NCBI GenBank assembly: GCA_031389825.1
Contig: JANMSW010000048.1
Location: forward strand, 49,197-113,196
Length of the DNA: 64,000 bases
DNA from: Spartobacteria bacterium
Lineage (GTDB): Bacteria > Verrucomicrobiota > Verrucomicrobiia > Chthoniobacterales > Chthoniobacteraceae
Reading direction: 5' to 3'
The position numbers were made by a program, and so were the translations under genes. How positions within the stretch are numbered: position 1 is the stretch's first letter; each line of letters starts with the position of its first letter. Below the pieces are notes generated by a model. It saw only the letters and a list, made by a program, of their open reading frames with translations, was not told the origin of the DNA and did not search any database. Of the stretch, positions 1-64,000 are shown piece by piece.

Positions 1-50
1 GGAGAGCATCTTAGGGGGGGGTATTGTGGAATAACCTTCTCCCTTCGACA

Positions 51-347
51 TCAAATTGAATTAGGGCGAGTGTGGCTACCGAGCGTCAACTCCTTGGATG
101 GTGTAAGTTTCACTGAGACCTTATGGGTGGAAGAGGTATTCCGCGACCCCGTTAATGTATTGTCAAGGACCCACAGGTTTACCGATGTTCCGCCTTCGAC
201 GGTGCACGAGAGGGTTACTTCCAAGTCGATCGTGACCTCGCCCAGAATGAACTCTGGATACGTGGGGTCACGTGAATCGGTAGCTTTCTTGATCTCTCTC
301 TTTATGGCTGAGATCGCATCAGCGAGTGAAGGTTGCGAGTTGTGCAT
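51..347 (-). CDS. trypco2-like (trypsin-co-occurring domain 2) small protein
   Basis: 98-aa ORF. N-terminal helix SLADAISAIKREIKKA is followed by a beta-rich segment EVTIDLEVTLS...STHKVSVKLTP, matching the remembered layout of trypco2 family proteins. Overlaps the upstream same-strand ORF by 29 nt. Confidence 0.55.
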   Translation of the reverse strand: MHNSQPSLADAISAIKREIKKATDSRDPTYPEFILGEVTIDLEVTLSCTVEGGTSVNLWVLDNTLTGSRNTSSTHKVSVKLTPSKELTLGSHTRPNSI

Positions 348-1305
348 TGTGCTGGATTATAAGTGCAAGATTTGCCACATTCGGGACGCCTATTAACAAA
401 GAGGTTTCTGTGGCCTGTACAATAGCGACGGGTGGCTTCTCCATCACGATCTTCTGGGCTTCTACTGCTTCAGTGTCGGTCGTTGCCGGGCTTTTCTCGG
501 AAAGGTTAGTTCCTGCTTGAAGGTCATGCAGAACGTCAAAGAAGGAAGATGGTCCTGAAGCGAAGCTTCCAATGATTTTCCCAAGCGCCCAGAATGCTTG
601 ATCGTACGTCAAGGCTGTCCCCGTGGCGAATCCGAAGTTATCAGGAGGATCCAACAAATCGAGCGTATTACATGCAAGCCACCAAATTCGAGGGCGATAC
701 TGACCGGCGATGGCGATAGTTGACCCGTCGCTAAAGTGCATGTCTCCCTTGCTGTCAACGTGCCCGACAACCACCGTGAGATCATGCTCAGACAGCATAT
801 TCAGCCGTAATTTCACTTCCAAGGCGATCGTAGGCTCCTTCTCTGCTCTGAGGGGAATCACCTGAGTCACGACACCGTTCGGCTCAGGGAAATTATACTT
901 GCAAAAGCGCTTGTAGCGCTCAGAAATGTCCGTGTAGTAGCTGGGTGGGATTTGTGAGATCGCTCTAATGCCGTGAATCTTAGATGCGTGAGCGGCACTT
1001 GAAGGAATGTCAGCCATTACCACTAGGGACTTTGGCCGCAGCAGTAGAGCTTCTAACCCCTTCATTGGGTGTGTGCTCTTCTGGAGCACAACCAGGGTTT
1101 GCGCTGCAACACTCTTGCGCAGCTGCGTCACCTCTTTTGGGTCCTTTGTAAGGACAACACCTCTTAGAGGTTGCACCAGCTGCCCCTCACAGAAGCTCCC
1201 GTGGACTAATTTCCCGTCCTGGAAATAGTAGGTTTCCGCCCCGAAAGTCGCAATATTGAGAAGGCCCAAAGCGAGCGTGAGCCTGACAATGTACCGGTTG
1301 ATCAT
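319..1305 (-). CDS. hypothetical protein, partner of the trypco2 gene; possible caspase/CHAT-fold peptidase
   Basis: 328-aa ORF with a hydrophobic N-terminus. Segment LTVVVGHVDSKGDMHFSDGS...RIWWLACNT places a His and a Cys each just after a hydrophobic strand, about 30 residues apart, as in caspase-fold His-Cys dyads. No other family motif recognised. Confidence 0.45.
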   Translation of the reverse strand: MINRYIVRLTLALGLLNIATFGAETYYFQDGKLVHGSFCEGQLVQPLRGVVLTKDPKEVTQLRKSVAAQTLVVLQKSTHPMKGLEALLLRPKSLVVMADIPSSAAHASKIHGIRAISQIPPSYYTDISERYKRFCKYNFPEPNGVVTQVIPLRAEKEPTIALEVKLRLNMLSEHDLTVVVGHVDSKGDMHFSDGSTIAIAGQYRPRIWWLACNTLDLLDPPDNFGFATGTALTYDQAFWALGKIIGSFASGPSSFFDVLHDLQAGTNLSEKSPATTDTEAVEAQKIVMEKPPVAIVQATETSLLIGVPNVANLALIIQHNAQLATFTR

Positions 1306-1528
1306 TTCCTCGAAGACTGAAGTGGTAGATTGGTAGGGGCAATCGGAATCAGCTTGCCGAGAAATTCTACGAACTTTGAGGATCCGGGTTTTTGCGAGTA
1401 AGAACCTAACTCTATGACTCTTCGGAACTCACTTTTGGAGACTTCGGTCTTTGCTCGCGGAAGAGTCTCCGTTGTGGATGAAGGGGTGGATTTGCTGGCA
1501 CGCGATAGAGCTTCCTTGAGACCGAGCG

Positions 1529-2854
1529 ATGCTGCAGGCCGACCTGCAACCCGGAGCTAGGATCCTCGTTTTGACTTATAATCGCCCTCTTAGTGGGGAG
1601 CTGCGAGATCGCTTTAGCCGTCTTTGCCCGCGAGCTGCGGTCGAGTGGTCGACCTTCTATCAGTGGTGTCGTGAATTCAGCGGCGCTCGCTGGGAGATTA
1701 TTAAGCCGTGGGAGCGTGAGACCCTGATCCGCGAGTTGATCAGCAAGGATGCTTCTCTTTCAAGGCTGCCAGAGGACTTCATTGCTGAAGAGGTAGATTG
1801 GATTCGAGATCAAGCGATCGTGACAAGGCAGGAGTACTTGGACGTGCCCCGGCTAGGACGTAAGCGTCCCTTGAACGATGATCAGCGGAATGCCGTTTTC
1901 ACTCTCCTGGTGGCGTACTGTCGCGAATTGAAGCGGCGTGGCCTTGATGATTGGACAGGCGCTGCTTCCTCTGTGTGGCGGCAGGTAGATCGTGGATTGC
2001 TGAGCACACCCCTCTACGACTCGATACTCGTGGATGAAGCTCAGTTCTTCGCGCCTACCTGGCTTCGACTCATTCGCAAGGCTGTTCGCCCTAGCTCTGG
2101 GCAATTGTTTCTAGCGGCAGATCCAACTCAAGGGTTCCTCAAACGCAGACAGTCTTGGCTCTCGAGTGGGCTCAACGTTCGGGGCAATTCTGCGCGCCTG
2201 CTTCGCTGCTACCGAAACACCAGTGCAATCCTTGAGTTTGCCGGTAACTTCTACCGGAACCGTATACCGGCTGAGGAGCAAGAAATCAATCTGCCTACAG
2301 CAGAAGAATTCAAATCGCTCGAGTCGGGTGAAGCTCCTCAGCTAATCCGAGTTGATAGTGCGCAAGGAGAATGTGCGCGAGTCGTGAACGAGATCGTAGC
2401 GGCCTTGGGCTTAGGAGCAAATCCAGAGCATTTCCTCGTGCTCCAGAGTGACTCCACGATGGTCGAGTCCTTCATCAAACTCATCAATCGATCCTTCAAA
2501 CAGCCTATCGCCCGTGACCTCAAAGACTATACGACTGCGTCATCTGGGATGGTAAAGGTGAGTTCACTGAATGCTGCGACGGGCTTGGAATGCCCGGTTG
2601 TATCCCTCTGCGGCCTAGACTCATTACTTGAGCGGGAAGAGGCCATAGGATTGGACGGAGACCAGAAACATGAGCTGATTCGAGACAACACACGCCGAAT
2701 CTACATGGGTATCACCAGAGCAAGTCAGAAGCTGGTCATTACTTGCCGTAGCCTGAGCACCCAAGCAGCGTTCAAATCTTCCCGAAATCACCAGCTGCCT
2801 CAAGTTACCCCCGGATCCTCAAACGTTGCTCCCAGCGATTTTGCGAGCCTTTGA
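1529..2854 (+). pseudogene. SF1 UvrD/Rep-like helicase lacking motif I (N-terminally truncated)
   Basis: The ORF starts at motif Ia (ILVLTYNRPL). Later motifs are present: II (ILVDEAQFF), III (LFLAADPTQGF), IV (CYRNTSAI), V (NAATGLECPVV) and VI (IYMGITRASQKL). No GxGKT is found anywhere. An in-frame TGA lies at 1517-1519, and the other upstream frames lack a Walker A. Confidence 0.6.
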
Positions 2855-3294
2855 ATCCAATCTCCATCGCGGGCTGGTGGGTGATGAGAACCTCCACTTC
2901 CACCATGAGAGCCCTTAACGTCACTGCTCCAGATCAAGCATAAACCAAATCCTGCAGAGCACGAGGAAATTATCGAAGCAGCCCGTCGTGGAGATAGGGT
3001 CCGTGCGATCAGCCTGTACATCACTGCCACAGGTGCGGGATTGGGCGAGGCTCAGAACTTCATCAGGGCTTTAGGTGTACAAACGGAAGAGGCGAGTGCG
3101 CCTGAGAACCGGCCTGGTGGTGGTGGGGAGCGGTAGCTCCGACGTGAGCTGGAGCTGCTGAGTGCTCAGGCAGTCGCAGCTTAGGTCTCAGGTTCGCCTG
3201 GTACTTCGCTCTCGACGGCATTCGCATCCGGTCTTGGGTTCCCCGCCGCTTGCGGCCGTCCCGGCGTTATCGAGCTGCGGATCCTCTGGTAGCT

Positions 3295-3327
3295 AAAAAA
3301 AAGCCCACCCGTACGGATGAGCTTTTT
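3295..3327. terminator. bidirectional Rho-independent terminator
   Basis: A8 run, then stem GCCCACCC, loop GTAC, stem GGATGAGC (two G-U pairs), then T5. On the minus strand this reads as hairpin plus T8, immediately downstream of the AAA+ gene stop at 3334. Confidence 0.6.
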
Positions 3328-3333
3328 GACTCC

Positions 3334-4830
3334 CTACGCCGCAATCTTCCGATGAGCTCGGGTAGATTGCAGTGTGGTAGCAGGTCTTGCTCTGCCGGTG
3401 GCCCAGGTCCGCAGCTCGCTCATTCGTTCCCCCATCAACTTCGAAAGGGGAACGAAGTCCACGAGCACCTCACCGATAGTGAGATCAGTTGGCTCCTGAT
3501 CTTGATCGAATCCGCGATACAGCGCCTCACTGAAAACCTGCTCGATCTCTGAGCCCGTGAAGGCTTCCGTGACCTTCGCCAGTTGCCGCAGATCGAAGTC
3601 GCAGGAATCACGATGGAACTTCTGGATCTGGATCGTCCAGATCGCTTCGCGCTCCTCCCGGGTGGGAAGATCCACGAAGAAGAGTTCATCCCAGCGTCCT
3701 TTGCGCAGCATCTCCGGTGGAAGCTGACTCACATCATTGGCGGTAGCCACGATGAAGACCGGAGCCTTCTTCTCCTGCATCCAGTAGATGAAGGAACCGA
3801 ATACCCGTGACGCAGTGCCACCATCAGTGGAGCCACTGCTCTTGCTTCCAGCAAACGCCTTCTCCAGCTCATCGAGCCAGAGCACGCAAGGTGCAATGGC
3901 TTCAGCAGTTTGGATCACCGAGCGCAGATTGGCTTCGGATTGACCCACGAGCCCGGCAAAGATGCGTCCAGCATCGAGCCTGAGTAGCGGGATCCCGAAC
4001 ACACTGGCTGTGGCTTTCGCTGCGAGGCTCTTCCCGCAACCAGGTACTCCAAGCATCAGGACTCCCTTGGGTGTGGGTAACCCGTACTCCACTGCGCGAG
4101 GGGTGAAAGCCTCCCTGCGCTTCAGGAGCCAGTCCTTGAGCTGATCCAATCCACCTATCGACGCCAGAGACTCGTTGCTTTCTACGAGTTCTAGGAGTCC
4201 ATTCTTTCGTACGGCCTGCGCCTTCTCTCTGGCGACCACCACTGGGCTGAGTTCCCCGGCTTCGATGACCGACAATGCAAAGGCATCTTCGGCTTCCCCA
4301 GTGGTCAATCCACGAGCTGCATCGATGAGTGCGGCGGTGAATACTTCATCCGGCTGTGGTTTGCCTGTGGATTCGACGATGCCCCTAAGGACCTGCTGCA
4401 GGGCGGAGGCGTCCGGCAGCGCGAAGTCGAGGACGGTGAACTCCCGTTCCAGCTCTGGAGGCAGCTTCAATCGACAGCCCAGCATGGCAATGGTCTTCCC
4501 ATGCAGCTTACCGGCCCGGAGTTGATCCCTCAAATTCCGGATGATGATCGGATTGGGATCATCAAGAAACGGCTGGAAGTCCCGCAGGAGAACCACCGTA
4601 TTCTCCGGTAGCTCCGCAATGATGCTCACCGCCTCCATCGGGTCCTGGCATCCTCTGGAAGCTCCGGTGCGGGTATCAATCAGACCTGCCGTCACGGACC
4701 AGGCAAAGAGCTGGTAGTTCAGGTGGTCGGCAATGGCTTTCAGTTCTGCTTCGACGCGTTGTTCCTCAGGCGAAACAAGGTAGAGTCCGGCGTACCCGGC
4801 TCTGATGTAGCGAGTGATCTTCTCTCTCAT
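3334..4830 (-). CDS. AAA+ ATPase, Ycf46-like architecture (N-terminal domain plus C-terminal AAA module)
   Basis: Walker A GVPGCGKS and Walker B VLWLDELEKAF. SRH-like region ATANDVSQLPPEMLRKGRWDE. Start taken at MREKITRY (ATG 4830), just after the stop of the upstream ORF (4845). Confidence 0.85.
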   Translation of the reverse strand: MREKITRYIRAGYAGLYLVSPEEQRVEAELKAIADHLNYQLFAWSVTAGLIDTRTGASRGCQDPMEAVSIIAELPENTVVLLRDFQPFLDDPNPIIIRNLRDQLRAGKLHGKTIAMLGCRLKLPPELEREFTVLDFALPDASALQQVLRGIVESTGKPQPDEVFTAALIDAARGLTTGEAEDAFALSVIEAGELSPVVVAREKAQAVRKNGLLELVESNESLASIGGLDQLKDWLLKRREAFTPRAVEYGLPTPKGVLMLGVPGCGKSLAAKATASVFGIPLLRLDAGRIFAGLVGQSEANLRSVIQTAEAIAPCVLWLDELEKAFAGSKSSGSTDGGTASRVFGSFIYWMQEKKAPVFIVATANDVSQLPPEMLRKGRWDELFFVDLPTREEREAIWTIQIQKFHRDSCDFDLRQLAKVTEAFTGSEIEQVFSEALYRGFDQDQEPTDLTIGEVLVDFVPLSKLMGERMSELRTWATGRARPATTLQSTRAHRKIAA

Positions 4831-4844
4831 GGTATGCAGTTGTC

Positions 4845-5069
4845 TTAGTGGTTGAAGTATTGATGTTCCCACGTGAGGCAGTTGGCGCGAGAGGCATCGG
4901 AGTAGAGGAGGTCGCCCTTTGCACCATGGACCTCCCATCGCTGGGTTTGCGGGTTGAACTCGATGGTGCCTGCCCGCTCCATCTCGAGTGGACCGATGGC
5001 CGTGAGATTAACGACTTCGGTGTAGAGCCCGTGCCCTGTGCCATCTGGCGTGAAGGTCAGGACGTTCAT
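4845..5069 (-). CDS. hypothetical 74-aa protein, translationally coupled in the AAA+ operon
   Basis: ORF overlaps the DUF2997 stop by 4 nt and ends 15 nt before the AAA+ start. No family recognised. Confidence 0.5.
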   Translation of the reverse strand: MNVLTFTPDGTGHGLYTEVVNLTAIGPLEMERAGTIEFNPQTQRWEVHGAKGDLLYSDASRANCLTWEHQYFNH

Positions 5070-5266
5070 GACCCAAGCTGCTGCTGCTGACTGGAAGTGC
5101 GGCGCTGGTGGTATTCGGGCTTCTTCTGCTTCTTTCCGACTACTCCCAATGCCTCCTCCAAGTACTCAGTAGCCTTCTCGCAATCGGCACCCTTGAAGCC
5201 AAGGGCATCAATCTGAATCTCACCCGTCGAGCGGATGGTGACTTCGATCGTGGGTTTACCGTTCAT
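5066..5266 (-). CDS. DUF2997-like small protein
   Basis: 66 aa. MNGKPTIEVTIRSTGEIQIDALGFKGADCEKATEYLEEALG matches the remembered DUF2997 pattern, and it sits in the usual position next to DUF1257. Confidence 0.55.
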   Translation of the reverse strand: MNGKPTIEVTIRSTGEIQIDALGFKGADCEKATEYLEEALGVVGKKQKKPEYHQRRTSSQQQQLGS

Positions 5267-5645
5267 GGTTACATGCCCCGATCACGAGTTTGATGGACCC
5301 ATCCTGCTGCGCTTTGCGCTGCACGAAGTGGCCGCGCTTCTTGGCTTCTCCGATGGTCTTGTAGACTCCGTAAAGCTGGAGCAAACGACCAAAGTTGGCT
5401 CCGACCTCTTTCTCGACATGCCCATCCCACCAGTCGGTAGTCAGGCCGTACGAGCCGTCGACGTTCTTCTGGAGGGCGACATCGTACGGGCCTTGAAGCC
5501 GTATGACGTAGTCTGCCTGGAGCTGGTTGTTGGCATATCCACGAGCAGTGGTGTTCTCCAGCAGCTCGAGTCCGAGTTCCTGGACTGCAGACTGCAGTGC
5601 CGTGGTGTCCCTGATTTGGGTGTGGATGGTGGTGAAATGACTCAT
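5256..5645 (-). CDS. DUF1257 (Ycf35-like) protein
   Basis: MSHFTTIHTQIRD...ALQSAVQELGLEL...YDVALQKN...YGLTTDWW is typical of DUF1257/Ycf35. Start taken at the internal ATG 5645. Overlaps DUF2997 by 11 nt. Confidence 0.6.
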   Translation of the reverse strand: MSHFTTIHTQIRDTTALQSAVQELGLELLENTTARGYANNQLQADYVIRLQGPYDVALQKNVDGSYGLTTDWWDGHVEKEVGANFGRLLQLYGVYKTIGEAKKRGHFVQRKAQQDGSIKLVIGACNHER

Positions 5646-5681
5646 GGGTTGGTTCCTTTCTGATTGTGGGTTGGAAATCAA

Positions 5682-5721
5682 AACGCCCGGCCCCCTTGAG
5701 TAGGGAAGGAGACCGGGCGTT
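5682..5721 (-). terminator. hairpin, possible terminator after the SWIM gene
   Basis: 9-bp stem AACGCCCGG/CCGGGCGTT with a 22-nt loop. The minus-strand reading is followed by TTTTGATTT. Confidence 0.35.
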
Positions 5722-5739
5722 CTTCTGGTGATGCGCTGG

Positions 5740-6048
5740 TTACAGCTGGAGCTTCCGTCGGCCTATCTCTCCGAAACGTTGCACCTGATGGGTTGAGGTA
5801 CCCGATCTGGCGACGGGTTGACTGGGGACAGCCTGCAGATCATGCATGCTGTGACAGTGGCGATTTGCAGTGCCGAGATGGACCGCTCGGGTGTGCTTGC
5901 AGCTGCGGGAGCCGTTTGCCGCCACGCGCAAGCGCCAGCCCGGACAATCACAGATTGTCCACCCGTCGGCGTAGAGGAGGGTCTGGTAGGGGCGGTTTCC
6001 CTTAGAGGACGCAAACGTCCAGCACTTGGATAACGCGGCAGCATTCAC
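5740..6048 (-). CDS. SWIM zinc-finger protein
   Basis: CDCPGW...(x14)...CKH fits the SWIM CxCxnCxH signature. Confidence 0.55.
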   Translation of the reverse strand: MNAAALSKCWTFASSKGNRPYQTLLYADGWTICDCPGWRLRVAANGSRSCKHTRAVHLGTANRHCHSMHDLQAVPSQPVARSGTSTHQVQRFGEIGRRKLQL

Positions 6049-6054
6049 GAGCTG

Positions 6055-7062
6055 CTACGCGGCGAGGTTGAACCTTCTGCGGCCAAGCTGACCGAAGTTC
6101 TGGACAAGGTCGGTGACATCCGCCTGGGACAGTTCTCGGGCTTTGTCGGCCAGCGCGGACAAACCCTGCTGAAGCTTCCGCTGTGCGCCACCGTTGTCTC
6201 GATACTCCGCGGCAGTGCGGGAGAGCAGTTCCTGACGCACGGCTTCGAGCTGATGCTCCATCGCCTGGTCGTTGGCGAAGTTCATCTGCTTGAACTGATC
6301 GATGAAGCGCACCAGGCGATTGAGAGTCTTCTGGTGCACGCCATCGGTTTTGCCGCTGTTGATGCTCTGGAGCATCTCCTCACAGAGAGTGGCAGTCTGC
6401 TCACGTAAGGATGCCACGCACTCCCCGACGAAGTTTTCCACATCACTGCGGATCTTTGTGCTGGCTTCTCGCACGGCATGTTGCCGGGCAGCGATCACCT
6501 CACGCTGTTCACTGAGGCTTACCAGATCAGTTGTCATCTCCTCTGGAAGAGCAATCTGGAAGAGGGTCATCTCGAAACCGAACTGCTTCTCCAGGGACAG
6601 CGGGAACGCGCCGGCAATGGCGGAGACGAGACGATCCGGATCGTTGACCAGCTTGTTGGCGACGGTGCGCCATTCCTCCATGGCTCTGGAGCGGTGCCTT
6701 GCGTAATGGGCTACGAATTCATCCTTCGCGTTCCAGAACTCGGATTCTAAGGCGCGGAGCTTGTCCGTGACCTCTCCCAGCTTTGAGTTTGGCAGGAAAT
6801 GGCCAAGGCCGTTAACGAAGGGGAAGGTGTTGGCGACGACGATGGCATGTGCCCGGCTCTCGATGAGTGCCAGGTCAGCAGTGGCATCTTTGGGAAGCAG
6901 GCGTTTGTGGCCGAGGCTGATCAGACGATCGGAAACGTCATCAGCATCGAGTCCCAGATCCTCAGCTTTGAGTTTCTTGCAGCCGCGCCAGAAGCGGACG
7001 CTGACGCTGATGAGCACGCCTTCGCGGCTGAGTACATCGAGTAGTGTGGAGTTGGAGTTCAT
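6055..7062 (-). CDS. DUF3150-like protein
   Basis: VLISVSVRFWRGCKKLKAEDLGL...LISLGHKRLLP...ESEFWNAKDEFVAHY matches the remembered DUF3150 N-terminal pattern. Start at MNSNSTLL (ATG 7062). Confidence 0.55.
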   Translation of the reverse strand: MNSNSTLLDVLSREGVLISVSVRFWRGCKKLKAEDLGLDADDVSDRLISLGHKRLLPKDATADLALIESRAHAIVVANTFPFVNGLGHFLPNSKLGEVTDKLRALESEFWNAKDEFVAHYARHRSRAMEEWRTVANKLVNDPDRLVSAIAGAFPLSLEKQFGFEMTLFQIALPEEMTTDLVSLSEQREVIAARQHAVREASTKIRSDVENFVGECVASLREQTATLCEEMLQSINSGKTDGVHQKTLNRLVRFIDQFKQMNFANDQAMEHQLEAVRQELLSRTAAEYRDNGGAQRKLQQGLSALADKARELSQADVTDLVQNFGQLGRRRFNLAA

Positions 7063-7086
7063 AGCTTGGTTTGGTTTGGGTGTAGG

Positions 7087-7121
7087 AAAAAAAAGCCCGC
7101 ACGCCGGTGAGGCGTGCGGGC
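7087..7121 (-). terminator. strong Rho-independent terminator
   Basis: Perfect 11-bp stem GCCCGCACGCC/GGCGTGCGGGC with loop GGTGA. Followed by T8 on the minus strand. Confidence 0.7.
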
Positions 7122-7365
7122 GTCGTGTTCTGCAGGGAAGCGTAACGCGGTCGCGCAACACCCTGTGTTGGTGGAGAAGCGATTGCTTTACGGTTTGAAC
7201 CGACGCTTACCGGACGGATGCAGGTGGCATCCTTTCTGCGAGGAATGAATACTACACTGCTTGGACGTCCGTCCTCCGCCCACTGTCATTCTTGAGCACC
7301 GAATAGAAATGGTCCGGAAAAAATTCGGGGAGCGAACACAGCACGCCGCTCAAGTTGACCGAGCT

Positions 7366-8730
7366 TCAGAACGCTTCTCCTTTGCCACCAAACATCAGGA
7401 TTAGATGAGCAAAAGCTTTTGCGAGTCTTTGTGCGTCCATTGACGACAGTGTGCCAGTAATGCTCAGCACGCATTGACTGCGTGGGGTTGCTTGGGTCGA
7501 GAACACACCATCCGGAGTGCTCCTGACCTCGTAAGCAGTGAGCAGTGGCTGTCCATTGAAAGCCTCCAGTAAGATGCGGCCTCTTTCCACGACCTCGTAA
7601 TTAAACTGGCGGCTTTCGGTCTCGTAGCGAACCTTCGCGTTTAGGTCGGCAGGGTTGAAGAGAATCGTTTCCCCCTCGCCGTCGCCTTCCGCTTGGAGCG
7701 AGCGTACGATCATCTTCCGAGATTTTTCACCGTAGCCCAATTCCTTGTAGGGGGCGAGCTTCGCATTGATGAACGCCAACGTCTCTTGATAGGAGGGGCC
7801 TACAAGTGGGTTGGGAGGAACCACTTCAATGAAACGGTCAGTGTTGCATTGCAATTCCCCCCACCGTTTGCCGCTGGCAATCTCCATTGCCTCGGATGCC
7901 GCCGCTTCGTGGGCCCGTTGTACAACCATTTGCTCCTGCTCCTTTTTGGTTAGCTCTCTTCCAGGAACAGGTGCAATGCGAGGACCGGGCGCTGCGGTGG
8001 GCGCGGGACCAGGAGCAACGAGGGACGTAGCCGCGGCATTGTCGATGGCGGCAAGCAGCGAGCGATGTTGCTGCTCACTTGTTGATACCGCCTCCCTGGC
8101 CGCCGAATCCATCTGGTCTGCCTCTTTCCGCATCTGTGCGGCACGAACTTGGTTGGAAGTGTCATTCGGGCTTAGCGGATTAGGGCGATCAACGTTGGCC
8201 GCGTTCTTCCGTAGCCGGTCTGCAGCGGCTGTGACTTGTGCGAGCGCCGCCTTTGAGGCGGTCATTCGCTGCTTCGCAACCATGAGGTCGGTGACGGCTT
8301 TCTGCAGCGCCACTATCTGTGGCCTCGCACGGTCGGCGCGAGGTGCCCGCGCCAGGATGGCGCTCGCCTGATCCAGATTCCCTGCCCGCACGGCAGCAAT
8401 GGCGTCCTTTTGGAGCTTCTGAATGTCCCCGAGAACGAGGGCAATCGAGTCTTCCGGAACCCAAATAGCGATGGATTTGCCATCCTTGGATTTTTCCATC
8501 AGGAACACTCTTTTGTCCCGGTGAGCCAGCACCCGGAAGACTTCGCCTTGCTTAGCAGTGCGTAGCGGCTCTTCCCGGAAGTGGAGGGGGACGGACCTGG
8601 TCACGGTGACGCTATCTCCTTCTTCAAACGATGCTTCTGTGGTGATGGGGCTCAAGGCCACCGCTAAAGTGGCCGCGATGATGCTCGGCCAACCAACTCC
8701 CGGCGAGCGGGAGAATTCTGTACAGTTCAT
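7366..8730 (-). CDS. secreted or membrane-anchored coiled-coil protein, unknown function
   Basis: Start at MNCTEF. Hydrophobic signal-like segment WPSIIAATLAVALSPITTEA, a helical Ala/Gln-rich middle and a Pro/Ala linker. Confidence 0.5.
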   Translation of the reverse strand: MNCTEFSRSPGVGWPSIIAATLAVALSPITTEASFEEGDSVTVTRSVPLHFREEPLRTAKQGEVFRVLAHRDKRVFLMEKSKDGKSIAIWVPEDSIALVLGDIQKLQKDAIAAVRAGNLDQASAILARAPRADRARPQIVALQKAVTDLMVAKQRMTASKAALAQVTAAADRLRKNAANVDRPNPLSPNDTSNQVRAAQMRKEADQMDSAAREAVSTSEQQHRSLLAAIDNAAATSLVAPGPAPTAAPGPRIAPVPGRELTKKEQEQMVVQRAHEAAASEAMEIASGKRWGELQCNTDRFIEVVPPNPLVGPSYQETLAFINAKLAPYKELGYGEKSRKMIVRSLQAEGDGEGETILFNPADLNAKVRYETESRQFNYEVVERGRILLEAFNGQPLLTAYEVRSTPDGVFSTQATPRSQCVLSITGTLSSMDAQRLAKAFAHLILMFGGKGEAF

Positions 8731-8862
8731 GATTAATTTTCGTTGGTTTGTTTCTGAGGATGAGAGCCCTGGCCGCTGGAATCTCCCGGAGCACAACTGT
8801 TCCCGAACGGGAACACATAGAGTGCGCCTGCGGCGGTAACGTCAAGTTCCCAACCCGGAACA

Positions 8863-9135
8863 ATGAAGAACGTGCGCAACCTAGTCGGCCCGCAGATCCG
8901 GCGGGTGCGCACGTTGCAGGCGCTCACTCAAGACGATCTTGCGGCAAAGCTTCAGCGTTGTGGCTGGGACGTGAGCCGAGTCTCGGTGGCCAAGATCGAG
9001 GCTCAGCTCCGCTGGGTTGCTGACTGCGAGCTTTATCTGCTCGCCCACGTCCTTGGTGTTTCGATCCAGGAGCTCTTTCCGCCCCTCAAGGAGGTGCGGA
9101 GCTTCCTGGGCTCGCCCGGGTCGAAGCGCAACTGA
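8863..9135 (+). CDS. XRE-family helix-turn-helix transcriptional regulator
   Basis: IRRVRTLQALTQDDLAAKL...VSVAKIE is a classic Cro/C1-type HTH. It is the only plus-strand gene inside the island. Confidence 0.75.
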   Translation: MKNVRNLVGPQIRRVRTLQALTQDDLAAKLQRCGWDVSRVSVAKIEAQLRWVADCELYLLAHVLGVSIQELFPPLKEVRSFLGSPGSKRN

Positions 9136-9195
9136 GTTGCGCCTCGACGATAAGGCACGGGTGAATCCGTGCATCCTGCAAGGTGGGCCAGATGC

Positions 9196-9642
9196 TCAGA
9201 TCAATCCCGCTTCCCGGAAAGAGAAGTGAGATTCGCCCACGATCACATGGTCAAGCATCTGGATCTGCAGGAGCTTGGCCCCTTCGTTGATCTTTGAGGT
9301 CAATCGCCTGTCGCACTCACTGGGAGCCGTGTCACCCGAGGGATGATTGTGGACCAGAATGAAGGCGTAGGCGGCGAGCGCGATTAACGGCCGGAAGATC
9401 TCCCGGGGATGCGCAATGGATTCGTTGAGGGATCCGATGCTCACCAAGTTGACGCCTTTGATGTGGTACTTGGTGTTAAGCCCGAAGACATGAAGGTGCT
9501 CCTTCTCCTGATCGTACTGAGGGCTGTTGCTGATATGCTGCCGGTAGTAGGTGGCGACAAGCTCGGGTGTATCCAGCCGCACTCGTGGGAGCGGTTCTCC
9601 GACGCGCACCACCTGAATGTAGGAGGAGTAGTTTCCTCGCAT
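9196..9642 (-). CDS. RadC-like JAB metalloprotease domain protein
   Basis: HPREIF...ILVHNHPSGDTAPSECD...LDHVIV is the RadC/JAB signature. Start at MRGNYSS (ATG 9642). Confidence 0.85.
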   Translation of the reverse strand: MRGNYSSYIQVVRVGEPLPRVRLDTPELVATYYRQHISNSPQYDQEKEHLHVFGLNTKYHIKGVNLVSIGSLNESIAHPREIFRPLIALAAYAFILVHNHPSGDTAPSECDRRLTSKINEGAKLLQIQMLDHVIVGESHFSFREAGLI

Positions 9643-9897
9643 GAGCTGCTCCTTTCTGGGGTTTTGCTCCTCCACGCTGAGGAGCGCTGTTCGATGGAGG
9701 CAAAGGAATGAGCCGGATACATCCAATGAGTAAGGTGTATCCGGCTCGGTGTTTCCGTCGCAAAAATGGAAGGCTAGGGGCTGCGGTGGTCCGAATCCGG
9801 AGCGCACCTGATTCCCTTACCCTTGTTCGGGTCCACCCGAAGAAGTTGGGCACCCGGACGAGAAATCGCTGTCCGGGCTGCCGCCTGACCAATCTGC

Positions 9898-11412
9898 CTA
9901 GAGCTTCACGTTCTGCAGGCTGCGCAACGTGGTGCGCACCGACTGGAACTCGCGTTCCGTGGTCCGCTGCTCCCGCTGGAGGAGCTTGAGTTTGCTGCCA
10001 AGATCCTTCAGTCCGGTGAGCCCGTCCTGAAGGAAGTCTTTCAGCGAGTCGATGAGTTCGAGTGCTTCATCGAGCTTCGCTCCTTTCTGCGATGGGGGAG
10101 TCGTACTGTGGTCGGTTGACCCAGTAGCTGCTGGTTCGTCCTTCATTGATGAGTCTAGGATGTGTGTTGCGTCCGCCGTGTGGGCGGTCGCAATGGGTTG
10201 TTGGTTTTCCTGAGCGGGGCCGTGCTCATCGGAGCTCGGCTCGGTGGGTTCTGAGCCTGCGGTGCTGGGGGCTGACGGTGGGGGCACCTCGGCCCGGACC
10301 GGCATGACGATCATCCGCCTGCCTCCGCTGCTGAAGACGAGTGGTGACATGGCATCGATGAGATCCACGGCAGCGAGACCGAACTTCAGGGCTTTGGTCA
10401 GGATCTCGCGGTTCAGGAACGTGATTAATGGGCCGCCGATTACGTCGATCGCGGGCACCTCCACTTTGGTCCAGTACTCGGCAGTTTGAGATTTGCCGAG
10501 CAGCCGTACCTTCCCGCCCTCTACTTCGATGCCAATCGAGGCATTCACCGAATCATGACTGGGCATGCGCTGGATGGTCTGCAGGACCTGTTCGATGGCT
10601 TCCGCCTGGAGGTCGAAATGGATCTTCATTTCATCGCCGCGTGGGATCACTTGCCGCCAGTTGGGATAATTCCCGTCAATCTCCCGAGTGATAAACCGCC
10701 AGCGGCGCGTGCTGATCTGGATGTCCGCAGCCTGGGCGTAGTTTAGTCTCGCGGTCTTTAGCTGCCATTCACCGTCCTGGTTGAACTCCTTCCACTTCAG
10801 AAAGCGGTGGCTTCGCAGGATTAGCGATTTTTGGAGCGCAACCGAGAACGAGTTGCTGCTATAGAGGTGGCGACCGTCAGTGCCGACGACGTGGTGATAT
10901 TTCTCGTCACTGACGTCGAGGTATGCGCCGTTGAGCACGTAGCGGGTTTCATCGGTGCTTGAACAGTCGATTGCCTGGTGAAGTGACAGCCTGAGGGCTT
11001 CCGGTAGTGGGATGGCCTCCCCTTTGATCCGGGGGATGAGAGGGAACTCCTCGGGCTTCCCGGTTTCGATCTTCTGCTCGGCGAACTGATGACCGATGGC
11101 ATGCCGGATCGAGACGGTCGTGTCGTCGAGGCGTTCGACGAGGATCTGCTCATCTTTTCCACACGACTTCACGGTCTTCGCCAATGCATCGTACGGGACC
11201 AGCAGAACTTCGGGTGTCCCGTTGGTCGGTTGCTCCAGTCGCACCGTAGCGAAGGTATCGAGATCCGTGACGGTGAGGGTGATCCAACCATCGGTAGTAC
11301 GCTCGACCTTGATGGTACTGAGCACGGGGAGGCTGGATTGTTTGTTGAGGACTTTTCCGAGTCCAACGAGTGCGGGTTTTAGTTCCGCGACGGGTAGAGC
11401 GATAGAGTTCAT
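9898..11412 (-). CDS. DNA polymerase III beta sliding-clamp homolog with ~130-aa C-terminal extension
   Basis: N-terminus LKPALVGLGKVLNKQSSLPVLSTIKVE...LTVTDLDTF resembles DnaN. A clamp-length body is followed by a low-complexity Pro/Ser/Thr segment and a helical tail. Confidence 0.7.
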   Translation of the reverse strand: MNSIALPVAELKPALVGLGKVLNKQSSLPVLSTIKVERTTDGWITLTVTDLDTFATVRLEQPTNGTPEVLLVPYDALAKTVKSCGKDEQILVERLDDTTVSIRHAIGHQFAEQKIETGKPEEFPLIPRIKGEAIPLPEALRLSLHQAIDCSSTDETRYVLNGAYLDVSDEKYHHVVGTDGRHLYSSNSFSVALQKSLILRSHRFLKWKEFNQDGEWQLKTARLNYAQAADIQISTRRWRFITREIDGNYPNWRQVIPRGDEMKIHFDLQAEAIEQVLQTIQRMPSHDSVNASIGIEVEGGKVRLLGKSQTAEYWTKVEVPAIDVIGGPLITFLNREILTKALKFGLAAVDLIDAMSPLVFSSGGRRMIVMPVRAEVPPPSAPSTAGSEPTEPSSDEHGPAQENQQPIATAHTADATHILDSSMKDEPAATGSTDHSTTPPSQKGAKLDEALELIDSLKDFLQDGLTGLKDLGSKLKLLQREQRTTEREFQSVRTTLRSLQNVKL

Positions 11413-11451
11413 GGTTGTTTCTCCTTTTCTTGGGTTGGGTGAAGAAACGAG

Positions 11452-11487
11452 ACAGCCCGCAGATCCAATGAAGGACGTGCGGGCTGT
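11452..11487 (-). terminator. hairpin, possible terminator upstream of the clamp gene
   Basis: 10-bp stem ACAGCCCGCA/TGCGGGCTGT with a 16-nt loop. The minus-strand reading is followed by a T-rich tract. Confidence 0.35.
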
Positions 11488-11526
11488 TCGTCTCGAGGTT
11501 TGACTGCGGGGAGGGTGTTTCCCCAG

Positions 11527-11769
11527 CTATTCTGTGGTGGCGTAACTGCGTCCGAGGTGGTCGAAGTAGCGACCTGTGTCGCAAAGGGTACAGGGTTCTT
11601 TTGGGAAACGGGCTTTCACCTGTTTCTGGTACTCCAATGCCTTCTGCTTGTTGCCGAAGCTGCGGTCGAAGAGCCCTGCTTCCGCGGCGGTCTCGGGAGG
11701 CATGACGCACCACCTGAACTCATTGCGGTAGCGCCGCGGTGGTTCCGGCGCGGGTCCAATCGCTGTCAT
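11527..11769 (-). CDS. hypothetical 80-aa protein coupled to the ligase gene
   Basis: ATG at 11769 overlaps the ligase stop as ATGA. No family recognised. Confidence 0.4.
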   Translation of the reverse strand: MTAIGPAPEPPRRYRNEFRWCVMPPETAAEAGLFDRSFGNKQKALEYQKQVKARFPKEPCTLCDTGRYFDHLGRSYATTE

Positions 11770-12821
11770 GCTGCCTTGTACTTGAGCTGCCCCGTGGTGC
11801 ATTCCTCGGCGGCAATGTCATCTCGCACGCCCAGGTAGACCGGCTGGTAGATGGAGCCGCTCTCCGGAAACGCGTAGAGGAAGCGGACCTCCACAACTTG
11901 CCCCGCTTGGGGGAGCTCATGGTTCGGAGGAATGGTGACGTTTCCGGCGTTCACCGCCTTGTCACCCGTGAAGAGAGCCAGTGAGACGCTGCGCTTGGCA
12001 TTTACTTTGGTCACGATGAACGAGGCAGTCTCGCAGAACTTGTACTTAAGCTGCGAACCACCGGTATTGGGTCTGCCTGCGGTGTACAGAGCCTTGGCCC
12101 CCTTGAGCACCACTCCTTCAGCGCTCCGAGCTTTCAGCTGGTCGAAGATCTCCCGCTTTTCCTCTGGTGTGCAGGCGGTGAGTACGCGCCTGATCGATGG
12201 ATGCTCGAAGTCTGAGAGCAGCTTGTACAAACGCCCGGAGCGTCGGTGAAACCATTCTCCCCGCAGATCCTTTCCATTAACGGCCAACAGATCGAAAGCG
12301 TGGAAGATCTCTCCAATGACCTCGCCGTCCATCAGGAAGTCTTCAGCGCAACGTAGCGCGTCATCCACCAATGGCTGTGGAAGCGCAACGGTGAGGCCGA
12401 GCCGGTTAATCCCGGTGATCACTGGACCTTCCTTGCGGATGAGCAGTCGTTTGCCGTCGAACTTCTCCTGCATCCAAAAATCTGGATCGTTGATGAGCTG
12501 TTCGACTTGAGCTTCCTCCACAGGATTAAGCAGCTGACAGTGAATGCCGGCGTTTTGGCTCTCCTTGTCTGTGTGCTGGTAGGGAGTGCCATCCTCGCCT
12601 GGCGTGTAACCTTTGGCCTGCTTCTCCTGGATAAGCTTATCGAAAATCGCCTTCGCTTTCTCCAGATCTACTGGTGTCTGGGTCTTGCTGCCGGTGGACA
12701 GGGTGCTGCCTCTGCGGCCATACGCATAAACGACGACGTAGCCGTTCCCTTGTGGCTCGATGCGGGCTTGGTAAACTTTGTCTGAGGCTCCCTGCCGGTA
12801 GTAGAGGGTCGTGTTGTTCAT
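11766..12821 (-). CDS. WGR domain fused to ATP-dependent DNA ligase
   Basis: N-terminal WGR-like LYYRQGASDKVYQARIEPQGNGYVVVYAYGRRGS. Ligase motif I EKFDGKR, then FLMDGEVIG, FHAFDLL and EGVVLKG. Confidence 0.85.
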   Translation of the reverse strand: MNNTTLYYRQGASDKVYQARIEPQGNGYVVVYAYGRRGSTLSTGSKTQTPVDLEKAKAIFDKLIQEKQAKGYTPGEDGTPYQHTDKESQNAGIHCQLLNPVEEAQVEQLINDPDFWMQEKFDGKRLLIRKEGPVITGINRLGLTVALPQPLVDDALRCAEDFLMDGEVIGEIFHAFDLLAVNGKDLRGEWFHRRSGRLYKLLSDFEHPSIRRVLTACTPEEKREIFDQLKARSAEGVVLKGAKALYTAGRPNTGGSQLKYKFCETASFIVTKVNAKRSVSLALFTGDKAVNAGNVTIPPNHELPQAGQVVEVRFLYAFPESGSIYQPVYLGVRDDIAAEECTTGQLKYKAA

Positions 12822-12869
12822 GTGAGTTCCTTTTGGGTTGAGATTGAAGGCTCGTGTTGAGCTGGTGGG

Positions 12870-13283
12870 TTATCGGCGGAATCTGCCGCGGAAGTGAGCC
12901 ACCACGATGGTGATCACGTAGAACGCCACGAGCGCGGCGATCGTGAAGACGATGAGTCGCCCGGCGATGGTGACCAGGAAGGCCAGCCAGGTTGCAATCT
13001 GCCAAAGCAGCACGGTCACGAGCGGCACCACAAGCACGCTGGGAATGAGCAGAACCGACCAGATTTTGCCGTTCAACTTGCACCATTCCCGCAGTGTCCC
13101 ATTGGGCGAAAGCCACCACTCCAGTGACAGCAGGGTGTAGCGAAACACCTCCGCCGCTCTCTGAAGCCCGCTGAGTTGTGCCAGGTCCGGGTCCACGGTC
13201 GGTGACGTAAGAGGCTTTCGTTTCCAGTGCCGCTGCCACAGCTGCCTGTGCCATCCGCAAGTGTCCCTCTGCGGATCATTCAT
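12870..13283 (-). CDS. membrane protein (three predicted TM helices at the C-terminus)
   Basis: Hydrophobic runs SVLLIPSVLVVPLVTVLLW, IATWLAFLVTIAG and IVFTIAALVAFYVITIVVA. Start uncertain (13283 or 13313 or 13349). Confidence 0.45.
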   Translation of the reverse strand: MNDPQRDTCGWHRQLWQRHWKRKPLTSPTVDPDLAQLSGLQRAAEVFRYTLLSLEWWLSPNGTLREWCKLNGKIWSVLLIPSVLVVPLVTVLLWQIATWLAFLVTIAGRLIVFTIAALVAFYVITIVVAHFRGRFRR

Positions 13284-13557
13284 GGGGCGAGGAGGCTTGG
13301 GTGCGCCGTGCATGAGCTCGGCGGGTGTGTGAGCCAAGGATGGTCCCAACGATCAGCAGGCTGACGCAGCCAATGGCGAGCGCACTGGCTCTGAGCTGCC
13401 AGATCTCGGCGTTTTGCCGCTCCTTTTCGAGCTGCTCTTTGGCTTCGATAAGCAGCTTCTCCTCTTTGTTGTCGAACCAGCCGGCATTCACCGGCCCTGC
13501 GGTAAGGAGAAAGAGGAGAATGAGCAGGAGGATTCTTCTTTGATGTTCTTTGTTCAT
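13276..13557 (-). CDS. small signal-peptide / TM protein
   Basis: N-terminal ILLLILLFLLTAGPVNA, a coiled segment, and a second TM ALAIGCVSLLIVGTILG. Confidence 0.5.
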   Translation of the reverse strand: MNKEHQRRILLLILLFLLTAGPVNAGWFDNKEEKLLIEAKEQLEKERQNAEIWQLRASALAIGCVSLLIVGTILGSHTRRAHARRTQASSPHE

Positions 13558-13586
13558 GGTATGGGTCAGGGGTTGAGATGAAGAAA

Positions 13587-13622
13587 GGGCCGGACTCCAT
13601 CCTGCGGGATGAAGACCGGCCC
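13587..13622 (-). terminator. hairpin, possible terminator after the nuclease gene
   Basis: GGGCCGG...CATCC TGCG GGATG...CCGGCCC forms a nested stem. The minus-strand reading is followed by TTTCTTCATC. Confidence 0.4.
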
Positions 13623-13685
13623 TACTTTTGCATTTGGTTCGCCCACCGGGGGCGGGAATCCCCGGTCAATCCGGGGACCTATGGG

Positions 13686-14522
13686 TCACGGCCAGCGGCG
13701 GCACTCGTTGAAGTACTCGCAGCTTGAGCACTGCATTCCTGGACTGGGAATCCAGTCGCGTTGCTCCAGTCCATGGAGGTAGCTCTCCATGGAGCGGAAG
13801 AGCCGGGTCTGCTGCTGCTCGCTCATCGGCTCCAGTGCCGTGATGATTAATCTCGGGTTCTTGGTCTTCACCAGGTGATGCAGCTCGATGCCTAGCTCCC
13901 GGGTGCCAGTGGCGGCGCGGTACAGCACTGCGTAGCTACTGGTCTGGACCTCGGTCGTGTGAGCGACCTTCTCCGGATTGGGCGTCTGGGAACTACTCTT
14001 GAAGTCAATGATCCGGCCCTGCTGGACCAGATCAATGACTCCAACCAGTGTCGGCAGCCCGTGTTCCGACAAGTCAGCCTCCACAGGGACTTCCACCGCG
14101 TCGGGCTTTACCTCCGCCGGAATGTTGGATTCACGGAAGTAGGTCTCCAGCAGCCGCCAGCCGACCGCTTTCTGCTGTGCTTCGTCTCCGGGCTCCCAGT
14201 CGATTGGCTCCTTGCCGTCTGCGTCCCAGACAAGCCCGTACACGGTATGGAGCTGTTTTAGACTGAGGAGCTGATCCTTCCAACGCGACTTGTTCCAGAG
14301 CTTGAGCACCTCATGGAGGCAGCTCCCGACGTGGAGGGCTGGCGTGCGGGGTTTCTCCACTTCGCAAACGTACCGGAAGTAGAACTTCAACCGGCATCTC
14401 AGGAATGTGCTCAGCCGTGAGGCGGAGACTATTTGCTGAAGGCCATGGATCAGCTCCGGCTCGGTGCGCTGTCTGGTTGCGAGTTCGCGGGGTGGGGAAG
14501 CAGCTTCGGAGAGCGCGATCAT
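13686..14522 (-). CDS. PD-(D/E)XK nuclease, Cas4/AddB-like with Fe-S cysteines
   Basis: N-terminal Cys in FLRCRLKFYF plus C-terminal CSSCEYFNEC (Cx2Cx5C). Nuclease core VGVIDLV...GRIIDFKSS. Confidence 0.75.
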   Translation of the reverse strand: MIALSEAASPPRELATRQRTEPELIHGLQQIVSASRLSTFLRCRLKFYFRYVCEVEKPRTPALHVGSCLHEVLKLWNKSRWKDQLLSLKQLHTVYGLVWDADGKEPIDWEPGDEAQQKAVGWRLLETYFRESNIPAEVKPDAVEVPVEADLSEHGLPTLVGVIDLVQQGRIIDFKSSSQTPNPEKVAHTTEVQTSSYAVLYRAATGTRELGIELHHLVKTKNPRLIITALEPMSEQQQTRLFRSMESYLHGLEQRDWIPSPGMQCSSCEYFNECRRWP

Positions 14523-15076
14523 GACCGTGCGGGTGGATTGCGCCAGCGACTCCCTCTGCTGTTGCTCTGCTTTCCCACTTTCTCCAGCAACTCTTCAATT
14601 AGCTGTGAGGCCTGCATTTTGTTGCATTCCTTCACGCCGACGCGAAAGAGCTGCTGCGCCATCGCCTCAATCTCGGCTTTATCGAGCTGGTGCTCGTTGA
14701 CCACGCGGAGGATTAGACCGCGTTGGCCGTCGGTGCAGTTCCACTGGCCGTCCAGCCGCTGAGTGCGATGGCCGTTCGTGCCGTTAGTACCATGAGTGCC
14801 GTTCGCTCGCGTGCTGGTACCATTGTTGACGTGGGCACCGTTCCTGGGCGCGAGGCCATTACTGTCGCCGATCCCATAGGTGGTGTCGGGCATGAATCCC
14901 ACCTTCTGGATCTCGGCATCAACTGAGGTTTGCAACAGAGTGTAGAGCCTGCTCGATTCCGCTGCGACCTGACTCAGGTCGCTGACTTCGACTTGAACGG
15001 AGACGGAGCAGCAGTGGGAAGAGAACTGGGGAAGACCCAGCTTTTTGGTGTAATTGATGGATAAGGTGACTGCCAT
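14519..15076 (-). CDS. hypothetical protein with Asn/Gly/Thr-rich linker
   Basis: Start at MAVTLSINY (ATG 15076). Its stop overlaps the nuclease start by 4 nt. Central NGTSTRANGTHGTNGTNG low-complexity tract. Confidence 0.5.
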   Translation of the reverse strand: MAVTLSINYTKKLGLPQFSSHCCSVSVQVEVSDLSQVAAESSRLYTLLQTSVDAEIQKVGFMPDTTYGIGDSNGLAPRNGAHVNNGTSTRANGTHGTNGTNGHRTQRLDGQWNCTDGQRGLILRVVNEHQLDKAEIEAMAQQLFRVGVKECNKMQASQLIEELLEKVGKQSNSRGSRWRNPPARS

Positions 15077-15840
15077 GGTAAGGTTCGCGTTTTGCGTTGT
15101 GGGATGTGGAAACGAAAAAGCCCGACCGGGAAGGGTTGGGCGTTCAGGTGCTGGTTGTAGGATCAGAGTGCTCCGGGCTAGCCGTTGGAGGAGAGTTCCG
15201 CCGGACAACTACTCGGCGGCTCACCATTGTTGGCGTTCTAGAGGCAGCGGCCCGGGGTTGGGCGCATGATTGCGGCCAGTTGAAGGCGCCTTTGGTCACG
15301 GCATGTGACGAAGGAAGGAGACGGCTACCGACTGGCAGCTAAGCCTTCCCTATAAGATTATGGTCGGAATCAGCCCGAAAGAAGACAGCGAGACGTGCCT
15401 TTCGCTCCAAAGTTCCGCCTGACTGACGGGGTAGACGACCATGAGGCGGTCGGGTTCCGCCGTGCTCCTCCTGACTACACAGCGAGGGTACCCGATCGAT
15501 AGGATTAACGGGAGGATACTAGCGACGCTGCCGTGGCCGCGCATCGCTCTCAATCGCTCGCCTTCGAAATCAGGGAGTTATCACAATCCCTGACGCAGGT
15601 CGCAAATCTCAACCCTTACGTTCAGAAAGGTTTACGCTTATAAAGCAAGAGACATCAACCTCATCCGTCCGCCGCACGAGCGGGAAGTTTCACGAACGAG
15701 AGCTCTCGCTCAATGGAGTGCTGAACAGCAAGTGGGGGTGAGGTGACGGTTTGTCACCGTTCTGTCACCAAAGAAACGGGAAGCAAACGTCAGGAAGAGC
15801 TGGAACGCTGTATATGAGCCACTCTTCAGCCTTCGAAGAA

Positions 15841-15917
15841 TGGCGGAGCCTACGGGACTCGAACCCGCAACCTCTGCCGTGACAGGGCAGCGCTCTGACC
15901 AATTGAGCTAAGGCTCC
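15841..15917 (-). tRNA. tRNA-Asp (anticodon GTC)
   Basis: The reverse complement folds as a cloverleaf: acceptor GGAGCCT/AGGCTCC, D arm GCTC..GAGC, anticodon stem CTGCC/GGCAG with loop CTGTCAC, T arm GCGGG TTCGAGT CCCGT. Discriminator G and encoded CCA. Confidence 0.95.
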
Positions 15918-16078
15918 TTTTCAGGAGGCGCGAACCATAGGCCCCGTGATTCCGCCTCGCAATAAATTTCTCCCGTAAAAGTGAACGCGTTTCGCGGTTC
16001 GATTCTCACCTGCTCGAAGCTGCATCGTAGACTCTTTGGCGCTCGTATTGCAGACCGTATGTACGTGCACTAGAGCTA

Positions 16079-17641
16079 ATGGCCATGGATTTCGATGTCG
16101 TGATCATCGGCGGCGCCTTCTCAGGTGCTTCGACGGGGCTGCTGCTGAAGCGGCGGAATCCCTCCTGGAGCGTGCTGATCGTTGAAAAGGCAGAGGAGTT
16201 TGACCGGAAGGTCGGTGAATCCACCACCGAGGTGAGCTCGTGCTTTATGACCCGCGTCCTGGGGCTCACGAGCTACCTTGGGCACCATCAGTTGCCCAAG
16301 CAGGGATTGCGGATGTGGTTTGCGCGGTCGCCCAGTGAGCCCTTTGAAGACTGCGCGGAGATCGGTGCAAAGTACAACTCGCGGCTCCCGGGCTTTCAGG
16401 TGGATCGCGCAACTCTTGATGAGCACATGCTACATCTCGCGATCGAGGCGGGCTGCGAGCTCTGGCGACCTGCGAGAGTTACCAACCTGGATCTTGGCGG
16501 CATCGATGCGAACTCCATTGAGGTCAAATTCGGCCAGGATGTCCGCCGCGCTCGGGCGAAATGGGTGATCGATGCCAGCGGCCGGGCTGCCGTGATTGCT
16601 AGAAAGCGAGGGACGCTTCGCCCGCTCCCGGAGCACCCCGTTAATGCGCTTTGGGGACGTTTTACGGGCGTGAAGGATTGGGACGGGCATGAGCTGCGGG
16701 CCAAGTATCCGGGATGGGCGGAGCGCACCAAAACCGCTCGCGGCTGGGCGACAAATCACTTGGTAGGTCTCGGCTGGTGGTGCTGGATCATCCCGCTGAA
16801 GGGTGGCGACGTAAGCGTGGGACTGGTCTACGACACCCGTCTCTTTCAGCCGCCGAGCGGGACAAGCATCGGGGACCGTTTGAAGACGCACTTCGACTCA
16901 CATCCGGTGGGACGGGAAATCCTCGGCGATGCAGAGATCGTTGCGGGCGATCAACGCGCCTTCTCGGCGCTGCCGTATGTGAGTACCGAGATCGCTGGCG
17001 AAGGCTGGGTATCGGTCGGCGATGCGGCCGGCTTCATCGATCCGCTTTATAGCCCAGGGCTGGATTTTTGCGCGTTCACGGCTCACGGCGGCTACTCTCT
17101 GGTGGCACGGTCTCTGGAGGGCGATAGCGTGGTCGGGGATGAGGCGAGCTGGAACGAACGCTACGCCTTCTGCTATCGAGCCTGGTTCGAATCGATCTAT
17201 CGGGATAAGTATTTCTACCTGGGCGATGCCGAAATCATGGCAGCGGCTTTTCTGCACGACATCGCCTCTTACCACCTCGGTCCAGTCAGGCAGGTCTATG
17301 CCGATCCGGCACGGCATTTTGATCTTTTCCCGTTCGATGGCACTCCGGGCAAGGTCGTAGCCCGCATGATGACCTTCTTCAATCAGCGACTTGTCGTGCT
17401 GGCGAAGAAGAAGCTTGCGGCGGGAGCGTACGGCGATCGGAACGCAAACTGGCAGCTGCTTGTCGGAGGCTTTCTCCCAGACGCATCTTCGGGCAAGCTG
17501 TTAGCCAAGGCCTTCTGGCGCTTGCTTAGGCTGGAGCTCCGATGCCTCTTCCTCAAAGGTGGCGGCGGAATGTCGATGCCCACAGTACCAGTAATCAAAG
17601 CACCGATCGCCAAAGAAGAGCCGGTGCTCTTGGAGACGTAA
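16079..17641 (+). CDS. FAD-dependent oxidoreductase (halogenase / geranylgeranyl-reductase-like)
   Basis: N-terminal dinucleotide fold FDVVIIGGAFSGAS...VLIVEK. GDAAGFIDPLYSPG motif. Confidence 0.8.
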   Translation: MAMDFDVVIIGGAFSGASTGLLLKRRNPSWSVLIVEKAEEFDRKVGESTTEVSSCFMTRVLGLTSYLGHHQLPKQGLRMWFARSPSEPFEDCAEIGAKYNSRLPGFQVDRATLDEHMLHLAIEAGCELWRPARVTNLDLGGIDANSIEVKFGQDVRRARAKWVIDASGRAAVIARKRGTLRPLPEHPVNALWGRFTGVKDWDGHELRAKYPGWAERTKTARGWATNHLVGLGWWCWIIPLKGGDVSVGLVYDTRLFQPPSGTSIGDRLKTHFDSHPVGREILGDAEIVAGDQRAFSALPYVSTEIAGEGWVSVGDAAGFIDPLYSPGLDFCAFTAHGGYSLVARSLEGDSVVGDEASWNERYAFCYRAWFESIYRDKYFYLGDAEIMAAAFLHDIASYHLGPVRQVYADPARHFDLFPFDGTPGKVVARMMTFFNQRLVVLAKKKLAAGAYGDRNANWQLLVGGFLPDASSGKLLAKAFWRLLRLELRCLFLKGGGGMSMPTVPVIKAPIAKEEPVLLET

Positions 17642-17795
17642 CGTTCCGGCTACTTCGAAGATCCGAAGCGCGGCTGCCGCTGCAGCCTCGCGCAGGTGCA
17701 GCTTTACCCCCCTGCTGACCGGATAAATCGACCTCGAGGTACCCGCTATTCAGTTCGGAGTGCCCGCTTCTTTGTATTGGATCCCAGCAAGCCAG

Positions 17796-18932
17796 TTACG
17801 CGACAATGGGCTCGGTGCGTTTGGGTGCGGGGACTGGTTCTGGTTCTGTTTCAGGCGGAGTATACTTCCTCAGCATCTCGGAGGTGGGCTGGTTGAGATG
17901 CTTTTGCAAATCGATGGGGCGTTGTCCGCGCTTGTTACGGACGAGGGAATCGGCACCGAGCAGGAGCAGCGTTTGCACGGCTTCATCATTACTTTGCGCG
18001 ACTGCGACATGCAGGGGCGTGTTGCCTTGCTTGTCGGTGGCATTGAGAAGATCGACCGCCCTGCTGTGGAGACAATCAATCACCCGGCGGTCGAACGTCG
18101 CGCGGTTCATCACGGCACAATGCATCGCACTCGAGCCATCCGCGGTCTGAGCATCGATAGACGCTCCGTGACTGAGCAGTTCCTTGATTCCCTCGAAGTT
18201 CGAACAGTTAGCCGCCTCATGCAGGACGGTGCGGCCTCGGGAGTTCGCGGCATCGGGCGGGGCACCCGCAGCGAGGAGAAGCCGGGCACAGGAGAGGGTG
18301 CGAGACCGCGTCTTCTCAGACTCGAGCGAAGTGGCGCGGGAGAAAACGCGATGCAGCGGAGTCTCACGGTCGCCAAGGCTGACGCCCCGCGGATTAGCCT
18401 TCTTCTCGAGCAAATAAGTAATGAGTTCCACATCGCGGCGTTCGGCAGCGCGATGGAGGGCCGTCTCTGAGCTCGAGCGGGCCGAACTCTTTTTGGTGTC
18501 GGCAGCATCGATGGCCGCGCCTCGGGTGAGCAGCAGATCGAGCAAGGCACGATCCCAGCCGTCACGGCAGGCATGCTGGAAGGGCGTGCGACCGTCTCGG
18601 GAACGTTGATTCATGTCAGCGCCGCGGTCGAGCAGCCAGCGCACGACTTGGAGGCGTTCAGCAGCGCGGGCGGGCAGGCCTTCGACTGCCCAATGCAGTG
18701 CAGCTTTACCCGCCGGGCCGGGGCTAAGGCTGCAGAGGTCTGCTTCTCCGGTGGGAAGGGCGGCCACGTCACTGCATCGGCACGCTTCGTGCAGTGTGAA
18801 GAGGGTATCATCCGCCGCAATGAGTCGAGTCGGGGTCGTGGCGAGGATGAACGACAAGAACACGCTTCCACTCTTCGACACGATGCCCGCCCTTCGCCTG
18901 AACCAGCTCTGGAGATTCCTTCTCGTTTTCAT
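17796..18932 (-). CDS. ankyrin-repeat protein with N-terminal signal-like segment
   Basis: Multiple ANK units (TPLHVAV..LLLLGAD, TVLHEAA..LLSHGAS, TALHRAA..). Start taken at MKTRRNL (ATG 18932). Confidence 0.8.
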   Translation of the reverse strand: MKTRRNLQSWFRRRAGIVSKSGSVFLSFILATTPTRLIAADDTLFTLHEACRCSDVAALPTGEADLCSLSPGPAGKAALHWAVEGLPARAAERLQVVRWLLDRGADMNQRSRDGRTPFQHACRDGWDRALLDLLLTRGAAIDAADTKKSSARSSSETALHRAAERRDVELITYLLEKKANPRGVSLGDRETPLHRVFSRATSLESEKTRSRTLSCARLLLAAGAPPDAANSRGRTVLHEAANCSNFEGIKELLSHGASIDAQTADGSSAMHCAVMNRATFDRRVIDCLHSRAVDLLNATDKQGNTPLHVAVAQSNDEAVQTLLLLGADSLVRNKRGQRPIDLQKHLNQPTSEMLRKYTPPETEPEPVPAPKRTEPIVA

Positions 18933-20169
18933 TGGTGTCGTGTTAGTGCAAGGCGCGTGCCGTGGCGTGGAGGCGCCGCTAGCGCATCTTCCTGAGATGC
19001 CGCGCGACCCGCGGATCCTGGCGGAGATCGGTGCCACTGCCGCGTTCACCGCGCCACACAAGGTGGAAGAGATCCGCTGGTCAGCCGATGGCCGGTGGTT
19101 TTTCACGGCAGACAAGTATCGGCCGCTTGTGACCCAATTCGACGCAAAGAGCGGCTTGGTGCAGCGGCGCATCCAGGCGGATATGAGAACTCTCGCCGCT
19201 TCGGCGGAAGCCATCGTAGCGTTTGAAAAGCTCGCAGAGGGGTCGTCAACGCCAGGGCGGTTCGGCTGCTGGAATCTCCATGATCTCTCCGGCCGTTGGG
19301 TGGTGCCCGACGTGAGTTCAGTGGCGGCGGTCTGCTTCTCGCCCGATGGAAAGCGGGTGGCTGTGAGCTATCAGACAACGAAGGCTCCGACAAAAAGCAT
19401 GCTTCCAAATGGCCAGCAGCGTATCAATTACAGCGGCTCGCAGAAATCGCAGATGGCACTCCTCGACACAGCGATGGGCAAGGAGCTCTGGCGCACCGAC
19501 GTGCAATCGCTCCCTTCAGCGTTAGCGTTCGTTACTGACAATCTCATTGTGGCGCGCATCCATGGATTTGAAATCTACGATGCACTGACCGGACAGAAGA
19601 GCGGCAAACTCGCAGACAGCCGCGGCCATACGCCCGATCCAAAGCACATGCTCTGTGACGCGAACCCTCGCGACGGGACGATCCTGCTCGCTTGGGAAGG
19701 GGAATGCCAGATGTGGAGGGTGAGTTCGGCGCAGCAGACGACGCCACTTCTCATTGTCCGCCCAGACACAGAGGGGATCTTCCGCAGCGCCTCCCTCTCG
19801 CGGGCCGACGGTTCAGTCTTCATTCTTACCAATACCGAAGGTCGCATCTACGCACCTGCGGAACGAGGTCGGTTTCGGAAGGTGACGGAGTCAGCATGGC
19901 TGAGCGCGGCAAGTCCGGCGGGCGATCTCATCGCCATGACTCACGGTCCCCAGGTGTCGATTGTCCCGACCACCACTTGGACCCGGCCGGTGCAACCTGC
20001 GGTATTCGAGCACGGAGTGAAACGTATGGAGTTCAACGCAGATGGAACGCTGCTCGCCGCTGCTACCTGCGGGAAAAACACGCCGCTCGGGCAGATCCTG
20101 TTCTTCGATGCGGAGAGCTACCGCTTTGCCGGTCGCCTCGAGTCCGTCGATGGGATCTCGTCGCGTTGA
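18847..20169 (+). CDS. beta-propeller (WD40-like) protein with N-terminal TM/signal segment
   Basis: WRFLLVFIGVVLV hydrophobic segment, then repeated FSPDGKRVAVS / FNADGTLLAA type blades. Start uncertain (18820/18847/18883). Confidence 0.6.
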   Translation: MNDKNTLPLFDTMPALRLNQLWRFLLVFIGVVLVQGACRGVEAPLAHLPEMPRDPRILAEIGATAAFTAPHKVEEIRWSADGRWFFTADKYRPLVTQFDAKSGLVQRRIQADMRTLAASAEAIVAFEKLAEGSSTPGRFGCWNLHDLSGRWVVPDVSSVAAVCFSPDGKRVAVSYQTTKAPTKSMLPNGQQRINYSGSQKSQMALLDTAMGKELWRTDVQSLPSALAFVTDNLIVARIHGFEIYDALTGQKSGKLADSRGHTPDPKHMLCDANPRDGTILLAWEGECQMWRVSSAQQTTPLLIVRPDTEGIFRSASLSRADGSVFILTNTEGRIYAPAERGRFRKVTESAWLSAASPAGDLIAMTHGPQVSIVPTTTWTRPVQPAVFEHGVKRMEFNADGTLLAAATCGKNTPLGQILFFDAESYRFAGRLESVDGISSR

Positions 20170-20258
20170 AGCACGGATGGCGGACGCGATCAGAAAATTT
20201 GGAGAGCGCTGGTCGGGAGTTGATTGCGTGGGAACCGCCCGAGGACGAGAACCCAGGG

Positions 20259-20933
20259 ATGATGCAGCTGGCTCGGAGCGCTGACGGGCGGCAGTGGGGT
20301 CTAATCGATGGCACCAAACGCCCTTTTGTTTTCGAGTTGCCCGCCGCCGGCGAGATGTCGGGTGGGAAGCTGCTTCCATTTACCCTCACAAAGCACCAGA
20401 TCGACCCAGCGAGTTTGTGGATGGCCTTCTCTCCGGACGGGGGCCGGGTTGCGGTGAAGCGTCACGAAAGGCTCGAGATCTATAGCGTTGCCGAGCGCGC
20501 GCTGGAGCATCAGTTCCGTTTGCTATTTGGTTCCAACGCTTTCGCCTTTGCACCTGATGGAAGGACCTTTGCTCATCACGATGGCGCGGAACCACACCAG
20601 ATCACACTGCGCGGCTGCGAGTCCGGCGAGGCGACAATGGCTCTACCGCTGGCAGGTGATCAGGGGAAGGCGCTTACCGCCACGTGGATCGCCTATTCGC
20701 CGAAGTCGGAGTTCCTTGTTGTCGCCGTCAGCGACGCCGCCCGCTCCTGGACGGGTTTTCAGGTCTGGGATCTGGCGACTGCGCGGCTTGTCGCAAGCGT
20801 GCAGACTGCACGGGGAGAAGTAATGGAACTTGCCTTTCGCCCCGACGGGCAGCGTCTCGCGACCTTGAATGGCGATCGCTCGATATCCGTATGGGAATTT
20901 GCGTCGATCACACGCCCGGCTGTGTCTAAATAG
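20259..20933 (+). CDS. beta-propeller (WD40-like) protein, or the frameshifted continuation of the preceding gene
   Basis: Blades FSPDGGRVAV, FAPDGRTFAH, YSPKSEFLVV, FRPDGQRLATLNGDRSISVWE. An alternative TTG start at 20166 overlaps the upstream stop as TTGA. Confidence 0.5.
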   Translation: MMQLARSADGRQWGLIDGTKRPFVFELPAAGEMSGGKLLPFTLTKHQIDPASLWMAFSPDGGRVAVKRHERLEIYSVAERALEHQFRLLFGSNAFAFAPDGRTFAHHDGAEPHQITLRGCESGEATMALPLAGDQGKALTATWIAYSPKSEFLVVAVSDAARSWTGFQVWDLATARLVASVQTARGEVMELAFRPDGQRLATLNGDRSISVWEFASITRPAVSK

Positions 20934-21078
20934 GTTTGTTTGAGGATCTGTTTACGTCGCAGACATCGGCGTGAATGTCTGGGCGTTCATCCACATGTCC
21001 GCCTCGCTCTAATCCCTGTCCCTCGGTGCGCAAAACGGCTGGGCAGGAAAGGCAGTCACTTCGTCTACGTTCTCTGCT

Positions 21079-22059
21079 CTAGTACTCCGCCAAAACGGGC
21101 CAATGGAACCAGACGTGGAACTCATCCCCGATCAGCCGTGCGCCTAAATATTGAGCGGCGACTGCTTCCTCTGGGGAGTTGAGACCGAAGGCATTTGCGA
21201 CGAATTGCGCTGCCACGCTCAGCCCGGAGCCGGAGCCGGTTGTGGATACGCCGTACTTGAAGAGTGTCCCCAAATCTATCGATTGAAGATGCTTTAAATC
21301 AGCTTCACTTACGGTATTGACCACCACCAACCGGAGGTTCTCTCCGCTCGCGTCGGGTACTGGGAGGAGGGCGAGCTTTAAGTGGTCGGTCGCAGCATGG
21401 CGGCAAGCGTTGTTCAAGAGATTGTAGAGAATGCGATCGAGCGCGCCGAATTCGACGCAGCACTCGGAAATCGCCACGTGTTCAGGGCACACCACCTCGA
21501 GGTGCACGGCGCGTCCATGGGAGCGGAGAAGAGCGCCGCTGTGCTTTTCCGCAATCATCCGTGTGTCGTGAATCTTGGGGAGCAAGTCAGCCTCGCGGGT
21601 TGCATCATCCAGCTGCAAAAGTGCGTTGCGCATGATCTTCAGGTGATCGCGCGAAAGGAAGTACAAGGCATCCATGGCCACGGCGTGACGTTCGATCTCC
21701 ACGAACTGCAGGAGACCGAGAAGGGGAGTGAGTCCTCCGCCACGCACATCGTGAATGGTCTTGGATAGAAGCGGTGATGAGTCGACCGCGCAGCTTGCCG
21801 GCCCGAGCCGCCGAGTCATTTCCACGATTTGGTCTGCAGACCTTTCCCCAAGTAGGGCAAGCAGTGCATCGTGCCGACTCTCGCCCGACCCATCCTTGAC
21901 GATTGCGCAGAGCCGCTTCAGGAAGGCGTAAAGATCTCGGATGATCGCCTGATCGCTCGTGGCGAGCCCGCTCATCGCTACACAGAGATCATCGCCCTGA
22001 TATCTGCGGACACGTTTGTTTCGCAGATGCAACGGAGCAAGGTCGCGAAGGTTGTTCAT
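21079..22059 (-). CDS. soluble histidine-kinase-like (GHKL) protein
   Basis: H-box-like IHDVRGGGLTPLLG, N-box LYNLLNNACRHA and G-box TTGSGSGLSV. No TM segment. Start at MNNLRDL (ATG 22059). Confidence 0.65.
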   Translation of the reverse strand: MNNLRDLAPLHLRNKRVRRYQGDDLCVAMSGLATSDQAIIRDLYAFLKRLCAIVKDGSGESRHDALLALLGERSADQIVEMTRRLGPASCAVDSSPLLSKTIHDVRGGGLTPLLGLLQFVEIERHAVAMDALYFLSRDHLKIMRNALLQLDDATREADLLPKIHDTRMIAEKHSGALLRSHGRAVHLEVVCPEHVAISECCVEFGALDRILYNLLNNACRHAATDHLKLALLPVPDASGENLRLVVVNTVSEADLKHLQSIDLGTLFKYGVSTTGSGSGLSVAAQFVANAFGLNSPEEAVAAQYLGARLIGDEFHVWFHWPVLAEY

Positions 22060-22087
22060 CGGAGGGAGGGTAGAAACGTCACGGGGC

Positions 22088-24694
22088 TCAAAGGAAGCTT
22101 CTCTGACGCAGTGTTTCTTCTGCAGCCAGTTCCGTTTTATGGCGAGTCTGCAACCGGAACCGTATCGTTGAGAGCAGTAGAATCGCCCCGGCGAACGAAA
22201 GGCCTGCCGGTTCAGGGATGACGCGGAGCGCAATGTCGTTGCCGTCTCCGCCCGTGTAGAAGATCTGGAACACGTTCGTACCGGTGGCGAGCACCTGCTG
22301 GTCGAAGCTGCCCGTTGGTGCGAGTTCGAAAGGGAGATCCACAATGGTGAGTTCGAAACCAAGCGGAAGCACGGCGCTGCCGAGATCCACGATCATGAGT
22401 TCTGCGCCCTTCGCGATCGTGAGCCCGCCTTCCAGAAGAGAAACTCGATAGTTGAGTCGGAGGTCCGAGTTCAGGTCGAGGCGAATCACCGCGTCCGAGA
22501 GGAGGGAAAGACTTCTCAGCATGAGCGTGCCGAATCTGGCGGCAGGTGTGCTGCTTCGCGTAGGATCGCTGCTGCCTGGTGAGAGGAAGGCCTCGCCCGG
22601 CAGGCCGTCGCCGAGAATCACCTCCCCATAGTACCCGATCGAACCCTCGTCCGTAATGCCGGAAAGCGTGCCCCGGAGTATCTCCACGCGGGCTGCGGCA
22701 AGCGTTCCGCTGAGTTCGACCGTGGGGCCATCAACCACCAGTTTATCCGTGAAATCGTTGGATGTGCTACGCAACGAAAGCTTCCCGGGTCCAAGCAGCC
22801 TCAGGCCCGTGAAGGTTCCCGTGGCAGGATTGCTGGTCTGCCGCAACGCTCCGGACAGAATCGTGTGATTCCGGAGTTCCAGCGTGTGCCGGATGGTCTC
22901 TCCAGAGGGTTTAAGGAGCCTGAAATCTCCAAGGAATTCGATGTCGCCACCTTGGATCACCGCGGCGCCTCCACTGGTGGAACCGCCAAGCGTTACGTCA
23001 ATCAGTGCCCGGGCACTTCCGGTAAGGTTCGGAATGGGATCGCCCGGAGGAGCGGCGATCTCCAGCGTGCCGTAGTTGAGTTCCAAGGTGCTACCTCCGA
23101 GTGCAGCGGCCGAGGAAATGAGCACCCGTCCGCCGTTTACGGGAGCGGTCGTTGATTCCGAAGTGCCAATCCGCAGGCCAATGGAGCCTGTGCCACCGGC
23201 TTGCAGATCGAGAGTCCCTGGCCCGAGTTTTTGCAATTTGTAGCGCCCGGTTCCGATGCTCGACCGATAGATCCCGGAAATTGTGAGATCGATGTCTGAG
23301 GAGCCATCAGCCACCACCACGCTACGAGTCGCGCCCTCGAGATCAACACCCTCAAGCAGCCTGGCAGTGCCGCTGACCTGCTGGGTCGTGATCCCGCCTA
23401 CGCCGATCCGCAGGCCGGAGGCGGTCCGCAGCGTAGTGGGTTCGAGGAAGGTGAGCGCCCTGGCACGAGCCACGGTGCCGAGGAGTTCCACTTCTCCACC
23501 TGCCACCGAAAGATCTTGGAAGTCTGCGTCGCCACTGGTCGAGAGGCGCGCGCCCGCGGCGACGGAGAGCGTGCCCTTGCCGGTAAGTTCACGCGGGCCG
23601 AGATCGACACTAGCTGTCGCCTGGAGCGTTCCGCCGTTGAGGAAGAGCGCGTTCGACGCTGATCCGAGGGCTGAACTGGAGGCGACCGAGAGAGTCCCAC
23701 CGTTGACGCTTATCGTTCCCGTGAACTGGTTTGCACGGCTGAGCGTGAGCGTCCCGTCGCCTCCTTTCCATAGGCCTGTATTGCCCTTTATGACGGCATC
23801 GATCGTTGCGAAATCGCTGGGACGTGTGACCCAGACCCGCCCATTGCGTCCTTCAAGCGTGAGCGAGCCGCCTTGTAGGACGAATCCCGTGGACTCGAAC
23901 CGCACGCCGCCTTCTGAAGTGACGCCGGCAGCACCGATCTGAATGATCTTTGGCCCCGCCCCCATGCTGCTGAAGATCGCAGCGTGAGAGGCCGGATAGC
24001 TAAGAAGCGGGCCCGTCCCCGCAGCGTCGGCGGTCCAGTTGGTCGCGGTGTGATTCCACGCTCCGCCACCCGGGAGAGCCCAATGAAGCGGGACGGCAGG
24101 CGCGATGTAAGTGTTTCCTGTCACCGAGAAGTTGTCCACCCGGCTCGCTCCGGCAGTGGCGGTCGAAGCGGCGGCAGCGATAAGTCGAAACCAGACTTCC
24201 ACCGCGTTGTTCAGCGGAGCAAGACGCCCAAGATCGGCGCTGATGTTCACCTCAGGCTTCACGCTGCCACTCACAAAGGTGCCCGTGGAAACTGCATACC
24301 TGGGGAGCGCTACGGTGAAGTCCGTGCCATTTGTGCTGTACGCAAGATCGAAGGTAGCCGGCCCGGTGCCGCTCCTCGACTGATCCCACGAGAGCACCAG
24401 ATCCTGATATCCGATAGTCGCCAGGCGGAACTCGTAGTAGTCGCCAATCGCCCACCGAGTCGAACTGAACGACTCCGCCGAGCCGTTCCCGACAGGATCG
24501 CTGTATGCCGCAGCGGCGTCTGCGTGGAAGCCGCGAGCCGCACCAGTGCCCACCTCGGCAGCGTGTGGCCCCGCTGTGAGTGGGATCGTTGTTTCGAAAG
24601 TCCACAGCGCAAGCGTGTCTGCCGCCTGCCCCGGAGTCGCCAGCAGGAGGAGGAGCGTCCCTGAAATCCGGCTCGTCGCTGAGTGCACGTTCAT
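22088..24694 (-). CDS. large surface protein with autotransporter-associated beta-strand repeats and a PEP-CTERM anchor
   Basis: Signal peptide LLLLLATPGQA. Repeated GGDGTLTLSRANQFTGTISVNGGTL-type units. C-terminal VIPEPAGLSFAGAILLL..R-rich tail. Confidence 0.85.
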   Translation of the reverse strand: MNVHSATSRISGTLLLLLATPGQAADTLALWTFETTIPLTAGPHAAEVGTGAARGFHADAAAAYSDPVGNGSAESFSSTRWAIGDYYEFRLATIGYQDLVLSWDQSRSGTGPATFDLAYSTNGTDFTVALPRYAVSTGTFVSGSVKPEVNISADLGRLAPLNNAVEVWFRLIAAAASTATAGASRVDNFSVTGNTYIAPAVPLHWALPGGGAWNHTATNWTADAAGTGPLLSYPASHAAIFSSMGAGPKIIQIGAAGVTSEGGVRFESTGFVLQGGSLTLEGRNGRVWVTRPSDFATIDAVIKGNTGLWKGGDGTLTLSRANQFTGTISVNGGTLSVASSSALGSASNALFLNGGTLQATASVDLGPRELTGKGTLSVAAGARLSTSGDADFQDLSVAGGEVELLGTVARARALTFLEPTTLRTASGLRIGVGGITTQQVSGTARLLEGVDLEGATRSVVVADGSSDIDLTISGIYRSSIGTGRYKLQKLGPGTLDLQAGGTGSIGLRIGTSESTTAPVNGGRVLISSAAALGGSTLELNYGTLEIAAPPGDPIPNLTGSARALIDVTLGGSTSGGAAVIQGGDIEFLGDFRLLKPSGETIRHTLELRNHTILSGALRQTSNPATGTFTGLRLLGPGKLSLRSTSNDFTDKLVVDGPTVELSGTLAAARVEILRGTLSGITDEGSIGYYGEVILGDGLPGEAFLSPGSSDPTRSSTPAARFGTLMLRSLSLLSDAVIRLDLNSDLRLNYRVSLLEGGLTIAKGAELMIVDLGSAVLPLGFELTIVDLPFELAPTGSFDQQVLATGTNVFQIFYTGGDGNDIALRVIPEPAGLSFAGAILLLSTIRFRLQTRHKTELAAEETLRQRSFL

Positions 24695-24809
24695 CTCCGG
24701 GTTCCCATGGGCGTGCGGGTTGTAACAGCGTCCACCGATGCTTCGAGGGAATTCGGCGCTGGGTTTGCGCTTCCGCCCCGGCCACCCTTATCGTACGCGC
24801 CCCGTCTGC

Positions 24810-26885
24810 ATGGCCCGTCAATACACTCTCCATCGCCCCCCTGCCGTCTCCGGCCCGCGTATCGACTTTGCGGCAGAGCTGAATGCGCAGCAATGCGCTG
24901 CTGTGACTGCATCGCCGGGTGCTGCTCTCGTGATTGCCGGTGCAGGCAGTGGAAAGACGCGGACCCTCACGTACCGAGTTGCCTACCTGCTGGAAAATGG
25001 CGTGCAGCCGCAGAACATCCTCCTGCTCACCTTCACCAATAAGGCCGCGCGGGAAATGCTCGATCGCGTAGCCGCGCTGATCACACATGACCTGAAGAAT
25101 CTCTGGGGCGGCACCTTCCACTCGGTTGGCAACCGCATCCTCCGCCGGCATCCTCAGGCGGCGGGGTTTGCGCCGGGTTTCTCAATCATGGATCGCGAGG
25201 ATCAGCAGGACATGCTGGACTCGGTGATAACCGCGATCGGAATAGACCCAAAGGAGAAGCGCTTCCCAAAGGGTGAGGTGCTCTCCGACGTATTCTCGTA
25301 TTCACTAAATACAGGCCGGAGTATCCAGGACGTACTCTTGGAGAAGTACCCGCACTTCCTTTCCTTTACGGAGCAGATCGAAGAAGCTCGGAAGAAGTAC
25401 GAAGCGCGGAAGAAGTCGTCGAACTCGCTCGACTTCGATGATCTTCTCGAGAAGACGCTGCGTCTGTTGCAGAACGAGAAGGCAATCTCTGAGCGATATC
25501 AGCAGCAGTTCCAGTACGTCCTGGTGGACGAGTACCAGGATACGAATCACCTGCAGGCCGACTTCATCGACATCCTCGCCGCGCATCATCGCAATGTGAT
25601 GGTCGTAGGCGATGACGCCCAGGCGATCTACTCGTGGCGCGGAGCGGACTTCCGAAACATCCTGGAGTTTCCCAAGCGGTATCCGAATGCCGCGATCTAC
25701 AAGATCGAGACGAACTACCGATCCATTCCCGAGATCCTGGACGTGGCCAATGCCGCAATCGCTGCTAACGTGCATCAGTTTGAAAAGGAGCTCGTCTCGT
25801 CCCGGACGAGTGGGACCAAGCCCGGCCTGATCCCGCTCGGGGACTCGAATCAGCAGGCGCTCTTTGTCGCTCAGCGCATCCTGGAGTTACGCGACGAAGG
25901 AATGGATCTGAACGAGATCGCCGTGCTCTACCGGGCGCACTATCACTCCATGGAGCTCCAGATGGAGCTGACCCGCCACGGTGTTCCCTTCCAGATCACC
26001 AGTGGCCTGCGCTTCTTCGAGCAGGCTCACATCAAGGACATTGCGGCTTTCTTGAAGTGGGTGGTCAATCCCAGGGACGAGGTCGCTTTCAAGCGGATGG
26101 CGCGTTTGCTCCCCGGGATTGGGCCCCGTTCGGCCGAGCAGCTCTGGGACGAAGTCTCGCGGGCCATGGAGTCGGCAGTAGTGGTGGACGCACCGGCGGC
26201 GGAGGTTGCCGCCGATCCGGATGGAGATCCCGATTGGGGCGTGTCTCCGCTGCCGACAGGGTACGCGGTGAACTTCGGGGCGATGCTCCTGCCCATGAAG
26301 GTGCCGAGCAAAGCTCGCAAGTCGTGGGAGCAACTTGCCTACACCCTCGATGAGATCGCCCCGGGGGGGCGGCCAAATCCTCCTGGCGAGATGATCGAAA
26401 GCCTGATCGAAGCCATCTACGAGGATTACGCACGGGCGACTTTCCCCAACTACGAGCAACGCCGTGAGGATCTCAATACGCTCTCCAGCTTTGCCCGCCA
26501 GTATGAGCAGCCCGCGGAGTTCCTGGATCAATTGGCGCTCCTGAGTAGCACGGATCAGGATGTGGCGGCGGGTGCGGAGGATGAGATGGTGACACTCTCC
26601 AGTGTGCATCAGGCCAAGGGTCTGGAATGGAAGGCGGTCTTTGTGATCTGGATGGCTGACGGGATGTTCCCGAGCTCTCGCTCCCTGGAGAGCACCGAAA
26701 ACATTGAGGAAGAGCGCCGACTCTTCTACGTCGCTATCACCCGGGCGCGCGACGAACTCTATCTCACCTATCCCTGCCTGCGTCTCAATGCCGGCTACGG
26801 AGAGATGCTCCAGCGGCCTTCGCGTTTTCTCGCGGAAATTCCGAAAGCCCTGGTCGAGGAGTGGCAGATCAGTGGCGGTTATTGA
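24810..26885 (+). CDS. uvrD: ATP-dependent DNA helicase UvrD/PcrA/Rep family
   Basis: LNAQQCAAV, AGAGSGKTRTL, LLLTFTNKAA, VLVDEYQDTN, VVGDDAQAIYSWRGA, NYRS, SSVHQAKGLEW, YVAITRA. Confidence 0.9.
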   Translation: MARQYTLHRPPAVSGPRIDFAAELNAQQCAAVTASPGAALVIAGAGSGKTRTLTYRVAYLLENGVQPQNILLLTFTNKAAREMLDRVAALITHDLKNLWGGTFHSVGNRILRRHPQAAGFAPGFSIMDREDQQDMLDSVITAIGIDPKEKRFPKGEVLSDVFSYSLNTGRSIQDVLLEKYPHFLSFTEQIEEARKKYEARKKSSNSLDFDDLLEKTLRLLQNEKAISERYQQQFQYVLVDEYQDTNHLQADFIDILAAHHRNVMVVGDDAQAIYSWRGADFRNILEFPKRYPNAAIYKIETNYRSIPEILDVANAAIAANVHQFEKELVSSRTSGTKPGLIPLGDSNQQALFVAQRILELRDEGMDLNEIAVLYRAHYHSMELQMELTRHGVPFQITSGLRFFEQAHIKDIAAFLKWVVNPRDEVAFKRMARLLPGIGPRSAEQLWDEVSRAMESAVVVDAPAAEVAADPDGDPDWGVSPLPTGYAVNFGAMLLPMKVPSKARKSWEQLAYTLDEIAPGGRPNPPGEMIESLIEAIYEDYARATFPNYEQRREDLNTLSSFARQYEQPAEFLDQLALLSSTDQDVAAGAEDEMVTLSSVHQAKGLEWKAVFVIWMADGMFPSSRSLESTENIEEERRLFYVAITRARDELYLTYPCLRLNAGYGEMLQRPSRFLAEIPKALVEEWQISGGY

Positions 26886-27068
26886 CCGGCGGATCTGCTC
26901 GCGTTCCTTCAGGGGATCTCGTCTCCGGTGCCTTTGGATCGCCTTCTTCCATCAAAAATGCTTCCTCCGCGGGCGTCGTTGCCTTCGGCCCACGTGCGAT
27001 GGGACTGCCTGATCGGCCGGTGCGGCGGAGCGTCGTCTTCGAATGCCCTGAACCTTTGGGCGATTCCA

Positions 27069-28094
27069 TCACAGCCGCTTCGCTGCCTCACCGATCGCAG
27101 CTTCGTCGATCATTGGATGTTGGCCCCTCGCGGCTTCGATCAGGCTCAGCATGGCCAGCTTATTAATGCTCCGGGGAATGCCACCGGAATGGCGGTGGAG
27201 CAGTTCCAAAGCTGACGATGTGAAGAGGTCAGCCATCCGCCCGGCCATCATCAGTCGGTACTTCACGTACTGAGTGGTCTCGTCGACGTTCAATGGCCGG
27301 AGCGTGGCGCGCAGAAAGATCCGGTTGCGAAGCGAGGCGTAGCTCGGGTGCTCCAGGCGTTCGGCCAGGCGCGATTCGCCGAAGAGCAGGCAGGTCGTCA
27401 GCTTCTCCTGCGGCGTCTCGATGTTGCTGAGCGTGCGGACGACATGCAGGCAGTCCGATGAAAGTAGGTGACCTTCATCGATGATCAGCACTAACCGGCG
27501 GCCCTCCTCGTGAAGCTCGATGATGCGATTGCTGAGCAGCTTTACCAGATCCTGCACCCGCGCCATGCCGGCGGGCAGCGCGAGATTCAGCTCCGCCAGG
27601 ATTTCGCGTAATAGTCCGCTCTTACTCAGCCCCGGCGTCACAAGGAGGAGCACCACCTCGTACTTGCTCTCGGGGAAATGTTCGAGCAGGAGCTGGCTGA
27701 GCAGCGTCTTGCCCGTGCCGCTCGGCCCCGTCACCATTCCAAAGGCCGTCTTGAACTCCGCCGCTAGCATCATGCTGCGGAAGGCTTCCGCGTGATCCTC
27801 AGTCCGAAAGAAGAACGCCGGGTGAACGCAGTCCGCAAAGGGATTCTCGCGCATCCCGTAGGCGCTCATGAAGTCTCCAGCCGGGATGAACTGAACGACG
27901 TCGGCGGAGGGTGTGGACGTAGCGGTTTCGCCCATGAGTGCGTCGAAAGCGTCCACGGCAGGTAAAGGCCCAGCTTTGTCCTCGCCGGTCGAGAGAGGTG
28001 TTGGATTCACGGCAGATGAGTGGTTGGCATGGGCGGCAAAGACGGTGAACTTCAGGCAGCGGCGGTTCCGGCAATTGACTCGCTGCCCGCCCAC
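27069..28094 (-). CDS. ExeA/MshM-like AAA ATPase
   Basis: Walker A GPSGTGKT and Walker B LVLIIDEGH. ExeA-like ...NRIFLRATLRPL..ETTQYVKYRL. Start uncertain (28094, 27935 or 27869). Confidence 0.75.
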   Translation of the reverse strand: MGGQRVNCRNRRCLKFTVFAAHANHSSAVNPTPLSTGEDKAGPLPAVDAFDALMGETATSTPSADVVQFIPAGDFMSAYGMRENPFADCVHPAFFFRTEDHAEAFRSMMLAAEFKTAFGMVTGPSGTGKTLLSQLLLEHFPESKYEVVLLLVTPGLSKSGLLREILAELNLALPAGMARVQDLVKLLSNRIIELHEEGRRLVLIIDEGHLLSSDCLHVVRTLSNIETPQEKLTTCLLFGESRLAERLEHPSYASLRNRIFLRATLRPLNVDETTQYVKYRLMMAGRMADLFTSSALELLHRHSGGIPRSINKLAMLSLIEAARGQHPMIDEAAIGEAAKRL

Positions 28095-29032
28095 TCTTCG
28101 CAGAGTCCGATAGCGATCTCCACGATTCGGCGGGCGTTCGCGTGATCCGGTTGGAGGAGTAGCAGCGGAGTGCGGCTCTGACTGGCAGCTTCCATCTGCG
28201 AGTCACGTTGCAGAAATCCAAGGTTCCGGGGGGTGCATTGCAGGAAGCGGCCCGCGCAGCCCGCGATGCGCTCATTGGCTCGCGCAGCCTGCGCCTCGTC
28301 GTCCGCCTGGTTGATCAGGAGGTGCAATCGCGCCATTAGCCGATTCTCGCGCACCAGCTTGATCACTCCGTACGCGTCCAGCGTCGCTGCGAGATTGGGT
28401 GTCGCCACGACGATCGCATCCTGCACAAGCTTCAGAAAGTGCATCACCGACATTGAAACGCCTGCGCCTGTGTCGATCAGCAGGACGTCGTACGGCGTGG
28501 CGGCGTGAAGTAGATCGCGCCCCAGTTTCTCCAGCACTGGCGCGGTCATATCCGCCAGGCGTCCAATCCCGGATGCTCCGCAGACGACGTGGATCCCGGC
28601 TGGGCCAGGGGTGATCGCGTTGCTCAGGCCGCACTTTCCATCGAGTACATCCAGCAGGTTGAGTGCGGGGTTCACGCCGGCGAAGACATGCACGTTGCCC
28701 AAGCCGAGGTCTGCATCAAAGAGCAGCACGCGTTTGCCCTGCTGTGCCAGAGCCACCGCTAGGTTCACGGAGAGGGTAGTCTTGCCGACGCCGCCCTTTC
28801 CGCTGGTCACAGCGACTAGGCGAGTGCGACGCACTCGCTGGTGCAGCTCCATCCGCACCGTCTCCACTGAAGCATGCTCCACGAAAAGTCGGTGATGCGC
28901 CCATCGCAGCAGGTCCGCCGGGGTCTGGCCGGAGGATAGCCCGCCCGAGCCGAGCAGATCCGCAAACGTCTGCTCGATAAACTGCACACGGGCCGGTTCC
29001 AAGGCACCGGTCTCTCTCAAAGCAGTATTCAC
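28052..29032 (-). CDS. MinD/ParA/FlhG-family P-loop ATPase with ~85-aa N-terminal extension
   Basis: Deviant Walker A VTSGKGGVGKTT. LFDADLGLGN; LLIDTGAG. Confidence 0.85.
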   Translation of the reverse strand: MNTALRETGALEPARVQFIEQTFADLLGSGGLSSGQTPADLLRWAHHRLFVEHASVETVRMELHQRVRRTRLVAVTSGKGGVGKTTLSVNLAVALAQQGKRVLLFDADLGLGNVHVFAGVNPALNLLDVLDGKCGLSNAITPGPAGIHVVCGASGIGRLADMTAPVLEKLGRDLLHAATPYDVLLIDTGAGVSMSVMHFLKLVQDAIVVATPNLAATLDAYGVIKLVRENRLMARLHLLINQADDEAQAARANERIAGCAGRFLQCTPRNLGFLQRDSQMEAASQSRTPLLLLQPDHANARRIVEIAIGLCEEWAGSESIAGTAAA

Positions 29033-29233
29033 GGCTAAATTGGATGCGGAAGGAGGCCACGTCTGCCGCCTTTGAAACCTGTATATCCCGGCTGTTGAAG
29101 CACAACCGGATATCTCTGATTAACCATATAGTGGGTTGACCATGCCGCTTGACCGCTCCATATAGTAGCAGCCGACGGTGGGGTCAAGCGTTGCGGGATT
29201 TCTTTCACCCCGAGCTGCTCCTACCGGATCTCA

Positions 29234-29632
29234 ATGGCTTCTGTGCTTCAGTTCTATTGCATCATCTGCGGGTCTGCGCTCACCTCTGAGGCAGCGACTG
29301 ATCGCCGGTTGATGGATTGTCCCACCTGCAAGCACACGGTCCCGATCCCTGCTCCCCTGGATGTCATCGAGGAATCTGGCGCTACCATGGATGGCTTTCC
29401 ACCGGGAGTCCTTTCACTGGAGGTGCGCTTTCTTTGCTCCGGCTGCCGCTGCAAGATTCAGATCGACGCCCGTTGGGAAGGGCGCGTCGTTAACTGCCCG
29501 AAATGTCAGCGACCCGCGAGTGTTCCTCGCTGGTCCCGTCGACCTGGGATTTCGACCGTCACGCTAAGCCCAGCCGAGGTGGATTACCTCACTGGCTCGA
29601 CGGAAGTTGAACGAAGGTCGCAATCCGCTTGA
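29234..29632 (+). CDS. double zinc-ribbon protein
   Basis: Two CxxC...CxxC pairs: CIICG..CPTCK and CSGCR..CPKCQ. Confidence 0.6.
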   Translation: MASVLQFYCIICGSALTSEAATDRRLMDCPTCKHTVPIPAPLDVIEESGATMDGFPPGVLSLEVRFLCSGCRCKIQIDARWEGRVVNCPKCQRPASVPRWSRRPGISTVTLSPAEVDYLTGSTEVERRSQSA

Positions 29633-29642
29633 GCGCGGTGTC

Positions 29643-30311
29643 ATGACGAAAAAGCGCGCTTCTCCAGCTTCCCCCAGCGCTCCCTGTCCCGCCTGCGGTG
29701 CGGAGATCAACGTCCCAACATCCCGTCCCCGCCAGAAGCTTCAGTGCCCGCAGTGTCGGCAGATTATTGTCCTGGAGAAACCTCCTATTTCCGAGGCCCC
29801 GAGTCCGGCCTTAGAGCAGGTCGTCGACCCCCTGCCACCCGCTCAGCAGGAGCGGATCGCAATTCTCGAAGCACGCGTCGCTGATCTCGAGCGGTTCCTC
29901 GCGAACGCCATTCAGCCCGTAATCAGGCCAGAAGCGCCGCGCAAGGTAAGATGGATTGCCAGCGGGGAAGCGCCCAATTACACCAGCGAGCAGGCGGATG
30001 TGCTTAACCATAATCTGCGGGCGATTCGCACGCATGCGATTCGCATCCAGTTCCCCTTTGGCGACATAGAGGCACGTACGCGCGCAGAGTGGTTTACGGA
30101 GATCTTCGCTCGCGCGCAGTGGCGGGTACGAGGACCTGAGGACACCCGGCCCGAGCAACTGACGGCATCCGGCCTTTCCCTTGCCACGTGCCTCCCCGTA
30201 TCGCCTGAAGCCGCCGCCACGTACCTCGCAATCCGTGCCGCTGGCTTTCCGCTGGCGACGATCTACGATCAGGATCTCCTGAGCAGCGAGGAGCGGTTGA
30301 TCGTCGCTTAA
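29643..30311 (+). CDS. zinc-ribbon protein with C-terminal globular domain
   Basis: CPACG...CPQCR near the N-terminus. Start at MTKKRAS (ATG 29643). Confidence 0.55.
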   Translation: MTKKRASPASPSAPCPACGAEINVPTSRPRQKLQCPQCRQIIVLEKPPISEAPSPALEQVVDPLPPAQQERIAILEARVADLERFLANAIQPVIRPEAPRKVRWIASGEAPNYTSEQADVLNHNLRAIRTHAIRIQFPFGDIEARTRAEWFTEIFARAQWRVRGPEDTRPEQLTASGLSLATCLPVSPEAAATYLAIRAAGFPLATIYDQDLLSSEERLIVA

Positions 30312-30756
30312 GGAAGAGAGAACGGTCGATCGGCAGTCTTGCTTCGCCGCAAGCAGCAGCCGTGCTGGGGAACGGTTGCACCATGCATTCGACCGGAGAC
30401 CTTGATAGATCCTACTTCCGGAGCTCGGCAGGCCGGACTTTTCGCTCCGCCCGTGAGGTGAGAGGTCTCGGCGCGCCGAACAATTCTACTGGCGCGCCGC
30501 CCGATTCCACTCGCCCGCCGAGCGTCGACATCTCGCGTGCCGAGTTCCGGCTACTGGAATGAACAGTGCGCCGTAAGGGATGGCGGCTATCTCGGACCCG
30601 CGCTCGGAGTGCGAAAGGCCGTATCTCGAGGCTCGATCCTTGCGGTTGAAGGACCGAACCCCGGGATTTGCGAGTCCACAGACTAAGCCGCATCGTAGCG
30701 TTATTGAAACACGCGGTGAGCTGGATCGTACGTCGCCCCTTCAACACAACAACCAA

Positions 30757-31392
30757 GTGAAGAGCATCGCTGATAACAACCTGAACATTCCCCCGCATGC
30801 GCCCGTCATGATGCTGCCGGGCGCGGTATTGTTTCCGAACGCGTTGCTCCCACTGTTCATCTTTGAGCCTCGCTACCGCGCCATGCTCGCTCATTGCCTG
30901 GAGCAGCAGAGAATGTTTTGTGTCGGGCACGTCCGCCCTGGCGTGGAAGAGGTGAGGTCGCTTGCAGACGTTTACCCGGTCGCCGGGCTCGGACTGGTTC
31001 GGGCCTGCGTGGGACGTGAGGACGGCACCTCGCATCTCGTGCTTCAGGGACTCGCCCGCGTTCGACTCCGCGGGGTCGTGCAAAGCTCACCGTTTCAGAT
31101 TCTGGAGATCCAAGAGCTGCCCCCGAAAGCCGTGGATCTCGGTGCCACCCGGGAACTGAGTGCCGAGGTGCTGGAGCTCTGCTCCGGAATGCAGCCAGGC
31201 GTGGATGCAGGAGACAACCTGCGAGAACAGCTCGCCAATGTCGCAGATGCCGATGCCCTGGCCGACATCGTTGCGCACACCTTCCTGCGCGACCCAGAGG
31301 CGAGGCAGGACGTACTCGAGGCCGTCTCAGTGCAAGAGCGCCTCGAAGCACTCATCCGCCACTTGCGGACAGAGACGGGGCAGGAATTGTAA
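30757..31392 (+). CDS. LON N-terminal (substrate-binding) domain protein
   Basis: LPGAVLFPNALLPLFIFEPRYRAML resembles the LON-domain N-terminus. Start uncertain (GTG 30757 or ATG 30808). Confidence 0.7.
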   Translation: MKSIADNNLNIPPHAPVMMLPGAVLFPNALLPLFIFEPRYRAMLAHCLEQQRMFCVGHVRPGVEEVRSLADVYPVAGLGLVRACVGREDGTSHLVLQGLARVRLRGVVQSSPFQILEIQELPPKAVDLGATRELSAEVLELCSGMQPGVDAGDNLREQLANVADADALADIVAHTFLRDPEARQDVLEAVSVQERLEALIRHLRTETGQEL

Positions 31393-32515
31393 GGCCAAAG
31401 AGCCGCTCGTATTCCTCCAGCAGGTAACGGTCGGTCATGCCGGAGAGGTAATCGCAGACGGCGCGATGGAGGCCTTCGGTTTCAATCCGCCGAGCAGTGG
31501 CTTCACCGAGAAGCGCGGGCTCTTCGAGGTAGCGTTGAAAGACTTTGGCGAGCATCTCGCAGGCGCGATCGTTGGCCTGTGCCACAGAGGGGTGGAAGTA
31601 GAGATTCTCGTAGAGGAAGCGCCGGAGGAGGCGATTCGCACGAAGCAGCGGTTCGCTATACTGGATCAACGGGAAGAGATGACGGCGGACTTCGTCCGAG
31701 CTCGCTGGCGCGGCAGATTCCAGGAGCTTAGAGCTGGTGGAGATAACGTCCTGAACCTGACGGTCAATGATGCAGCGGATGACGTAGGAAGTCATGGCGC
31801 TGCCTTCAAGGTGGGGGAAGTGACGACGGACTTCCTGCTCGGGCTCATGCCAGAGTTCCAGTTCGGCAAGCTGCTCACCGGTGATCAGGTTGAAATCCAG
31901 GCCATCATCAAGATCGTGAGAATAGTAAGTGATCTCGTCCGCAAGGTTCGCGATCTGCGCCTCGAGCGAGGGACAGGAGTGCTCCGATGGACGATCGTAG
32001 AACCTCCGATGCTTACGCAGCCCTTCGCGGACCTCCCAGGTGAGATTAAGCCCGGGGAACCGCGGGTATTTCTGTTCGATGCGCTCGACAATCCGAAGGC
32101 TCTGCAGGTTGTGTTCGAAACCACCTTCGTCGCGCATTAACTCATCCAGCATCTTCTCACCAGAATGGCCAAAAGGCGGATGACCAAGATCGTGGGCGAG
32201 GGCGATGGCCTCAGCGAGATCCTCATTGAGCGCCAGCGCCCGGGCAATGGTGCGGGAGATCGACGCCACCTCCATGGTGTGCGTGAGGCGAGTTCGCAAA
32301 TGATCGCCGGTGCCGCTCAGGAAGACCTGAGTCTTGCTCTCCAATCGGCGAAAGGCCCGAGAGTGGATGATTCGCGCACGGTCGCGCTCGTACTCCATCC
32401 GATATGGATGGGGTGGCTCGGCGTGCTCACGACCTGCTGATCCGGCACTGCTTTGAGCGTAGGGAGCGAGCTGGTTCCGCTCCAGTTGCTCAAGCTCCTG
32501 GCGGCTGCGAATCAT
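31352..32515 (-). CDS. dgt: dGTP triphosphohydrolase-like HD-domain protein
   Basis: RDRARIIHSRAFRRL, HLRTRLTHTMEV, HDLGHPPFGH. Confidence 0.9.
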   Translation of the reverse strand: MIRSRQELEQLERNQLAPYAQSSAGSAGREHAEPPHPYRMEYERDRARIIHSRAFRRLESKTQVFLSGTGDHLRTRLTHTMEVASISRTIARALALNEDLAEAIALAHDLGHPPFGHSGEKMLDELMRDEGGFEHNLQSLRIVERIEQKYPRFPGLNLTWEVREGLRKHRRFYDRPSEHSCPSLEAQIANLADEITYYSHDLDDGLDFNLITGEQLAELELWHEPEQEVRRHFPHLEGSAMTSYVIRCIIDRQVQDVISTSSKLLESAAPASSDEVRRHLFPLIQYSEPLLRANRLLRRFLYENLYFHPSVAQANDRACEMLAKVFQRYLEEPALLGEATARRIETEGLHRAVCDYLSGMTDRYLLEEYERLFGLTIPAPSLSASGG

Positions 32516-32819
32516 CGGTCAGCTCCTTGCGGCGGCGTTCAAGATACTCCTTCTCCAGCGTGCGCCGGGCTCGGCGGGCAGAACCGCGGACGAGCAGAAG
32601 ATCGAAGACTGCGAGCAGCGTAGCCAGCATTGTGATCCAGGCGCATACTCCCCAATAGCCGATGAAGAGCAGCGGATGTGTGCGCAGCCAGGGGAAGAGC
32701 AGCGTGGCCCCTAGGAAGAGCATGACCAGCGCTACGAGCACGCCATAGAACATGAGCTGGCGGCGCGCCGTCTGGTCGCGGATCAGACCCCGACTGATCT
32801 GGAGGACGACATTGAGCAC
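32490..32819 (-). CDS. small membrane protein
   Basis: Three hydrophobic helices and a basic C-terminal tail. Overlaps the dgt start by 26 nt. Confidence 0.5.
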   Translation of the reverse strand: MLNVVLQISRGLIRDQTARRQLMFYGVLVALVMLFLGATLLFPWLRTHPLLFIGYWGVCAWITMLATLLAVFDLLLVRGSARRARRTLEKEYLERRRKELTDDSQPPGA

Positions 32820-32867
32820 GAACTCGACTTTCTTCGCCGCGAGCGGCTTGGCAAGCCAGCAAGCGCT

Positions 32868-33608
32868 TCAGGCCAAACGGCGCACGCATTCCTCGATGAC
32901 CAGGCGGTGGGCAGCGACTCTTTGCTCGAGTGCAAACTCGGAGGGCGTCTCGACGGTGAAGGTGCGACGCGAGCCGTGACGATCCAGCCAGATGGCCTCT
33001 GGATAACCAATCACCTCGAAGCGCTTCATATCCAGGCGCCGGCGGACAACTCCGCCAATTGATCTACGCCCGTCAATCCGCGTCCGACCCTCAATGGGAA
33101 TCACTGGACAGGCAGCTTCCAGTAAGCCCTCGCCCCAGTAAGGCCGGGCACGTTGAATCTCATACAGGTAGAGCCCCTGGGCATCGTAGTCTTCGTGCAG
33201 CATCACGGAGACGGCATAGGTCTGGGGGGTGACGATCTCCTTCCAGCGGTGAATCACCGCGTGGTTGTCGCGATGGAAGCTGCGGTTGAGATCGTGCCCA
33301 TGCCGGTCATGCCGGACGTTGTTGATGAGCCCCCAGGGATTGAGGCAGGGAAAGATCAAGAGGGGTAGATGACGGAGCTCGTTAGCATGTGCCTCTGCCC
33401 AGTCCAGAAGTGCCTCGGTGGAACCCGCTTCGTCGCCATGGATCCCGGCCGAGAGGTAGATCCCGCCCGTGGCCTGCAGAGCGGGGGATTGCAGGTAGTA
33501 CAGCTCCAGCGCTCCTTCATTAACAAACCGGCGCATGCGCAATCCCGACGCACGGGCGAGGGCACGCCAGCGCTGGACCAGGTGCGGGTAGTCGTGCGCG
33601 CGGTGCAC
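32868..33608 (-). CDS. M14-family zinc carboxypeptidase (MpaA / DUF2817-like)
   Basis: GIHGDEAGS (HxxE zinc site), FPCLNPWG, HEDY. GTG start at 33608, just after the mpl stop. Confidence 0.7.
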   Translation of the reverse strand: MHRAHDYPHLVQRWRALARASGLRMRRFVNEGALELYYLQSPALQATGGIYLSAGIHGDEAGSTEALLDWAEAHANELRHLPLLIFPCLNPWGLINNVRHDRHGHDLNRSFHRDNHAVIHRWKEIVTPQTYAVSVMLHEDYDAQGLYLYEIQRARPYWGEGLLEAACPVIPIEGRTRIDGRRSIGGVVRRRLDMKRFEVIGYPEAIWLDRHGSRRTFTVETPSEFALEQRVAAHRLVIEECVRRLA

Positions 33609-33612
33609 GCGG

Positions 33613-34998
33613 CTAGAGCTCTTCGAGCAGCCGCTTGTGGATATTGTCGAACCCGCCGTTGCTGAAGATGACCACAACGTCGCGCTCCTTACCAAGGCCG
33701 CGAAGACGGTCGATAATCGCATCCACCCCGGGCTCGTAGAAGGCTTGCTTACCTTTCCGCACGAGATCGCCCACTACCCGCGCCGGATCCAGCCGGTCGG
33801 CCTCGGGAAGTTGTTCGAGCCTGGCAACTTGCGCGAGCAGGATGACGTCGGCGTGGGCCAGCGCTGCGGGGAGGCTCTCCTGAAAGACAGCCCGCCGGGT
33901 AGTGTTCGAGCGCGGCTCGAAGACCGCCCACAGGCGGCGGCCGGGGTATTGGTGCCGTAGGCCCTGGAGCGTCTGCTCGATAGCCGTGGGATGATGCCCG
34001 AAGTCGTCGATTACGGTGATGCCACGCACTTCCCCGCGCACTTCCTGCCGACGGCGGATCCCGGTGAAACCCGTGAGCGCTTGTTGGATTGCCTCCATCG
34101 AGACTCCATAGAAGTGTGCGGCGGAGATCGCCATGGCGGCGTTTCGCACATTGTACTCGCCGACCATCGGCAGGGAGAAACGTGTCTCCAAGAGCGTAAA
34201 CTCGGAGCCATCGGCATCGTAGCGAATGTCCGTAATGCGTCGCCCTGCGTACTCAGAGACGCCAACCTCCACCAGTTGCGCCCGACAGCTTTTGGCGACG
34301 TCCACGGAGTTCGGGTCGTCGCCATTAATGAGCACCATCCCGTTCTCCGGCACGACATTGAGCAGGCGGCGAAAGGCGGTCTTGATCTCCTCGAGATCTC
34401 GGAAGATGTCGGCGTGATCGAACTCGACGTTATTCACGATCACCAGCTCCGGAAGGTAGTGGAGGAACTTCGAACGCTTATCAAAGAATGCAGTATCGTA
34501 TTCGTCCCCCTCCATGACCACGTGCCTGGCATCATGCAGACGACAACCCTGGCCGAGATTCCGCGCAATGCCGCCGATCATAAAGGCCGGGTCCAGACCA
34601 GCGCTCTGCAGGATCCAGGCGAGCAGGGAGCTGGTAGTTGTCTTGCCATGCGTACCCGTCACCACGAGGTTGTGCCGCCCACGGAGGAAGAACTGTTTGA
34701 GGGTCTCCGGAAGGGACAGGTAGTAGAGTTTTCGGTTGAGCACCGCCTCCAGCTCCGGATTGCCGCGTGAGAGCGCATTGCCGACTACGATGAGATCGGC
34801 CGTGCTGGGGATGTTCTCGGGACGGTACCCTGCGGAAAGCGCAATGCCCTTCTCCTCCAAGAAGGTGGACATCGGCGGGTACACATTATCGTCCGACCCG
34901 GTGACAGTGTAGCCTTGGTCACGCATGGCGGCTGCCACCGCACCCATCGCAGTGCCGCAGATGCCGAGGAAGTGGACGTGGCGGAAGTTCGATTGCAT
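33613..34998 (-). CDS. mpl: UDP-N-acetylmuramate:L-Ala-gamma-D-Glu-meso-DAP ligase
   Basis: HFLGICGTAMGAVAAAM, TGTHGKTTT and a Mur ligase middle/C-terminal pattern. Start at MQSNFRH (ATG 34998). Confidence 0.88.
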   Translation of the reverse strand: MQSNFRHVHFLGICGTAMGAVAAAMRDQGYTVTGSDDNVYPPMSTFLEEKGIALSAGYRPENIPSTADLIVVGNALSRGNPELEAVLNRKLYYLSLPETLKQFFLRGRHNLVVTGTHGKTTTSSLLAWILQSAGLDPAFMIGGIARNLGQGCRLHDARHVVMEGDEYDTAFFDKRSKFLHYLPELVIVNNVEFDHADIFRDLEEIKTAFRRLLNVVPENGMVLINGDDPNSVDVAKSCRAQLVEVGVSEYAGRRITDIRYDADGSEFTLLETRFSLPMVGEYNVRNAAMAISAAHFYGVSMEAIQQALTGFTGIRRRQEVRGEVRGITVIDDFGHHPTAIEQTLQGLRHQYPGRRLWAVFEPRSNTTRRAVFQESLPAALAHADVILLAQVARLEQLPEADRLDPARVVGDLVRKGKQAFYEPGVDAIIDRLRGLGKERDVVVIFSNGGFDNIHKRLLEEL

Positions 34999-35118
34999 AG
35001 GCGAGGCAGGCGAGGGGGAAAGTAGCGAGGCACAGCTGGCGAGCGCAACGATAGTTCGCATCTCGAAACAACTGACGGGGGCGGGGCATGCGAACAAACC
35101 ACTGGAACCCCCGTTGCT

Positions 35119-35502
35119 ATGGACTGTCCGCTTTGTAACGCTCCTCTGGCCGATGCTGCTCAACACTGCCACCGCTGCGACTGGGTGCGGCCTGAGCCTG
35201 AACGCGAAGCTCCCTATGAGCGACGGAACATCACCGCACTCTGGCTGAGCCTCGTGCCGGGCTTGGGGCATTTGTACAAGGGCTACCTGCTCTTCGGCGG
35301 GAGCATCTTCTTCCTGATCGGGCCGGCGGTGCTGGTCCTGTCACTCATCCTCGCACCAGCAACCCTCGGACTTACCCTCGCAATCCCGCCGGCCGTGGTC
35401 GTGGCGGTGATGATCCACGCCTACAACGCAGATGATCGCCGGGCGCATGTGATTGAGCAGGCGCGGTCGATCAACCAGGCGCGGGCTGCAGAGGCCCACT
35501 AA
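35119..35502 (+). CDS. zinc-ribbon plus two-TM membrane protein
   Basis: CPLCN...CHRCD followed by LVPGLGHLYKG and hydrophobic helices. Confidence 0.6.
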   Translation: MDCPLCNAPLADAAQHCHRCDWVRPEPEREAPYERRNITALWLSLVPGLGHLYKGYLLFGGSIFFLIGPAVLVLSLILAPATLGLTLAIPPAVVVAVMIHAYNADDRRAHVIEQARSINQARAAEAH

Positions 35503-35519
35503 TGGCGCAGGTTGAGTAA

Positions 35520-37262
35520 TCAGAATCCAGCGCTCTTGTACCCGTAACAGGCGAAGATGCGCAGCTGCCGGAGCGGGAGATCGCGGCGCTTGATGTCAAT
35601 ACAGGCGACCATCTCAGTTCGGTCGAAGCCCTTCTTAATGGATGAAGGAGGCTTCTCCTCGGCGCGGTCAGTGACGTAGAGCGCGGTGCGTCCCGTGAAT
35701 AGGCTGACGCCCTGCTGCTCGACGTAGGATTCATCCAGAGGGAGATCAGGACGGATCGCGCTCATCGCACGAACGACCGACCGCAGGGCGTCTTTCCCTT
35801 CGGGAGTAACGGCTTCCTCGTCATCTGGATATGTTTTCAGCGCAGCCTCCAGGTTGGTCTTGAGTGTGGGGTCGGTGCCGCTCGGAAGAGGTGATGCGAG
35901 AAGGTCACCCGCAACTTCGCTGAATTCGGCGAGCTCGTCATAGCGCCGCCAGAAAGAGAACTGATTCTCGATTGCCTGTGACTCAGGGATGTAGACGGGT
36001 GGGTGTAGCCGGCCCTCTATGCGAGGCTCATCCATGTGAAAGGAGAGGATCGCGGCAGTTTGGTATTTGTCTGCAATCAGGAAGACGGGCGCACCGAGGC
36101 TGGTCTCGAACTCACGCCGGAAATCCTGCACGAGACCAGCGGATGTCTTCCAGCCCCTGAGGCGTGCGCTCGGGTCGTACTCGTAAGGTAGGCGGATACC
36201 AATCCGCCGGAGATTGTCGGTATCCAGAATGATCAGGCTCAGAGCCAGGCCGATCGCTAAAGCTGCGAAGGCGAACCGTCGCGCCTTTGGGTTCTCGAGC
36301 GCAAGTTCGTGCCAAAGCGCCGTGGCGAGCAAGCCAAGCGATAGCATGGCTGGGGCCGTCCAGTTCGCCTCGCCCGCCTCCCTGAGAGCCATGAGGAAGT
36401 AGAGGCCGAGCAGCGGAAGAGCAAAGGCCAGAAGGAAGCGTGGCTTGAAGTGGGCCCGGGCTCGCTCGAGGCCCCACCAGATTGCGATGAGCAGACCGAG
36501 GAAGATCAGGGGTGAGTACACGCCGAAGTGGGCGCCCAGAAAGGTGAACCATTCACCGGCACTGAGCTGCGCGGCCTTCTGAAATCCTCCGCGTGCGCTC
36601 AGATGCGAGACTGTGATCCAGTCGTGCTGCAGATTCCAGAGAATGGGCGGGATGGTGAATACGGCGAAGACTACGAGCATCAGCCAAAAGCCGGGACGGA
36701 GGAACTCGCGGCGATGCTTCTGAGTGATCGCCAGCAGCAGCACGATCGAGAGGAGCTGCATCGCATTGGTCCACTTGCAGAGAAATCCCAGACCGATGAG
36801 CACCCCCGTAATCGGCCACCAGCGGTTCAGGTCGGGCCCCTTTTCCAGTGCAAGCCAGAAGGAGTAGAGGGCTGCCATCCAGAAGAAGATGGAAAGTGGA
36901 TCGATGGTCATGACCAGCGATCCCACGTGGAAGATGGGAATGCAGTTCAGCGCGACCACGGTCCAGATCGCAACGGATTCTCCATAAAGCCGCCGCCCGA
37001 AGTAGAAGAGGAAGAGGCTGGTGCCGAGCCCAAGCAGCGGACTGAGAAGGCGGATCCCCAGGGCGGTGTCGCCGAAGATGTGAGTACCAATCCAGATCGC
37101 GGTCGCGACTCCTGGACCCTTGCTGTAGTACGAGATGTCCATCCTCTCGGCCCACATCTTGTAATAAGCCTCGTCGGGCGAGAGGTCGAAATGGCCGATG
37201 GCGATGAGCCGCCAGACGGTAAGCGCACCAAGAAAAATAAAGAGAAGGCGGCGCGGAGTCAT
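35520..37262 (-). CDS. GT39/ArnT-like glycosyltransferase
   Basis: N-terminal DEAYY motif region (DLSPDEAYYKMWA..YYSKGPG) and a multi-TM body. Confidence 0.85.
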   Translation of the reverse strand: MTPRRLLFIFLGALTVWRLIAIGHFDLSPDEAYYKMWAERMDISYYSKGPGVATAIWIGTHIFGDTALGIRLLSPLLGLGTSLFLFYFGRRLYGESVAIWTVVALNCIPIFHVGSLVMTIDPLSIFFWMAALYSFWLALEKGPDLNRWWPITGVLIGLGFLCKWTNAMQLLSIVLLLAITQKHRREFLRPGFWLMLVVFAVFTIPPILWNLQHDWITVSHLSARGGFQKAAQLSAGEWFTFLGAHFGVYSPLIFLGLLIAIWWGLERARAHFKPRFLLAFALPLLGLYFLMALREAGEANWTAPAMLSLGLLATALWHELALENPKARRFAFAALAIGLALSLIILDTDNLRRIGIRLPYEYDPSARLRGWKTSAGLVQDFRREFETSLGAPVFLIADKYQTAAILSFHMDEPRIEGRLHPPVYIPESQAIENQFSFWRRYDELAEFSEVAGDLLASPLPSGTDPTLKTNLEAALKTYPDDEEAVTPEGKDALRSVVRAMSAIRPDLPLDESYVEQQGVSLFTGRTALYVTDRAEEKPPSSIKKGFDRTEMVACIDIKRRDLPLRQLRIFACYGYKSAGF

Positions 37263-37927
37263 GGGGCGAGCAGAGTGGGATGGGCGGTGCTAGCCTGCGG
37301 GAGCAGACGGGTTCCCGCCGTACGCCAGAGCCACTGGGCAAGGGCAAGCGCCGCCGCTCCAGCAGCCAGCCCAATGAAGAATGAGCCCGCGACGTCGCTA
37401 GGCCAGTGAGAGCCGGTGTAAATACGCGAATAGCCGACAAACACCGGGAGGAGCAGCGCCCAAAGGCCACGACGTCTATAAAATGCAAACGCGATTAAGG
37501 CAACGGCCGAGGTGCTCGCGGTGTGAGATGACGGGAAGGAGCGGCCGTCGATCGACCTGCCGGGCTCGGGCAGGTGAGAGAGCTTAGCCTTGATAGGCAG
37601 GGCCACCGCCAGGATGCGTGGGCTGGCCTTGCGGAGATCCACCTGCCGCACGCCTTCCACCGATTGGTGCGGGCGGGGCCGATCGACAATCGCTTTTAGA
37701 GGCTTGCAGATGAGTCCGTCGGACACCCCTGCAGCGAGCGCAGCGGTAAGGAGAAACGCGCGAGCCCGAAAGCCGCCGCGAATTGCCACTACGATGATTA
37801 GTAGTACGAGCAGTGGCCACCAAGCATCCCAGCTTGAGAGCAATGCCATGAGGGAATCCGCTGCCGGGTGCGTCCATTCCCGATTGATGAGGAAAAGAAG
37901 CTTTTGGTCCATGCTGCGCTGCGGCAA
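37259..37927 (-). CDS. PAP2-family phosphatase
   Basis: KAIVDRPRP, SFPSSH, SRIYTGSHWPSD. Confidence 0.85.
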   Translation of the reverse strand: MPQRSMDQKLLFLINREWTHPAADSLMALLSSWDAWWPLLVLLIIVVAIRGGFRARAFLLTAALAAGVSDGLICKPLKAIVDRPRPHQSVEGVRQVDLRKASPRILAVALPIKAKLSHLPEPGRSIDGRSFPSSHTASTSAVALIAFAFYRRRGLWALLLPVFVGYSRIYTGSHWPSDVAGSFFIGLAAGAAALALAQWLWRTAGTRLLPQASTAHPTLLAP

Positions 37928-37940
37928 GGCTGTGGAGGTT

Positions 37941-38633
37941 ATGACCGCACTCCACCTTGTAAAGACACGATTCCTGATTGCGGTGCTGGTCCTTGGGACC
38001 GGGATCGCGCTCGCTGCTGAAGAGGCTCCGAATGCAAAGGAGATCTTGCGCGCAGTGCGGCTGAGTCAGGCGGCGCAAGAGGAGACCCTGCAGGGAAATT
38101 TACGCACCGGCGGCTCGAAGATCCCGGTGCGGATCGTCATTGAGGGTTCGACGATCCGATACGACTTCCCCGAGCCACCATCGCTGCTCCTTAACTTTGG
38201 CGAGAGCGGCTCGCGGCTTCAGGAGGTAGGGAAGGGCGGCTCCGGCACAGTCGCTGGAACTGCGTATGGAACCCTCGTGAAGGGGTCTGACATCTCCTAT
38301 GAGGATCTCTCGATGAATTTCCTCTACTGGCCTAACGCGAAGGTGACAGGTGAAGAAACCCGCCTGACCCGCAAGTGTTGGGTGGTTGAGGTCCACCCGA
38401 GTGGAGAACCCTCGCAGTACGGAACCGTGCGCCTATGGGTGGAGACACAATCCGGCGCACTGCTGGCGGCGGAGGCTTACGACCGAGCTGGCAAGTTGGC
38501 GAGGCGGTTCACCGTGCGCAGCGTCCAGAAGGTAAGGGGTGCCTACTTTCTGAAGCAGATGCGGATCGAGTCGCTGAGCAAGGGAAAGGACAGCGCTCCG
38601 ACCTACCTCGAGATTACGAAGGTAGGGGCATAG
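37941..38633 (+). CDS. LolA-like outer-membrane lipoprotein-sorting family protein
   Basis: Signal peptide; beta-rich body ending ...YFLKQMRIESL, resembling remembered LolA-like proteins. GGAGG lies 2-6 nt upstream of the ATG. Confidence 0.45.
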   Translation: MTALHLVKTRFLIAVLVLGTGIALAAEEAPNAKEILRAVRLSQAAQEETLQGNLRTGGSKIPVRIVIEGSTIRYDFPEPPSLLLNFGESGSRLQEVGKGGSGTVAGTAYGTLVKGSDISYEDLSMNFLYWPNAKVTGEETRLTRKCWVVEVHPSGEPSQYGTVRLWVETQSGALLAAEAYDRAGKLARRFTVRSVQKVRGAYFLKQMRIESLSKGKDSAPTYLEITKVGA

Positions 38634-38644
38634 CGGGGAACCCT

Positions 38645-39757
38645 TCAGGCGGATACGACGTCCGGCGCATCCATCTGCTCCATCCACTCGCGATGGGCCT
38701 GCGGCGAGATCTCCGAAGGCTTGATCTCGCTGCGTCCGCCCCAGAAGACGTTCGTGTAGCTCACTGGGATGCCAATGCTCGTGAGATGCTCATCAATCGC
38801 CGCCTTATGAGCAAAGACGCGCTCCTTATCGGTGCCGTGGGCGACGGCCATGATGTTCACATTGTTGAAGTCCGGCCCTCCTTCGCGCCAGTAGCAATGC
38901 GTGAGAATGTCGAAGCGACCAACTTCGCCGCCTGCTTCGAGTTCACGCCCGGGCGGGACCGCCCAGTGAAAGAGCGCATTGAACCGCGTTACGCGCTGTC
39001 CACCCTGGGAAGGCTTTACGTGCTCAAGAAAGGTAGAGAAACGCCCGATGACCCGCCGGGCCTGTAGACTCTCCGCAACCTCAAAGAAGGTGTCGAGATC
39101 CACCCCCGCTTCGTCCGCGCGTCTTGCCCATGGGTTCGCGCCGATCTCGTCAACCGTAAACTCGCGCTTCAAGGCGACGAGCACCTGCCAGTCGAGGCTA
39201 TCCAGCTTCGCAGCAGCGACCGGGAGCATCTTCGCGGCCTCGGGCGATTTGTCGCCCGGCTCAATTGTTTTGCGCCGCACGTGGCCGACGCCGAGCGCGA
39301 AGATGCCCTTTGCCGGCATGAGCTTGTATTTCGTACAGCCAGTGTGGCGCATGAGCACTTTGCAGTGATCGTCCATCGGTTCTCCGACCGGGACCTTCAG
39401 CGTGGTCCAGAGGCGGTACTCGGCCCCGGCGTTCTGCTGATCTGTGGAGCGCACCACAACATGACCGCTGAACGGATCATGCTGGAACATGAAGTCGAAA
39501 GCGGCATTTAGCCTCTCTTCCGGAACGTTCCAAGCAACCAACGCTCCATCGGCAAGGTTGGTGGCAATGAGAGTCTGGCGAACGCGGCGGATGGTGCCTG
39601 CAGCCAACATTGCCTTAATCCGTTCGAGCACGGTTTCAGTTGAGAGGCCGGACAGCTTGGCGATCTCGAGGAACGGTTCACGGACGAAACCCTGGATCTT
39701 GTCTTCGGAGACGGCGAGGAGCTGGGCGTTGATCGGATCGGTGTGTTCGATGGACAT
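38645..39757 (-). CDS. tandem Lrp/AsnC-like protein (NirDL / AhbAB siroheme-decarboxylase-like)
   Basis: Two HTH-plus-ACT-like modules: FLEIAKLSGLSTETVLERIKAM..GTIRR and a second repeat WQVLVALKREFTV. Confidence 0.55.
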   Translation of the reverse strand: MSIEHTDPINAQLLAVSEDKIQGFVREPFLEIAKLSGLSTETVLERIKAMLAAGTIRRVRQTLIATNLADGALVAWNVPEERLNAAFDFMFQHDPFSGHVVVRSTDQQNAGAEYRLWTTLKVPVGEPMDDHCKVLMRHTGCTKYKLMPAKGIFALGVGHVRRKTIEPGDKSPEAAKMLPVAAAKLDSLDWQVLVALKREFTVDEIGANPWARRADEAGVDLDTFFEVAESLQARRVIGRFSTFLEHVKPSQGGQRVTRFNALFHWAVPPGRELEAGGEVGRFDILTHCYWREGGPDFNNVNIMAVAHGTDKERVFAHKAAIDEHLTSIGIPVSYTNVFWGGRSEIKPSEISPQAHREWMEQMDAPDVVSA

Positions 39758-39802
39758 GGAGAACGGACAGCGAGTTAAAGCCACCATTGGCGAACGGGCT
39801 AG

Positions 39803-41131
39803 CTACGAATTCGCGGAAGCAAATTCGTCATTCACCCAGGCCAGTGCTTCCTCAGGCGAAGACAGCGTGCCTTCCAATTGCCGGGACTGCACTGCCTCCA
39901 GAATCTCCTTGAAGTGGGAGCCGGGACGTAGGCCGAGGGAGATCAGGTCGCGACCGGAAACCAGAGGCGGCGGGATGAGCGGTTCACTCGCGAACTCCTC
40001 GCGCCTCGCCTGCAGGAAGGTGTAGTTGTCGAGCATCCCGTGACTGCTCGCGCAGTCGACGCGGTGCAACTCCATCTCTGCCTCAAAGTGTTCGCGTGAC
40101 ATGAAGCGCTTTAGCTTCGACATACGCATTTGCTGCACGTCCTTGAAGACCATGTGATTCGCGACGGCTTCCACTACGGCGTCAATTTCACGACGAGGAA
40201 AGCGCAGGCGCATCATGACACGTTCGGTCATCTCGGCGCCCACTTTGTCATGGCCGTTGAAGCGGATCCGACCGTCCGCATCCACACTCTGTGTCGGCGG
40301 TTTACCGATATCGTGGAAGAGCACTGAAAACACGATTGGAAGGGGTGCGTCTGGCGGAAGCAGGCCGAGCATGATGCTCGTATGCACGAAAACATCCCCT
40401 TCAGGATGGAACTGGGGAGGCTGCTCGCAGCCCTTTAGATCCGCAACCTCTGGCAGCACCTCGCGAAGAAGGCCGCTTGCATCCAGCAAGTCGAGTCCTC
40501 GCACTCGCCCCGGGGAAAGGAAGATCTTTACGAGTTCCTCGCGAATCCGTTCAGCGCTGACCTCGTGAATGGCCGGCGCATTCTCGATCACGGCCTGCCA
40601 GGTGGCAGCCTCCACATCGTACCCGAGCACCGTGGCGAAACGGACAGCGCGCAGCATGCGCAACCGATCCTCGCGGAACCGGTCTGCTGGCTCGCCGATC
40701 GCCCGAAGCACTCGGGCTTCCAAGTCACGTCGACCACCGACATAGTCGATGAGTTCTTCGCGAAGGGGGTCGAAGAACAGACCATTGACTGTGAAATCCC
40801 GGCGGGCCGCATCTTCTTCGGGAGTTGAGAAGTGGATGCTCTCAGGGTGCCGACCATCGATGTAAGCGCCATCGGACCGGAAGGATGCCACCTGGAAGTC
40901 GTTGCCGTCCTCAAGGACGTTGATCACCCCGAAGTGGGCTCCAATAGCAATCGTTCGATTAAAGAGCGCCTGAACCTGATCAGGCCGCGCATCCGTCGCG
41001 ATATCGTAGTCGTGTGGATCAACTCCGCGGAGCATGTCCCGGACACATCCTCCCGCGTACAACGCGCGATGTCCCGCGTCGTGCAGACGCTGAACGATTG
41101 AACGGGCGATCAGTTCCAGCGGTTGAACCAT
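39803..41131 (-). CDS. cca: CCA-adding tRNA nucleotidyltransferase with HD domain
   Basis: YAGGCVRDML, DYDIAT, RRDFTVN and a later HDIGKP. Confidence 0.88.
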   Translation of the reverse strand: MVQPLELIARSIVQRLHDAGHRALYAGGCVRDMLRGVDPHDYDIATDARPDQVQALFNRTIAIGAHFGVINVLEDGNDFQVASFRSDGAYIDGRHPESIHFSTPEEDAARRDFTVNGLFFDPLREELIDYVGGRRDLEARVLRAIGEPADRFREDRLRMLRAVRFATVLGYDVEAATWQAVIENAPAIHEVSAERIREELVKIFLSPGRVRGLDLLDASGLLREVLPEVADLKGCEQPPQFHPEGDVFVHTSIMLGLLPPDAPLPIVFSVLFHDIGKPPTQSVDADGRIRFNGHDKVGAEMTERVMMRLRFPRREIDAVVEAVANHMVFKDVQQMRMSKLKRFMSREHFEAEMELHRVDCASSHGMLDNYTFLQARREEFASEPLIPPPLVSGRDLISLGLRPGSHFKEILEAVQSRQLEGTLSSPEEALAWVNDEFASANS

Positions 41132-41178
41132 TGCGAATGATAGCCCATCACCGCGGGCGGCTCCAATCCTGAAGCCCT

Positions 41179-43059
41179 TTACGGTGACGGGACGGGAGCC
41201 TCGGCTTGCACAGGCTTCGGAACCGCACCCTGTGAGTTCGACGTTACTCGTTGCGTAGCCTGGTCCAGCTTCGCCGCGATCTTCTTTTCGTCCTTCTCCT
41301 CAGGCTTGAGCGCCAGTGCCTTCTGCCAGTTTCGCACTGCTTCCGCGACGTTTCCCATCTTGTGATAGACGTCTGCGATATGGTCGAAGATCACCGGATC
41401 CTCTGGCTTGATCAGCTCGCTGGCTCGCGTGAGCTCCTTGAGCGCCTTATCGTACTCGCCCTTTTTGAAGTAGAACCACCCGAGGCTGTCGAGAAAGGCC
41501 CCGTTGTCAGGCTCGGTGGTCACAGCTTTGCGAATGAAGTCGCCTGCCTCGTCGAGGTTTTCTCCACGATCTACCCACATGTAACCAAGATAGTTGTACG
41601 CTTCCGCAGCCTGCGTCGGCTCCATCTCGATGCACTTGCGTAAGAGCTCGGCAGCCATGTCAATCAGGCCGGCCTGCTCCGCAGCAGCTCCATACGAGAA
41701 GTAGAACGATGCACTCAGCAGCTCCTCGTAGTTCGCCTCAAACTCCAGCTGGGCTTCAGCGAAAGCTGTCATCGCCTCGGGATGCTTCTTTGCTTGGCTC
41801 AATGTGAGCGCGAGCAGGTAAATGGCCTGTGGATGATCGGGGAAACGTGCTCTCGCAGCCTGCGCGGTTTCCACGGCTTCGCTGTATCGCTTCAATTGCA
41901 TCTGCAACTGTGCGACCCGCATGTGATTATTGGGCTCGCTCGCGTCGAGGAGAACGCTGTGCTGATAGTTGGCCAGCGCCTTATCAATCTCGCCCTTCTG
42001 CTGATACAACTCACCCAGCAGCTCGAACGTCGCAAACCTAAGCGGATTGCTCTTGGTTATCTCCTCAAGCAACGCAATCCCCTCGTCCGGCTTGCCGGTC
42101 TCCATGAGCACATGCGCGAGCTTCTCGCGGGCATTGAGCAACACCGGATCATCCGTGTCCTGCCGGAGGCTAATCGCAGTAATGTAGTAGGGCAGCGCCT
42201 CCTTCACCTGCTTCGTCTCCACGAAGTAGTTTCCGACCTTGGCCTGCACGACCGCATCTTCATCCCCAAGCTCGGCAGCCTTCCGGAAGATTACATTGAC
42301 GGTCTCCAACTCAGGTGGCGATGCCTTACCTGTGGGCGGGATCTGCCGCAGCCGGGCGTAGACTTCTCCGATCTGCAGCCAGAAAAGCGGGTCCTCGCTA
42401 TCAGCATGTACCGCTCGATCCAGGGCACTCTGGGCTTTGGCCGGTTGATCCTGCAACAGATGCACCTCTACAACCGCCAGGTGCGCAGCCACGTTCCCCG
42501 GCTCCAGTTCAGCAGCCTTTTCCGCATACTTAAGCGCAAGCTGCGGCTTCTTCAGGTTCTTGCCGTAGAGCTGTGAGAGGTAGATGTAAGGAACTGCCTC
42601 CTTCGGCGAGGCTTTCACCGTGTCCTTGAGGATTTGAATCCCGCCCGACGGGTCGTTTCGGCGGGCTAACTCAAACGCGACCTTCACCGCGAGATCCGCG
42701 TAGGAAGGGTCGAGCTCCAAGGCACGGCGGTACTTGGCCAGCGCGAGTTCGCTGTCGGCATTGTCGTCGGCGACCAGACCTGTCGCGAAGTTGGCCAGAG
42801 CATCCGCCTTCCGATCTCCGTCCTGCACGAGCTGGAGATCGGTCCCTGCTTGATGCGAGGAGGCATAGATATCCGCCAGCTCTGCTGCCGTCGGGCTGGC
42901 ATTTGCCGAAGCCCCGATCGACGGCTTTACCTTGGCACTTGCCCGAGAGACTTTCACTCGCGACGCCGCGTAGAGCGGCATGGTGAGCGCGAACAACGTC
43001 ACACCCGTCGCAATCCAGCGCTGCCATGTGCGAACGGCTGCAGCTCGGAGCGACTTCAT
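41179..43059 (-). CDS. TPR-repeat protein with signal peptide
   Basis: Many 34-aa TPR-like units (A..Y..AL.L.P). N-terminal hydrophobic segment. Confidence 0.85.
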   Translation of the reverse strand: MKSLRAAAVRTWQRWIATGVTLFALTMPLYAASRVKVSRASAKVKPSIGASANASPTAAELADIYASSHQAGTDLQLVQDGDRKADALANFATGLVADDNADSELALAKYRRALELDPSYADLAVKVAFELARRNDPSGGIQILKDTVKASPKEAVPYIYLSQLYGKNLKKPQLALKYAEKAAELEPGNVAAHLAVVEVHLLQDQPAKAQSALDRAVHADSEDPLFWLQIGEVYARLRQIPPTGKASPPELETVNVIFRKAAELGDEDAVVQAKVGNYFVETKQVKEALPYYITAISLRQDTDDPVLLNAREKLAHVLMETGKPDEGIALLEEITKSNPLRFATFELLGELYQQKGEIDKALANYQHSVLLDASEPNNHMRVAQLQMQLKRYSEAVETAQAARARFPDHPQAIYLLALTLSQAKKHPEAMTAFAEAQLEFEANYEELLSASFYFSYGAAAEQAGLIDMAAELLRKCIEMEPTQAAEAYNYLGYMWVDRGENLDEAGDFIRKAVTTEPDNGAFLDSLGWFYFKKGEYDKALKELTRASELIKPEDPVIFDHIADVYHKMGNVAEAVRNWQKALALKPEEKDEKKIAAKLDQATQRVTSNSQGAVPKPVQAEAPVPSP

Positions 43060-43075
43060 GAACGCAATCTACCGC

Positions 43076-43180
43076 CTAGCTCTTGTAGCGCAAACGCTTC
43101 TTGTGGCGGTTTTCCTTCATCCGCTTGCGGCGTTTGTGTTTAGCGATCTTTGCTTTCCGTCTCTTTTTCAGTGAACCCAT
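43076..43180 (-). CDS. bS22-like (AURKAIP1/COX24-type) highly basic 34-aa ribosomal protein
   Basis: MGSLKKRRKAKIAKHKRRKRMKENRHKKRLRYKS resembles the MGSVIKKRRKRM..KKKHRKLL peptide of actinobacterial bS22. It is hidden inside a spurious 166-aa ORF. Confidence 0.55.
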   Translation of the reverse strand: MGSLKKRRKAKIAKHKRRKRMKENRHKKRLRYKS

Positions 43181-43290
43181 GTGTGGTCGTTTTAAAGTGG
43201 GGCGGAGAGAAGAGCACGATTCATGTGGGGCGGCAAAAGAATTATGCATTCCCGCTCCGCTATTCTCCGGAGGCCGCTGGGCAACAGCCT

Positions 43291-44175
43291 TTAGTAAACT
43301 ACCTTGTTCAAAGGATACTCGATGATTCCCTCGGCTCCGAGTGCCTTGAGCTCCGGGATAATTTCGCGCACCACCCGCTCGTCGATGATCGTCTCGACCG
43401 CAACCCAACCGGGCTGCGCGAGCTGGGAGATCGTAGGATTGCGCAGTGCCGGCAGTGCTTCCAGGAGCGCCTCTAGCTGGTCCTGCGGAAGGTTCATCTT
43501 GAGACCCACCTTGTCCCGTGCAGCGTGTGCGCCTTTCAGGAGCAGCACGAGCTTCTCCAGCTTCTGCTTCTTCCAAGGGTCCTTCAGTGCGTCGTGATTC
43601 GCGATGATCTGCGGCGAGGATTCCATGATCGTCTCAAGAATCCGCAGCTTGTTGGCCACCAACGACGAGCCGGTCTCCGTCACGTCCACGATAGCGTCCA
43701 CCAGATCGGGTACCTTCACCTCCGTAGCGCCCCATGAGAACTCCACCTCGGCCGTCACCCCGTGCTGGGCCAGGTATCGCCGCGTCATCTCCACGGCTTC
43801 CGTGGCGATCACCTTACCTTGTAGATCCTGCACCGACTGGATCGGCGAATCCTCTGGAACCGCAATGACCCAGCGCGTCGGCTTGTTGCTCGCTTTCGAG
43901 AAGGTCATCTCCGCGAGGCGGGCAACGTCGGAACCGTTATTCTCCACCCAGTCCTTCCCCGTCAGCCCGCAATCGAGAAAGCCGTGCTCGACGTAGCGGC
44001 TGATCTCCTGGGCACGCAGGAGCCGGATCGCGAGTTCGGAATCATCGACCTGTGGCCGATATGAGCGGCTGGCCCCGGAGATATTGAATCCGGCTTTTGC
44101 GAACAGGGCGAAGGTCGGCTCCTGAAGGCTACCCGAGGGCAAGCCGATGCGAAGCACGCGAGGCGGAGTTTCCAT
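43291..44175 (-). CDS. hisG: ATP phosphoribosyltransferase (long form)
   Basis: LRIGLPSGSLQEPT..., DLVDAIVDVTETGSSL, and a C-terminal regulatory domain. Confidence 0.88.
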   Translation of the reverse strand: METPPRVLRIGLPSGSLQEPTFALFAKAGFNISGASRSYRPQVDDSELAIRLLRAQEISRYVEHGFLDCGLTGKDWVENNGSDVARLAEMTFSKASNKPTRWVIAVPEDSPIQSVQDLQGKVIATEAVEMTRRYLAQHGVTAEVEFSWGATEVKVPDLVDAIVDVTETGSSLVANKLRILETIMESSPQIIANHDALKDPWKKQKLEKLVLLLKGAHAARDKVGLKMNLPQDQLEALLEALPALRNPTISQLAQPGWVAVETIIDERVVREIIPELKALGAEGIIEYPLNKVVY

Positions 44176-44247
44176 GAAGGGCGCTGTTTCTAGGAAGCGA
44201 CCGCTTGACCGGCGAGGGAAAACGCTCGCCAGCTCACCGGCTCCGGC

Positions 44248-44370
44248 TTAGCCCACGCGAACTTCCGCGGCCGGAGCCGCAGAGCAGCACCCGCCGCTAC
44301 TGCGCGATGTAGTGCACCCAGTCTGTAGCAGGAGAACGAGGGAAAGCACCGCAAGCGAAAGAATCTTCAT
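44248..44370 (-). CDS. possible 40-aa lipoprotein
   Basis: MKILSLAVLSLVLLLQTGC... is a signal peptide plus a lipobox-like TGC. Below the ORF-track size cutoff. Confidence 0.3.
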   Translation of the reverse strand: MKILSLAVLSLVLLLQTGCTTSRSSGGCCSAAPAAEVRVG

Positions 44371-44436
44371 AGGAATAGCGCGCGGAAAGTAGAAGCGCAA
44401 CTGGGTCGGCGCAAGCTCAGGAAGAACCTTGCGGCT

Positions 44437-46947
44437 CTACCATAGAGTCATTTGTGGACGCGGCCCATCGAGGTCCGCCGGAGATGGCCGCCTGCGCGCC
44501 GGACGCGCGGGAGCGACTTCAGCCAGCGACGACCTGCCCTCCGCATTCAGCTCATGCTCCTCCAGATTCCGCAGGATTTCCCTCGCCCGCTCCAGGATCA
44601 GCGGCGGGAGCCCAGCCAGACGCGCCACCTGGATGCCGTAGCTCTTGTCCGCGCCGCCGGGGACGATCTTCCGCAGGAAGATGATCTGGTCGTTCCACTC
44701 GCGCACTGCGACGTTGAAGTTCTTCACTCCCGGACGCGTTCTGGCGAGGTCCGTCAGCTCGTGGTAATGCGTGGCAAAGAGCGTTCGGGCGCCTACCTCA
44801 TCGTGCAGGTACTCCGCCACGCTCCATGCGATCGACAGCCCGTCGAAAGTCGATGTCCCCCTTCCGATCTCGTCGAGGATGATCAGCGAGCGCGAGGTCG
44901 CATTGTTGGTGATGTTCGCAGTCTCGTTCATCTCGACCATGAACGTGGACTGGCCCTTCGAGAGATCGTCGTTCGCCCCCACCCGGGTGAAGATGCGGTC
45001 CGCCAGCCCGATCTCCGCCTCCCGGGCGGGCAACCAGGAGCCCGTCTGCGCCAGTAGTACGAGCAACGCCACCTGCCTTATATAGGTGGATTTCCCCGCC
45101 ATGTTCGGGCCGGTGAGAATGAGCAGGCGCTGCTCGTCCGCATCCAGATGGATGTCGTTGGGCACAAACTTCTCCTCCACCAGAGACTGGTCGAGCACCG
45201 GGTGCCGTCCATCCAGGATGCGGATCCCCAATCCCTCCGTGAGCCGCGGGCGGCAGTACCCGAAAAGCCGAGCCGTCTCGGCGAGCGAGCACAGCACGTC
45301 GAGCGTACCCACCGCTGAGGCCGTTGCCTGGAACTTCGCAAGCTCTCCCATCACCTCCTCGCGGATCTGCCCGAAAAGCTCGTACTCGAGCGCTCGCGCC
45401 CGCTCGTCAGCCCCGAGGATCTTCGCCTCCACCTCCTTCAGCTCAGGCGTGATGAACCGCTCCCCGTTCGCCACGGTCTGTTTACGCGTCCAGCCGTCTG
45501 GCACCAGGTGGACGTTGGCTTTTGTAACCTCGATGAAGTAGCCGAACACGGACGTGTACCGCACCTTTAGCGACTTGATCCCTGTTTCCTCGATCGCCCG
45601 CTGCTGCAGCTGAGCGATCCAGTCTTTCCCCTCGCGTCCGGCGGAGCGCAGCTCGTCCAGGCCTGCGAAGTAGCCGTCGCGAAACATCCCTCCATCCTTC
45701 GTGAGGGCTGGCGGTTCATCCACAATGGCCCGCGCCAACAGCTCGACGACGTGGGGTAGTTCGTGAAGTTCGCCCAAGATCTCTGCCGCCAGGGGGGCAC
45801 CACCTGTTACGCTCGTGAGTGCGGTGAGGTCTTCGCGTAAGCCGGGGATCTGCTCCAGGGCCGTTCGCAGCACGAGCAGGTCGCGCGCATTTCCCCCAGT
45901 TTGCGTGAGGCGGCCGATCGTCCGCTCCACGTCGCGGATCTCCCGCAGCGTTTCGCGGAGCTTGCCGAGCAGGTAAGGCTCCGCAATGCAGTGCCCGATC
46001 ACCTCCTGCCGTGCACGCAGCGGCTCCAGCGCACAGAGCGGATGCAGGATCCAATCGCGCAGGCGCCGCGCACCCATCGGCGTTACGGTTCGATCGAGCG
46101 CTCCGAGCAGGCTCGTATCCTTGCCCCCGCCGCGCGCCTGCACGAGTTCGAGATTCGCCTGGGTGGCGGCATCCACGATCATGAAGTGCGTGCGCCGGTA
46201 ACAGCTCAGCCCCGTGATGTGCGTGAGTGGGCGTCGCAGCTCGTGCTGAAGATAGTGGATGAGAGCACCCGCCGCGCACACTGCCGCAGGCATCTCCTCG
46301 CAGCCAAAGCCATCCAGCGACTGCACCTTGAAGTGCTGACGCAGTGCGTAGTACGCCTGATCGTGGAGAAAGGTGTAGCCATCGCGCGAGACCGTCCCGG
46401 GTAGTTCGCCCAGAGCGGCGGCTTGCTCTTCGCTGACTAGCACCTCGGTCGGCTGGACTCGCGCCACTTCATCTGCGAGTTCCCGTGCGTCTGCCAGCTC
46501 GGTGAGCCGGAACTCGCCGGTAGTCAGATCGAGGAAGGCGAAGCCGTGGCGCCCTTTCTTGTCGGCATGGATTGCAGCGAGGAAGTTGTTCCGTTTCGCA
46601 TCGAGCAGCTGCATATCCGAGACCGTCCCCGGCGAGACGATGTGGGTGATCTCGCGCTGCACGATTTTGCCCGGCTGGGGCTCGGAGACTTGATCGCAAA
46701 TGGCGACGCGGCGTCCGGCCGTAATCAACTTCCGCACGTAGTTGTCCGCTGCGTGGTAGGGGATACCGCACATCGGCACCTGGTTCCGCTTCGTTAGCGC
46801 CACATTTAGGATGCCCGATGCCTCCTTGGCGTCGTCGAAGAACATCTCATAGAAGTCCCCCAGCCGGAAAAGCAGCAGGGTATCCGCCGGCAGGGACCTC
46901 CGGATGCCTTGGTACTGCTGCATCATCGGGGTGAGGGTCTCGGACAC
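44437..46947 (-). CDS. mutS: DNA mismatch repair protein MutS
   Basis: TPMMQQY, FYEMFFDDA, GPNMAGKSTY, DEIGRGTSTFDG, ATHYHEL. Confidence 0.95.
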   Translation of the reverse strand: MSETLTPMMQQYQGIRRSLPADTLLLFRLGDFYEMFFDDAKEASGILNVALTKRNQVPMCGIPYHAADNYVRKLITAGRRVAICDQVSEPQPGKIVQREITHIVSPGTVSDMQLLDAKRNNFLAAIHADKKGRHGFAFLDLTTGEFRLTELADARELADEVARVQPTEVLVSEEQAAALGELPGTVSRDGYTFLHDQAYYALRQHFKVQSLDGFGCEEMPAAVCAAGALIHYLQHELRRPLTHITGLSCYRRTHFMIVDAATQANLELVQARGGGKDTSLLGALDRTVTPMGARRLRDWILHPLCALEPLRARQEVIGHCIAEPYLLGKLRETLREIRDVERTIGRLTQTGGNARDLLVLRTALEQIPGLREDLTALTSVTGGAPLAAEILGELHELPHVVELLARAIVDEPPALTKDGGMFRDGYFAGLDELRSAGREGKDWIAQLQQRAIEETGIKSLKVRYTSVFGYFIEVTKANVHLVPDGWTRKQTVANGERFITPELKEVEAKILGADERARALEYELFGQIREEVMGELAKFQATASAVGTLDVLCSLAETARLFGYCRPRLTEGLGIRILDGRHPVLDQSLVEEKFVPNDIHLDADEQRLLILTGPNMAGKSTYIRQVALLVLLAQTGSWLPAREAEIGLADRIFTRVGANDDLSKGQSTFMVEMNETANITNNATSRSLIILDEIGRGTSTFDGLSIAWSVAEYLHDEVGARTLFATHYHELTDLARTRPGVKNFNVAVREWNDQIIFLRKIVPGGADKSYGIQVARLAGLPPLILERAREILRNLEEHELNAEGRSSLAEVAPARPARRRPSPADLDGPRPQMTLW

Positions 46948-47190
46948 GCCGCGGAGCGTAGCGCAGATGGCCGGTGGAGCAAGTTGCGGAACGGCAATCG
47001 GGAGAGACTCGCCTGTTTACGGCGGCGTACGAGGATTTCAGCGGCTCGGCAGAACGTGCTATTGCCTCCCGAAAGCATCGCTGGCTCGGACGACACGCAT
47101 GGCGTTCAAAACCGTCGCCATAATCATCCGGCCAGCCAGCTTCGGAGCGTGCCAGCACTGAAAACCGACACGGCTGGTGAGTAGTAAGTG

Positions 47191-47439
47191 CTCGGCGCGC
47201 GAGTATCCGGAACTCGGCGCGCGAGTAGAGGGAGCCCCGCGCGCCGAGATAAATCTACCTCGCGCAGAGCACTCACTACTCACTCGCGAGTAGCTGCAGC
47301 TCGGCTCGACACACAAATCATCCCGGCGTGCCGAGTGCGCGCACCTGGCGCCGAGTTCCGGGTACGCGCGCGCCGAGCTAATTGTGCGGCTGGTGAGACT
47401 CCCGATACTCGCGCGCCAGGTTCCTCTACTCGGCGCGAG
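47191..47439. repeat. array of a 15-bp motif CTCGGCGCGCGAGTA in both orientations
   Basis: Perfect copies at 47191-47205 and 47213-47227. Inverted near-copies at 47235-47248, 47362-47376 and 47406-47420, plus partial copies at about 47257, 47278 and 47427. Confidence 0.75.
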
Positions 47440-47742
47440 ACTCTCTAGATATAGCAACCATGCGGGTTCGCACGTGATCGTGCAGTTTGGCGCATTAGTT
47501 GCTAAGGGTTTTAAGGGGCTTGTGGACCAAAGCTAAATTGGGTTCGGGCCAGCGGCAATTAGATCCGCGTGTGGGTGCCCGAGCCTTCCGATTTTAAGCG
47601 GCGCCACGAGATTTTTTCGTCAGGGCTACCCGCCCTCCCGCGCGCCACGTCTGGTGCATCCGATGTTTCCAGCGAAGCGGTGATCGCCAATTGCCGGCTT
47701 TCCTGATACCGTTTCACCAACTCCCCGCCCCCCAGCTTCGCC

Positions 47743-48615
47743 ATGCGTCATTCGCGTCGTCAAATCGCCCCACCCGCGCGTCCGTGGCGCTCTCGGCGAA
47801 CATCCGCAACGACCATCCTCATCGCTGCCACCGCCGCGGCGGCCACGGCCCAGTGGACGGTGGCGATTCTCGATCGCGGCGCGCTGCTTCCGATGGACGT
47901 TTTGCAGGAGTTCCTCGCGCTGACGGTCGATTCGGTCAACGAAGGGCGGCTGTGGCAATTCCTCAGCTTCATCTTTCTCCACGCCGGTCCGCTTCATCTC
48001 ATCGGGAATCTCGTACTGCTTTATCTTGCTGGTCGAGAGGTCGAGCCAATCCTCGGAGCGCGCCATCTGCTTGGGTTATATTTTGGCGGGAACTTCGCTG
48101 GAGGCATTGTGCATATCCTCGCGGCAAGCCAGGGGTGGGTGCCTGCTGATGTGCCGCTGGTGGGCATTTCGGCAGGGGTCATTGCTGTGCTCATGGCCTT
48201 TGCCACGCTCCTCCCAGATCTCGACCTCAGGATGGCGCTCTTCTTCCTGCCGGTGAGATTGCGGGCAAAGGTACTCGGAATTGCCGCAGTGGTCATCGCT
48301 GGGTTCCTTTGGCTGACCCAGGCCGCTCCTTCGATCGGGCCTGTAGCCATGCTCGGCGGTACCCTGTTTGGCTGCGTTTACGTGCGGCTGCTCGGATATG
48401 GATATCCACTAGCGGTGCAGCGCTTCTTCTCGGACCGCAAACAGCGTGCGGAGCGTTTAGACCGGATGCCACCGGAGCAGTATATCAACGAAGAGATCGA
48501 TCCGATCCTTGAGAAGATCTCCCGTGAGGGCATGCACAAGTTGAGTCGTTCAGAGCGGAAGATTCTGGAACGAGGCAGCGAGAAGATCGCTACGAAAGTT
48601 GCCGTGCGGAGCTAA
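47743..48615 (+). CDS. rhomboid-family intramembrane serine protease
   Basis: FLHAGPLHLIGN (HxxxN region), GISAGV (GxSxG), and a multi-TM body. Confidence 0.8.
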   Translation: MRHSRRQIAPPARPWRSRRTSATTILIAATAAAATAQWTVAILDRGALLPMDVLQEFLALTVDSVNEGRLWQFLSFIFLHAGPLHLIGNLVLLYLAGREVEPILGARHLLGLYFGGNFAGGIVHILAASQGWVPADVPLVGISAGVIAVLMAFATLLPDLDLRMALFFLPVRLRAKVLGIAAVVIAGFLWLTQAAPSIGPVAMLGGTLFGCVYVRLLGYGYPLAVQRFFSDRKQRAERLDRMPPEQYINEEIDPILEKISREGMHKLSRSERKILERGSEKIATKVAVRS

Positions 48616-48796
48616 CCCACTGTGTAGAGTCGGCTCTGCCGAGCTAAGGGGACACGTGCCGCCTCCATTCCGCTAAACCGTTGCTCCCCCCTCTGCCGCG
48701 TTTTGCTCACCCATTGCTCCACCTTCCCAAATACCAGGCTCCTGGTTCCCCGATCCCAGATCCTCATCCCAACTCACTTACCTCGCACTCCCTACT

Positions 48797-49183
48797 TTAG
48801 CGCCGCTCGAGCGCGCGCTCTAGAAATGAGCGCATTACGTGAATTTGCTTCTTCTCCTCGCAATCCGACGAACGCGATGCTGAGTAGTCGAGAAGGGTCA
48901 CTACGGCATTGGCCAGCTTCAACCGAGAGAGGCTCGGACCGGCTACGCCGTCGATTGAGGCGAGTTCCGGAAGGCCCGCCCGTTCGCGCACCAGGGGGTA
49001 ATGAATGACGAGCCAGTTCAGCAGGATTTCCTGGCTAAGGCGGTGTTCTGGAGCGGGGCAGCCCAGATCGATGCAATGCCGGACGAATGCCTGCGACACT
49101 CGAGCGCGCCGGCTGAGTTCGGGAATCGGAAAGAGTTCGCGATCTTCATCTCTGAAGTGGAGGAGGTGATCAGGGTGTTTCAC
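48797..49183 (-). CDS. hypothetical protein with possible HTH
   Basis: ELSRRARVSQAFVRHCID looks like a helix-turn-helix. No family recognised. Confidence 0.4.
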   Translation of the reverse strand: MKHPDHLLHFRDEDRELFPIPELSRRARVSQAFVRHCIDLGCPAPEHRLSQEILLNWLVIHYPLVRERAGLPELASIDGVAGPSLSRLKLANAVVTLLDYSASRSSDCEEKKQIHVMRSFLERALERR

Positions 49184-49342
49184 GCAAAGTAGCCTGTAGC
49201 AGCCTCCGAGCCCGGTATGGAAATTTCAGCAGTCGTACCTAAATAGACGGAATGCTGGCCTAGAACATTCGAGAATCTTCTCAGCTGCGGGAATACAAGA
49301 CTCCACTTGCGGCACCCGCAGCGCTGCGAAGCGATAGCCCTG

Positions 49343-49927
49343 CTACCAGGCAGCAGCCCCACGGGCCTTGGCCGCAACTGTCCGCGTCTCAGGCCGCAAC
49401 GACATGCAAGCGAAGAACACAGTGGTGAAGAACAAATCACTGACCAAAGTATTGCGGAAGAAGATCCACGTGGGCGGCTGATACTGGGGGAGTCCCGTCG
49501 TCATCGCCTGCAGCCATCCGGTCGCCGATTTGCTGTAAAGCGGCTCCGTCACCCAGGCACCCGTATTAGTGATGAGGTAGAAGAAGATCGACCCGCTGAC
49601 ACTCGCGAGCAAAAGGTAGGGAAGCCGTGGGTTCACCCGAAGCAACCATCCCAATGAGGCAATCAGGGTCAGCGCAAAGTACTGCGGGATCATCGCGCCA
49701 TTGAGCAACGCGACATTGTAGTGCGCATTTAGCACCAGATCCGAGATCAGCAAGGCAGCGAGGGGCAGTCCGAAAGCCAGGTAGCGCGGGAGAAAGGTGG
49801 CACCACAGAGTGCGACAGCAGCGAGCGGGCAGAAGTTCTGCAGCCAGCCAACATCAGAACTACCCACCATCCCGAGCGCCACGCGGTACGCGACGACTAC
49901 CAATGTAATTACAATGGCTGCGAACAT
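49343..49927 (-). CDS. DUF6580-like polytopic membrane protein
   Basis: NFCPLAAVALCGATFLPR...LLISDLVLN...FFRNTLVSDLFFT resembles remembered DUF6580 proteins. Confidence 0.5.
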   Translation of the reverse strand: MFAAIVITLVVVAYRVALGMVGSSDVGWLQNFCPLAAVALCGATFLPRYLAFGLPLAALLISDLVLNAHYNVALLNGAMIPQYFALTLIASLGWLLRVNPRLPYLLLASVSGSIFFYLITNTGAWVTEPLYSKSATGWLQAMTTGLPQYQPPTWIFFRNTLVSDLFFTTVFFACMSLRPETRTVAAKARGAAAW

Positions 49928-50402
49928 TTCAACCGAAAGGTGGAGCGCGATGGGCAGGGGAGCAATAGAAATGCACCGTTGGCCCGCTGCTTTAGGGTTG
50001 AAAATAATTTCACTTGCTGAAAAGCCCGAGAAATCTAATCTCCGGGCAGTTCTTTGTGATTAGAACCACGCGTGTGGATGAAAGGAACTCCGTGAGAATC
50101 GGAGACAGTTGCGCTGCTGTAACTGGATACGAGCTTCCAAGTGCCAATCTCTCCTAATAAGGAGCGGTGAAGGCGGGAGCGAGGATTGGTCAGGCCGTGC
50201 GAACGGCAGGGCCGGCATGCCAGAAGTCAGAACATTTTCCCCACACGCTCTCATTCGCGCCGCCGTGAGTACGGATCGGCGTGACCAAAACTTCCTCGCT
50301 ACAAAGGAAGAATGGGAGATCGAGTCTCCTTCGCGGCACCCGCGCGTGGAGCTGCCTCGCGGCTGGTCTCTCTGCACATTTCATCCAAGAGACCAATACC
50401 CA

Positions 50403-51449
50403 ATGATCACCCGCTCCCAGCGCCTTCTGCGCGCTGCTTCATTTTCTACAATCGCCCTCTTTGCTGGACTCGCTTCGACTGCCTTTGGCTCCCTCTCTGT
50501 AGGGCAGTGGACGAAGCTTTCCCTGCCGCCGCTTGCGCAGCCTTTTGGTACGTATCGCGCGGCGCACACTCCTGAAGGGTTGCTTGTTTATGGAAGCAAC
50601 AACGACTTGGATCGTCAGGCCACCTTCGGCAGCGCCGTACTCGAGGATTTCGCTAATGCGAGTGTTTGGGATCCCTCTGATGTCGCGGTGTTCAGCGCAA
50701 CCCTCGGCGCGCTAGGCGGAGGCGTCTTCCCTGGTGGGAACGTCCTGCTCTTCGATCCCTCGAATCTGGCCACGCCATTTACCCAGATCGCAGCCTTGCA
50801 GAACTACAGCATGGAATTTCGGGATGCGAACGGGCTGTACGTAGGTGGGGCAAACGGATCGGAATCGACGGCTTCTGGGAAGATGCATTCGCTCTCCTAC
50901 GTGCCCGCCAGCGGGTCTCCCAGCAAGGTGATCGTGGATAACATTTCGATGTTCAGTGCCGACTTCGCGGTGGATCTGCAGGGTAACCTGCTGGTCGCCG
51001 ACAACGACGATGGAGGGCTTTACCGCTTCACTCCGGTCCAGATTGCAGCCGCCATTCTGGGTTCCCCGCTGACCGTTGCAAACGGCGAGCGGCTGACCAC
51101 GCTCGTAAAGACGGGCTCGCTGGCCGTGGATGGATTGGGGCGCGTATGGTCCGCCGGGTTCCAAGGCCCGGGAATCGATGTCTTCGATCCTGCTAACGGA
51201 GTCAGCTTTACCCACTACCCCACAGGAGGCACTGCTGCGGCCGATAACACGAACTATGTCGTGAACACCTTCAACCGGGCCGGGGATTCCTTCGTGAGCT
51301 ACATCAATGCTGCAGGGGCCGATACCGGATCTGCTCTGACCTATGGCTATGATCGCGCCGCCGTGCTGGTCCCGGAGCCCTCGTCCGCTTTGCTGCTGCT
51401 AGGCAGCGCTGCCTTCGTAGTGGCGCGTCGGCGAAGCCGGGTTATCTAG
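50403..51449 (+). CDS. PEP-CTERM-anchored secreted protein
   Basis: Signal peptide FSTIALFAGLASTAFG. C-terminal VPEPSSALLLLGSAAFVVARRR. Confidence 0.75.
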   Translation: MITRSQRLLRAASFSTIALFAGLASTAFGSLSVGQWTKLSLPPLAQPFGTYRAAHTPEGLLVYGSNNDLDRQATFGSAVLEDFANASVWDPSDVAVFSATLGALGGGVFPGGNVLLFDPSNLATPFTQIAALQNYSMEFRDANGLYVGGANGSESTASGKMHSLSYVPASGSPSKVIVDNISMFSADFAVDLQGNLLVADNDDGGLYRFTPVQIAAAILGSPLTVANGERLTTLVKTGSLAVDGLGRVWSAGFQGPGIDVFDPANGVSFTHYPTGGTAAADNTNYVVNTFNRAGDSFVSYINAAGADTGSALTYGYDRAAVLVPEPSSALLLLGSAAFVVARRRSRVI

Positions 51450-51453
51450 AAGA

Positions 51454-52305
51454 GTGAAAGCAGCGCACTTCTACCCGCTTCTCTGGTCGGGCTTTTTGCT
51501 CGCCGACGGATCAGCGTGGGCCGAAGGACCGTACCCGCCAGCGGCTGGCGTGCCCGGCTCGACTGCTATCTCCCGGGACGATGCTTTGATTTTAGGCTGG
51601 GCGACTGGGTATGATCGAGGGACGTTTCAGCGAGGTTTTTTGTCCGTCGCAGAGCGGGATTTGGGCGAGGTGACCTTTGGCAATCCCGAGGATGCTCTGG
51701 GTCCTGCTGACGTTAAGGTTGCAACTCTGGAGACCTTCCCGGTGGTGAGTCTCGGAGATGGCGGAGCGATAACGATGACCTTCGCAGAGCCAATCACGAA
51801 TGGACCGGGCTTTGACTTCGCCGTGTTTGAGAACGGTTTCACAGATACGTTTCTGGAACTGGCCTTCGTGGAGGTGAGTTCCGATGGGGATTTCTTCTCG
51901 CGGTTTCCCGCGGTTTCGCTGACTCCCACGGCCCACCTTGCGGGAGATCCAACGACTGACGATTTCACGCTGCTCGATCCAACGAACCTTCACAACTTGG
52001 CAGGTAAATACCGCGGGGAGCAGGGGACGCCGTTCGACTTGATGGATATCGTTCCCAACCCAAGGGTGAACACGAAGCGGATCACGCATGTGCGAGTCGT
52101 GGATGTTGTGGGTTCGATCAATCCAGCTTTTGGGAGCTACGATTCCGGCGGGCGAATTATCAAGGATCCGTACCCGACGCGCTTCGAGTCGGGCGGTTTT
52201 GACCTCGATGCGGTGGCGGTGATTAATCAAATTCCGGAACCCGGCGCGTGCTTGTCGCTCACTTTGGCGGCAGCACTGCTCGGTGCGAGGCGTCGACGGA
52301 GGTAA
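51454..52305 (+). CDS. PEP-CTERM-anchored secreted protein
   Basis: GTG start and a signal-like N-terminus. C-terminal IPEPGACLSLTLAAALLGARRRRR. Confidence 0.75.
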   Translation: MKAAHFYPLLWSGFLLADGSAWAEGPYPPAAGVPGSTAISRDDALILGWATGYDRGTFQRGFLSVAERDLGEVTFGNPEDALGPADVKVATLETFPVVSLGDGGAITMTFAEPITNGPGFDFAVFENGFTDTFLELAFVEVSSDGDFFSRFPAVSLTPTAHLAGDPTTDDFTLLDPTNLHNLAGKYRGEQGTPFDLMDIVPNPRVNTKRITHVRVVDVVGSINPAFGSYDSGGRIIKDPYPTRFESGGFDLDAVAVINQIPEPGACLSLTLAAALLGARRRRR

Positions 52306-52311
52306 CCACCT

Positions 52312-53085
52312 GTGCGGCAGCGCGCATTCACCCTTGTCGAGCTGCTGGTCGTGATGACCGTATTGGCAGTGCTCGGCGCGCTTGTCCTGGCAGGCGTGCG
52401 CTCGGCGCGCGAACGGGCGGATGAGACGCAATGCGTCTCTAACTTGCGAGTGCTGGCCATGGCGAACCTGGCTTACGCCGCGGACCATAACGCTACCTAC
52501 GTGGCCACGCAGGAGCGCACCAACAGGATGCGCTGGCACGGGCTTCGAAGCGACACCGGCTCCCCCTTTGATCCCACGCAGAGTCCGCTCAGCCCATACT
52601 TGGGGACTGACCGACGGGTGAAGCTTTGCCCGACCTTCCGCGACGCGCTCGATGGGGATGATTCCTTCGAAGAGGGGACCGGTGGCTACGGCTACAATTC
52701 GACTTACATCGGGGGCACGCCGGGGCGGCCCTTCCAGCCGGAGAGAACCGTGAACGTTCCTCGGCCCGCGCGCACCGTGATGTTTACCGACACGGCATTT
52801 GCGCGGAAGAACGGGATCCAGGAGTACGCCTTCTCGGAGCCTTACCGCTGGGTGAATATCAAGGGCGAGCCAGCGGCATCGCTCTCGGCCAGCGTCCACT
52901 TCCGGCATCGCGACCGCGCCAATGTAGCCTGGTGCGACGGCCACGTGACCGCGGAGCCCTACTCGCAGCTGGACGGGGGCAACCGCTACGGAGGGAAAGC
53001 GGCGAAGTACAAGATCGGGTGGTTCGGCCCGGAAAAGGACAACGGATACTGGAACCCAAATGCCTCTTCAGAGGAGGGGCTATGA
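52312..53085 (+). CDS. prepilin-type N-terminal cleavage/methylation protein with H-X9-DG (DUF1559-like) motif
   Basis: AFTLVELLVVMTVLAVL near the N-terminus. HFRHRDRANVAWCDGH contains H-x9-DG. Confidence 0.85.
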   Translation: MRQRAFTLVELLVVMTVLAVLGALVLAGVRSARERADETQCVSNLRVLAMANLAYAADHNATYVATQERTNRMRWHGLRSDTGSPFDPTQSPLSPYLGTDRRVKLCPTFRDALDGDDSFEEGTGGYGYNSTYIGGTPGRPFQPERTVNVPRPARTVMFTDTAFARKNGIQEYAFSEPYRWVNIKGEPAASLSASVHFRHRDRANVAWCDGHVTAEPYSQLDGGNRYGGKAAKYKIGWFGPEKDNGYWNPNASSEEGL

Positions 53086-53097
53086 GGAAACTCCGCG

Positions 53098-53535
53098 CTA
53101 CGGGGTAGCCGGTGCCGCTCCGCTCACGCCGCCAGCGGGTGGCTCGTCGTCTTCCTTCGCAGGCTTTGCAGGCGCAGGGGTGCTCGAAGCTGGATCTGCC
53201 GCGGCGGCGTCCGGCTTGGGCGGCTCAGAGCGCTCGATCTTCCACTTCTCGACGACCTTCCTCGCGTCATCGTCGGTTTTCGCGAGATCGATCACGGCAT
53301 TGAGCAGGTTCGTGTACTCCGTTTGAATCTGGGTCGCTTGTTTGACGAGATCCCCCCGCTGCTCAATCAGGCTGGCGAGTTGCGCCTCGGCGCGCTGCAC
53401 GTTGTCGATCTGGTTGTCGGCGTTGGTCAGCTGCCATTGCATGATCGAAGCGCCCTGGTAGGCGGCACCAATCTGCGCGCCGAAAAAGACTGCGGCGGCG
53501 AGGGAGAGCAGGGCGAGAGGGATCTGGAGGTTCAT
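53098..53535 (-). CDS. membrane-anchored coiled-coil protein with Pro/Ala-rich tail
   Basis: N-terminal TM LALLSLAAAVFFGA and a helical heptad-like middle. Start at MNLQIP (ATG 53535). Confidence 0.5.
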   Translation of the reverse strand: MNLQIPLALLSLAAAVFFGAQIGAAYQGASIMQWQLTNADNQIDNVQRAEAQLASLIEQRGDLVKQATQIQTEYTNLLNAVIDLAKTDDDARKVVEKWKIERSEPPKPDAAAADPASSTPAPAKPAKEDDEPPAGGVSGAAPATP

Positions 53536-53600
53536 CGACTCGGTGGGAGAGGTCGCTTCGTGCGAAGAGGGGGTGATGAGGTGGCCGGGGATAAGCTTTC

Positions 53601-53960
53601 TCACTGTGCTGCCTCCTTTGCGCCCGGGGCTGGAGTTGCTTCGGAGATGGTCACGCCGTATTTCGTGAGCAGCGATCGGATCTTCTCGTTCTTATTTTGG
53701 ATAGCGACCGTGCCAAGATCCTTTAGCACTGCTGGGCCGACTTGCTGCGCGAGCGTCGTTCCGGCCTTGATTTGCTCCTGCTGCGCCTGCGCATGCTGTT
53801 GTTGAAGCTGCACGGCTTGGGACCGCGTCTGAAGGGTTTGCTGCTTGCGCTGCAACTCGGACTGCAAAGTCTGGTTCTGGTTCGTGACGAAGAAGAACCA
53901 AATGCTGAGCGCAAGGCACAGGACCGATGCGGCCACGGACAGAACGGAGGAGAACTTCAT
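53601..53960 (-). CDS. membrane-anchored Gln-rich coiled-coil protein
   Basis: TM VAASVLCLALSIWFFFV followed by a Q-rich helix. Overlaps the downstream ORF frame by 4 nt. Confidence 0.5.
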   Translation of the reverse strand: MKFSSVLSVAASVLCLALSIWFFFVTNQNQTLQSELQRKQQTLQTRSQAVQLQQQHAQAQQEQIKAGTTLAQQVGPAVLKDLGTVAIQNKNEKIRSLLTKYGVTISEATPAPGAKEAAQ

Positions 53961-53993
53961 GGGCGGGTCTTCTCGCGCGCGGGTCGAAAGGCG

Positions 53994-55151
53994 TCAACCC
54001 AATTTCGGAGGAACTGGTCCGCTCGAGGATCGCTCAATCAGACGGACTGACAGGATCTGCTTGCGCGGCTCGGTCGCCAGCGGCTCCCGGACCAGGCGCT
54101 CAATCTCGCAAATACCGACCCGCGCCATCTCTTCAGCAGGAAGGTGTGCAGTGGTTAGGCCAGGGATGACCATCGATGAGCAGAAATCGTCGCCACAGCC
54201 CACTACGCTGAGTTCTTCTGGAACGCGAATGCCGCGGGCTTGTGCCTGCATGAGCACGCCCGCCGCAGCAGTATCACTAAGGCAGAAGATTGCGCTCGGT
54301 TTCACCGGATGGCTGAGGAGGTCGTCCAAAGCGGACGCGCCAGCGGCATAGCTGAGGTCGCCGTACACGATATTCTGCGCCTCAATAGAAATACCGAAGT
54401 CGTCGTACGCGAGCTTCACTCCACGATGGAGCTCCAACGTCTGCTGATCCGTTGTGCCGAATGGGCCGGAGACGATTGCGATGTGCTCGTGCCCCAGTTT
54501 GAAGAGGTGCTGCACTGCCAGCTGCGAGGCCATCGCGTAGTCAGGCACCAGACTCAGCACGCCGGGGACCGGGACTTCAGTCCCGAGGCTGATCACCGGC
54601 GATCCACGTCTCAGCAGGAGCTGCATGAGCGATAGATTCGTCGGGCCGAAGCAGAGCAGCTTCGAGGCAACTCCCGAGGCGATCGGGTGGGGGAAATTAT
54701 CCGGATCAGCAGATCCATAATCGGCTTGATCCGTGTACGAGCCGATGGTGATCGGATGTGAGGGATCCGAGACTGCGTCCATTGCACCCTGCACGATGCG
54801 ACCGAGAAAGGGGTGGGTGACACCGCCAGGGATGGAGGCGGAAAAGAGTAGGCAGAAGTCGCCCAACTCCGGGTACATGCGAACCACGGCCCGGAGATCG
54901 TTTGGGATGTAGCCCATCTCGCGGCAGACCTTGAAGACCCGCTCGCGGGTTTTCTCGCTCACTCGGATCCCGTAATCGCGATCGTTTAGCAGCGAGGAGA
55001 TCGCACCCTGCGAGACCCCCGCAGCTTTGGCGATCTGCGCCATCGTGATGGTTTTCTGCAGGTCACCCAGTTTTCGCAACTGAGGAGCGCGTGTTTCGCC
55101 GCTGCTCGTCTCGCCCCAATGTGGCGAGGGGTCCTCAAACGGCGAATTCAT
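53994..55151 (-). CDS. LacI-family transcriptional regulator
   Basis: HTH TMAQIAKAAGVSQGAISSLLN plus a periplasmic-binding-like core. Confidence 0.85.
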   Translation of the reverse strand: MNSPFEDPSPHWGETSSGETRAPQLRKLGDLQKTITMAQIAKAAGVSQGAISSLLNDRDYGIRVSEKTRERVFKVCREMGYIPNDLRAVVRMYPELGDFCLLFSASIPGGVTHPFLGRIVQGAMDAVSDPSHPITIGSYTDQADYGSADPDNFPHPIASGVASKLLCFGPTNLSLMQLLLRRGSPVISLGTEVPVPGVLSLVPDYAMASQLAVQHLFKLGHEHIAIVSGPFGTTDQQTLELHRGVKLAYDDFGISIEAQNIVYGDLSYAAGASALDDLLSHPVKPSAIFCLSDTAAAGVLMQAQARGIRVPEELSVVGCGDDFCSSMVIPGLTTAHLPAEEMARVGICEIERLVREPLATEPRKQILSVRLIERSSSGPVPPKLG

Positions 55152-55232
55152 GAAAGAGCAAGTAATGCGGGGAACTCCACGTTCTCAAGAACGAAAGTTC
55201 CCACCAGCCTTCCACAACGCTGAAAGGTGTGT

Positions 55233-57092
55233 TTACTCGCCCGGCGGGAGGATTTTCTTAGTTAACCGATCCACTCCCGACGTTGCGAACTCGCTGGCAG
55301 GGTAAAGCTTCTGCGCCTTTAGATACCACGCGAGGCTGGAGCCAATTTGCTCCTTCTTCTCAAGGTCCTGGGCACCTCGGATGGTACGGACAAAGTCCGC
55401 CGCCTGCGTCGTGAGGTCTGCCCGCGCGAGATTGAGCTTAGAGTCATTGGGGAACTTATCCGCCACCTTCTCCACGCTCTCCCACGCACCGGCATGATTG
55501 TTCTGCCGCTGCATCTCCTCGGCCCGCATGATCGCCGCCTCAATCGTCTGCATGTCACTTAGCACCTGCTTCAGCTGCGGCTGCTTGTCCGGGTAGATGG
55601 ACATTGCTGCAATGAAGCGGGGACTGTTCTCAAAGATCTGCCGGAAGTTCTTCTGACCAAGTAGCTGATCGAAATCGAGCAAGGCCTGCTGGTGGATGTC
55701 ACCCTGATTGAAGATCGTCCGTGAGAGCTCCGCCAGCGCTGGATTTCGTGGCCAGAGCTTGGTCGCCTCGGTTAGCTCTGTCTCGAGAGTCTTGCGATCG
55801 CCACGGAGCGCGGCATTCCGAGCCTGGGCCAGGCGGAACGAAGCTGTGGTCTTCGTGCCTTCGATCAGAGCCATCGGTTTCGAGTTGTCGAAATCCTTGG
55901 CGATCACGGCGAGTTCCTTCACGAGGCCCTCCGCGAGCGTGAAGTCCTTCACCTCCAAGGCGGAGATCAGCTGATTCGACTTCTGGGCGAACCCGAGTGA
56001 CTGACGCTTCTTCGCGCGCGGCAATGTTCGGATCTCAGCAAGGTACTCGCCAGCCGTGAATGCTTCCGCCAGCCGCTTGGTTGCGCTCTCCAATTCGTCG
56101 TTTTGGAGGAGGAACTCGTACGCTTTCACGCCTTCACGCACATCACGGATCGCTTCGTTGGCCAGCGAGTCCAGCGTGCTCACCGTGGGCGGCATACCGG
56201 TGCTCTTGGCGAACAGGTCGCGGGTTTCTTCGCCGACGTTCAGCTTCGTGTCGCCATCGCTGAAGACCGCGCGATAGAAGCGCGTGCCCATGAGTACATG
56301 CTGGAATCGCCGCTGCAGAAAGAACTGCACGATCAGCGCTTGGAACTCGACCTTCGCCTGGATTTCCGAGAGTTCGCGTTTCGCCGAGTTGATTTTGAGC
56401 TGAGCCTCGAGTTCCGCGACCCGCTTCATTCGGTCCTGCACGATCATCGCGCTGCGCTCATTGAGCGATGACGTATTCCCACCTTGCTTGCTGGAGGTGC
56501 TGCGCTGCGTGTTGCCCGCGCCTGCGTTGGTGGCATCCCATTGGAAGCCGCGCCGCTCCTGCTCGAGCGAGCTTCGCGCCGCCACCAGGCGACCCTGCGC
56601 CCGCTGCGCCAGCCATGCGCTGTAGACCGCATCGGCCAGCGCGTCGCAGAGGCGAGCATCAATGTCGTACCCCGAGCCGCGTGGCAGCAGGCGGAAGGCG
56701 ACATCAATGTTCTCAGTTGTTGCGTTACCGGGAGCCAGGCGCTTCAGGATCTCCGTAATGATTGCCTGATAGTTCCGATCTTCTGCCGTGGTCGCTTCCG
56801 GGGCGTTTAAGTACTTCTCAAAGCGAGCCTGAAAGAGCCGGTTGTTGTTGATGTTCCAGCTCCGCCCGTTCCACGTCAGGACTTCCGAGCCGGGGTCGAA
56901 GAAGGGCATGCCGCTGTTCTCGTCGCCTTTCTTCTCTGCCGGAGCGGGTGCAGGGGTTGCCGCAGCCGGCGCGGCCGCTGGAGCGGGAGCAGGCGTTGCA
57001 GTCGGAGCAGGTGCCGGCGCGTCTGGGACTTGCGCCAGAAGCGGGCCAGCGGCGTGCAGCAAAGCTGCGAGCAGGAGCGTCGTCTGCTTCAT
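55233..57092 (-). CDS. secreted protein of unknown function (Ala/Pro-rich linker, helical repeats)
   Basis: Signal peptide LLLAALLHAAGPLLA. APAPAPTATPAPAPAAAPAAATPAPAP tract. Confidence 0.6.
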   Translation of the reverse strand: MKQTTLLLAALLHAAGPLLAQVPDAPAPAPTATPAPAPAAAPAAATPAPAPAEKKGDENSGMPFFDPGSEVLTWNGRSWNINNNRLFQARFEKYLNAPEATTAEDRNYQAIITEILKRLAPGNATTENIDVAFRLLPRGSGYDIDARLCDALADAVYSAWLAQRAQGRLVAARSSLEQERRGFQWDATNAGAGNTQRSTSSKQGGNTSSLNERSAMIVQDRMKRVAELEAQLKINSAKRELSEIQAKVEFQALIVQFFLQRRFQHVLMGTRFYRAVFSDGDTKLNVGEETRDLFAKSTGMPPTVSTLDSLANEAIRDVREGVKAYEFLLQNDELESATKRLAEAFTAGEYLAEIRTLPRAKKRQSLGFAQKSNQLISALEVKDFTLAEGLVKELAVIAKDFDNSKPMALIEGTKTTASFRLAQARNAALRGDRKTLETELTEATKLWPRNPALAELSRTIFNQGDIHQQALLDFDQLLGQKNFRQIFENSPRFIAAMSIYPDKQPQLKQVLSDMQTIEAAIMRAEEMQRQNNHAGAWESVEKVADKFPNDSKLNLARADLTTQAADFVRTIRGAQDLEKKEQIGSSLAWYLKAQKLYPASEFATSGVDRLTKKILPPGE

Positions 57093-57496
57093 GCCTTTCT
57101 CAAATCCTGTACTCGAAGGATCCCCTTGTCGCCGACTTCAATCTTAAAAAGGAACCGCTGCCCGCGCTCGATGTTCAGATTGTTGAACTGCGACGGGATA
57201 AGCAGCGGCACCACTTCGCCCCGGGAATCCGTACCGGTGACATCCACGGAGAAGAGGCGCCCAGCTGTGGCCGACCAGTCAAGTGAGCGCGAAACGGTCC
57301 CGTCCAGCTTGTACACGTTGCCCCGCAGGCTGTTCGCATTCTCCATGTAGTCAGCCACAGGGAGCAGCTTCATCGTCCGGTACGGATCGTTTGCCTTGCC
57401 GTACAGGAGGTAACCCACGGCGATCACCGTGAGGACAAGTACACCTGCCGCGGCGAGCCACAGGGGATGCGAGGAGGAGCTAGCGCGACGTGCCAT
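57089..57496 (-). CDS. membrane-anchored hypothetical protein
   Basis: Single TM LWLAAAGVLVLTVIAVGYLL. Its stop overlaps the downstream start by 4 nt. Confidence 0.55.
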   Translation of the reverse strand: MARRASSSSHPLWLAAAGVLVLTVIAVGYLLYGKANDPYRTMKLLPVADYMENANSLRGNVYKLDGTVSRSLDWSATAGRLFSVDVTGTDSRGEVVPLLIPSQFNNLNIERGQRFLFKIEVGDKGILRVQDLRKA

Positions 57497-57562
57497 GGGG
57501 GTGCGTTTTCAACTTGTGAGCGAATCCTGCGCAGGCAAGTCGAAAGTAGCCAGGCGTTCCCG

Positions 57563-58735
57563 CTACTTGATCCGCCCCCAATGGGAGTCAAACGGCCAGT
57601 AGACGAAAACACCGCGTCCCATGAGGTTCTGCTCAGGCACCGCGCCCCAGTCCCGGCTGTCCGAGCTGTGGAATGAGTTGTCGCCCAGCGCGAAGTAGCT
57701 CTTCGGCGGCACCTGATACTCGCTGCCAGGTGTGCGCATGATCGGATAGGTGAAGCTCGAGAAGCCGTTCGCATAGCCACGATAGCCATTGTTCGGGTTC
57801 TCCGGCGTACCGGAGCCTACGCGCTGCAGCGGCGCTTCCCGGGGGAGTTCGCCATTTACAAAGATCTGCGGTGGAGCGATGCGCAGGGAGTCACCCGGCA
57901 GGCCGACGAGACGCTTGATATAGAACTGCGATGGGCTACCCGGGTTGCGCTGGGCCTCGGGAGTAGGCAGGCCAGCTGTGTTGAAGACAAAGACGTCCGC
58001 GCGGCTCGGGTGCCGGAAGTGATAAGAGAACTTGTCCACGAAGACATGATCCCCGGTGTCGAAGTACCCTCTCGCGATCGACTCACCCGCGCGGAACATG
58101 CGGGGCCCACCCAGCAGATCCTTCTTAAGTGGATCACTGGTCTCCTTGACCACGTAGCGATTGCCTTTGTCGGTGATTAGTTCCGTGCGAGAGAAGAAAC
58201 CGACGTTCTTGAAGATCGGCGTCCGGTCCACGAAAGGCAGGAGCGATTTGTACTCGCGGATCTCCACGATCATCTCGTCCGCTTTTGCAACCAGGTCCAC
58301 GTAGGTACGACCGAAGACGATCCCGTGAAACGTCCGGACCAGGATGTTCGGAAGCGGCTCCGTGATTGGCGTCCCGATGATTCCATTCAGGGTTGGCTGC
58401 ATGGATCCTGTGGGGATCGTGAACGGCTGGATGAAATAGGTCCGCACTGCCAGTGCGATAATGATCGCCACCAGGAACACTTCCACGTTCTCGCGCCAAC
58501 CAGCATCCGTCTGGGGCTTGGTCAGCTTCCCGCAGACCTTATCGAGCTTGTTCGCTTGCACCTCCACAGCCGCCTTGTCCCGGCTCTTCACCGCAGCCTC
58601 CAGCGCGATGATCTCCCCCTCGACTTCGCCGATCGTCTCTGTGCTCACCAGGTCGCGCTTGTACGCCAGCAGCTTGCGCGCATCCCGGGCAAACTGGGTG
58701 CCGTGCTTCACGTATCGGGGAGTCAGAAAAAACAT
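57563..58735 (-). CDS. lepB: signal peptidase I
   Basis: IPTGSMQPTL (Ser box), GDHVFVDKFSY (Lys box), GDNSFHSSDSR. Confidence 0.9.
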   Translation of the reverse strand: MFFLTPRYVKHGTQFARDARKLLAYKRDLVSTETIGEVEGEIIALEAAVKSRDKAAVEVQANKLDKVCGKLTKPQTDAGWRENVEVFLVAIIIALAVRTYFIQPFTIPTGSMQPTLNGIIGTPITEPLPNILVRTFHGIVFGRTYVDLVAKADEMIVEIREYKSLLPFVDRTPIFKNVGFFSRTELITDKGNRYVVKETSDPLKKDLLGGPRMFRAGESIARGYFDTGDHVFVDKFSYHFRHPSRADVFVFNTAGLPTPEAQRNPGSPSQFYIKRLVGLPGDSLRIAPPQIFVNGELPREAPLQRVGSGTPENPNNGYRGYANGFSSFTYPIMRTPGSEYQVPPKSYFALGDNSFHSSDSRDWGAVPEQNLMGRGVFVYWPFDSHWGRIK

Positions 58736-58769
58736 GGAGGCGCTTCCTCTACCGGAGTCGGGGGGATGA

Positions 58770-59015
58770 GTCCACGAAAGACACGAAAGGCACTAAATGG
58801 GAGGGAGGGGATTCTAACGCGAAATACGCGAAAAGGACGCGAAAGGGGGAGAGGAAATCGGCGGGAGTTTTAGCATTCACCCGCACCGTCTCGAAAGTAA
58901 GCGCCCTCGCCATTCACCTGCTCCCTTTTGCCCCGTCTTCTTTCGCGTCCTTTTCGCGTATTTCGCGGAAAGCTCCCATCTCCTCCCCTTTAGTGCCTTT
59001 CGTGTCCTTCGTGGA

Positions 59016-59016
<1 letters not shown>
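58770..59016. repeat. long imperfect inverted repeat (arms ~76 nt, spacer ~94 nt) filling the lepA-lepB spacer
   Basis: Left arm 58770-58845, right arm 58940-59016. The outer 28 nt differ at 2 positions. The inner 28 nt CGCGAAATACGCGAAAAGGACGCGAAAG are identical in reverse complement. The central ~20 nt of each arm diverge. Confidence 0.85.
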
Positions 59017-60821
<1,805 letters not shown>

Positions 60822-61276
60822 AGGTCTGGAACGGGCGCGGGGTCGCGAGCCGGGGACTATGCGGGCGGTCCCTGACCCGGTCAACCTCTGCTAGACTCCG
60901 GCGCGCATTCGAGCGGCACTGCCTGAGAAAGCCATGCCTGGAGTGCCTCAGCGCCGGGAAATGGGTGAGCGCAAGCTGCCGAATGTGTCCTCATGAGGCT
61001 CTCGACTGCTCCCTCGACGGCCCGAAGTTGACCCTTCCAAGGGTCGTTCCCCTGCCTCGGAGGGTCAGCGACAAGCCTTGGCAGGCCCGAGCTCGGCCCT
61101 GGGAGGCTCGATTTCGTACCTCCCTAGGCCCATCGGAGATCCCTGGAGGGATCAATTTCCACCCTTCCCAGGGTCGACGGCGAGCCTCTGAAGCCGGACG
61201 GAGAGGCCCGGAGCATCTCCCCTTCGGCATGAAAATCAGATGGAGTTCCCGCCGCGGCCCTGCCTACATCGGAGGC

Positions 61277-61486
61277 ATGGCATTCTTCGAAATTCAGGAC
61301 ACCCCCTCCGTTTACGTTAACACTGACTACATGGAGCGCTTTCAATACACCTCCGATGCGGAAGGCAGCGGTAATCTTACCATTCACTTTGTGAGCGGTG
61401 AGAACCTCAGCTTCACCGGGCCGCAAGGGTCGATCGCGCATGAGTTATTGATGGAAGTGCTCTCGGACGAGTCTGACGAGGCCTAG
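61277..61486 (+). CDS. possible small acidic protein (69 aa)
   Basis: ATG preceded by GGAGG, though the spacing is very short. The longer 173-aa ORF version runs through a hairpin-rich region and looks non-coding there. Confidence 0.3.
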   Translation: MAFFEIQDTPSVYVNTDYMERFQYTSDAEGSGNLTIHFVSGENLSFTGPQGSIAHELLMEVLSDESDEA

Positions 61487-61492
61487 CGCCGG

Positions 61493-62473
61493 ATGGCTGG
61501 CGCGCCGCTTACGATCTGGTGCAACGCGGAGTTCACGGACGCCGCGCAGGCTCTCCTGCAGGACGGCGTACGGGGGCACCGCCTCGTCTTTGCCGCGGAG
61601 CGTTCCGCTTCAGTCCTGACCTCTGGCGCTCCAGATCCCGCGCTGGCCGAGGCGTATATTGCCTTCGGCCAGCCGGATCCCCGGAGCGTGCTCGATGCAC
61701 CGCGCATCGCTTGGGTGCAGCTCACCTCGGCCGGTTACACCCGCTACGACACTGAGGAGTTCCGCACGGGACTCGCTACGCGTGGTGGGGTGATGACGAA
61801 CAGCTCACAAGTATTCGCGGAGCCGTGTGCGGAGCACGCGCTCGCCTTCCTGCTCGCACAGGCTCGGCAGCTGCCGCAGTCGTTCGAAGTGCAGCGCGGC
61901 GATCGCTCGTGGCCGAGCCTCCCGCTGCGGGCCGGCTGCCACTTACTGCGTGGGCAGAGCATCCTGCTGCTCGGCTATGGGGCGATCGCGCGGCGGCTTG
62001 CCGAGATGCTTGCTCCCTTTCATATGGACGTCCGCATCCTGCGACGGCGACTTACCGGCGATGAGCAGGGGACGGTGGTTGCGGAAGAGGACCTTGAGCG
62101 CGTGCTCGGGGAGGTGGATCACGTGATGAACATCCTTCCGGACAATCCGGCCACTCGACAGTACTTCGACGCTGCGAAGTTCGCCGCGATGAAGCCGGGC
62201 GCCGTCTTCTGCAACATTGGCCGTGGTACGACTGTGGATCAGGAGGCGCTGCTCTCAGCGCTCACGTCGGCTCGACTCGGCGCAGCCTACCTCGATGTCA
62301 CGGAGCCCGAGCCGCTCCCGCCGGAGCACCCGCTATGGGGTGCGCCGAACTGCTTCATCACGCCTCACACCGCTGGTGGGTTCAGTGGTGAACCCGAGGC
62401 TCTGGTGCGGCACTTCCTGGCGAACCTGGAGCGCTTCGTCGCCGGCACGGAGCTCCCGGACCGCATCGTTTGA
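61493..62473 (+). CDS. D-isomer-specific 2-hydroxyacid dehydrogenase family protein
   Basis: NAD fold LLLGYGAIARRLA. CNIGRG..VD; YLDVTEPEPLP; ITPHTAG. Confidence 0.85.
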   Translation: MAGAPLTIWCNAEFTDAAQALLQDGVRGHRLVFAAERSASVLTSGAPDPALAEAYIAFGQPDPRSVLDAPRIAWVQLTSAGYTRYDTEEFRTGLATRGGVMTNSSQVFAEPCAEHALAFLLAQARQLPQSFEVQRGDRSWPSLPLRAGCHLLRGQSILLLGYGAIARRLAEMLAPFHMDVRILRRRLTGDEQGTVVAEEDLERVLGEVDHVMNILPDNPATRQYFDAAKFAAMKPGAVFCNIGRGTTVDQEALLSALTSARLGAAYLDVTEPEPLPPEHPLWGAPNCFITPHTAGGFSGEPEALVRHFLANLERFVAGTELPDRIV

Positions 62474-63238
62474 TTAGGCGAAGCGCAGGCGCTCCTCGAT
62501 CTCCCGCACGCTGCGGGTGATCCCTACCCGCTGGCCATCGTGGAGGATCGCCACGTGTTCGCCGGCAGAGATTGATTGCAGTTCCTTCACGCGCCGGAGA
62601 TTCAGAATCGCCGAGCGGCTCACCCGAAGGAACGCGGCGGGCGTCAGCTGGGCCTCGAGCGCCGCCATGGTCTCCCGAAGAATGTGTGTCTCCTTACCGA
62701 CATGGAGGACGACGTAGTTGCCCGCGGCTTCGCACCAGTCCACGTCGTCGGTGGCGACGAAGGACGTGCGCTCACCGCTCCGGACCGCAAGCCGCCGGGG
62801 GCGATTGGCGGTGGCTTCACGTTCCGCGAGCAGGTCCAGGAGCGGTTGGGAAAGCGCGGCGCTCCCGTCCGACGCGCGCATCCGCTCGCGGACCCGCGTC
62901 AGTGACTCCTGGAGACGCGCGAGCGAGGTCGGCTTGAGTAGATAGTCCACCGCGCGCGCTTCAAAGGCCCGCACGGCATGCTGATCGTAGGCGGTTACGA
63001 AGACGATCGCCGGGAGGTTCGTCGGGTCGAGATGGCTGACGACCTCGAAGCCGTCCATCCCGGGCATCTGCACATCCAGCAGCAGGAGATCCGGTTGGTG
63101 CGTCTCGACCGCCTGCACCGCCGCTGGGCCGTCCGCGCACTCGGCCACGATCTCTACCTCCGGCTCGTGCCCGAGCAGCCGCCGGAGCCGGGCGCGGGCC
63201 AGCGTCTCGTCGTCCACGATCACGACTCGGAGCTTCAT
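62474..63238 (-). CDS. LytR/AlgR-family response regulator (REC + LytTR)
   Basis: VVIVDDE, LLLLDVQMPGMDG and a C-terminal LytTR-like FLRVSRSAILNL. Confidence 0.9.
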   Translation of the reverse strand: MKLRVVIVDDETLARARLRRLLGHEPEVEIVAECADGPAAVQAVETHQPDLLLLDVQMPGMDGFEVVSHLDPTNLPAIVFVTAYDQHAVRAFEARAVDYLLKPTSLARLQESLTRVRERMRASDGSAALSQPLLDLLAEREATANRPRRLAVRSGERTSFVATDDVDWCEAAGNYVVLHVGKETHILRETMAALEAQLTPAAFLRVSRSAILNLRRVKELQSISAGEHVAILHDGQRVGITRSVREIEERLRFA

Positions 63239-64000
63239 GGAGTAGTACGAAAGGGGAGCGTCACAATGACTTGAACCCCCTGATCACTCCGGAGTTCCAG
63301 GCTCGCGCGGTCGCCATAGAGTTCCCGCAGCCGTGCCCGCGTGTTGCTCAAGCCAATGCCTTCCCGCGAAGGTGCGCCTTCACGAAGGCCGACGCCGTTG
63401 TCCGTGACCTCGATGCGGAGGGAATCCCCGTCCCGGCGCGAGATTACTGTGAGGAGGCCGGGCTCGGTTTGCGCCTGGAGGCCGTGACGGAGAGCGTTCT
63501 CGACCAGCGGCTGCAGCAGGAAGTTCGGCACCAGAGCCGCCGCGGTCTCAGGTGCGATCTCCATCTTGACGCTCAGCCGCTCCTGGAAGCGTACCTGCTC
63601 GATCGCGAGGTACCGTTCCACCACATCCAGCTCGCGCCGCAGTGGCAGCTCCTGCTCGCCGGAAGTTTCCAGGGTCAGCCGGAGCAGGTCGCTGAGTGCG
63701 CCGATCATCGCATCCGCTGCGTGCGCGTCGCGATGAACCAGCTCGGCGATGCTGTTCAGCGCATTGAAAAGGAAGTGCGGCTGGAGCTGCATCTTTAGCG
63801 CCTCGACTCGAGCCCGGGCGAGGCTGGCTCCGAGCTCCAGCGCGCGGCGTTCCCGGTCCTGCGACCGCTGGTAGAAGTGCGCCGCGTGCCCGATGCTGAT
63901 GATCGCCAGATAGACCGGGAGCCGCAGGCCGACGAGGAAGAGCAGACCGAGCGAGGGGCCGCGCTTCCGAGAAGGAGGTCCGTGCCGGCCGCGCCGCTCT
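63235..64000 (-). CDS. LytS/YehU-type sensor histidine kinase (5' end outside the window)
   Basis: QLQPHFLFNALNSI (His_kinase box), LVENALRHG, GIGLSNTRARL. The frame stays open upstream to the window edge. Overlaps the regulator start by 4 nt. Confidence 0.85.
   Translation of the reverse strand, partial: ERRGRHGPPSRKRGPSLGLLFLVGLRLPVYLAIISIGHAAHFYQRSQDRERRALELGASLARARVEALKMQLQPHFLFNALNSIAELVHRDAHAADAMIGALSDLLRLTLETSGEQELPLRRELDVVERYLAIEQVRFQERLSVKMEIAPETAAALVPNFLLQPLVENALRHGLQAQTEPGLLTVISRRDGDSLRIEVTDNGVGLREGAPSREGIGLSNTRARLRELYGDRASLELRSDQGVQVIVTLPFRTTP

Follow-up and report, generated by a model that had tools for sequence, protein, structure and literature searches.

In the window (the whole 64 kb stretch of DNA analysed), which comes from a Chthoniobacter-like Verrucomicrobium, the block of genes at ~3295-15136 is one copy of a module that recurs in Verrucomicrobiota, where integrative genomic islands probably carry it. 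The block is no conserved operon of the chromosome, and 'defined, recurrent module' describes it more aptly than 'miscellaneous island'. Half A of the module comprises h229, which is small and has an SSAP-like fold, together with a Cas4-like nuclease, a WGR-ligase and a beta-clamp with a tail; in half B an AAA+ ATPase and a 74-aa protein accompany the DUF3150, SWIM, DUF1257 and DUF2997 proteins. The role that we infer, with reasonable though not high confidence, is that of an element-borne break-repair or establishment module.

Gene block and tRNA-Asp junction

The following features were located between the tRNA gene and the distal end of the block:

15841-15917, minus strand: tRNA-Asp(GTC) (ARAGORN; Rfam, 73 bits)
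15137-15840: unique spacer; the counterpart in sibling L174 holds integrase and regulator genes
15077-15136, minus strand: leader upstream of h229, a short hairpin then a T-run (CCCGGTCGGGCTTTTT), conserved in sibling loci
14519-15076, minus strand: h229, 185 aa, uncharacterised family (structure model)
13686-14522, minus strand: Cas4-like PD-(D/E)XK nuclease, PDDEXK_1 (Pfam)
13276-13557, minus strand: small signal/TM protein, 93 aa, same position in 18 loci
12870-13349, minus strand: small multi-TM protein, start uncertain, same position in 35 loci
11766-12821, minus strand: WGR-fused ATP-dependent DNA ligase (WGR and DNA_ligase_A_M; Pfam)
11527-11802, minus strand: small ORF between ligase and clamp, 91 aa, weakly conserved, 3 loci
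9898-11412, minus strand: divergent beta-clamp paralogue, DNA_pol3_beta N-terminal and central domains (Pfam)
9196-9807, minus strand: RadC-like JAB domain protein, JAB domain only, likely start 9642 (Pfam)
8863-9135, plus strand: XRE/HTH_3 regulator, divergent from h476 (Pfam)
7366-8796, minus strand: h476, N-terminal hydrophobic segment, no domain match in Pfam
7095-7121, minus strand: strong terminator-like hairpin (11-bp stem then T8) between h476 and the DUF3150 unit
6055-7062, minus strand: DUF3150 protein, 335 aa, ORF 6055-7161, true start 7062 (P0241; Pfam)
5740-6048, minus strand: SWIM-type zinc-finger protein, without a Pfam match and assigned by motif only (CxC...CxH signature, CDCPGW...SCKH), same position in 7 loci
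5256-5645, minus strand: DUF1257 protein, ORF 5256-5681, likely start 5645 (Pfam)
5066-5266, minus strand: DUF2997 protein (Pfam)
4845-5069, minus strand: conserved 74-aa protein, 9 loci
3334-4830, minus strand: classical (Cdc48 D2-like) AAA+ ATPase, AAA and AAA_lid_3, ORF 3334-4938, likely true start 4830 (Pfam)
3295-3322, minus strand: terminator-like hairpin then T8, directly after the AAA+ stop codon

The block runs from 15076 down to 3334 as ~16 minus-strand genes with one XRE gene as the sole interruption, a count that takes in the small genes at 4845-5069, 11527-11802, 12870-13349 and 13276-13557; all four are matched by positional homologues in sibling loci. The sequence-only reading had described this layout correctly and had counted seventeen ORFs, a figure that the recount lowers. 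As it had also proposed, tRNA-Asp points its 3' end (15841) towards the block, and sequence similarity to the chromosomes of relatives ends at the tRNA 3' end (~15804-15841). The spacer between tRNA and block measures 632 bp from the longest ORF start (15208) and 764 bp from the ATG at 15076, the start used in public protein P0121. No conserved ORF, Rfam match, integrase remnant or c6 (RHH-like) gene was found at 15137-15840, in agreement with the earlier description of a 630 bp interval without a convincing ORF.

Relatives, sibling copies and mobility

To a distance of 10 kb, no island protein was found around the tRNA-Asp/FAD-oxidoreductase junctions of 14 relatives or around the oxidoreductase of 80; the relatives compared are distant (<=75% amino acid identity) and have only the tRNA and the oxidoreductase in common with the window, which makes for a weak empty-site comparison. 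The junction was found without the island in the 14 relatives checked, and the conserved synteny in all relatives that the sequence-only reading had weighed against an island origin was not observed. That the ORFs might be housekeeping genes had likewise been considered; every NCBIfam match was far under the curated housekeeping cut-offs (for the clamp, 74.6 bits against 137.65 for dnaN), and the assignment of the products to plasmid, ICE and phage accessory families was supported.

Gene order in the module was preserved across 80 metagenome loci and several genomes whose flanks are unrelated, three copies were found in one genome, and nucleotide homology to the closest sibling copy spanned exactly 15076 to 3374. 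Sibling L174 was ordered tRNA-Thr, integrase, module, the integrase lying between tRNA and module, and sibling L173 was ordered integrase, XRE, ImmA-like gene, module, DUF932, type I R-M. Tyrosine integrases were present near the module in five more loci. Where integrases lay on the upstream side in siblings, they were within ~0.3-5 kb of h229; in two siblings the integrase was downstream of the module, and in sibling L115 tRNA-Leu was followed by the module with no integrase between. These arrangements bear on a different reading, in which the block is a domesticated host accessory DNA-repair operon of Verrucomicrobia, untied from any mobile element and beside the tRNA by chance. Such an operon would fit the intact and well-conserved genes (DUF3150 is 64-84% identical across >100 homologues), the lack of an integrase or att site in this copy, the GC content (0.58-0.60 for the block against 0.60-0.63 for the core, a small difference), and the proposal that WGR-ligases serve undescribed repair functions (PMC7470946). 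It is nonetheless quite unlikely in view of the three copies in one genome, the unrelated flanks, the integrases and tRNAs that adjoin the siblings, the missing block at this locus in relatives, and the presence of parts of the module on plasmids and in a phage.

No integrase or recombinase, T4SS, capsid or terminase signal was detected in the 64 kb window, as had been stated of the shorter interval read earlier, and neither an att repeat nor an excision or transfer gene was found in it. We infer the mobility of this copy from its siblings only. Because the upstream-side slot that is occupied in integrase-bearing siblings is empty here, loss or rearrangement of the integrase is favoured; a distal integrase is also possible, because L115 has none at the tRNA side and two siblings have theirs downstream. 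Deletion of an integrase and regulator segment may have immobilised the island, or the recombinase may be distal, past the left window edge. The flank on that side contained the following:

51-2854: lower-GC (0.51-0.54) flank with defence-like genes
51-347, minus strand: Trypco2
319-1305, minus strand: 328-aa partner
1529-2854, plus strand: UvrD-type helicase fragment without the NERD N-terminus

This flank is probably island cargo that runs on beyond the window edge. In siblings the downstream flanks were enriched in R-M, DEAD/ResIII, AAA_21, SMC_N and Czc efflux genes, a cargo for defence and metal resistance, the clamp was followed by DUF932 in 31 loci, and GYF_2 and trypsin genes recurred in the upstream flanks. 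Such neighbours suggest that the module itself could be one or two anti-phage or anti-plasmid defence systems in a defence island, with the nuclease/ligase/clamp set or the AAA+/DUF1257/DUF2997/DUF3150 unit acting on invaders: the downstream neighbours in siblings are mostly defence genes, the recurrent GYF_2 and trypsin genes point the same way, Trypco2 and NERD/UvrD-like genes adjoin the module here, and the AAA+ domain matches IetA/IteA models. We consider this unlikely. PADLOC returned no complete known system; the IetA matches are confined to the generic AAA core (81.6 bits against a cut-off of 510) and the protease partner IetS is absent; the same genes adjoin ParB/PRTRC on a plasmid and are also carried by a phage of lytic type; DUF932, RadC, the ArdC-linked ligase and DUF3150 are families associated with plasmids and conjugative elements; and a ligase suits repair more than attack.

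Gene content and proposed role

In half A, h229 has an N-terminal beta-beta-alpha domain of only ~60 aa, joined by a disordered, N/G-rich linker to a C-terminal domain of three helices. Its stop codon overlaps the nuclease start (ATGA), the two genes are apparently translationally coupled, and they are adjacent in 38 of 39 loci. The top PDB matches of the h229 model were to the Red-beta C-terminal domain (probability 0.96-0.97; TM 0.70-0.76 on the target) at E-values of ~0.5 and a global TM of ~0.25-0.3, and the best viral matches included ERF-family annealing proteins (E 7.6e-5 and 4.4e-3). At the sequence level nothing identified h229 as an SSAP in PHROGs, in hhalign against lambda Bet, or in Pfam searches with longer family members. 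The putative SSAP role rests on the likeness of these small domains, in predicted fold, to the C-terminal domain of Red-beta and to annealing proteins of the ERF type. By reading of the sequences, the nuclease bears a Cas4-type 4-Cys pattern (one N-terminal Cys and a C-terminal C-x2-C-x5-C) and the ligase a KxDG motif. Near the ligase C-terminus QLK[YF][KR] is retained in 42 of 43 family members, and the QLKYK tail is a candidate clamp-binding motif. Residues 1-375 of the clamp are beta-clamp; a linker of low complexity and then a helical tail, which is conserved, follow (tail region ~130 aa).

Clamp and ligase are replisome-type functions, and the block had been called a replication island; it could serve to replicate an episomal (plasmid-like) or conjugative element through its clamp and ligase, the transfer or replication genes then lying outside the window. 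In keeping with this, conjugative elements typically carry DUF932, RadC and DUF3150, and in sibling L085 a PrimPol-D5 primase-helicase is encoded 5 kb upstream. The term was not supported, and this reading is very unlikely: genes for a polymerase, helicase, primase, initiator and clamp loader are all missing from the conserved module; PrimPol-D5 occurred in only 1 of ~49 flanks; VirB4, VirB11, TraF and TraH gave no match in the window or in 927 kb of sibling loci; and PLSDB plasmids contain no member of the clamp family.

Within the module the XRE gene and h476 form a variable cassette, whose position is taken by HTH_3 and GYF_2 genes in L172 and is empty in L085 and L174; h476 is variable cargo, and its C-terminal region is common to 4 other loci. 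In half B the DUF3150 protein is mostly helical, its structure model giving no fold match, and the AAA+ ATPase has a family-specific N-terminal domain (phrog_8638) and homologues in Mycobacterium cluster O phages and Aeromonas phage HJ05.

Parts of the module were found on plasmids and in a phage. On a Manganitrophus plasmid JAB, AAA, DUF1257, DUF2997 and DUF3150 adjoin ParB and PRTRC genes; the WGR-ligase is 48-52% identical to genes of actinobacterial plasmids and stands in an ArdC-ParB-ligase row on an Acidisarcina plasmid; and AAA+, DUF1257 and DUF2997 occur together in phage HJ05. A decayed prophage or phage satellite, the latter raised in the sequence-only reading as a satellite-type element, would account for the adjoining tRNA, for the PHROG families that match AAA+, DUF1257, DUF2997, clamp, ligase and exonuclease, and for the 32% identity of the AAA+ protein to Corndog gp96. 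It is highly improbable and the satellite suggestion was not borne out: the clamp family has >700 members, yet only three weak matches (23-25% identity) were found in 2.9 million IMG/VR contigs, and capsid, terminase, portal and tail families are absent from the recurrent flank families and from the window.

As an element-borne break-repair or establishment module, the block would work as follows. Half A would mend the DNA of the element itself where it is broken: end resection would fall to the Cas4-like nuclease, h229 (ERF-like fold, Red-beta-like C-terminal domain) would anneal or pass on single strands, the WGR domain would direct the ATP-dependent ligase to nicks, and the beta-clamp paralogue with its tail would keep these enzymes attached to DNA through putative partner contacts. 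Jointly they would allow the element to recombine, to survive restriction or CRISPR cuts, or to close itself after entry or excision. RadC/JAB and half B form a second unit, separately terminated, with half B as the counterpart of the MoxR-DUF3150-VWA trio beside ssb-bet-exo on IncC/SXT-type conjugative elements.

Comparison with known systems

The closest known analogue of the module is the host-defence-evasion (hde) operon, ssb-bet-exo, found on IncC plasmids and SXT/R391 ICEs, taken together with its MoxR-DUF3150-VWA neighbours; on pCAV1857-208, ssb-recT-exo immediately adjoins MoxR-DUF3150-VWA. The IncC/R391 hde genes repair double-strand breaks inflicted by host defences on entry, ssb-bet-exo mending CRISPR-made breaks during conjugative entry (PMC7498323), and they promote inter-element recombination (PMC2786100). 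Both systems are element-borne and pair an annealing-type protein (putative in the module) with an exonuclease of the PD-(D/E)XK superfamily, followed by an AAA+-plus-DUF3150 unit. They differ in that the module nuclease is Cas4-like (PDDEXK_1, 4-Cys cluster) whereas that of hde is of the lambda-Exo/YqaJ type, and the putative annealing protein of the module is a 185-aa protein whose family shows no resemblance in sequence to RecT, Red-beta or ERF. The module lacks an SSB gene and has an added WGR-ligase and tailed beta-clamp; its ATPase is classical Cdc48-like AAA+, not MoxR; it has SWIM, DUF1257 and DUF2997 and no VWA; and its host element appears integrative, with no T4SS seen.

As in lambda Red (Exo/Bet) and RecET, a small protein is adjacent and apparently translationally coupled to an exonuclease, and the C-terminal three-helix domain of the h229 model superposes on its counterpart in Red-beta, the domain that binds lambda Exo and SSB. 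Sequence homology to these systems is not detectable, the N-terminal domain of h229 is only ~60 aa long, and gene order and nuclease family differ. With IetAS the module shares a similar AAA+ core, but it has no IetS partner, scores far under the cut-off, and differs in its N-terminal domain and partners. Like islands that target tRNA genes by tyrosine integrases, the block sits at a tRNA 3' end with accessory and defence cargo and has siblings ordered tRNA-integrase-module; unlike them, this copy has no integrase or flanking direct repeat in the 64 kb window. In eukaryotic and archaeal nick processing, the PCNA clamp acts with Dna2/Fen1 and ATP-dependent ligase I. The module clamp is of the bacterial beta type and its partner interaction is putative, but the module likewise combines a sliding clamp, an Fe-S PD-(D/E)XK nuclease (Cas4/Dna2 type) and an ATP-dependent ligase.

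The tRNA-Asp locus and gene content of the block

The block is a minus-strand gene run from 15076 to 3334, broken by one plus-strand XRE gene (8863-9135) and facing the 3' end of tRNA-Asp(GTC); this layout had been described accurately by the sequence-only reading. The landmarks, in window positions, are as follows.

Within 51-1305, minus: Trypco2 protein, 98 aa (Pfam E 4.6e-17), overlapping the end of a 328-aa protein
3295-3322: terminator-like hairpin after the AAA+ stop codon
7095-7121: terminator-like hairpin before DUF3150
15841-15917, minus: tRNA-Asp(GTC), predicted by ARAGORN and Rfam
15841: 3' end of tRNA-Asp, facing the module; sequence GGTTCGAGTCCCGTAGGCTCCGCCA
24738-26885: separate full-length UvrD/PcrA
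Further right: core genes (full-length UvrD, Mur ligase, CCA/polyA polymerase, MutS, LepA)

For the FAD-oxidoreductase/halogenase-like gene right of the tRNA, the closest matches come from Chthoniobacter-like Verrucomicrobiota MAGs, at no more than 75% identity, and the tRNA-Asp/oxidoreductase pair is kept in 14 of these relatives. Nucleotide similarity between window and relatives ends at ~15804-15841, at the tRNA-Asp 3' end, and the insertion lies directly downstream of that end, as is characteristic of tRNA-integrated islands. Island proteins were found within 10 kb of the pair in 0 of the 14 relatives. To the left of the pair each relative has something else (RtcB, integrase, glycosyltransferase, XylR, acetate kinase, HlyD), a tyrosine integrase adjoining tRNA-Asp in one of them, and the relatives are distant, with nothing else in common with the window right of the oxidoreductase. 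On this comparison the block is not conserved at the locus, but a clean empty site is not obtained. Conserved synteny, the finding that would have counted against mobile DNA, was not observed: the block is of mobile type, absent at this locus in the 14 relatives, distant as they are, and present in varied contexts elsewhere. GC content was 0.51-0.54 in the left 3 kb, compared to 0.58-0.60 in the module and 0.60-0.63 in the core.

In the left flank, the 328-aa partner of the Trypco2 protein had no domain match; by eye, a His...Cys arrangement in it (VVGHVD...WWLACNT) recalls caspase-like peptidases, and the two look like a conflict-system effector pair. The UvrD-type helicase ORF (1529-2854, plus) matches only positions 238-545 of the 559-position PADLOC NERD+UvrD model; as it lacks the NERD N-terminus, this ORF is probably a truncated defense gene. 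The left 3 kb fits island cargo running past the window edge. On the other side of the tRNA, a 472-aa ankyrin-repeat protein (17796-19214, minus) adjoins the oxidoreductase; farther right, the product of 22088-24694 (minus) is 868 aa long and contains a PATR (autotransporter passenger) repeat. Neither protein is syntenic with the relatives. A 446-aa ORF (50109-51449) is preceded by a cobalamin riboswitch (50058-50257, plus), which scores 46.3 bits in Rfam and so exceeds the gathering score.

Pfam bore out the domain calls made from the sequence for AAA with AAA_lid_3, DUF2997, DUF1257, DUF3150, RadC/JAB, WGR with ATP-dependent ligase, and PDDEXK_1; the SWIM call is backed by a CxC...CxH signature and had no Pfam match. 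The beta-clamp has N-terminal and central domains by Pfam followed by a ~130-aa tail conserved across the clamp family, and the ligase has a KxDG motif. The nuclease, which matches PDDEXK_1 (E 7.5e-27) and the PHROG "exonuclease" families phrog_69 and phrog_1218 and has Cas4-type cysteines (one N-terminal Cys plus Cx2Cx5C) kept across its family, is predicted to be a PD-(D/E)XK-superfamily exonuclease. Start codons were set by identical public proteins at 15076 (h229, a 185-aa uncharacterized protein) and 7062 (DUF3150), and shorter starts were suggested by homology to the closest sibling copy for DUF1257 (5645), AAA+ (4830) and RadC (9642). Given the two hairpins, the block holds more than one transcription unit; a sigma-70 promoter scan returned 0 sites, a result that carries no information in this phylum.

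NCBIfam scores of the clamp, nuclease, ligase, RadC and AAA+ proteins were all far under the curated housekeeping cut-offs, so these proteins did not match well-characterized chromosomal housekeeping families. As a chromosomal DnaN (replicative beta-clamp), the clamp scored 74.6 bits against a dnaN cut-off of 137.65 and carries the conserved C-terminal tail. Bacterial NHEJ (Ku with LigD) was rejected with no Ku domain found and a ligase score of 66 bits against the 228-bit NHEJ-ligase cut-off. The match to the IetAS defense system was limited to the generic AAA core, and the protease partner IetS is absent. The module lies outside every named system tested in the membership comparison, and no description of it was found in the literature searched.

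Recurrence of the module and its carriers

Homologues of the tailed clamp number at least 738, at ~50% identity and nearly all in Verrucomicrobia; those of h229 number at least 736, and h229 forms a compact family of 847 clusters at 50% identity. By these counts the module is abundant. Alignment of clamp homologues led to the retrieval of 80 metagenome loci, in which gene order was established by mapping the window proteins and clustering all ORFs. A first set of genes, here half A, has a fixed order: c6 (70 aa), h229, Cas4-like nuclease, small membrane ORFs, WGR-ligase, clamp, a 67-aa ORF and DUF932. In ~13 loci it is followed by half B, consisting of DUF3150, SWIM, DUF1257, DUF2997, a 74-aa protein and AAA+. 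The flanks are unrelated between loci on either side, placing the module in >80 unrelated contexts. In the complete genome of Verrucomicrobiota sgz303538 (GCA_054456655.1) the module is present three times, at ~2.29, 6.28 and 6.66 Mb, and two of these copies have at least 2.5 kb more in common downstream of AAA+ at 87% nucleotide identity. Homology at the nucleotide level between the window and its closest copy spans exactly 15076 to 3374. The block recurs as a defined module.

Several variations were observed among the copies. In 12 loci (e.g. L135 6246-6458, L115 6178-6390) the gene ahead of h229 is the conserved c6 (YSPxIxRxLVxxLYHEAKxRxIPMTxL, RHH-like by eye), which the window copy lacks. 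In 31 loci the clamp is followed by a DUF932 protein (e.g. L133 3518-4327); the window copy has RadC in its place. The pair formed by the XRE gene and h476 (a cargo protein, 7366-8796, minus) is a variable insert, replaced in L172 by HTH_3 and two GYF_2 genes and by nothing in L085 and L174. L085, the closest sibling copy, is without the Cas4-like nuclease and has an IS66-family transposase (RNase_H_2 + DDE_Tnp_IS66, 902 aa; 11771-14479) between clamp and RadC. In L115, a large minus-strand ORF downstream of the module contains, at 19115-20551, a tandem array of at least 13 units of 108 nt with 60-79% identity. In L172, positions 4552-7277 just upstream of the module encode a ThiS-like ubiquitin-fold gene and a VWA/ADP-ribosylglycohydrolase protein; this ThiS-like gene and the ThiF-related PRTRC cassette of a Candidatus Manganitrophus plasmid may point to a link with ubiquitin-like conjugation on mobile elements.

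The sibling loci also bear on the kind of carrier. L174 has the order core genes, tRNA-Thr, tyrosine integrase, AAA_15/AAA_21 gene, two small genes, module; L173 has integrase, XRE, ImmA-like gene, Beta_protein, P4 cII-like gene, module, DUF932, type I R-M. Tyrosine integrases of two families lie near the module, upstream or downstream, in five other loci. In L115, tRNA-Leu is followed directly by c6 and h229 with no integrase between, as in the window. The tRNAs near sibling modules number ~6 in ~735 kb, which is near chance; the informative cases are only L115 and L174, where tRNA and module are adjacent in a set orientation. Flanking ORFs, 78 of them upstream and 107 downstream, were pooled and scanned with Pfam: GYF_2, integrase and trypsin recur upstream, and R-M methylases, DEAD/ResIII helicases, AAA_21, SMC_N, type ISP enzymes, Mrr and Czc-type efflux recur downstream. 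No phage structural or T4SS family was recurrent among these ORFs. A tblastn search for VirB4, VirB11, TraF and TraH, limited in sensitivity because the queries were proteobacterial, gave no match in the window, nor did the 927 kb of sibling loci that were covered.

An ICE was rejected as the carrier, with no T4SS match and no clamp homologue found on PLSDB plasmids, as was a prophage or phage satellite, with 3 weak matches in 2.9 million IMG/VR contigs and structural families absent from flanks and window. Based on the integrases, the flank families and the absent phage and T4SS families, the carriers look like integrative genomic islands with defense and resistance cargo; they are not prophage-like and not demonstrably ICEs. 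Of the initial description of a replication/repair island, possibly a satellite, the assignment to mobile-element DNA therefore stands, and the terms "replication" and "satellite" found no support. The island itself is ordinary biology; the module marks tRNA-linked Verrucomicrobia islands with defense and metal-resistance cargo.

The 64-kb window gave no integrase, T4SS, capsid or terminase signal, in agreement with the first inspection. For the integrase, tblastn with five sibling and relative integrases plus Pfam returned nothing in the window, and the element may extend past its edge. In the siblings, upstream integrases and regulator genes lie ~0.3-5 kb from h229, and in L174 they lie between tRNA and h229; the corresponding slot in the window is a 700-bp unique spacer (15137-15840). 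The spacer, earlier judged to have no convincing ORF, holds no c6, integrase remnant, Rfam family or similarity to any sibling; Rfam found no structured RNA beyond the adjoining tRNA, and the window copy retains the conserved 40-60-nt leader upstream of h229. Two readings remain. One is that the integrase/regulator segment was deleted, leaving an immobilized but intact and presumably useful module, and the slot occupied by these genes in siblings is here the unique spacer with the leader still in place. The other is an L115-like layout, with tRNA and module also directly adjoining, in which the recombinase would be at the far end of the element, past the left window edge. The direct repeat of the tRNA 3' end anticipated for an integrated element did not materialize within the window, where 16-25-nt pieces with 2-3 mismatches had no second copy, and a general repeat search of the window found no long direct repeats.

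A proposed break-repair function for half A

The stop and start codons of h229 and the nuclease overlap at 14519-14522, and the genes stand side by side in 38 of 39 loci. This matches the adjacent, co-transcribed genes of SSAP-exonuclease pairs and is the arrangement of the two-component recombinases Exo/Bet and RecE/RecT. At the level of sequence, h229 had no Pfam, NCBIfam or PDB match, and a link to annealing proteins was negative in PHROGs (47 members), in hhalign against lambda Bet and in Pfam searches with longer family members; a profile search of 1.84 billion representatives returned same-family proteins alone among the matches listed. An AF2 model was built from 47 sequences (mean pLDDT 69; ordered domains ~75-91 by 10-residue block). 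It predicts an N-terminal beta-beta-alpha domain, a disordered Asn/Gly-rich linker and a C-terminal three-helix domain. The best PDB matches of the model were all to the lambda Red-beta C-terminal domain (probability 0.96-0.97, target-normalized TM 0.70-0.76, rmsd ~2 A), in structures that are complexes with lambda exonuclease or the SSB tail, and proteins named as ERF-family annealing proteins are among the top viral matches (an unnamed protein at E 7.6e-5, the ERF of phage Kumao at E 4.4e-3). The predicted fold thus suggests that h229 may be an annealing protein.

A near-invariant EC-x3-QLK[YF][KR] sequence is found after motif VI, just before the C-terminus, in the window ligase (11766-11800) and in 42 sibling ligases, and QLK[YF][KR] is a candidate clamp-binding motif. 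In the mechanism proposed here, the nuclease would resect DNA ends, h229 would anneal single strands or pass them on, the WGR domain would direct the ligase to nick sealing, and the dedicated tailed clamp would tether nuclease, h229 and ligase on DNA. WGR-ligases are known from sequence surveys alone (PMC7470946). The window ligase is 48-52% identical to Tsukamurella and Mycobacterium plasmid genes, and an Acidisarcina plasmid has the row ArdC-like, ParB, WGR-ligase.

The half B ATPase unit and comparison with known systems

Parts of half B also occur on a plasmid and in phages. The Manganitrophus plasmid carries the row JAB, hypothetical, AAA, DUF1257, DUF2997, DUF3150, with ParB and the PRTRC cassette nearby. 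Full-length homologues of the AAA+ protein at 32% identity occur in Mycobacterium cluster O phages (e.g. Corndog gp96), and in Aeromonas phage HJ05 a DUF1257 homologue (E 1e-20) and a 67-aa protein resembling DUF2997 come after the AAA+ gene. The AAA+/DUF1257/DUF2997 genes were located as follows.

5016-8121: L176 (phage HJ05)
12842-14937: L001 (Manganitrophus plasmid)
3334-5645: window

The trio is a conserved unit of three genes found in phage, plasmid and island alike. DUF2997 proteins have a G[FK]xGxxC...AT...LE.ALG pattern in common, and the ATPase is of the classical Cdc48 D2-like unfoldase type. For DUF3150, a PDB sequence search and Foldseek of a helical AF2 model gave generic helical matches alone.

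It is possible, although in our judgment rather unlikely, that half A is an undescribed, self-contained break-repair machine carried by mobile islands and the AAA+/DUF1257/DUF2997 trio, with or without DUF3150 and SWIM, a second new mobile-element system, one that remodels or unfolds a host or element protein. Half A would then combine a minimal annealing protein of 185 aa, a Cas4-like nuclease for resection, a WGR-ligase that senses nicks and the dedicated tailed beta-clamp tethering them, and by analogy could be an element-encoded bacterial counterpart of PCNA/Dna2/ligase I for escape from host nucleases.

If the break-repair function proposed above for half A holds, repair of self-DNA against host defenses, documented so far for the IncC/SXT ssb-bet-exo genes, would reach a poorly studied phylum and use a new enzyme set of ligase, clamp and Cas4-like nuclease. 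The module offers testable roles for the orphan WGR-ligase, DUF3150, DUF1257, DUF2997 and h229 families.

Among experimentally studied systems, the closest analogue of the module is the hde operon (the ssb-bet-exo host-defense-evasion genes) of IncC plasmids and R391. In these elements, ssb-bet-exo repairs CRISPR-made double-strand breaks on conjugative entry (PMC7498323) and promotes recombination between elements (PMC2786100). In MOBH (IncC-like) plasmids, the genes directly after ssb-recT-exo encode a MoxR ATPase, DUF3150 and a VWA protein, with DUF3150 in the middle. Compared to this MoxR-DUF3150-VWA trio of IncC/SXT, the window has DUF3150, but its ATPase is a classical AAA protein (PF00004, Cdc48-like) and no VWA domain was found. 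The module would work most like the hde module and DUF3150 ATPase unit of IncC/SXT; its enzyme set is larger and not the same.

Follow-up and report, generated by a model that had tools for sequence, protein, structure and literature searches.

The genes ycf35 and ycf46 are conserved as orphans in cyanobacteria and algal plastids, and we know of no mechanism for either. In cyanobacteria the former, which encodes a DUF1257 protein, adjoins a DUF2997 gene in a conserved DUF2997-ycf35-fed7 (ferredoxin) cluster (PMC4284462), while a bioRxiv preprint describes induction of the ycf46 operon by stress and by (p)ppGpp (10.1101/2025.07.21.665879). The literature searched contained no functional study of DUF1257, DUF2997 or DUF3150, and no paper on the function of the triad of DUF1257, DUF2997 and Ycf46-like ATPase, in keeping with the first-pass annotation of this DNA, which had stated that no mechanism is established for the triad. 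Here we describe members of the same protein families (by Pfam for DUF1257 and DUF2997) from a 64,000-nucleotide stretch of a Spartobacteria bacterium contig (JANMSW010000048.1, positions 49,197 to 113,196), hereafter the window. Unlike the cyanobacterial ycf genes, they are joined here in one operon on a non-photosynthetic, Verrucomicrobiota-type island, in the company of ORF74, DUF3150, SWIM-like and RadC genes, none of which the examined cyanobacterial loci carry.

The operon lies on the reverse strand and begins with a DUF1257 (Ycf35-type) protein of 129 aa (5256..5645; PF06868, E 2.3e-14, 53.9 bits against a cut-off of 22.2, model positions 1-103 of 103; phrog_20456, E 3.4e-12). It is followed by a DUF2997 protein of 66 aa (5066..5266; PF11211, E 5.3e-17, 61.9 bits against a cut-off of 24.1, model positions 1-47 of 47; phrog_23133), by a 74-aa protein of an unclassified small-protein family, ORF74 (4845..5069), and by a Ycf46-like AAA+ ATPase of 498 aa (3334..4830; PF00004, E 2.9e-26, 92.9 bits, plus an AAA lid domain; full-length match to phrog_8638, E 5e-132). 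The three family memberships that had been proposed from the letters alone are thus borne out by HMM searches and, for the ATPase, by 41% identity to a ycf46-named protein. The DUF1257 stop codon (5258-5256) overlaps the start of the DUF2997 gene (ATG at 5266) by 11 nt, and an ATGA at 5069-5066 common to DUF2997 and ORF74 gives a 4-nt overlap; both had been noted before, while the gap between the end of ORF74 (4845) and the ATPase ATG (4830) measures 14 nt rather than the 15 nt then claimed. A mechanical ORF list offers a longer ATPase starting at 4938 (534 aa), but we prefer the 498-aa start because gene calls in relatives agree with it.

Two hairpins bracket these genes. Upstream, between the SWIM-like gene and DUF1257, a strong reverse-strand hairpin with a U-run (5672..5722; dG -30.6 kcal/mol, z -6.1) reads from 5722 to 5672 and is followed by UUUUGAUUU; it is predicted to be a terminator or attenuator that separates the four-gene unit from the SWIM-like gene. 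Downstream, a bidirectional intrinsic terminator (3288..3333, serving both strands; dG -18.2 kcal/mol, z -3.7) is common to the operon and a convergent UvrD-like gene, and is able to act both ways owing to the A5 and U8 on its flanks. A simple consensus terminator scan flagged neither of the two, and reported a further terminator at 7121-7095. Equivalent hairpins of differing sequence occupy both positions in relatives: in four loci (L082, L093, L083 and L087) a hairpin occupies the corresponding place 5' of DUF1257, and an analogous succession of A-run, hairpin and U-run is found 3' of the ATPase. Coordinates, overlaps and hairpins therefore all agree with the earlier description of a compact, terminator-bracketed single operon.

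Examination of the ATPase revealed a two-part architecture. Its N-terminal and C-terminal halves align with each other in hhalign (probability 89%, E 2e-6), and the closest relatives of the ATPase in the PDB are the D2 domains of the p97/Cdc48 unfoldases, with a PDB sequence search of the N-terminal half returning nothing meaningful. The Walker A/B, sensor-1 and Arg-finger regions are intact, and the motifs GvpGcGKS, VLWlDElE, vATAN and lPpEmlRkGRwDE are kept in at least 80% of about 100 homologues. By these sequence features, the protein is a member of the Ycf46 family that combines a degenerate AAA-like N-terminal half with a predicted active AAA domain of the classical clade. Residues 1-485 share 41% identity with a Lyngbya protein carrying the UniRef name 'Uncharacterized AAA domain-containing protein ycf46', and a Nostoc protein of the same name (L078) is 33% identical; altogether, the cyanobacterial ycf46-named proteins show 33-42% identity to it over the full length. 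As its nearest relatives are from Verrucomicrobiota, and a rough neighbor-joining tree places it within a mobile-element clade apart from the canonical cyanobacterial sequences, we term it Ycf46-like rather than an orthologue. The gene is not a core gene of a cyanobacterial or plastid genome; more generally, the ATPases of loci with ORF74 form a clade of their own, separate from canonical cyanobacterial Ycf46. Among 94 scored Ycf46-like ATPases, 64 have neither DUF1257 nor DUF2997 nearby, which suggests that the ATPase can also work without linked partners.

The small proteins carry conserved features. DUF1257 retains an N-terminal MSH[FW][TS] across phyla and is 67-83% identical among the 119 closest homologues listed, while DUF2997 has one invariant Cys in a G..G..C motif, plus an LG motif. 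ORF74 matched nothing in Pfam, NCBIfam or PADLOC, as had been anticipated from its lack of resemblance to any described family, and a Pfam scan of 73 family members likewise gave no match, nor did longer members reveal any domain fusions. The family nevertheless comprises 598 representative clusters at E<=1e-3, with R32, W45, R61 and E68 invariant, and ORF74 is thus the founding member of a large undescribed small-protein family. Its phage homologues were picked up only by the family HMM, with tblastn of phages using ORF74 alone giving no match. A profile search of PDB sequences with ORF74 recovered nothing meaningful; the AF2 models of ORF74 (pLDDT 91.7) and DUF1257 (pLDDT 87) had no PDB match at E<=0.001, and the matches of ORF74 in BFVD were uncharacterised phage proteins. 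Since these fold searches were uninformative, the roles that we propose for the partners are drawn entirely from genomic context.

That context is extensive. We fetched 29 loci in which the same genes lie together, spanning Verrucomicrobiota, Planctomycetota, Myxococcota, Omnitrophota and Nostoc, as well as one plasmid each from Paenibacillus and Nitrospirota, phages of Pseudomonas and Rhizobium, and uncultured viral contigs of IMG/VR; given this spread over several phyla, phages and plasmids, the four-gene arrangement is far beyond chance. The ycf35 and ycf46 families, DUF2997 and an undescribed 74-aa family thereby emerge as a compact and widespread module. It would have told against the first-pass annotation had the four genes kept company in this genome alone, or had the triad been uniformly chromosomal and linked to photosynthesis; instead, they co-occur widely, and not on photosynthetic chromosomes alone. 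The link to mobile elements that it had proposed likewise stands and is strong, on the evidence of phages, plasmids and a multi-copy island. Gene order is permuted across the 29 loci: DUF2997 lies directly downstream of DUF1257 in 29/29, while the position of the ATPase moves. ORF74 members adjoin the triad in phages, a plasmid, islands and viral contigs, and in every ORF74-anchored context looked up an ATPase of ~498 aa is encoded within about 5 kb. In the phages, which are large tailed ones, the order is ATPase-X-DUF1257-DUF2997-ORF74-...-DnaB-PolA, the module directly adjoining the DnaB/PolA replication genes; on the Nitrospirota plasmid (toprim/helicase ... JAB-AAA-DUF1257-DUF2997-DUF3150-ORF74 ... 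ParB) it sits between primase/helicase and ParB genes. Mycobacteriophages of the Corndog type have the ATPase without detectable DUF1257, DUF2997 or ORF74, and are therefore uninformative on the module. In Nostoc, two loci (L078 and L080) have DUF1257, DUF2997 and the ATPase adjacent, as in the module. A member of the 90% cluster of the L078 ATPase is annotated as plasmid-borne in Anabaena.

Other genes recur alongside these four, which probably make up only part of the functional unit. Upstream on the same strand lies a 102-aa SWIM-like, putative zinc-finger protein (5740..6048; CxC...CxH) ending in ...FGEIGRRKLQL. It has no significant Pfam match, but bears the SWIM signature CDCPGW...CKH, which is kept in two homologues: one encoded between ORF74 and the ATPase in L002 (41% identity, E 4e-23), and the other just 3' of ORF74 in L084 (E 2e-10). 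It is a probable accessory component of the module. Next comes a DUF3150 protein (6055..7062, reverse strand; 335 aa from the ATG at 7062; PF11348, E 1.3e-21, 77.6 bits) with the tail ...FGQLGRRRFNLAA; among the 9 loci where DUF3150 adjoins the module are the Nitrospirota plasmid and a viral contig. The third recurrent neighbor is a RadC-like JAB-domain protein (9196..9807, reverse strand; PF04002, E 2.5e-35), found in or beside the module in 7/29 triad loci; it is encoded between ORF74 and the ATPase in L087 and L088, and next to the ATPase in L096.

The ATPase (ending here in ...HRKIAA), DUF3150 and the SWIM-like protein have in common a C-terminal tail of the form G-R-(R/K)-Φ-x-Φ, which in the DUF3150 partner of the module is conserved. 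A strict version of the tail occurs in 16 of 373 genes from module neighborhoods, all of them AAA, DUF3150 or SWIM-like, as against 3 of 3057 background ORFs. In the ATPases the tail tracks linkage to DUF1257/DUF2997: [RK][RK][ILMFV] is present within the last 9 residues in 21/30 with an adjacent DUF1257 versus 5/64 without (Fisher p 1e-9; this figure and the counts for the strict tail are uncorrected for phylogeny); several phage and Nostoc ATPases are without the motif. A DnaN-like clamp was rejected as the receptor of the tail, which does not fit the clamp-binding consensus and is also carried by ATPases in clamp-less loci. An alternative reading of the '-AA' endings as ssrA-like degrons was abandoned because the enrichment was marginal (3/11 island ORFs vs 1/29 elsewhere) and the ending is not kept in the ligase or DnaN homologues, the basic-hydrophobic tail being better supported. 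The tail might serve for docking to a single receptor shared by all three, the simplest candidate being the DUF1257/DUF2997 pair; this receptor would bring DUF3150 and the SWIM-like protein to the ATPase, either as its co-factors or as its clients. That DUF1257/DUF2997, joined by ORF74 in mobile elements, constitute such a docking hub is a speculative and, on present reckoning, unlikely proposal. If true, it would define a new adaptor-based remodelling machine of phages, plasmids and integrative islands, with a reduced form in cyanobacteria and red-lineage plastids, and offer an initial way into the mechanism of ycf35 and ycf46, orphans for decades; the tail is in any case a concrete short-motif hypothesis that can be tested directly.

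The module recalls the proteasomal and Cdc48-type AAA+ unfoldases that work with adaptors and a JAB peptidase (PAN, Mpa, p97; Rpn11): it has a classical-clade AAA closest to p97 D2 with tandem inactive and active halves, small partners, a recurrently linked JAB-domain (RadC) gene and a conserved extreme C-terminal tail, reminiscent of the HbYX docking tails of proteasomal ATPases. Unlike those systems, it has no peptidase chamber, ubiquitin-like, Pup or E1/E2 genes at the module, its tail is basic-hydrophobic rather than Hb-Y-X, and the folds of its partners DUF1257 and ORF74 lack a PDB match. From canonical Ycf46 the ATPase differs both in its separate clade and in this tail, which canonical Ycf46 lacks.

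Taken together, we consider it quite possible, though short of probable, that the products of the operon make up a multi-subunit AAA+ machine for protein remodelling, part of the replication and maintenance backbone of phages, plasmids and integrative islands. The ATPase would presumably assemble into a ring of six subunits that takes protein complexes apart or unfolds them. DUF1257 and DUF2997, which keep the same order, are adjacent and often translationally coupled, would be its obligate small partners, probably as a heteromer, with ORF74 adding a third one that is particular to the mobile-element clade; the target would probably be a protein-DNA or a replisome/recombination assembly, acted upon during establishment or replication of the element. 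What we observe is the gene content, the coupling, the conservation, the co-occurrence, the ATPase motifs and the tail motif; the complex formation, the tail docking and the role in replication or establishment we infer, and proximity to replication genes is no proof that the module acts in replication. The replication-gene context and backbone position favor the element-maintenance half of the earlier suggestion of a 'conflict or element-maintenance module', and the module looks more like machinery for element replication and maintenance than like an immune system. Its presence in culturable Pseudomonas and Rhizobium phages, as well as in plasmids and islands, offers tractable genetics with a defined subunit list.

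The carriage of the module by three kinds of mobile replicon, its association with RadC/JAB and DUF3150, and the distinct clade formed by the ATPases of ORF74 loci versus canonical cyanobacterial Ycf46 could also reflect counter-defence or host takeover, whereby the complex would unfold or strip some factor of the host (for instance an immune protein, or an inhibitor acting on the nucleoid or on replication) and so let an incoming element become established. DUF3150 is further found on IncC/SXT-type conjugative elements in a DNA-processing region, adjoining ssb-recT-exo and a MoxR ATPase. That MoxR-DUF3150-VWA cluster resembles the present locus in having DUF3150 beside an AAA+ ATPase, and differs in the MoxR type of that ATPase, in its VWA partner (MoxR and VWA domains are absent from the block in the window), in lacking DUF1257, DUF2997 and ORF74, and in a DUF3150 without the C-terminal tail. 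Counter-defence genes are usually narrow in distribution and fast-evolving, whereas the DUF1257/DUF2997/ATPase core is kept from cyanobacteria to phages and DUF1257 retains the high identity given above among its closest listed homologues; no known anti-defence family was detected. We therefore think a counter-defence role unlikely.

Comparably doubtful is a stress-, redox- or Fe-S-linked chaperone that would function like cyanobacterial/plastid Ycf46 and Ycf35-DUF2997-ferredoxin, as auxiliary housekeeping on mobile elements. The fed7 cluster and the stress and (p)ppGpp induction of the ycf46 operon favor it, as do the single invariant Cys of DUF2997 and an NrdG-like 4Fe-4S radical-SAM-type protein encoded beside module parts on two plasmids (after DUF2997 on Paenibacillus pPPM1a and before the ATPase on Treponema pTRESU01). 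Against this, the window lacks any ferredoxin or radical-SAM gene, as do the Verrucomicrobiota, phage and Nitrospirota modules, the host is not photosynthetic, and the ORF74, DUF3150 and RadC partners would be left unexplained.

The remaining possibility touches on the organization of the island itself. The module has as neighbors a PD-(D/E)XK nuclease, a WGR-domain ATP ligase, a DnaN-like clamp, RadC and DUF3150, and in Verrucomicrobiota the island order is PDDEXK-ligase-DnaN-RadC-DUF3150-module. A tRNA-Asp gene (15841-15917) was the only hit of an Rfam scan of 1-16000; a search of about 22 kb found neither an integrase nor an att-type repeat matching the 3' end of this tRNA gene, and the island is presumed to be mobile. 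Seven Verrucomicrobiota loci have no gene 3' of the ATPase in common: the module is constant island backbone, and variable defence-type cargo starts just past its terminator. The conflict leaning of the first-pass annotation, taken here as an anti-phage defence or abortive-infection system in which the ATPase and small sensor proteins would detect infection and trigger arrest, is quite improbable, for although the AAA core is similar to IetA (PADLOC E 5.8e-25; NCBIfam IteA E 5.9e-23) and defence-type genes are close by, the match is limited to the generic AAA domain (residues 248-447), PADLOC matches none of DUF1257, DUF2997, ORF74, the SWIM-like protein and DUF3150, core homologues reside in cyanobacterial chromosomes, and the module occurs in phage DnaB/PolA regions, in a plasmid replication-ParB stretch and within the island's invariant portion. 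The likeness to IetAS ends with this core, there being no subtilisin-like IetS partner or neighboring protease domain, and the N-terminal half and partners being different; scans with PADLOC, NCBIfam and PHROGs found generic AAA matches and function-unknown PHROGs at the module, and PADLOC-DB v2 recognized no catalogued defence system there. Hence, not every island operon that couples an ATPase to small proteins is to be read as defence; here the defence-type genes are the cargo, being a UvrD-like protein that matches the PADLOC candidate C3a187 and Trypco2 in this island, and GmrSD, SNIPE/T5orf172, Cap17-like and AAA_15/21 proteins in its relatives.

The four minus-strand genes of the module, DUF1257 (5645-5256, 129 aa), DUF2997 (5266-5066, 66 aa), the small protein ORF74 (5069-4845, 74 aa) and an AAA+ ATPase (4830-3334, 498 aa), lie exactly where the first-pass annotation had placed them. 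Direct reading of the sequence recovers the 11-nt overlap between DUF1257 and DUF2997 and the ATGA common to the end of DUF2997 and the start of ORF74; however, the gap from ORF74 to the ATPase ATG is 14 nt rather than the 15 nt proposed. A mechanical ORF list starts the ATPase at 4938, which would make it 534 aa, while gene calls in its relatives are 498-499 aa. The hairpin noted before the unit (5722-5672, followed by a U-run; dG -30.6, z -6.1) and the terminator after it (3333-3288, A5-hairpin-U8; dG -18.2, z -3.7) are both real. Four related loci likewise have hairpins, of other sequence, before and after the unit, and these observations support a self-contained transcription unit.

HMM searches bear out the family assignments made earlier from the sequence alone: Pfam recovers DUF1257 (53.9 bits against a cut-off of 22.2), DUF2997 (61.9 against 24.1) and, in the ATPase, AAA and AAA-lid. 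The closest relatives of all the proteins come from Verrucomicrobiota. DUF1257 keeps an N-terminal MSH[FW][TS] across phyla, and its AF2 model (pLDDT 87) matches no PDB structure significantly; DUF2997 has an LG motif and a single Cys, in G..G..C, that is invariant. The C-terminal half of the ATPase is a classical-clade AAA domain nearest to p97/Cdc48 D2, with conserved Walker A/B, sensor-1 and Arg-finger region. The N-terminal half has no sequence relative in the PDB; hhalign pairs it with the AAA half of the same protein (probability 89%, E 2e-6), and it is therefore a degenerate AAA domain. A Lyngbya protein named ycf46 in UniRef is 41% identical to the ATPase over residues 1-485; a rough NJ tree splits the ORF74-linked ATPases off as one clade, distinct from the canonical cyanobacterial sequences.

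ORF74, which had been flagged as lacking a recognisable family, indeed has no match in Pfam, NCBIfam or PADLOC, and none of 73 family members has a consistent Pfam match. It represents a genuine family not described before: exhaustive searching with its profile recovered 598 representative clusters at E<=1e-3, or 223 at E<=1e-10, most of them 75-100 aa long, with R32, W45, R61 and E68 invariant and G10, L22, G26, Q43, V47, S60, C64 and W67 nearly so. Its profile found nothing among PDB sequences. The confident AF2 model (pLDDT 91.7), a beta-meander with a C-terminal helix, has no fold match in the PDB and matches only uncharacterised phage proteins in BFVD.

We then surveyed gene neighborhoods. 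DUF1257 and DUF2997 are adjacent in 16 of 80 genome loci anchored on the ATPase, which show two gene orders, DUF1257-DUF2997-[ORF74]-AAA and AAA-DUF1257-DUF2997. In all ORF74-anchored contexts examined an ATPase of ~498 aa lies within about 5 kb, and in most of them DUF1257-DUF2997 is immediately upstream of ORF74. The Pseudomonas phage PA_L9 and Rhizobium phage RHph_I4 carry an ORF74 homologue directly after DUF2997 (E 2e-13 and 4e-11 with the family HMM) in the layout ATPase-X-DUF1257-DUF2997-ORF74-...-DnaB-PolA. A Candidatus Manganitrophus plasmid has JAB-hyp-AAA-DUF1257-DUF2997-DUF3150-ORF74 flanked by toprim/helicase and ParB genes, two IMG/VR contigs have (DUF3150-like)-ORF74-DUF1257-DUF2997-AAA, and about 90 plasmids encode a full-length ATPase homologue; the proposed association with mobile elements is supported. 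Across 29 loci with the triad (DUF1257, DUF2997 and the ATPase), a sample partly biased by anchoring on ORF74, DUF1257 precedes DUF2997 directly in every case, ORF74 is present in 16, DUF3150 in nine (all with ORF74), RadC in seven and a SWIM-like protein in three. That linkage persists although gene order is permuted, in different phyla and on different types of replicon, argues strongly for functional coupling, even allowing for that bias. The functional unit probably extends beyond the four genes, and the module, though uncharacterised, is clearly a real and widespread system. In one Nitrosomonadales MAG (L028, 3-7554), a single DUF1257-DUF2997 pair sits amid three paralogous Ycf46-like ATPase genes.

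Along with the ORF74 family, the novel element here is a C-terminal tail shared by the ATPase (...HRKIAA), DUF3150 (...FGQLGRRRFNLAA) and the SWIM-like protein (...FGEIGRRKLQL). The motif [RK][RK][ILMFV] falls within the last nine residues of 21/30 ATPases with an adjacent DUF1257 versus 5/64 without (Fisher p 1e-9, uncorrected for phylogeny), and two of those five are ORF74-linked. The stricter tail G.?[RK][RK]Φ.Φ.{0,2}$ ends 16 of 373 module-neighborhood genes against 3 of 3057 background ORFs (again uncorrected for phylogeny); all 16 are AAA, DUF3150 or SWIM-like, one of them a DUF3150-like protein from a viral contig. Separate ATPase clades have the motif as GRKLEI (Myxococcota), RRKLEM (Planctomycetota), RKIAA (Verrucomicrobiota) and KRKINA (viral contigs). 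We infer that it may be a docking signal: a common docking site would most economically lie on DUF1257/DUF2997, as the ATPase tail tracks linkage to that pair even without DUF3150, ORF74 or a clamp gene.

Upstream of the module, also on the minus strand, are the SWIM-like protein (6048-5740, 102 aa), DUF3150 (7062-6055), a 476-aa ORF, RadC/JAB (9807-9196), a DnaN-like clamp (11412-9898), a WGR-domain ATP-dependent ligase (12821-11766) and a PD-(D/E)XK nuclease (14522-13686). A strong terminator-like minus-strand hairpin (7121-7095; 11 bp, 10 of them GC, then T8) parts the 476-aa ORF from DUF3150 and falls inside the mechanically called GTG-start DUF3150 ORF; hence the true start is the ATG at 7062, giving 335 aa as called in the fetched contig L092. 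The clamp is divergent, element-encoded and conserved in related islands. It is 504 aa long, where a normal clamp has about 367, carries a long low-complexity, coiled-coil-like C-terminal extension and scores only weakly with Pfam and TIGR models (TIGR00663 gives 74.6 bits, cut-off 137.65). A tRNA-Asp (15841-15917, minus) points its 3' end towards the nuclease-ligase-clamp block (13686-15208 region), as expected for an integration site; a search of about 22 kb, in the window and in the 6.7 kb beyond its left end, gave no integrase and no att-type direct repeat of the tRNA end.

The block PDDEXK-ligase-DnaN-(RadC)-DUF3150-module is common to seven Verrucomicrobiota loci, which have nothing in common downstream of the ATPase; the ATPase terminator is therefore the junction of a conserved backbone with a cargo hotspot. 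Two of the loci (L082 and L093) come from one 7.8-Mb chromosome (Verrucomicrobiota bacterium sgz303538, CM136900.1), which encodes three DUF1257 proteins and at least two full ligase-DnaN-RadC-DUF3150-module copies, one split between DnaN and RadC by an IS66-family transposase; L082 also has an AAA_15/21 ATPase upstream of the block. The variable region carries defence-type domains, GmrSD, SNIPE/T5orf172 and Cap17-like; those of this window are UvrD/NERD-like and Trypco2. The plus-strand UvrD-like helicase gene (1529-2854) converges on the module's bidirectional terminator and matches the PADLOC candidate C3a187 'NERD+UvrD' (E 1.6e-26) only at model positions 238-545, which suggests that it lacks the NERD part. 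The minus-strand Trypco2-domain gene (51-347; PF19631, E 4.6e-17) overlaps the end of the gene for a 328-aa partner without a family (319-1305); the region continues to the left of the window (L092 14780-16240), with an NHL-repeat protein next, and looks like a separate conflict-type cassette within the cargo beside the module.

The best-supported reading is that the module would be an AAA+ protein-remodelling complex of the backbone that serves replication and maintenance in mobile replicons. A role in counter-defence or host takeover is plausible, as is a stress- or Fe-S-linked chaperone: cyanobacteria have a DUF2997-ycf35-fed7 cluster (PMC4284462), the ycf46 operon is induced by stress and (p)ppGpp (bioRxiv 10.1101/2025.07.21.665879), and NrdG-like 4Fe-4S proteins adjoin the module on two plasmids. 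Anti-phage defence is the least supported, as the likeness of the ATPase to IetA/IteA (PADLOC, NCBIfam) is limited to the AAA core and the IetS protease of IetAS is missing; the earlier leaning towards defence or conflict is not supported. The literature searched contains no functional study of the triad. On the Citrobacter plasmid pCAV1857-208 (IncC/SXT-type, MOBH; L097 3448-12292), ssb-recT-exo is directly followed by DUF3150 with a MoxR ATPase on one side and a VWA protein on the other; within mobile elements DUF3150 therefore partners two AAA+ families that are unrelated to each other.

The NrdG-like '4Fe-4S single cluster' proteins of Paenibacillus pPPM1a (L095 9287-9868) and Treponema pTRESU01 (L094 6333-6941) are homologous (36% identical, with a CxxxCxxC-type motif) and directly adjoin the triad or the ATPase; on pTRESU01, contractile-injection-system and baseplate genes surround the ATPase.
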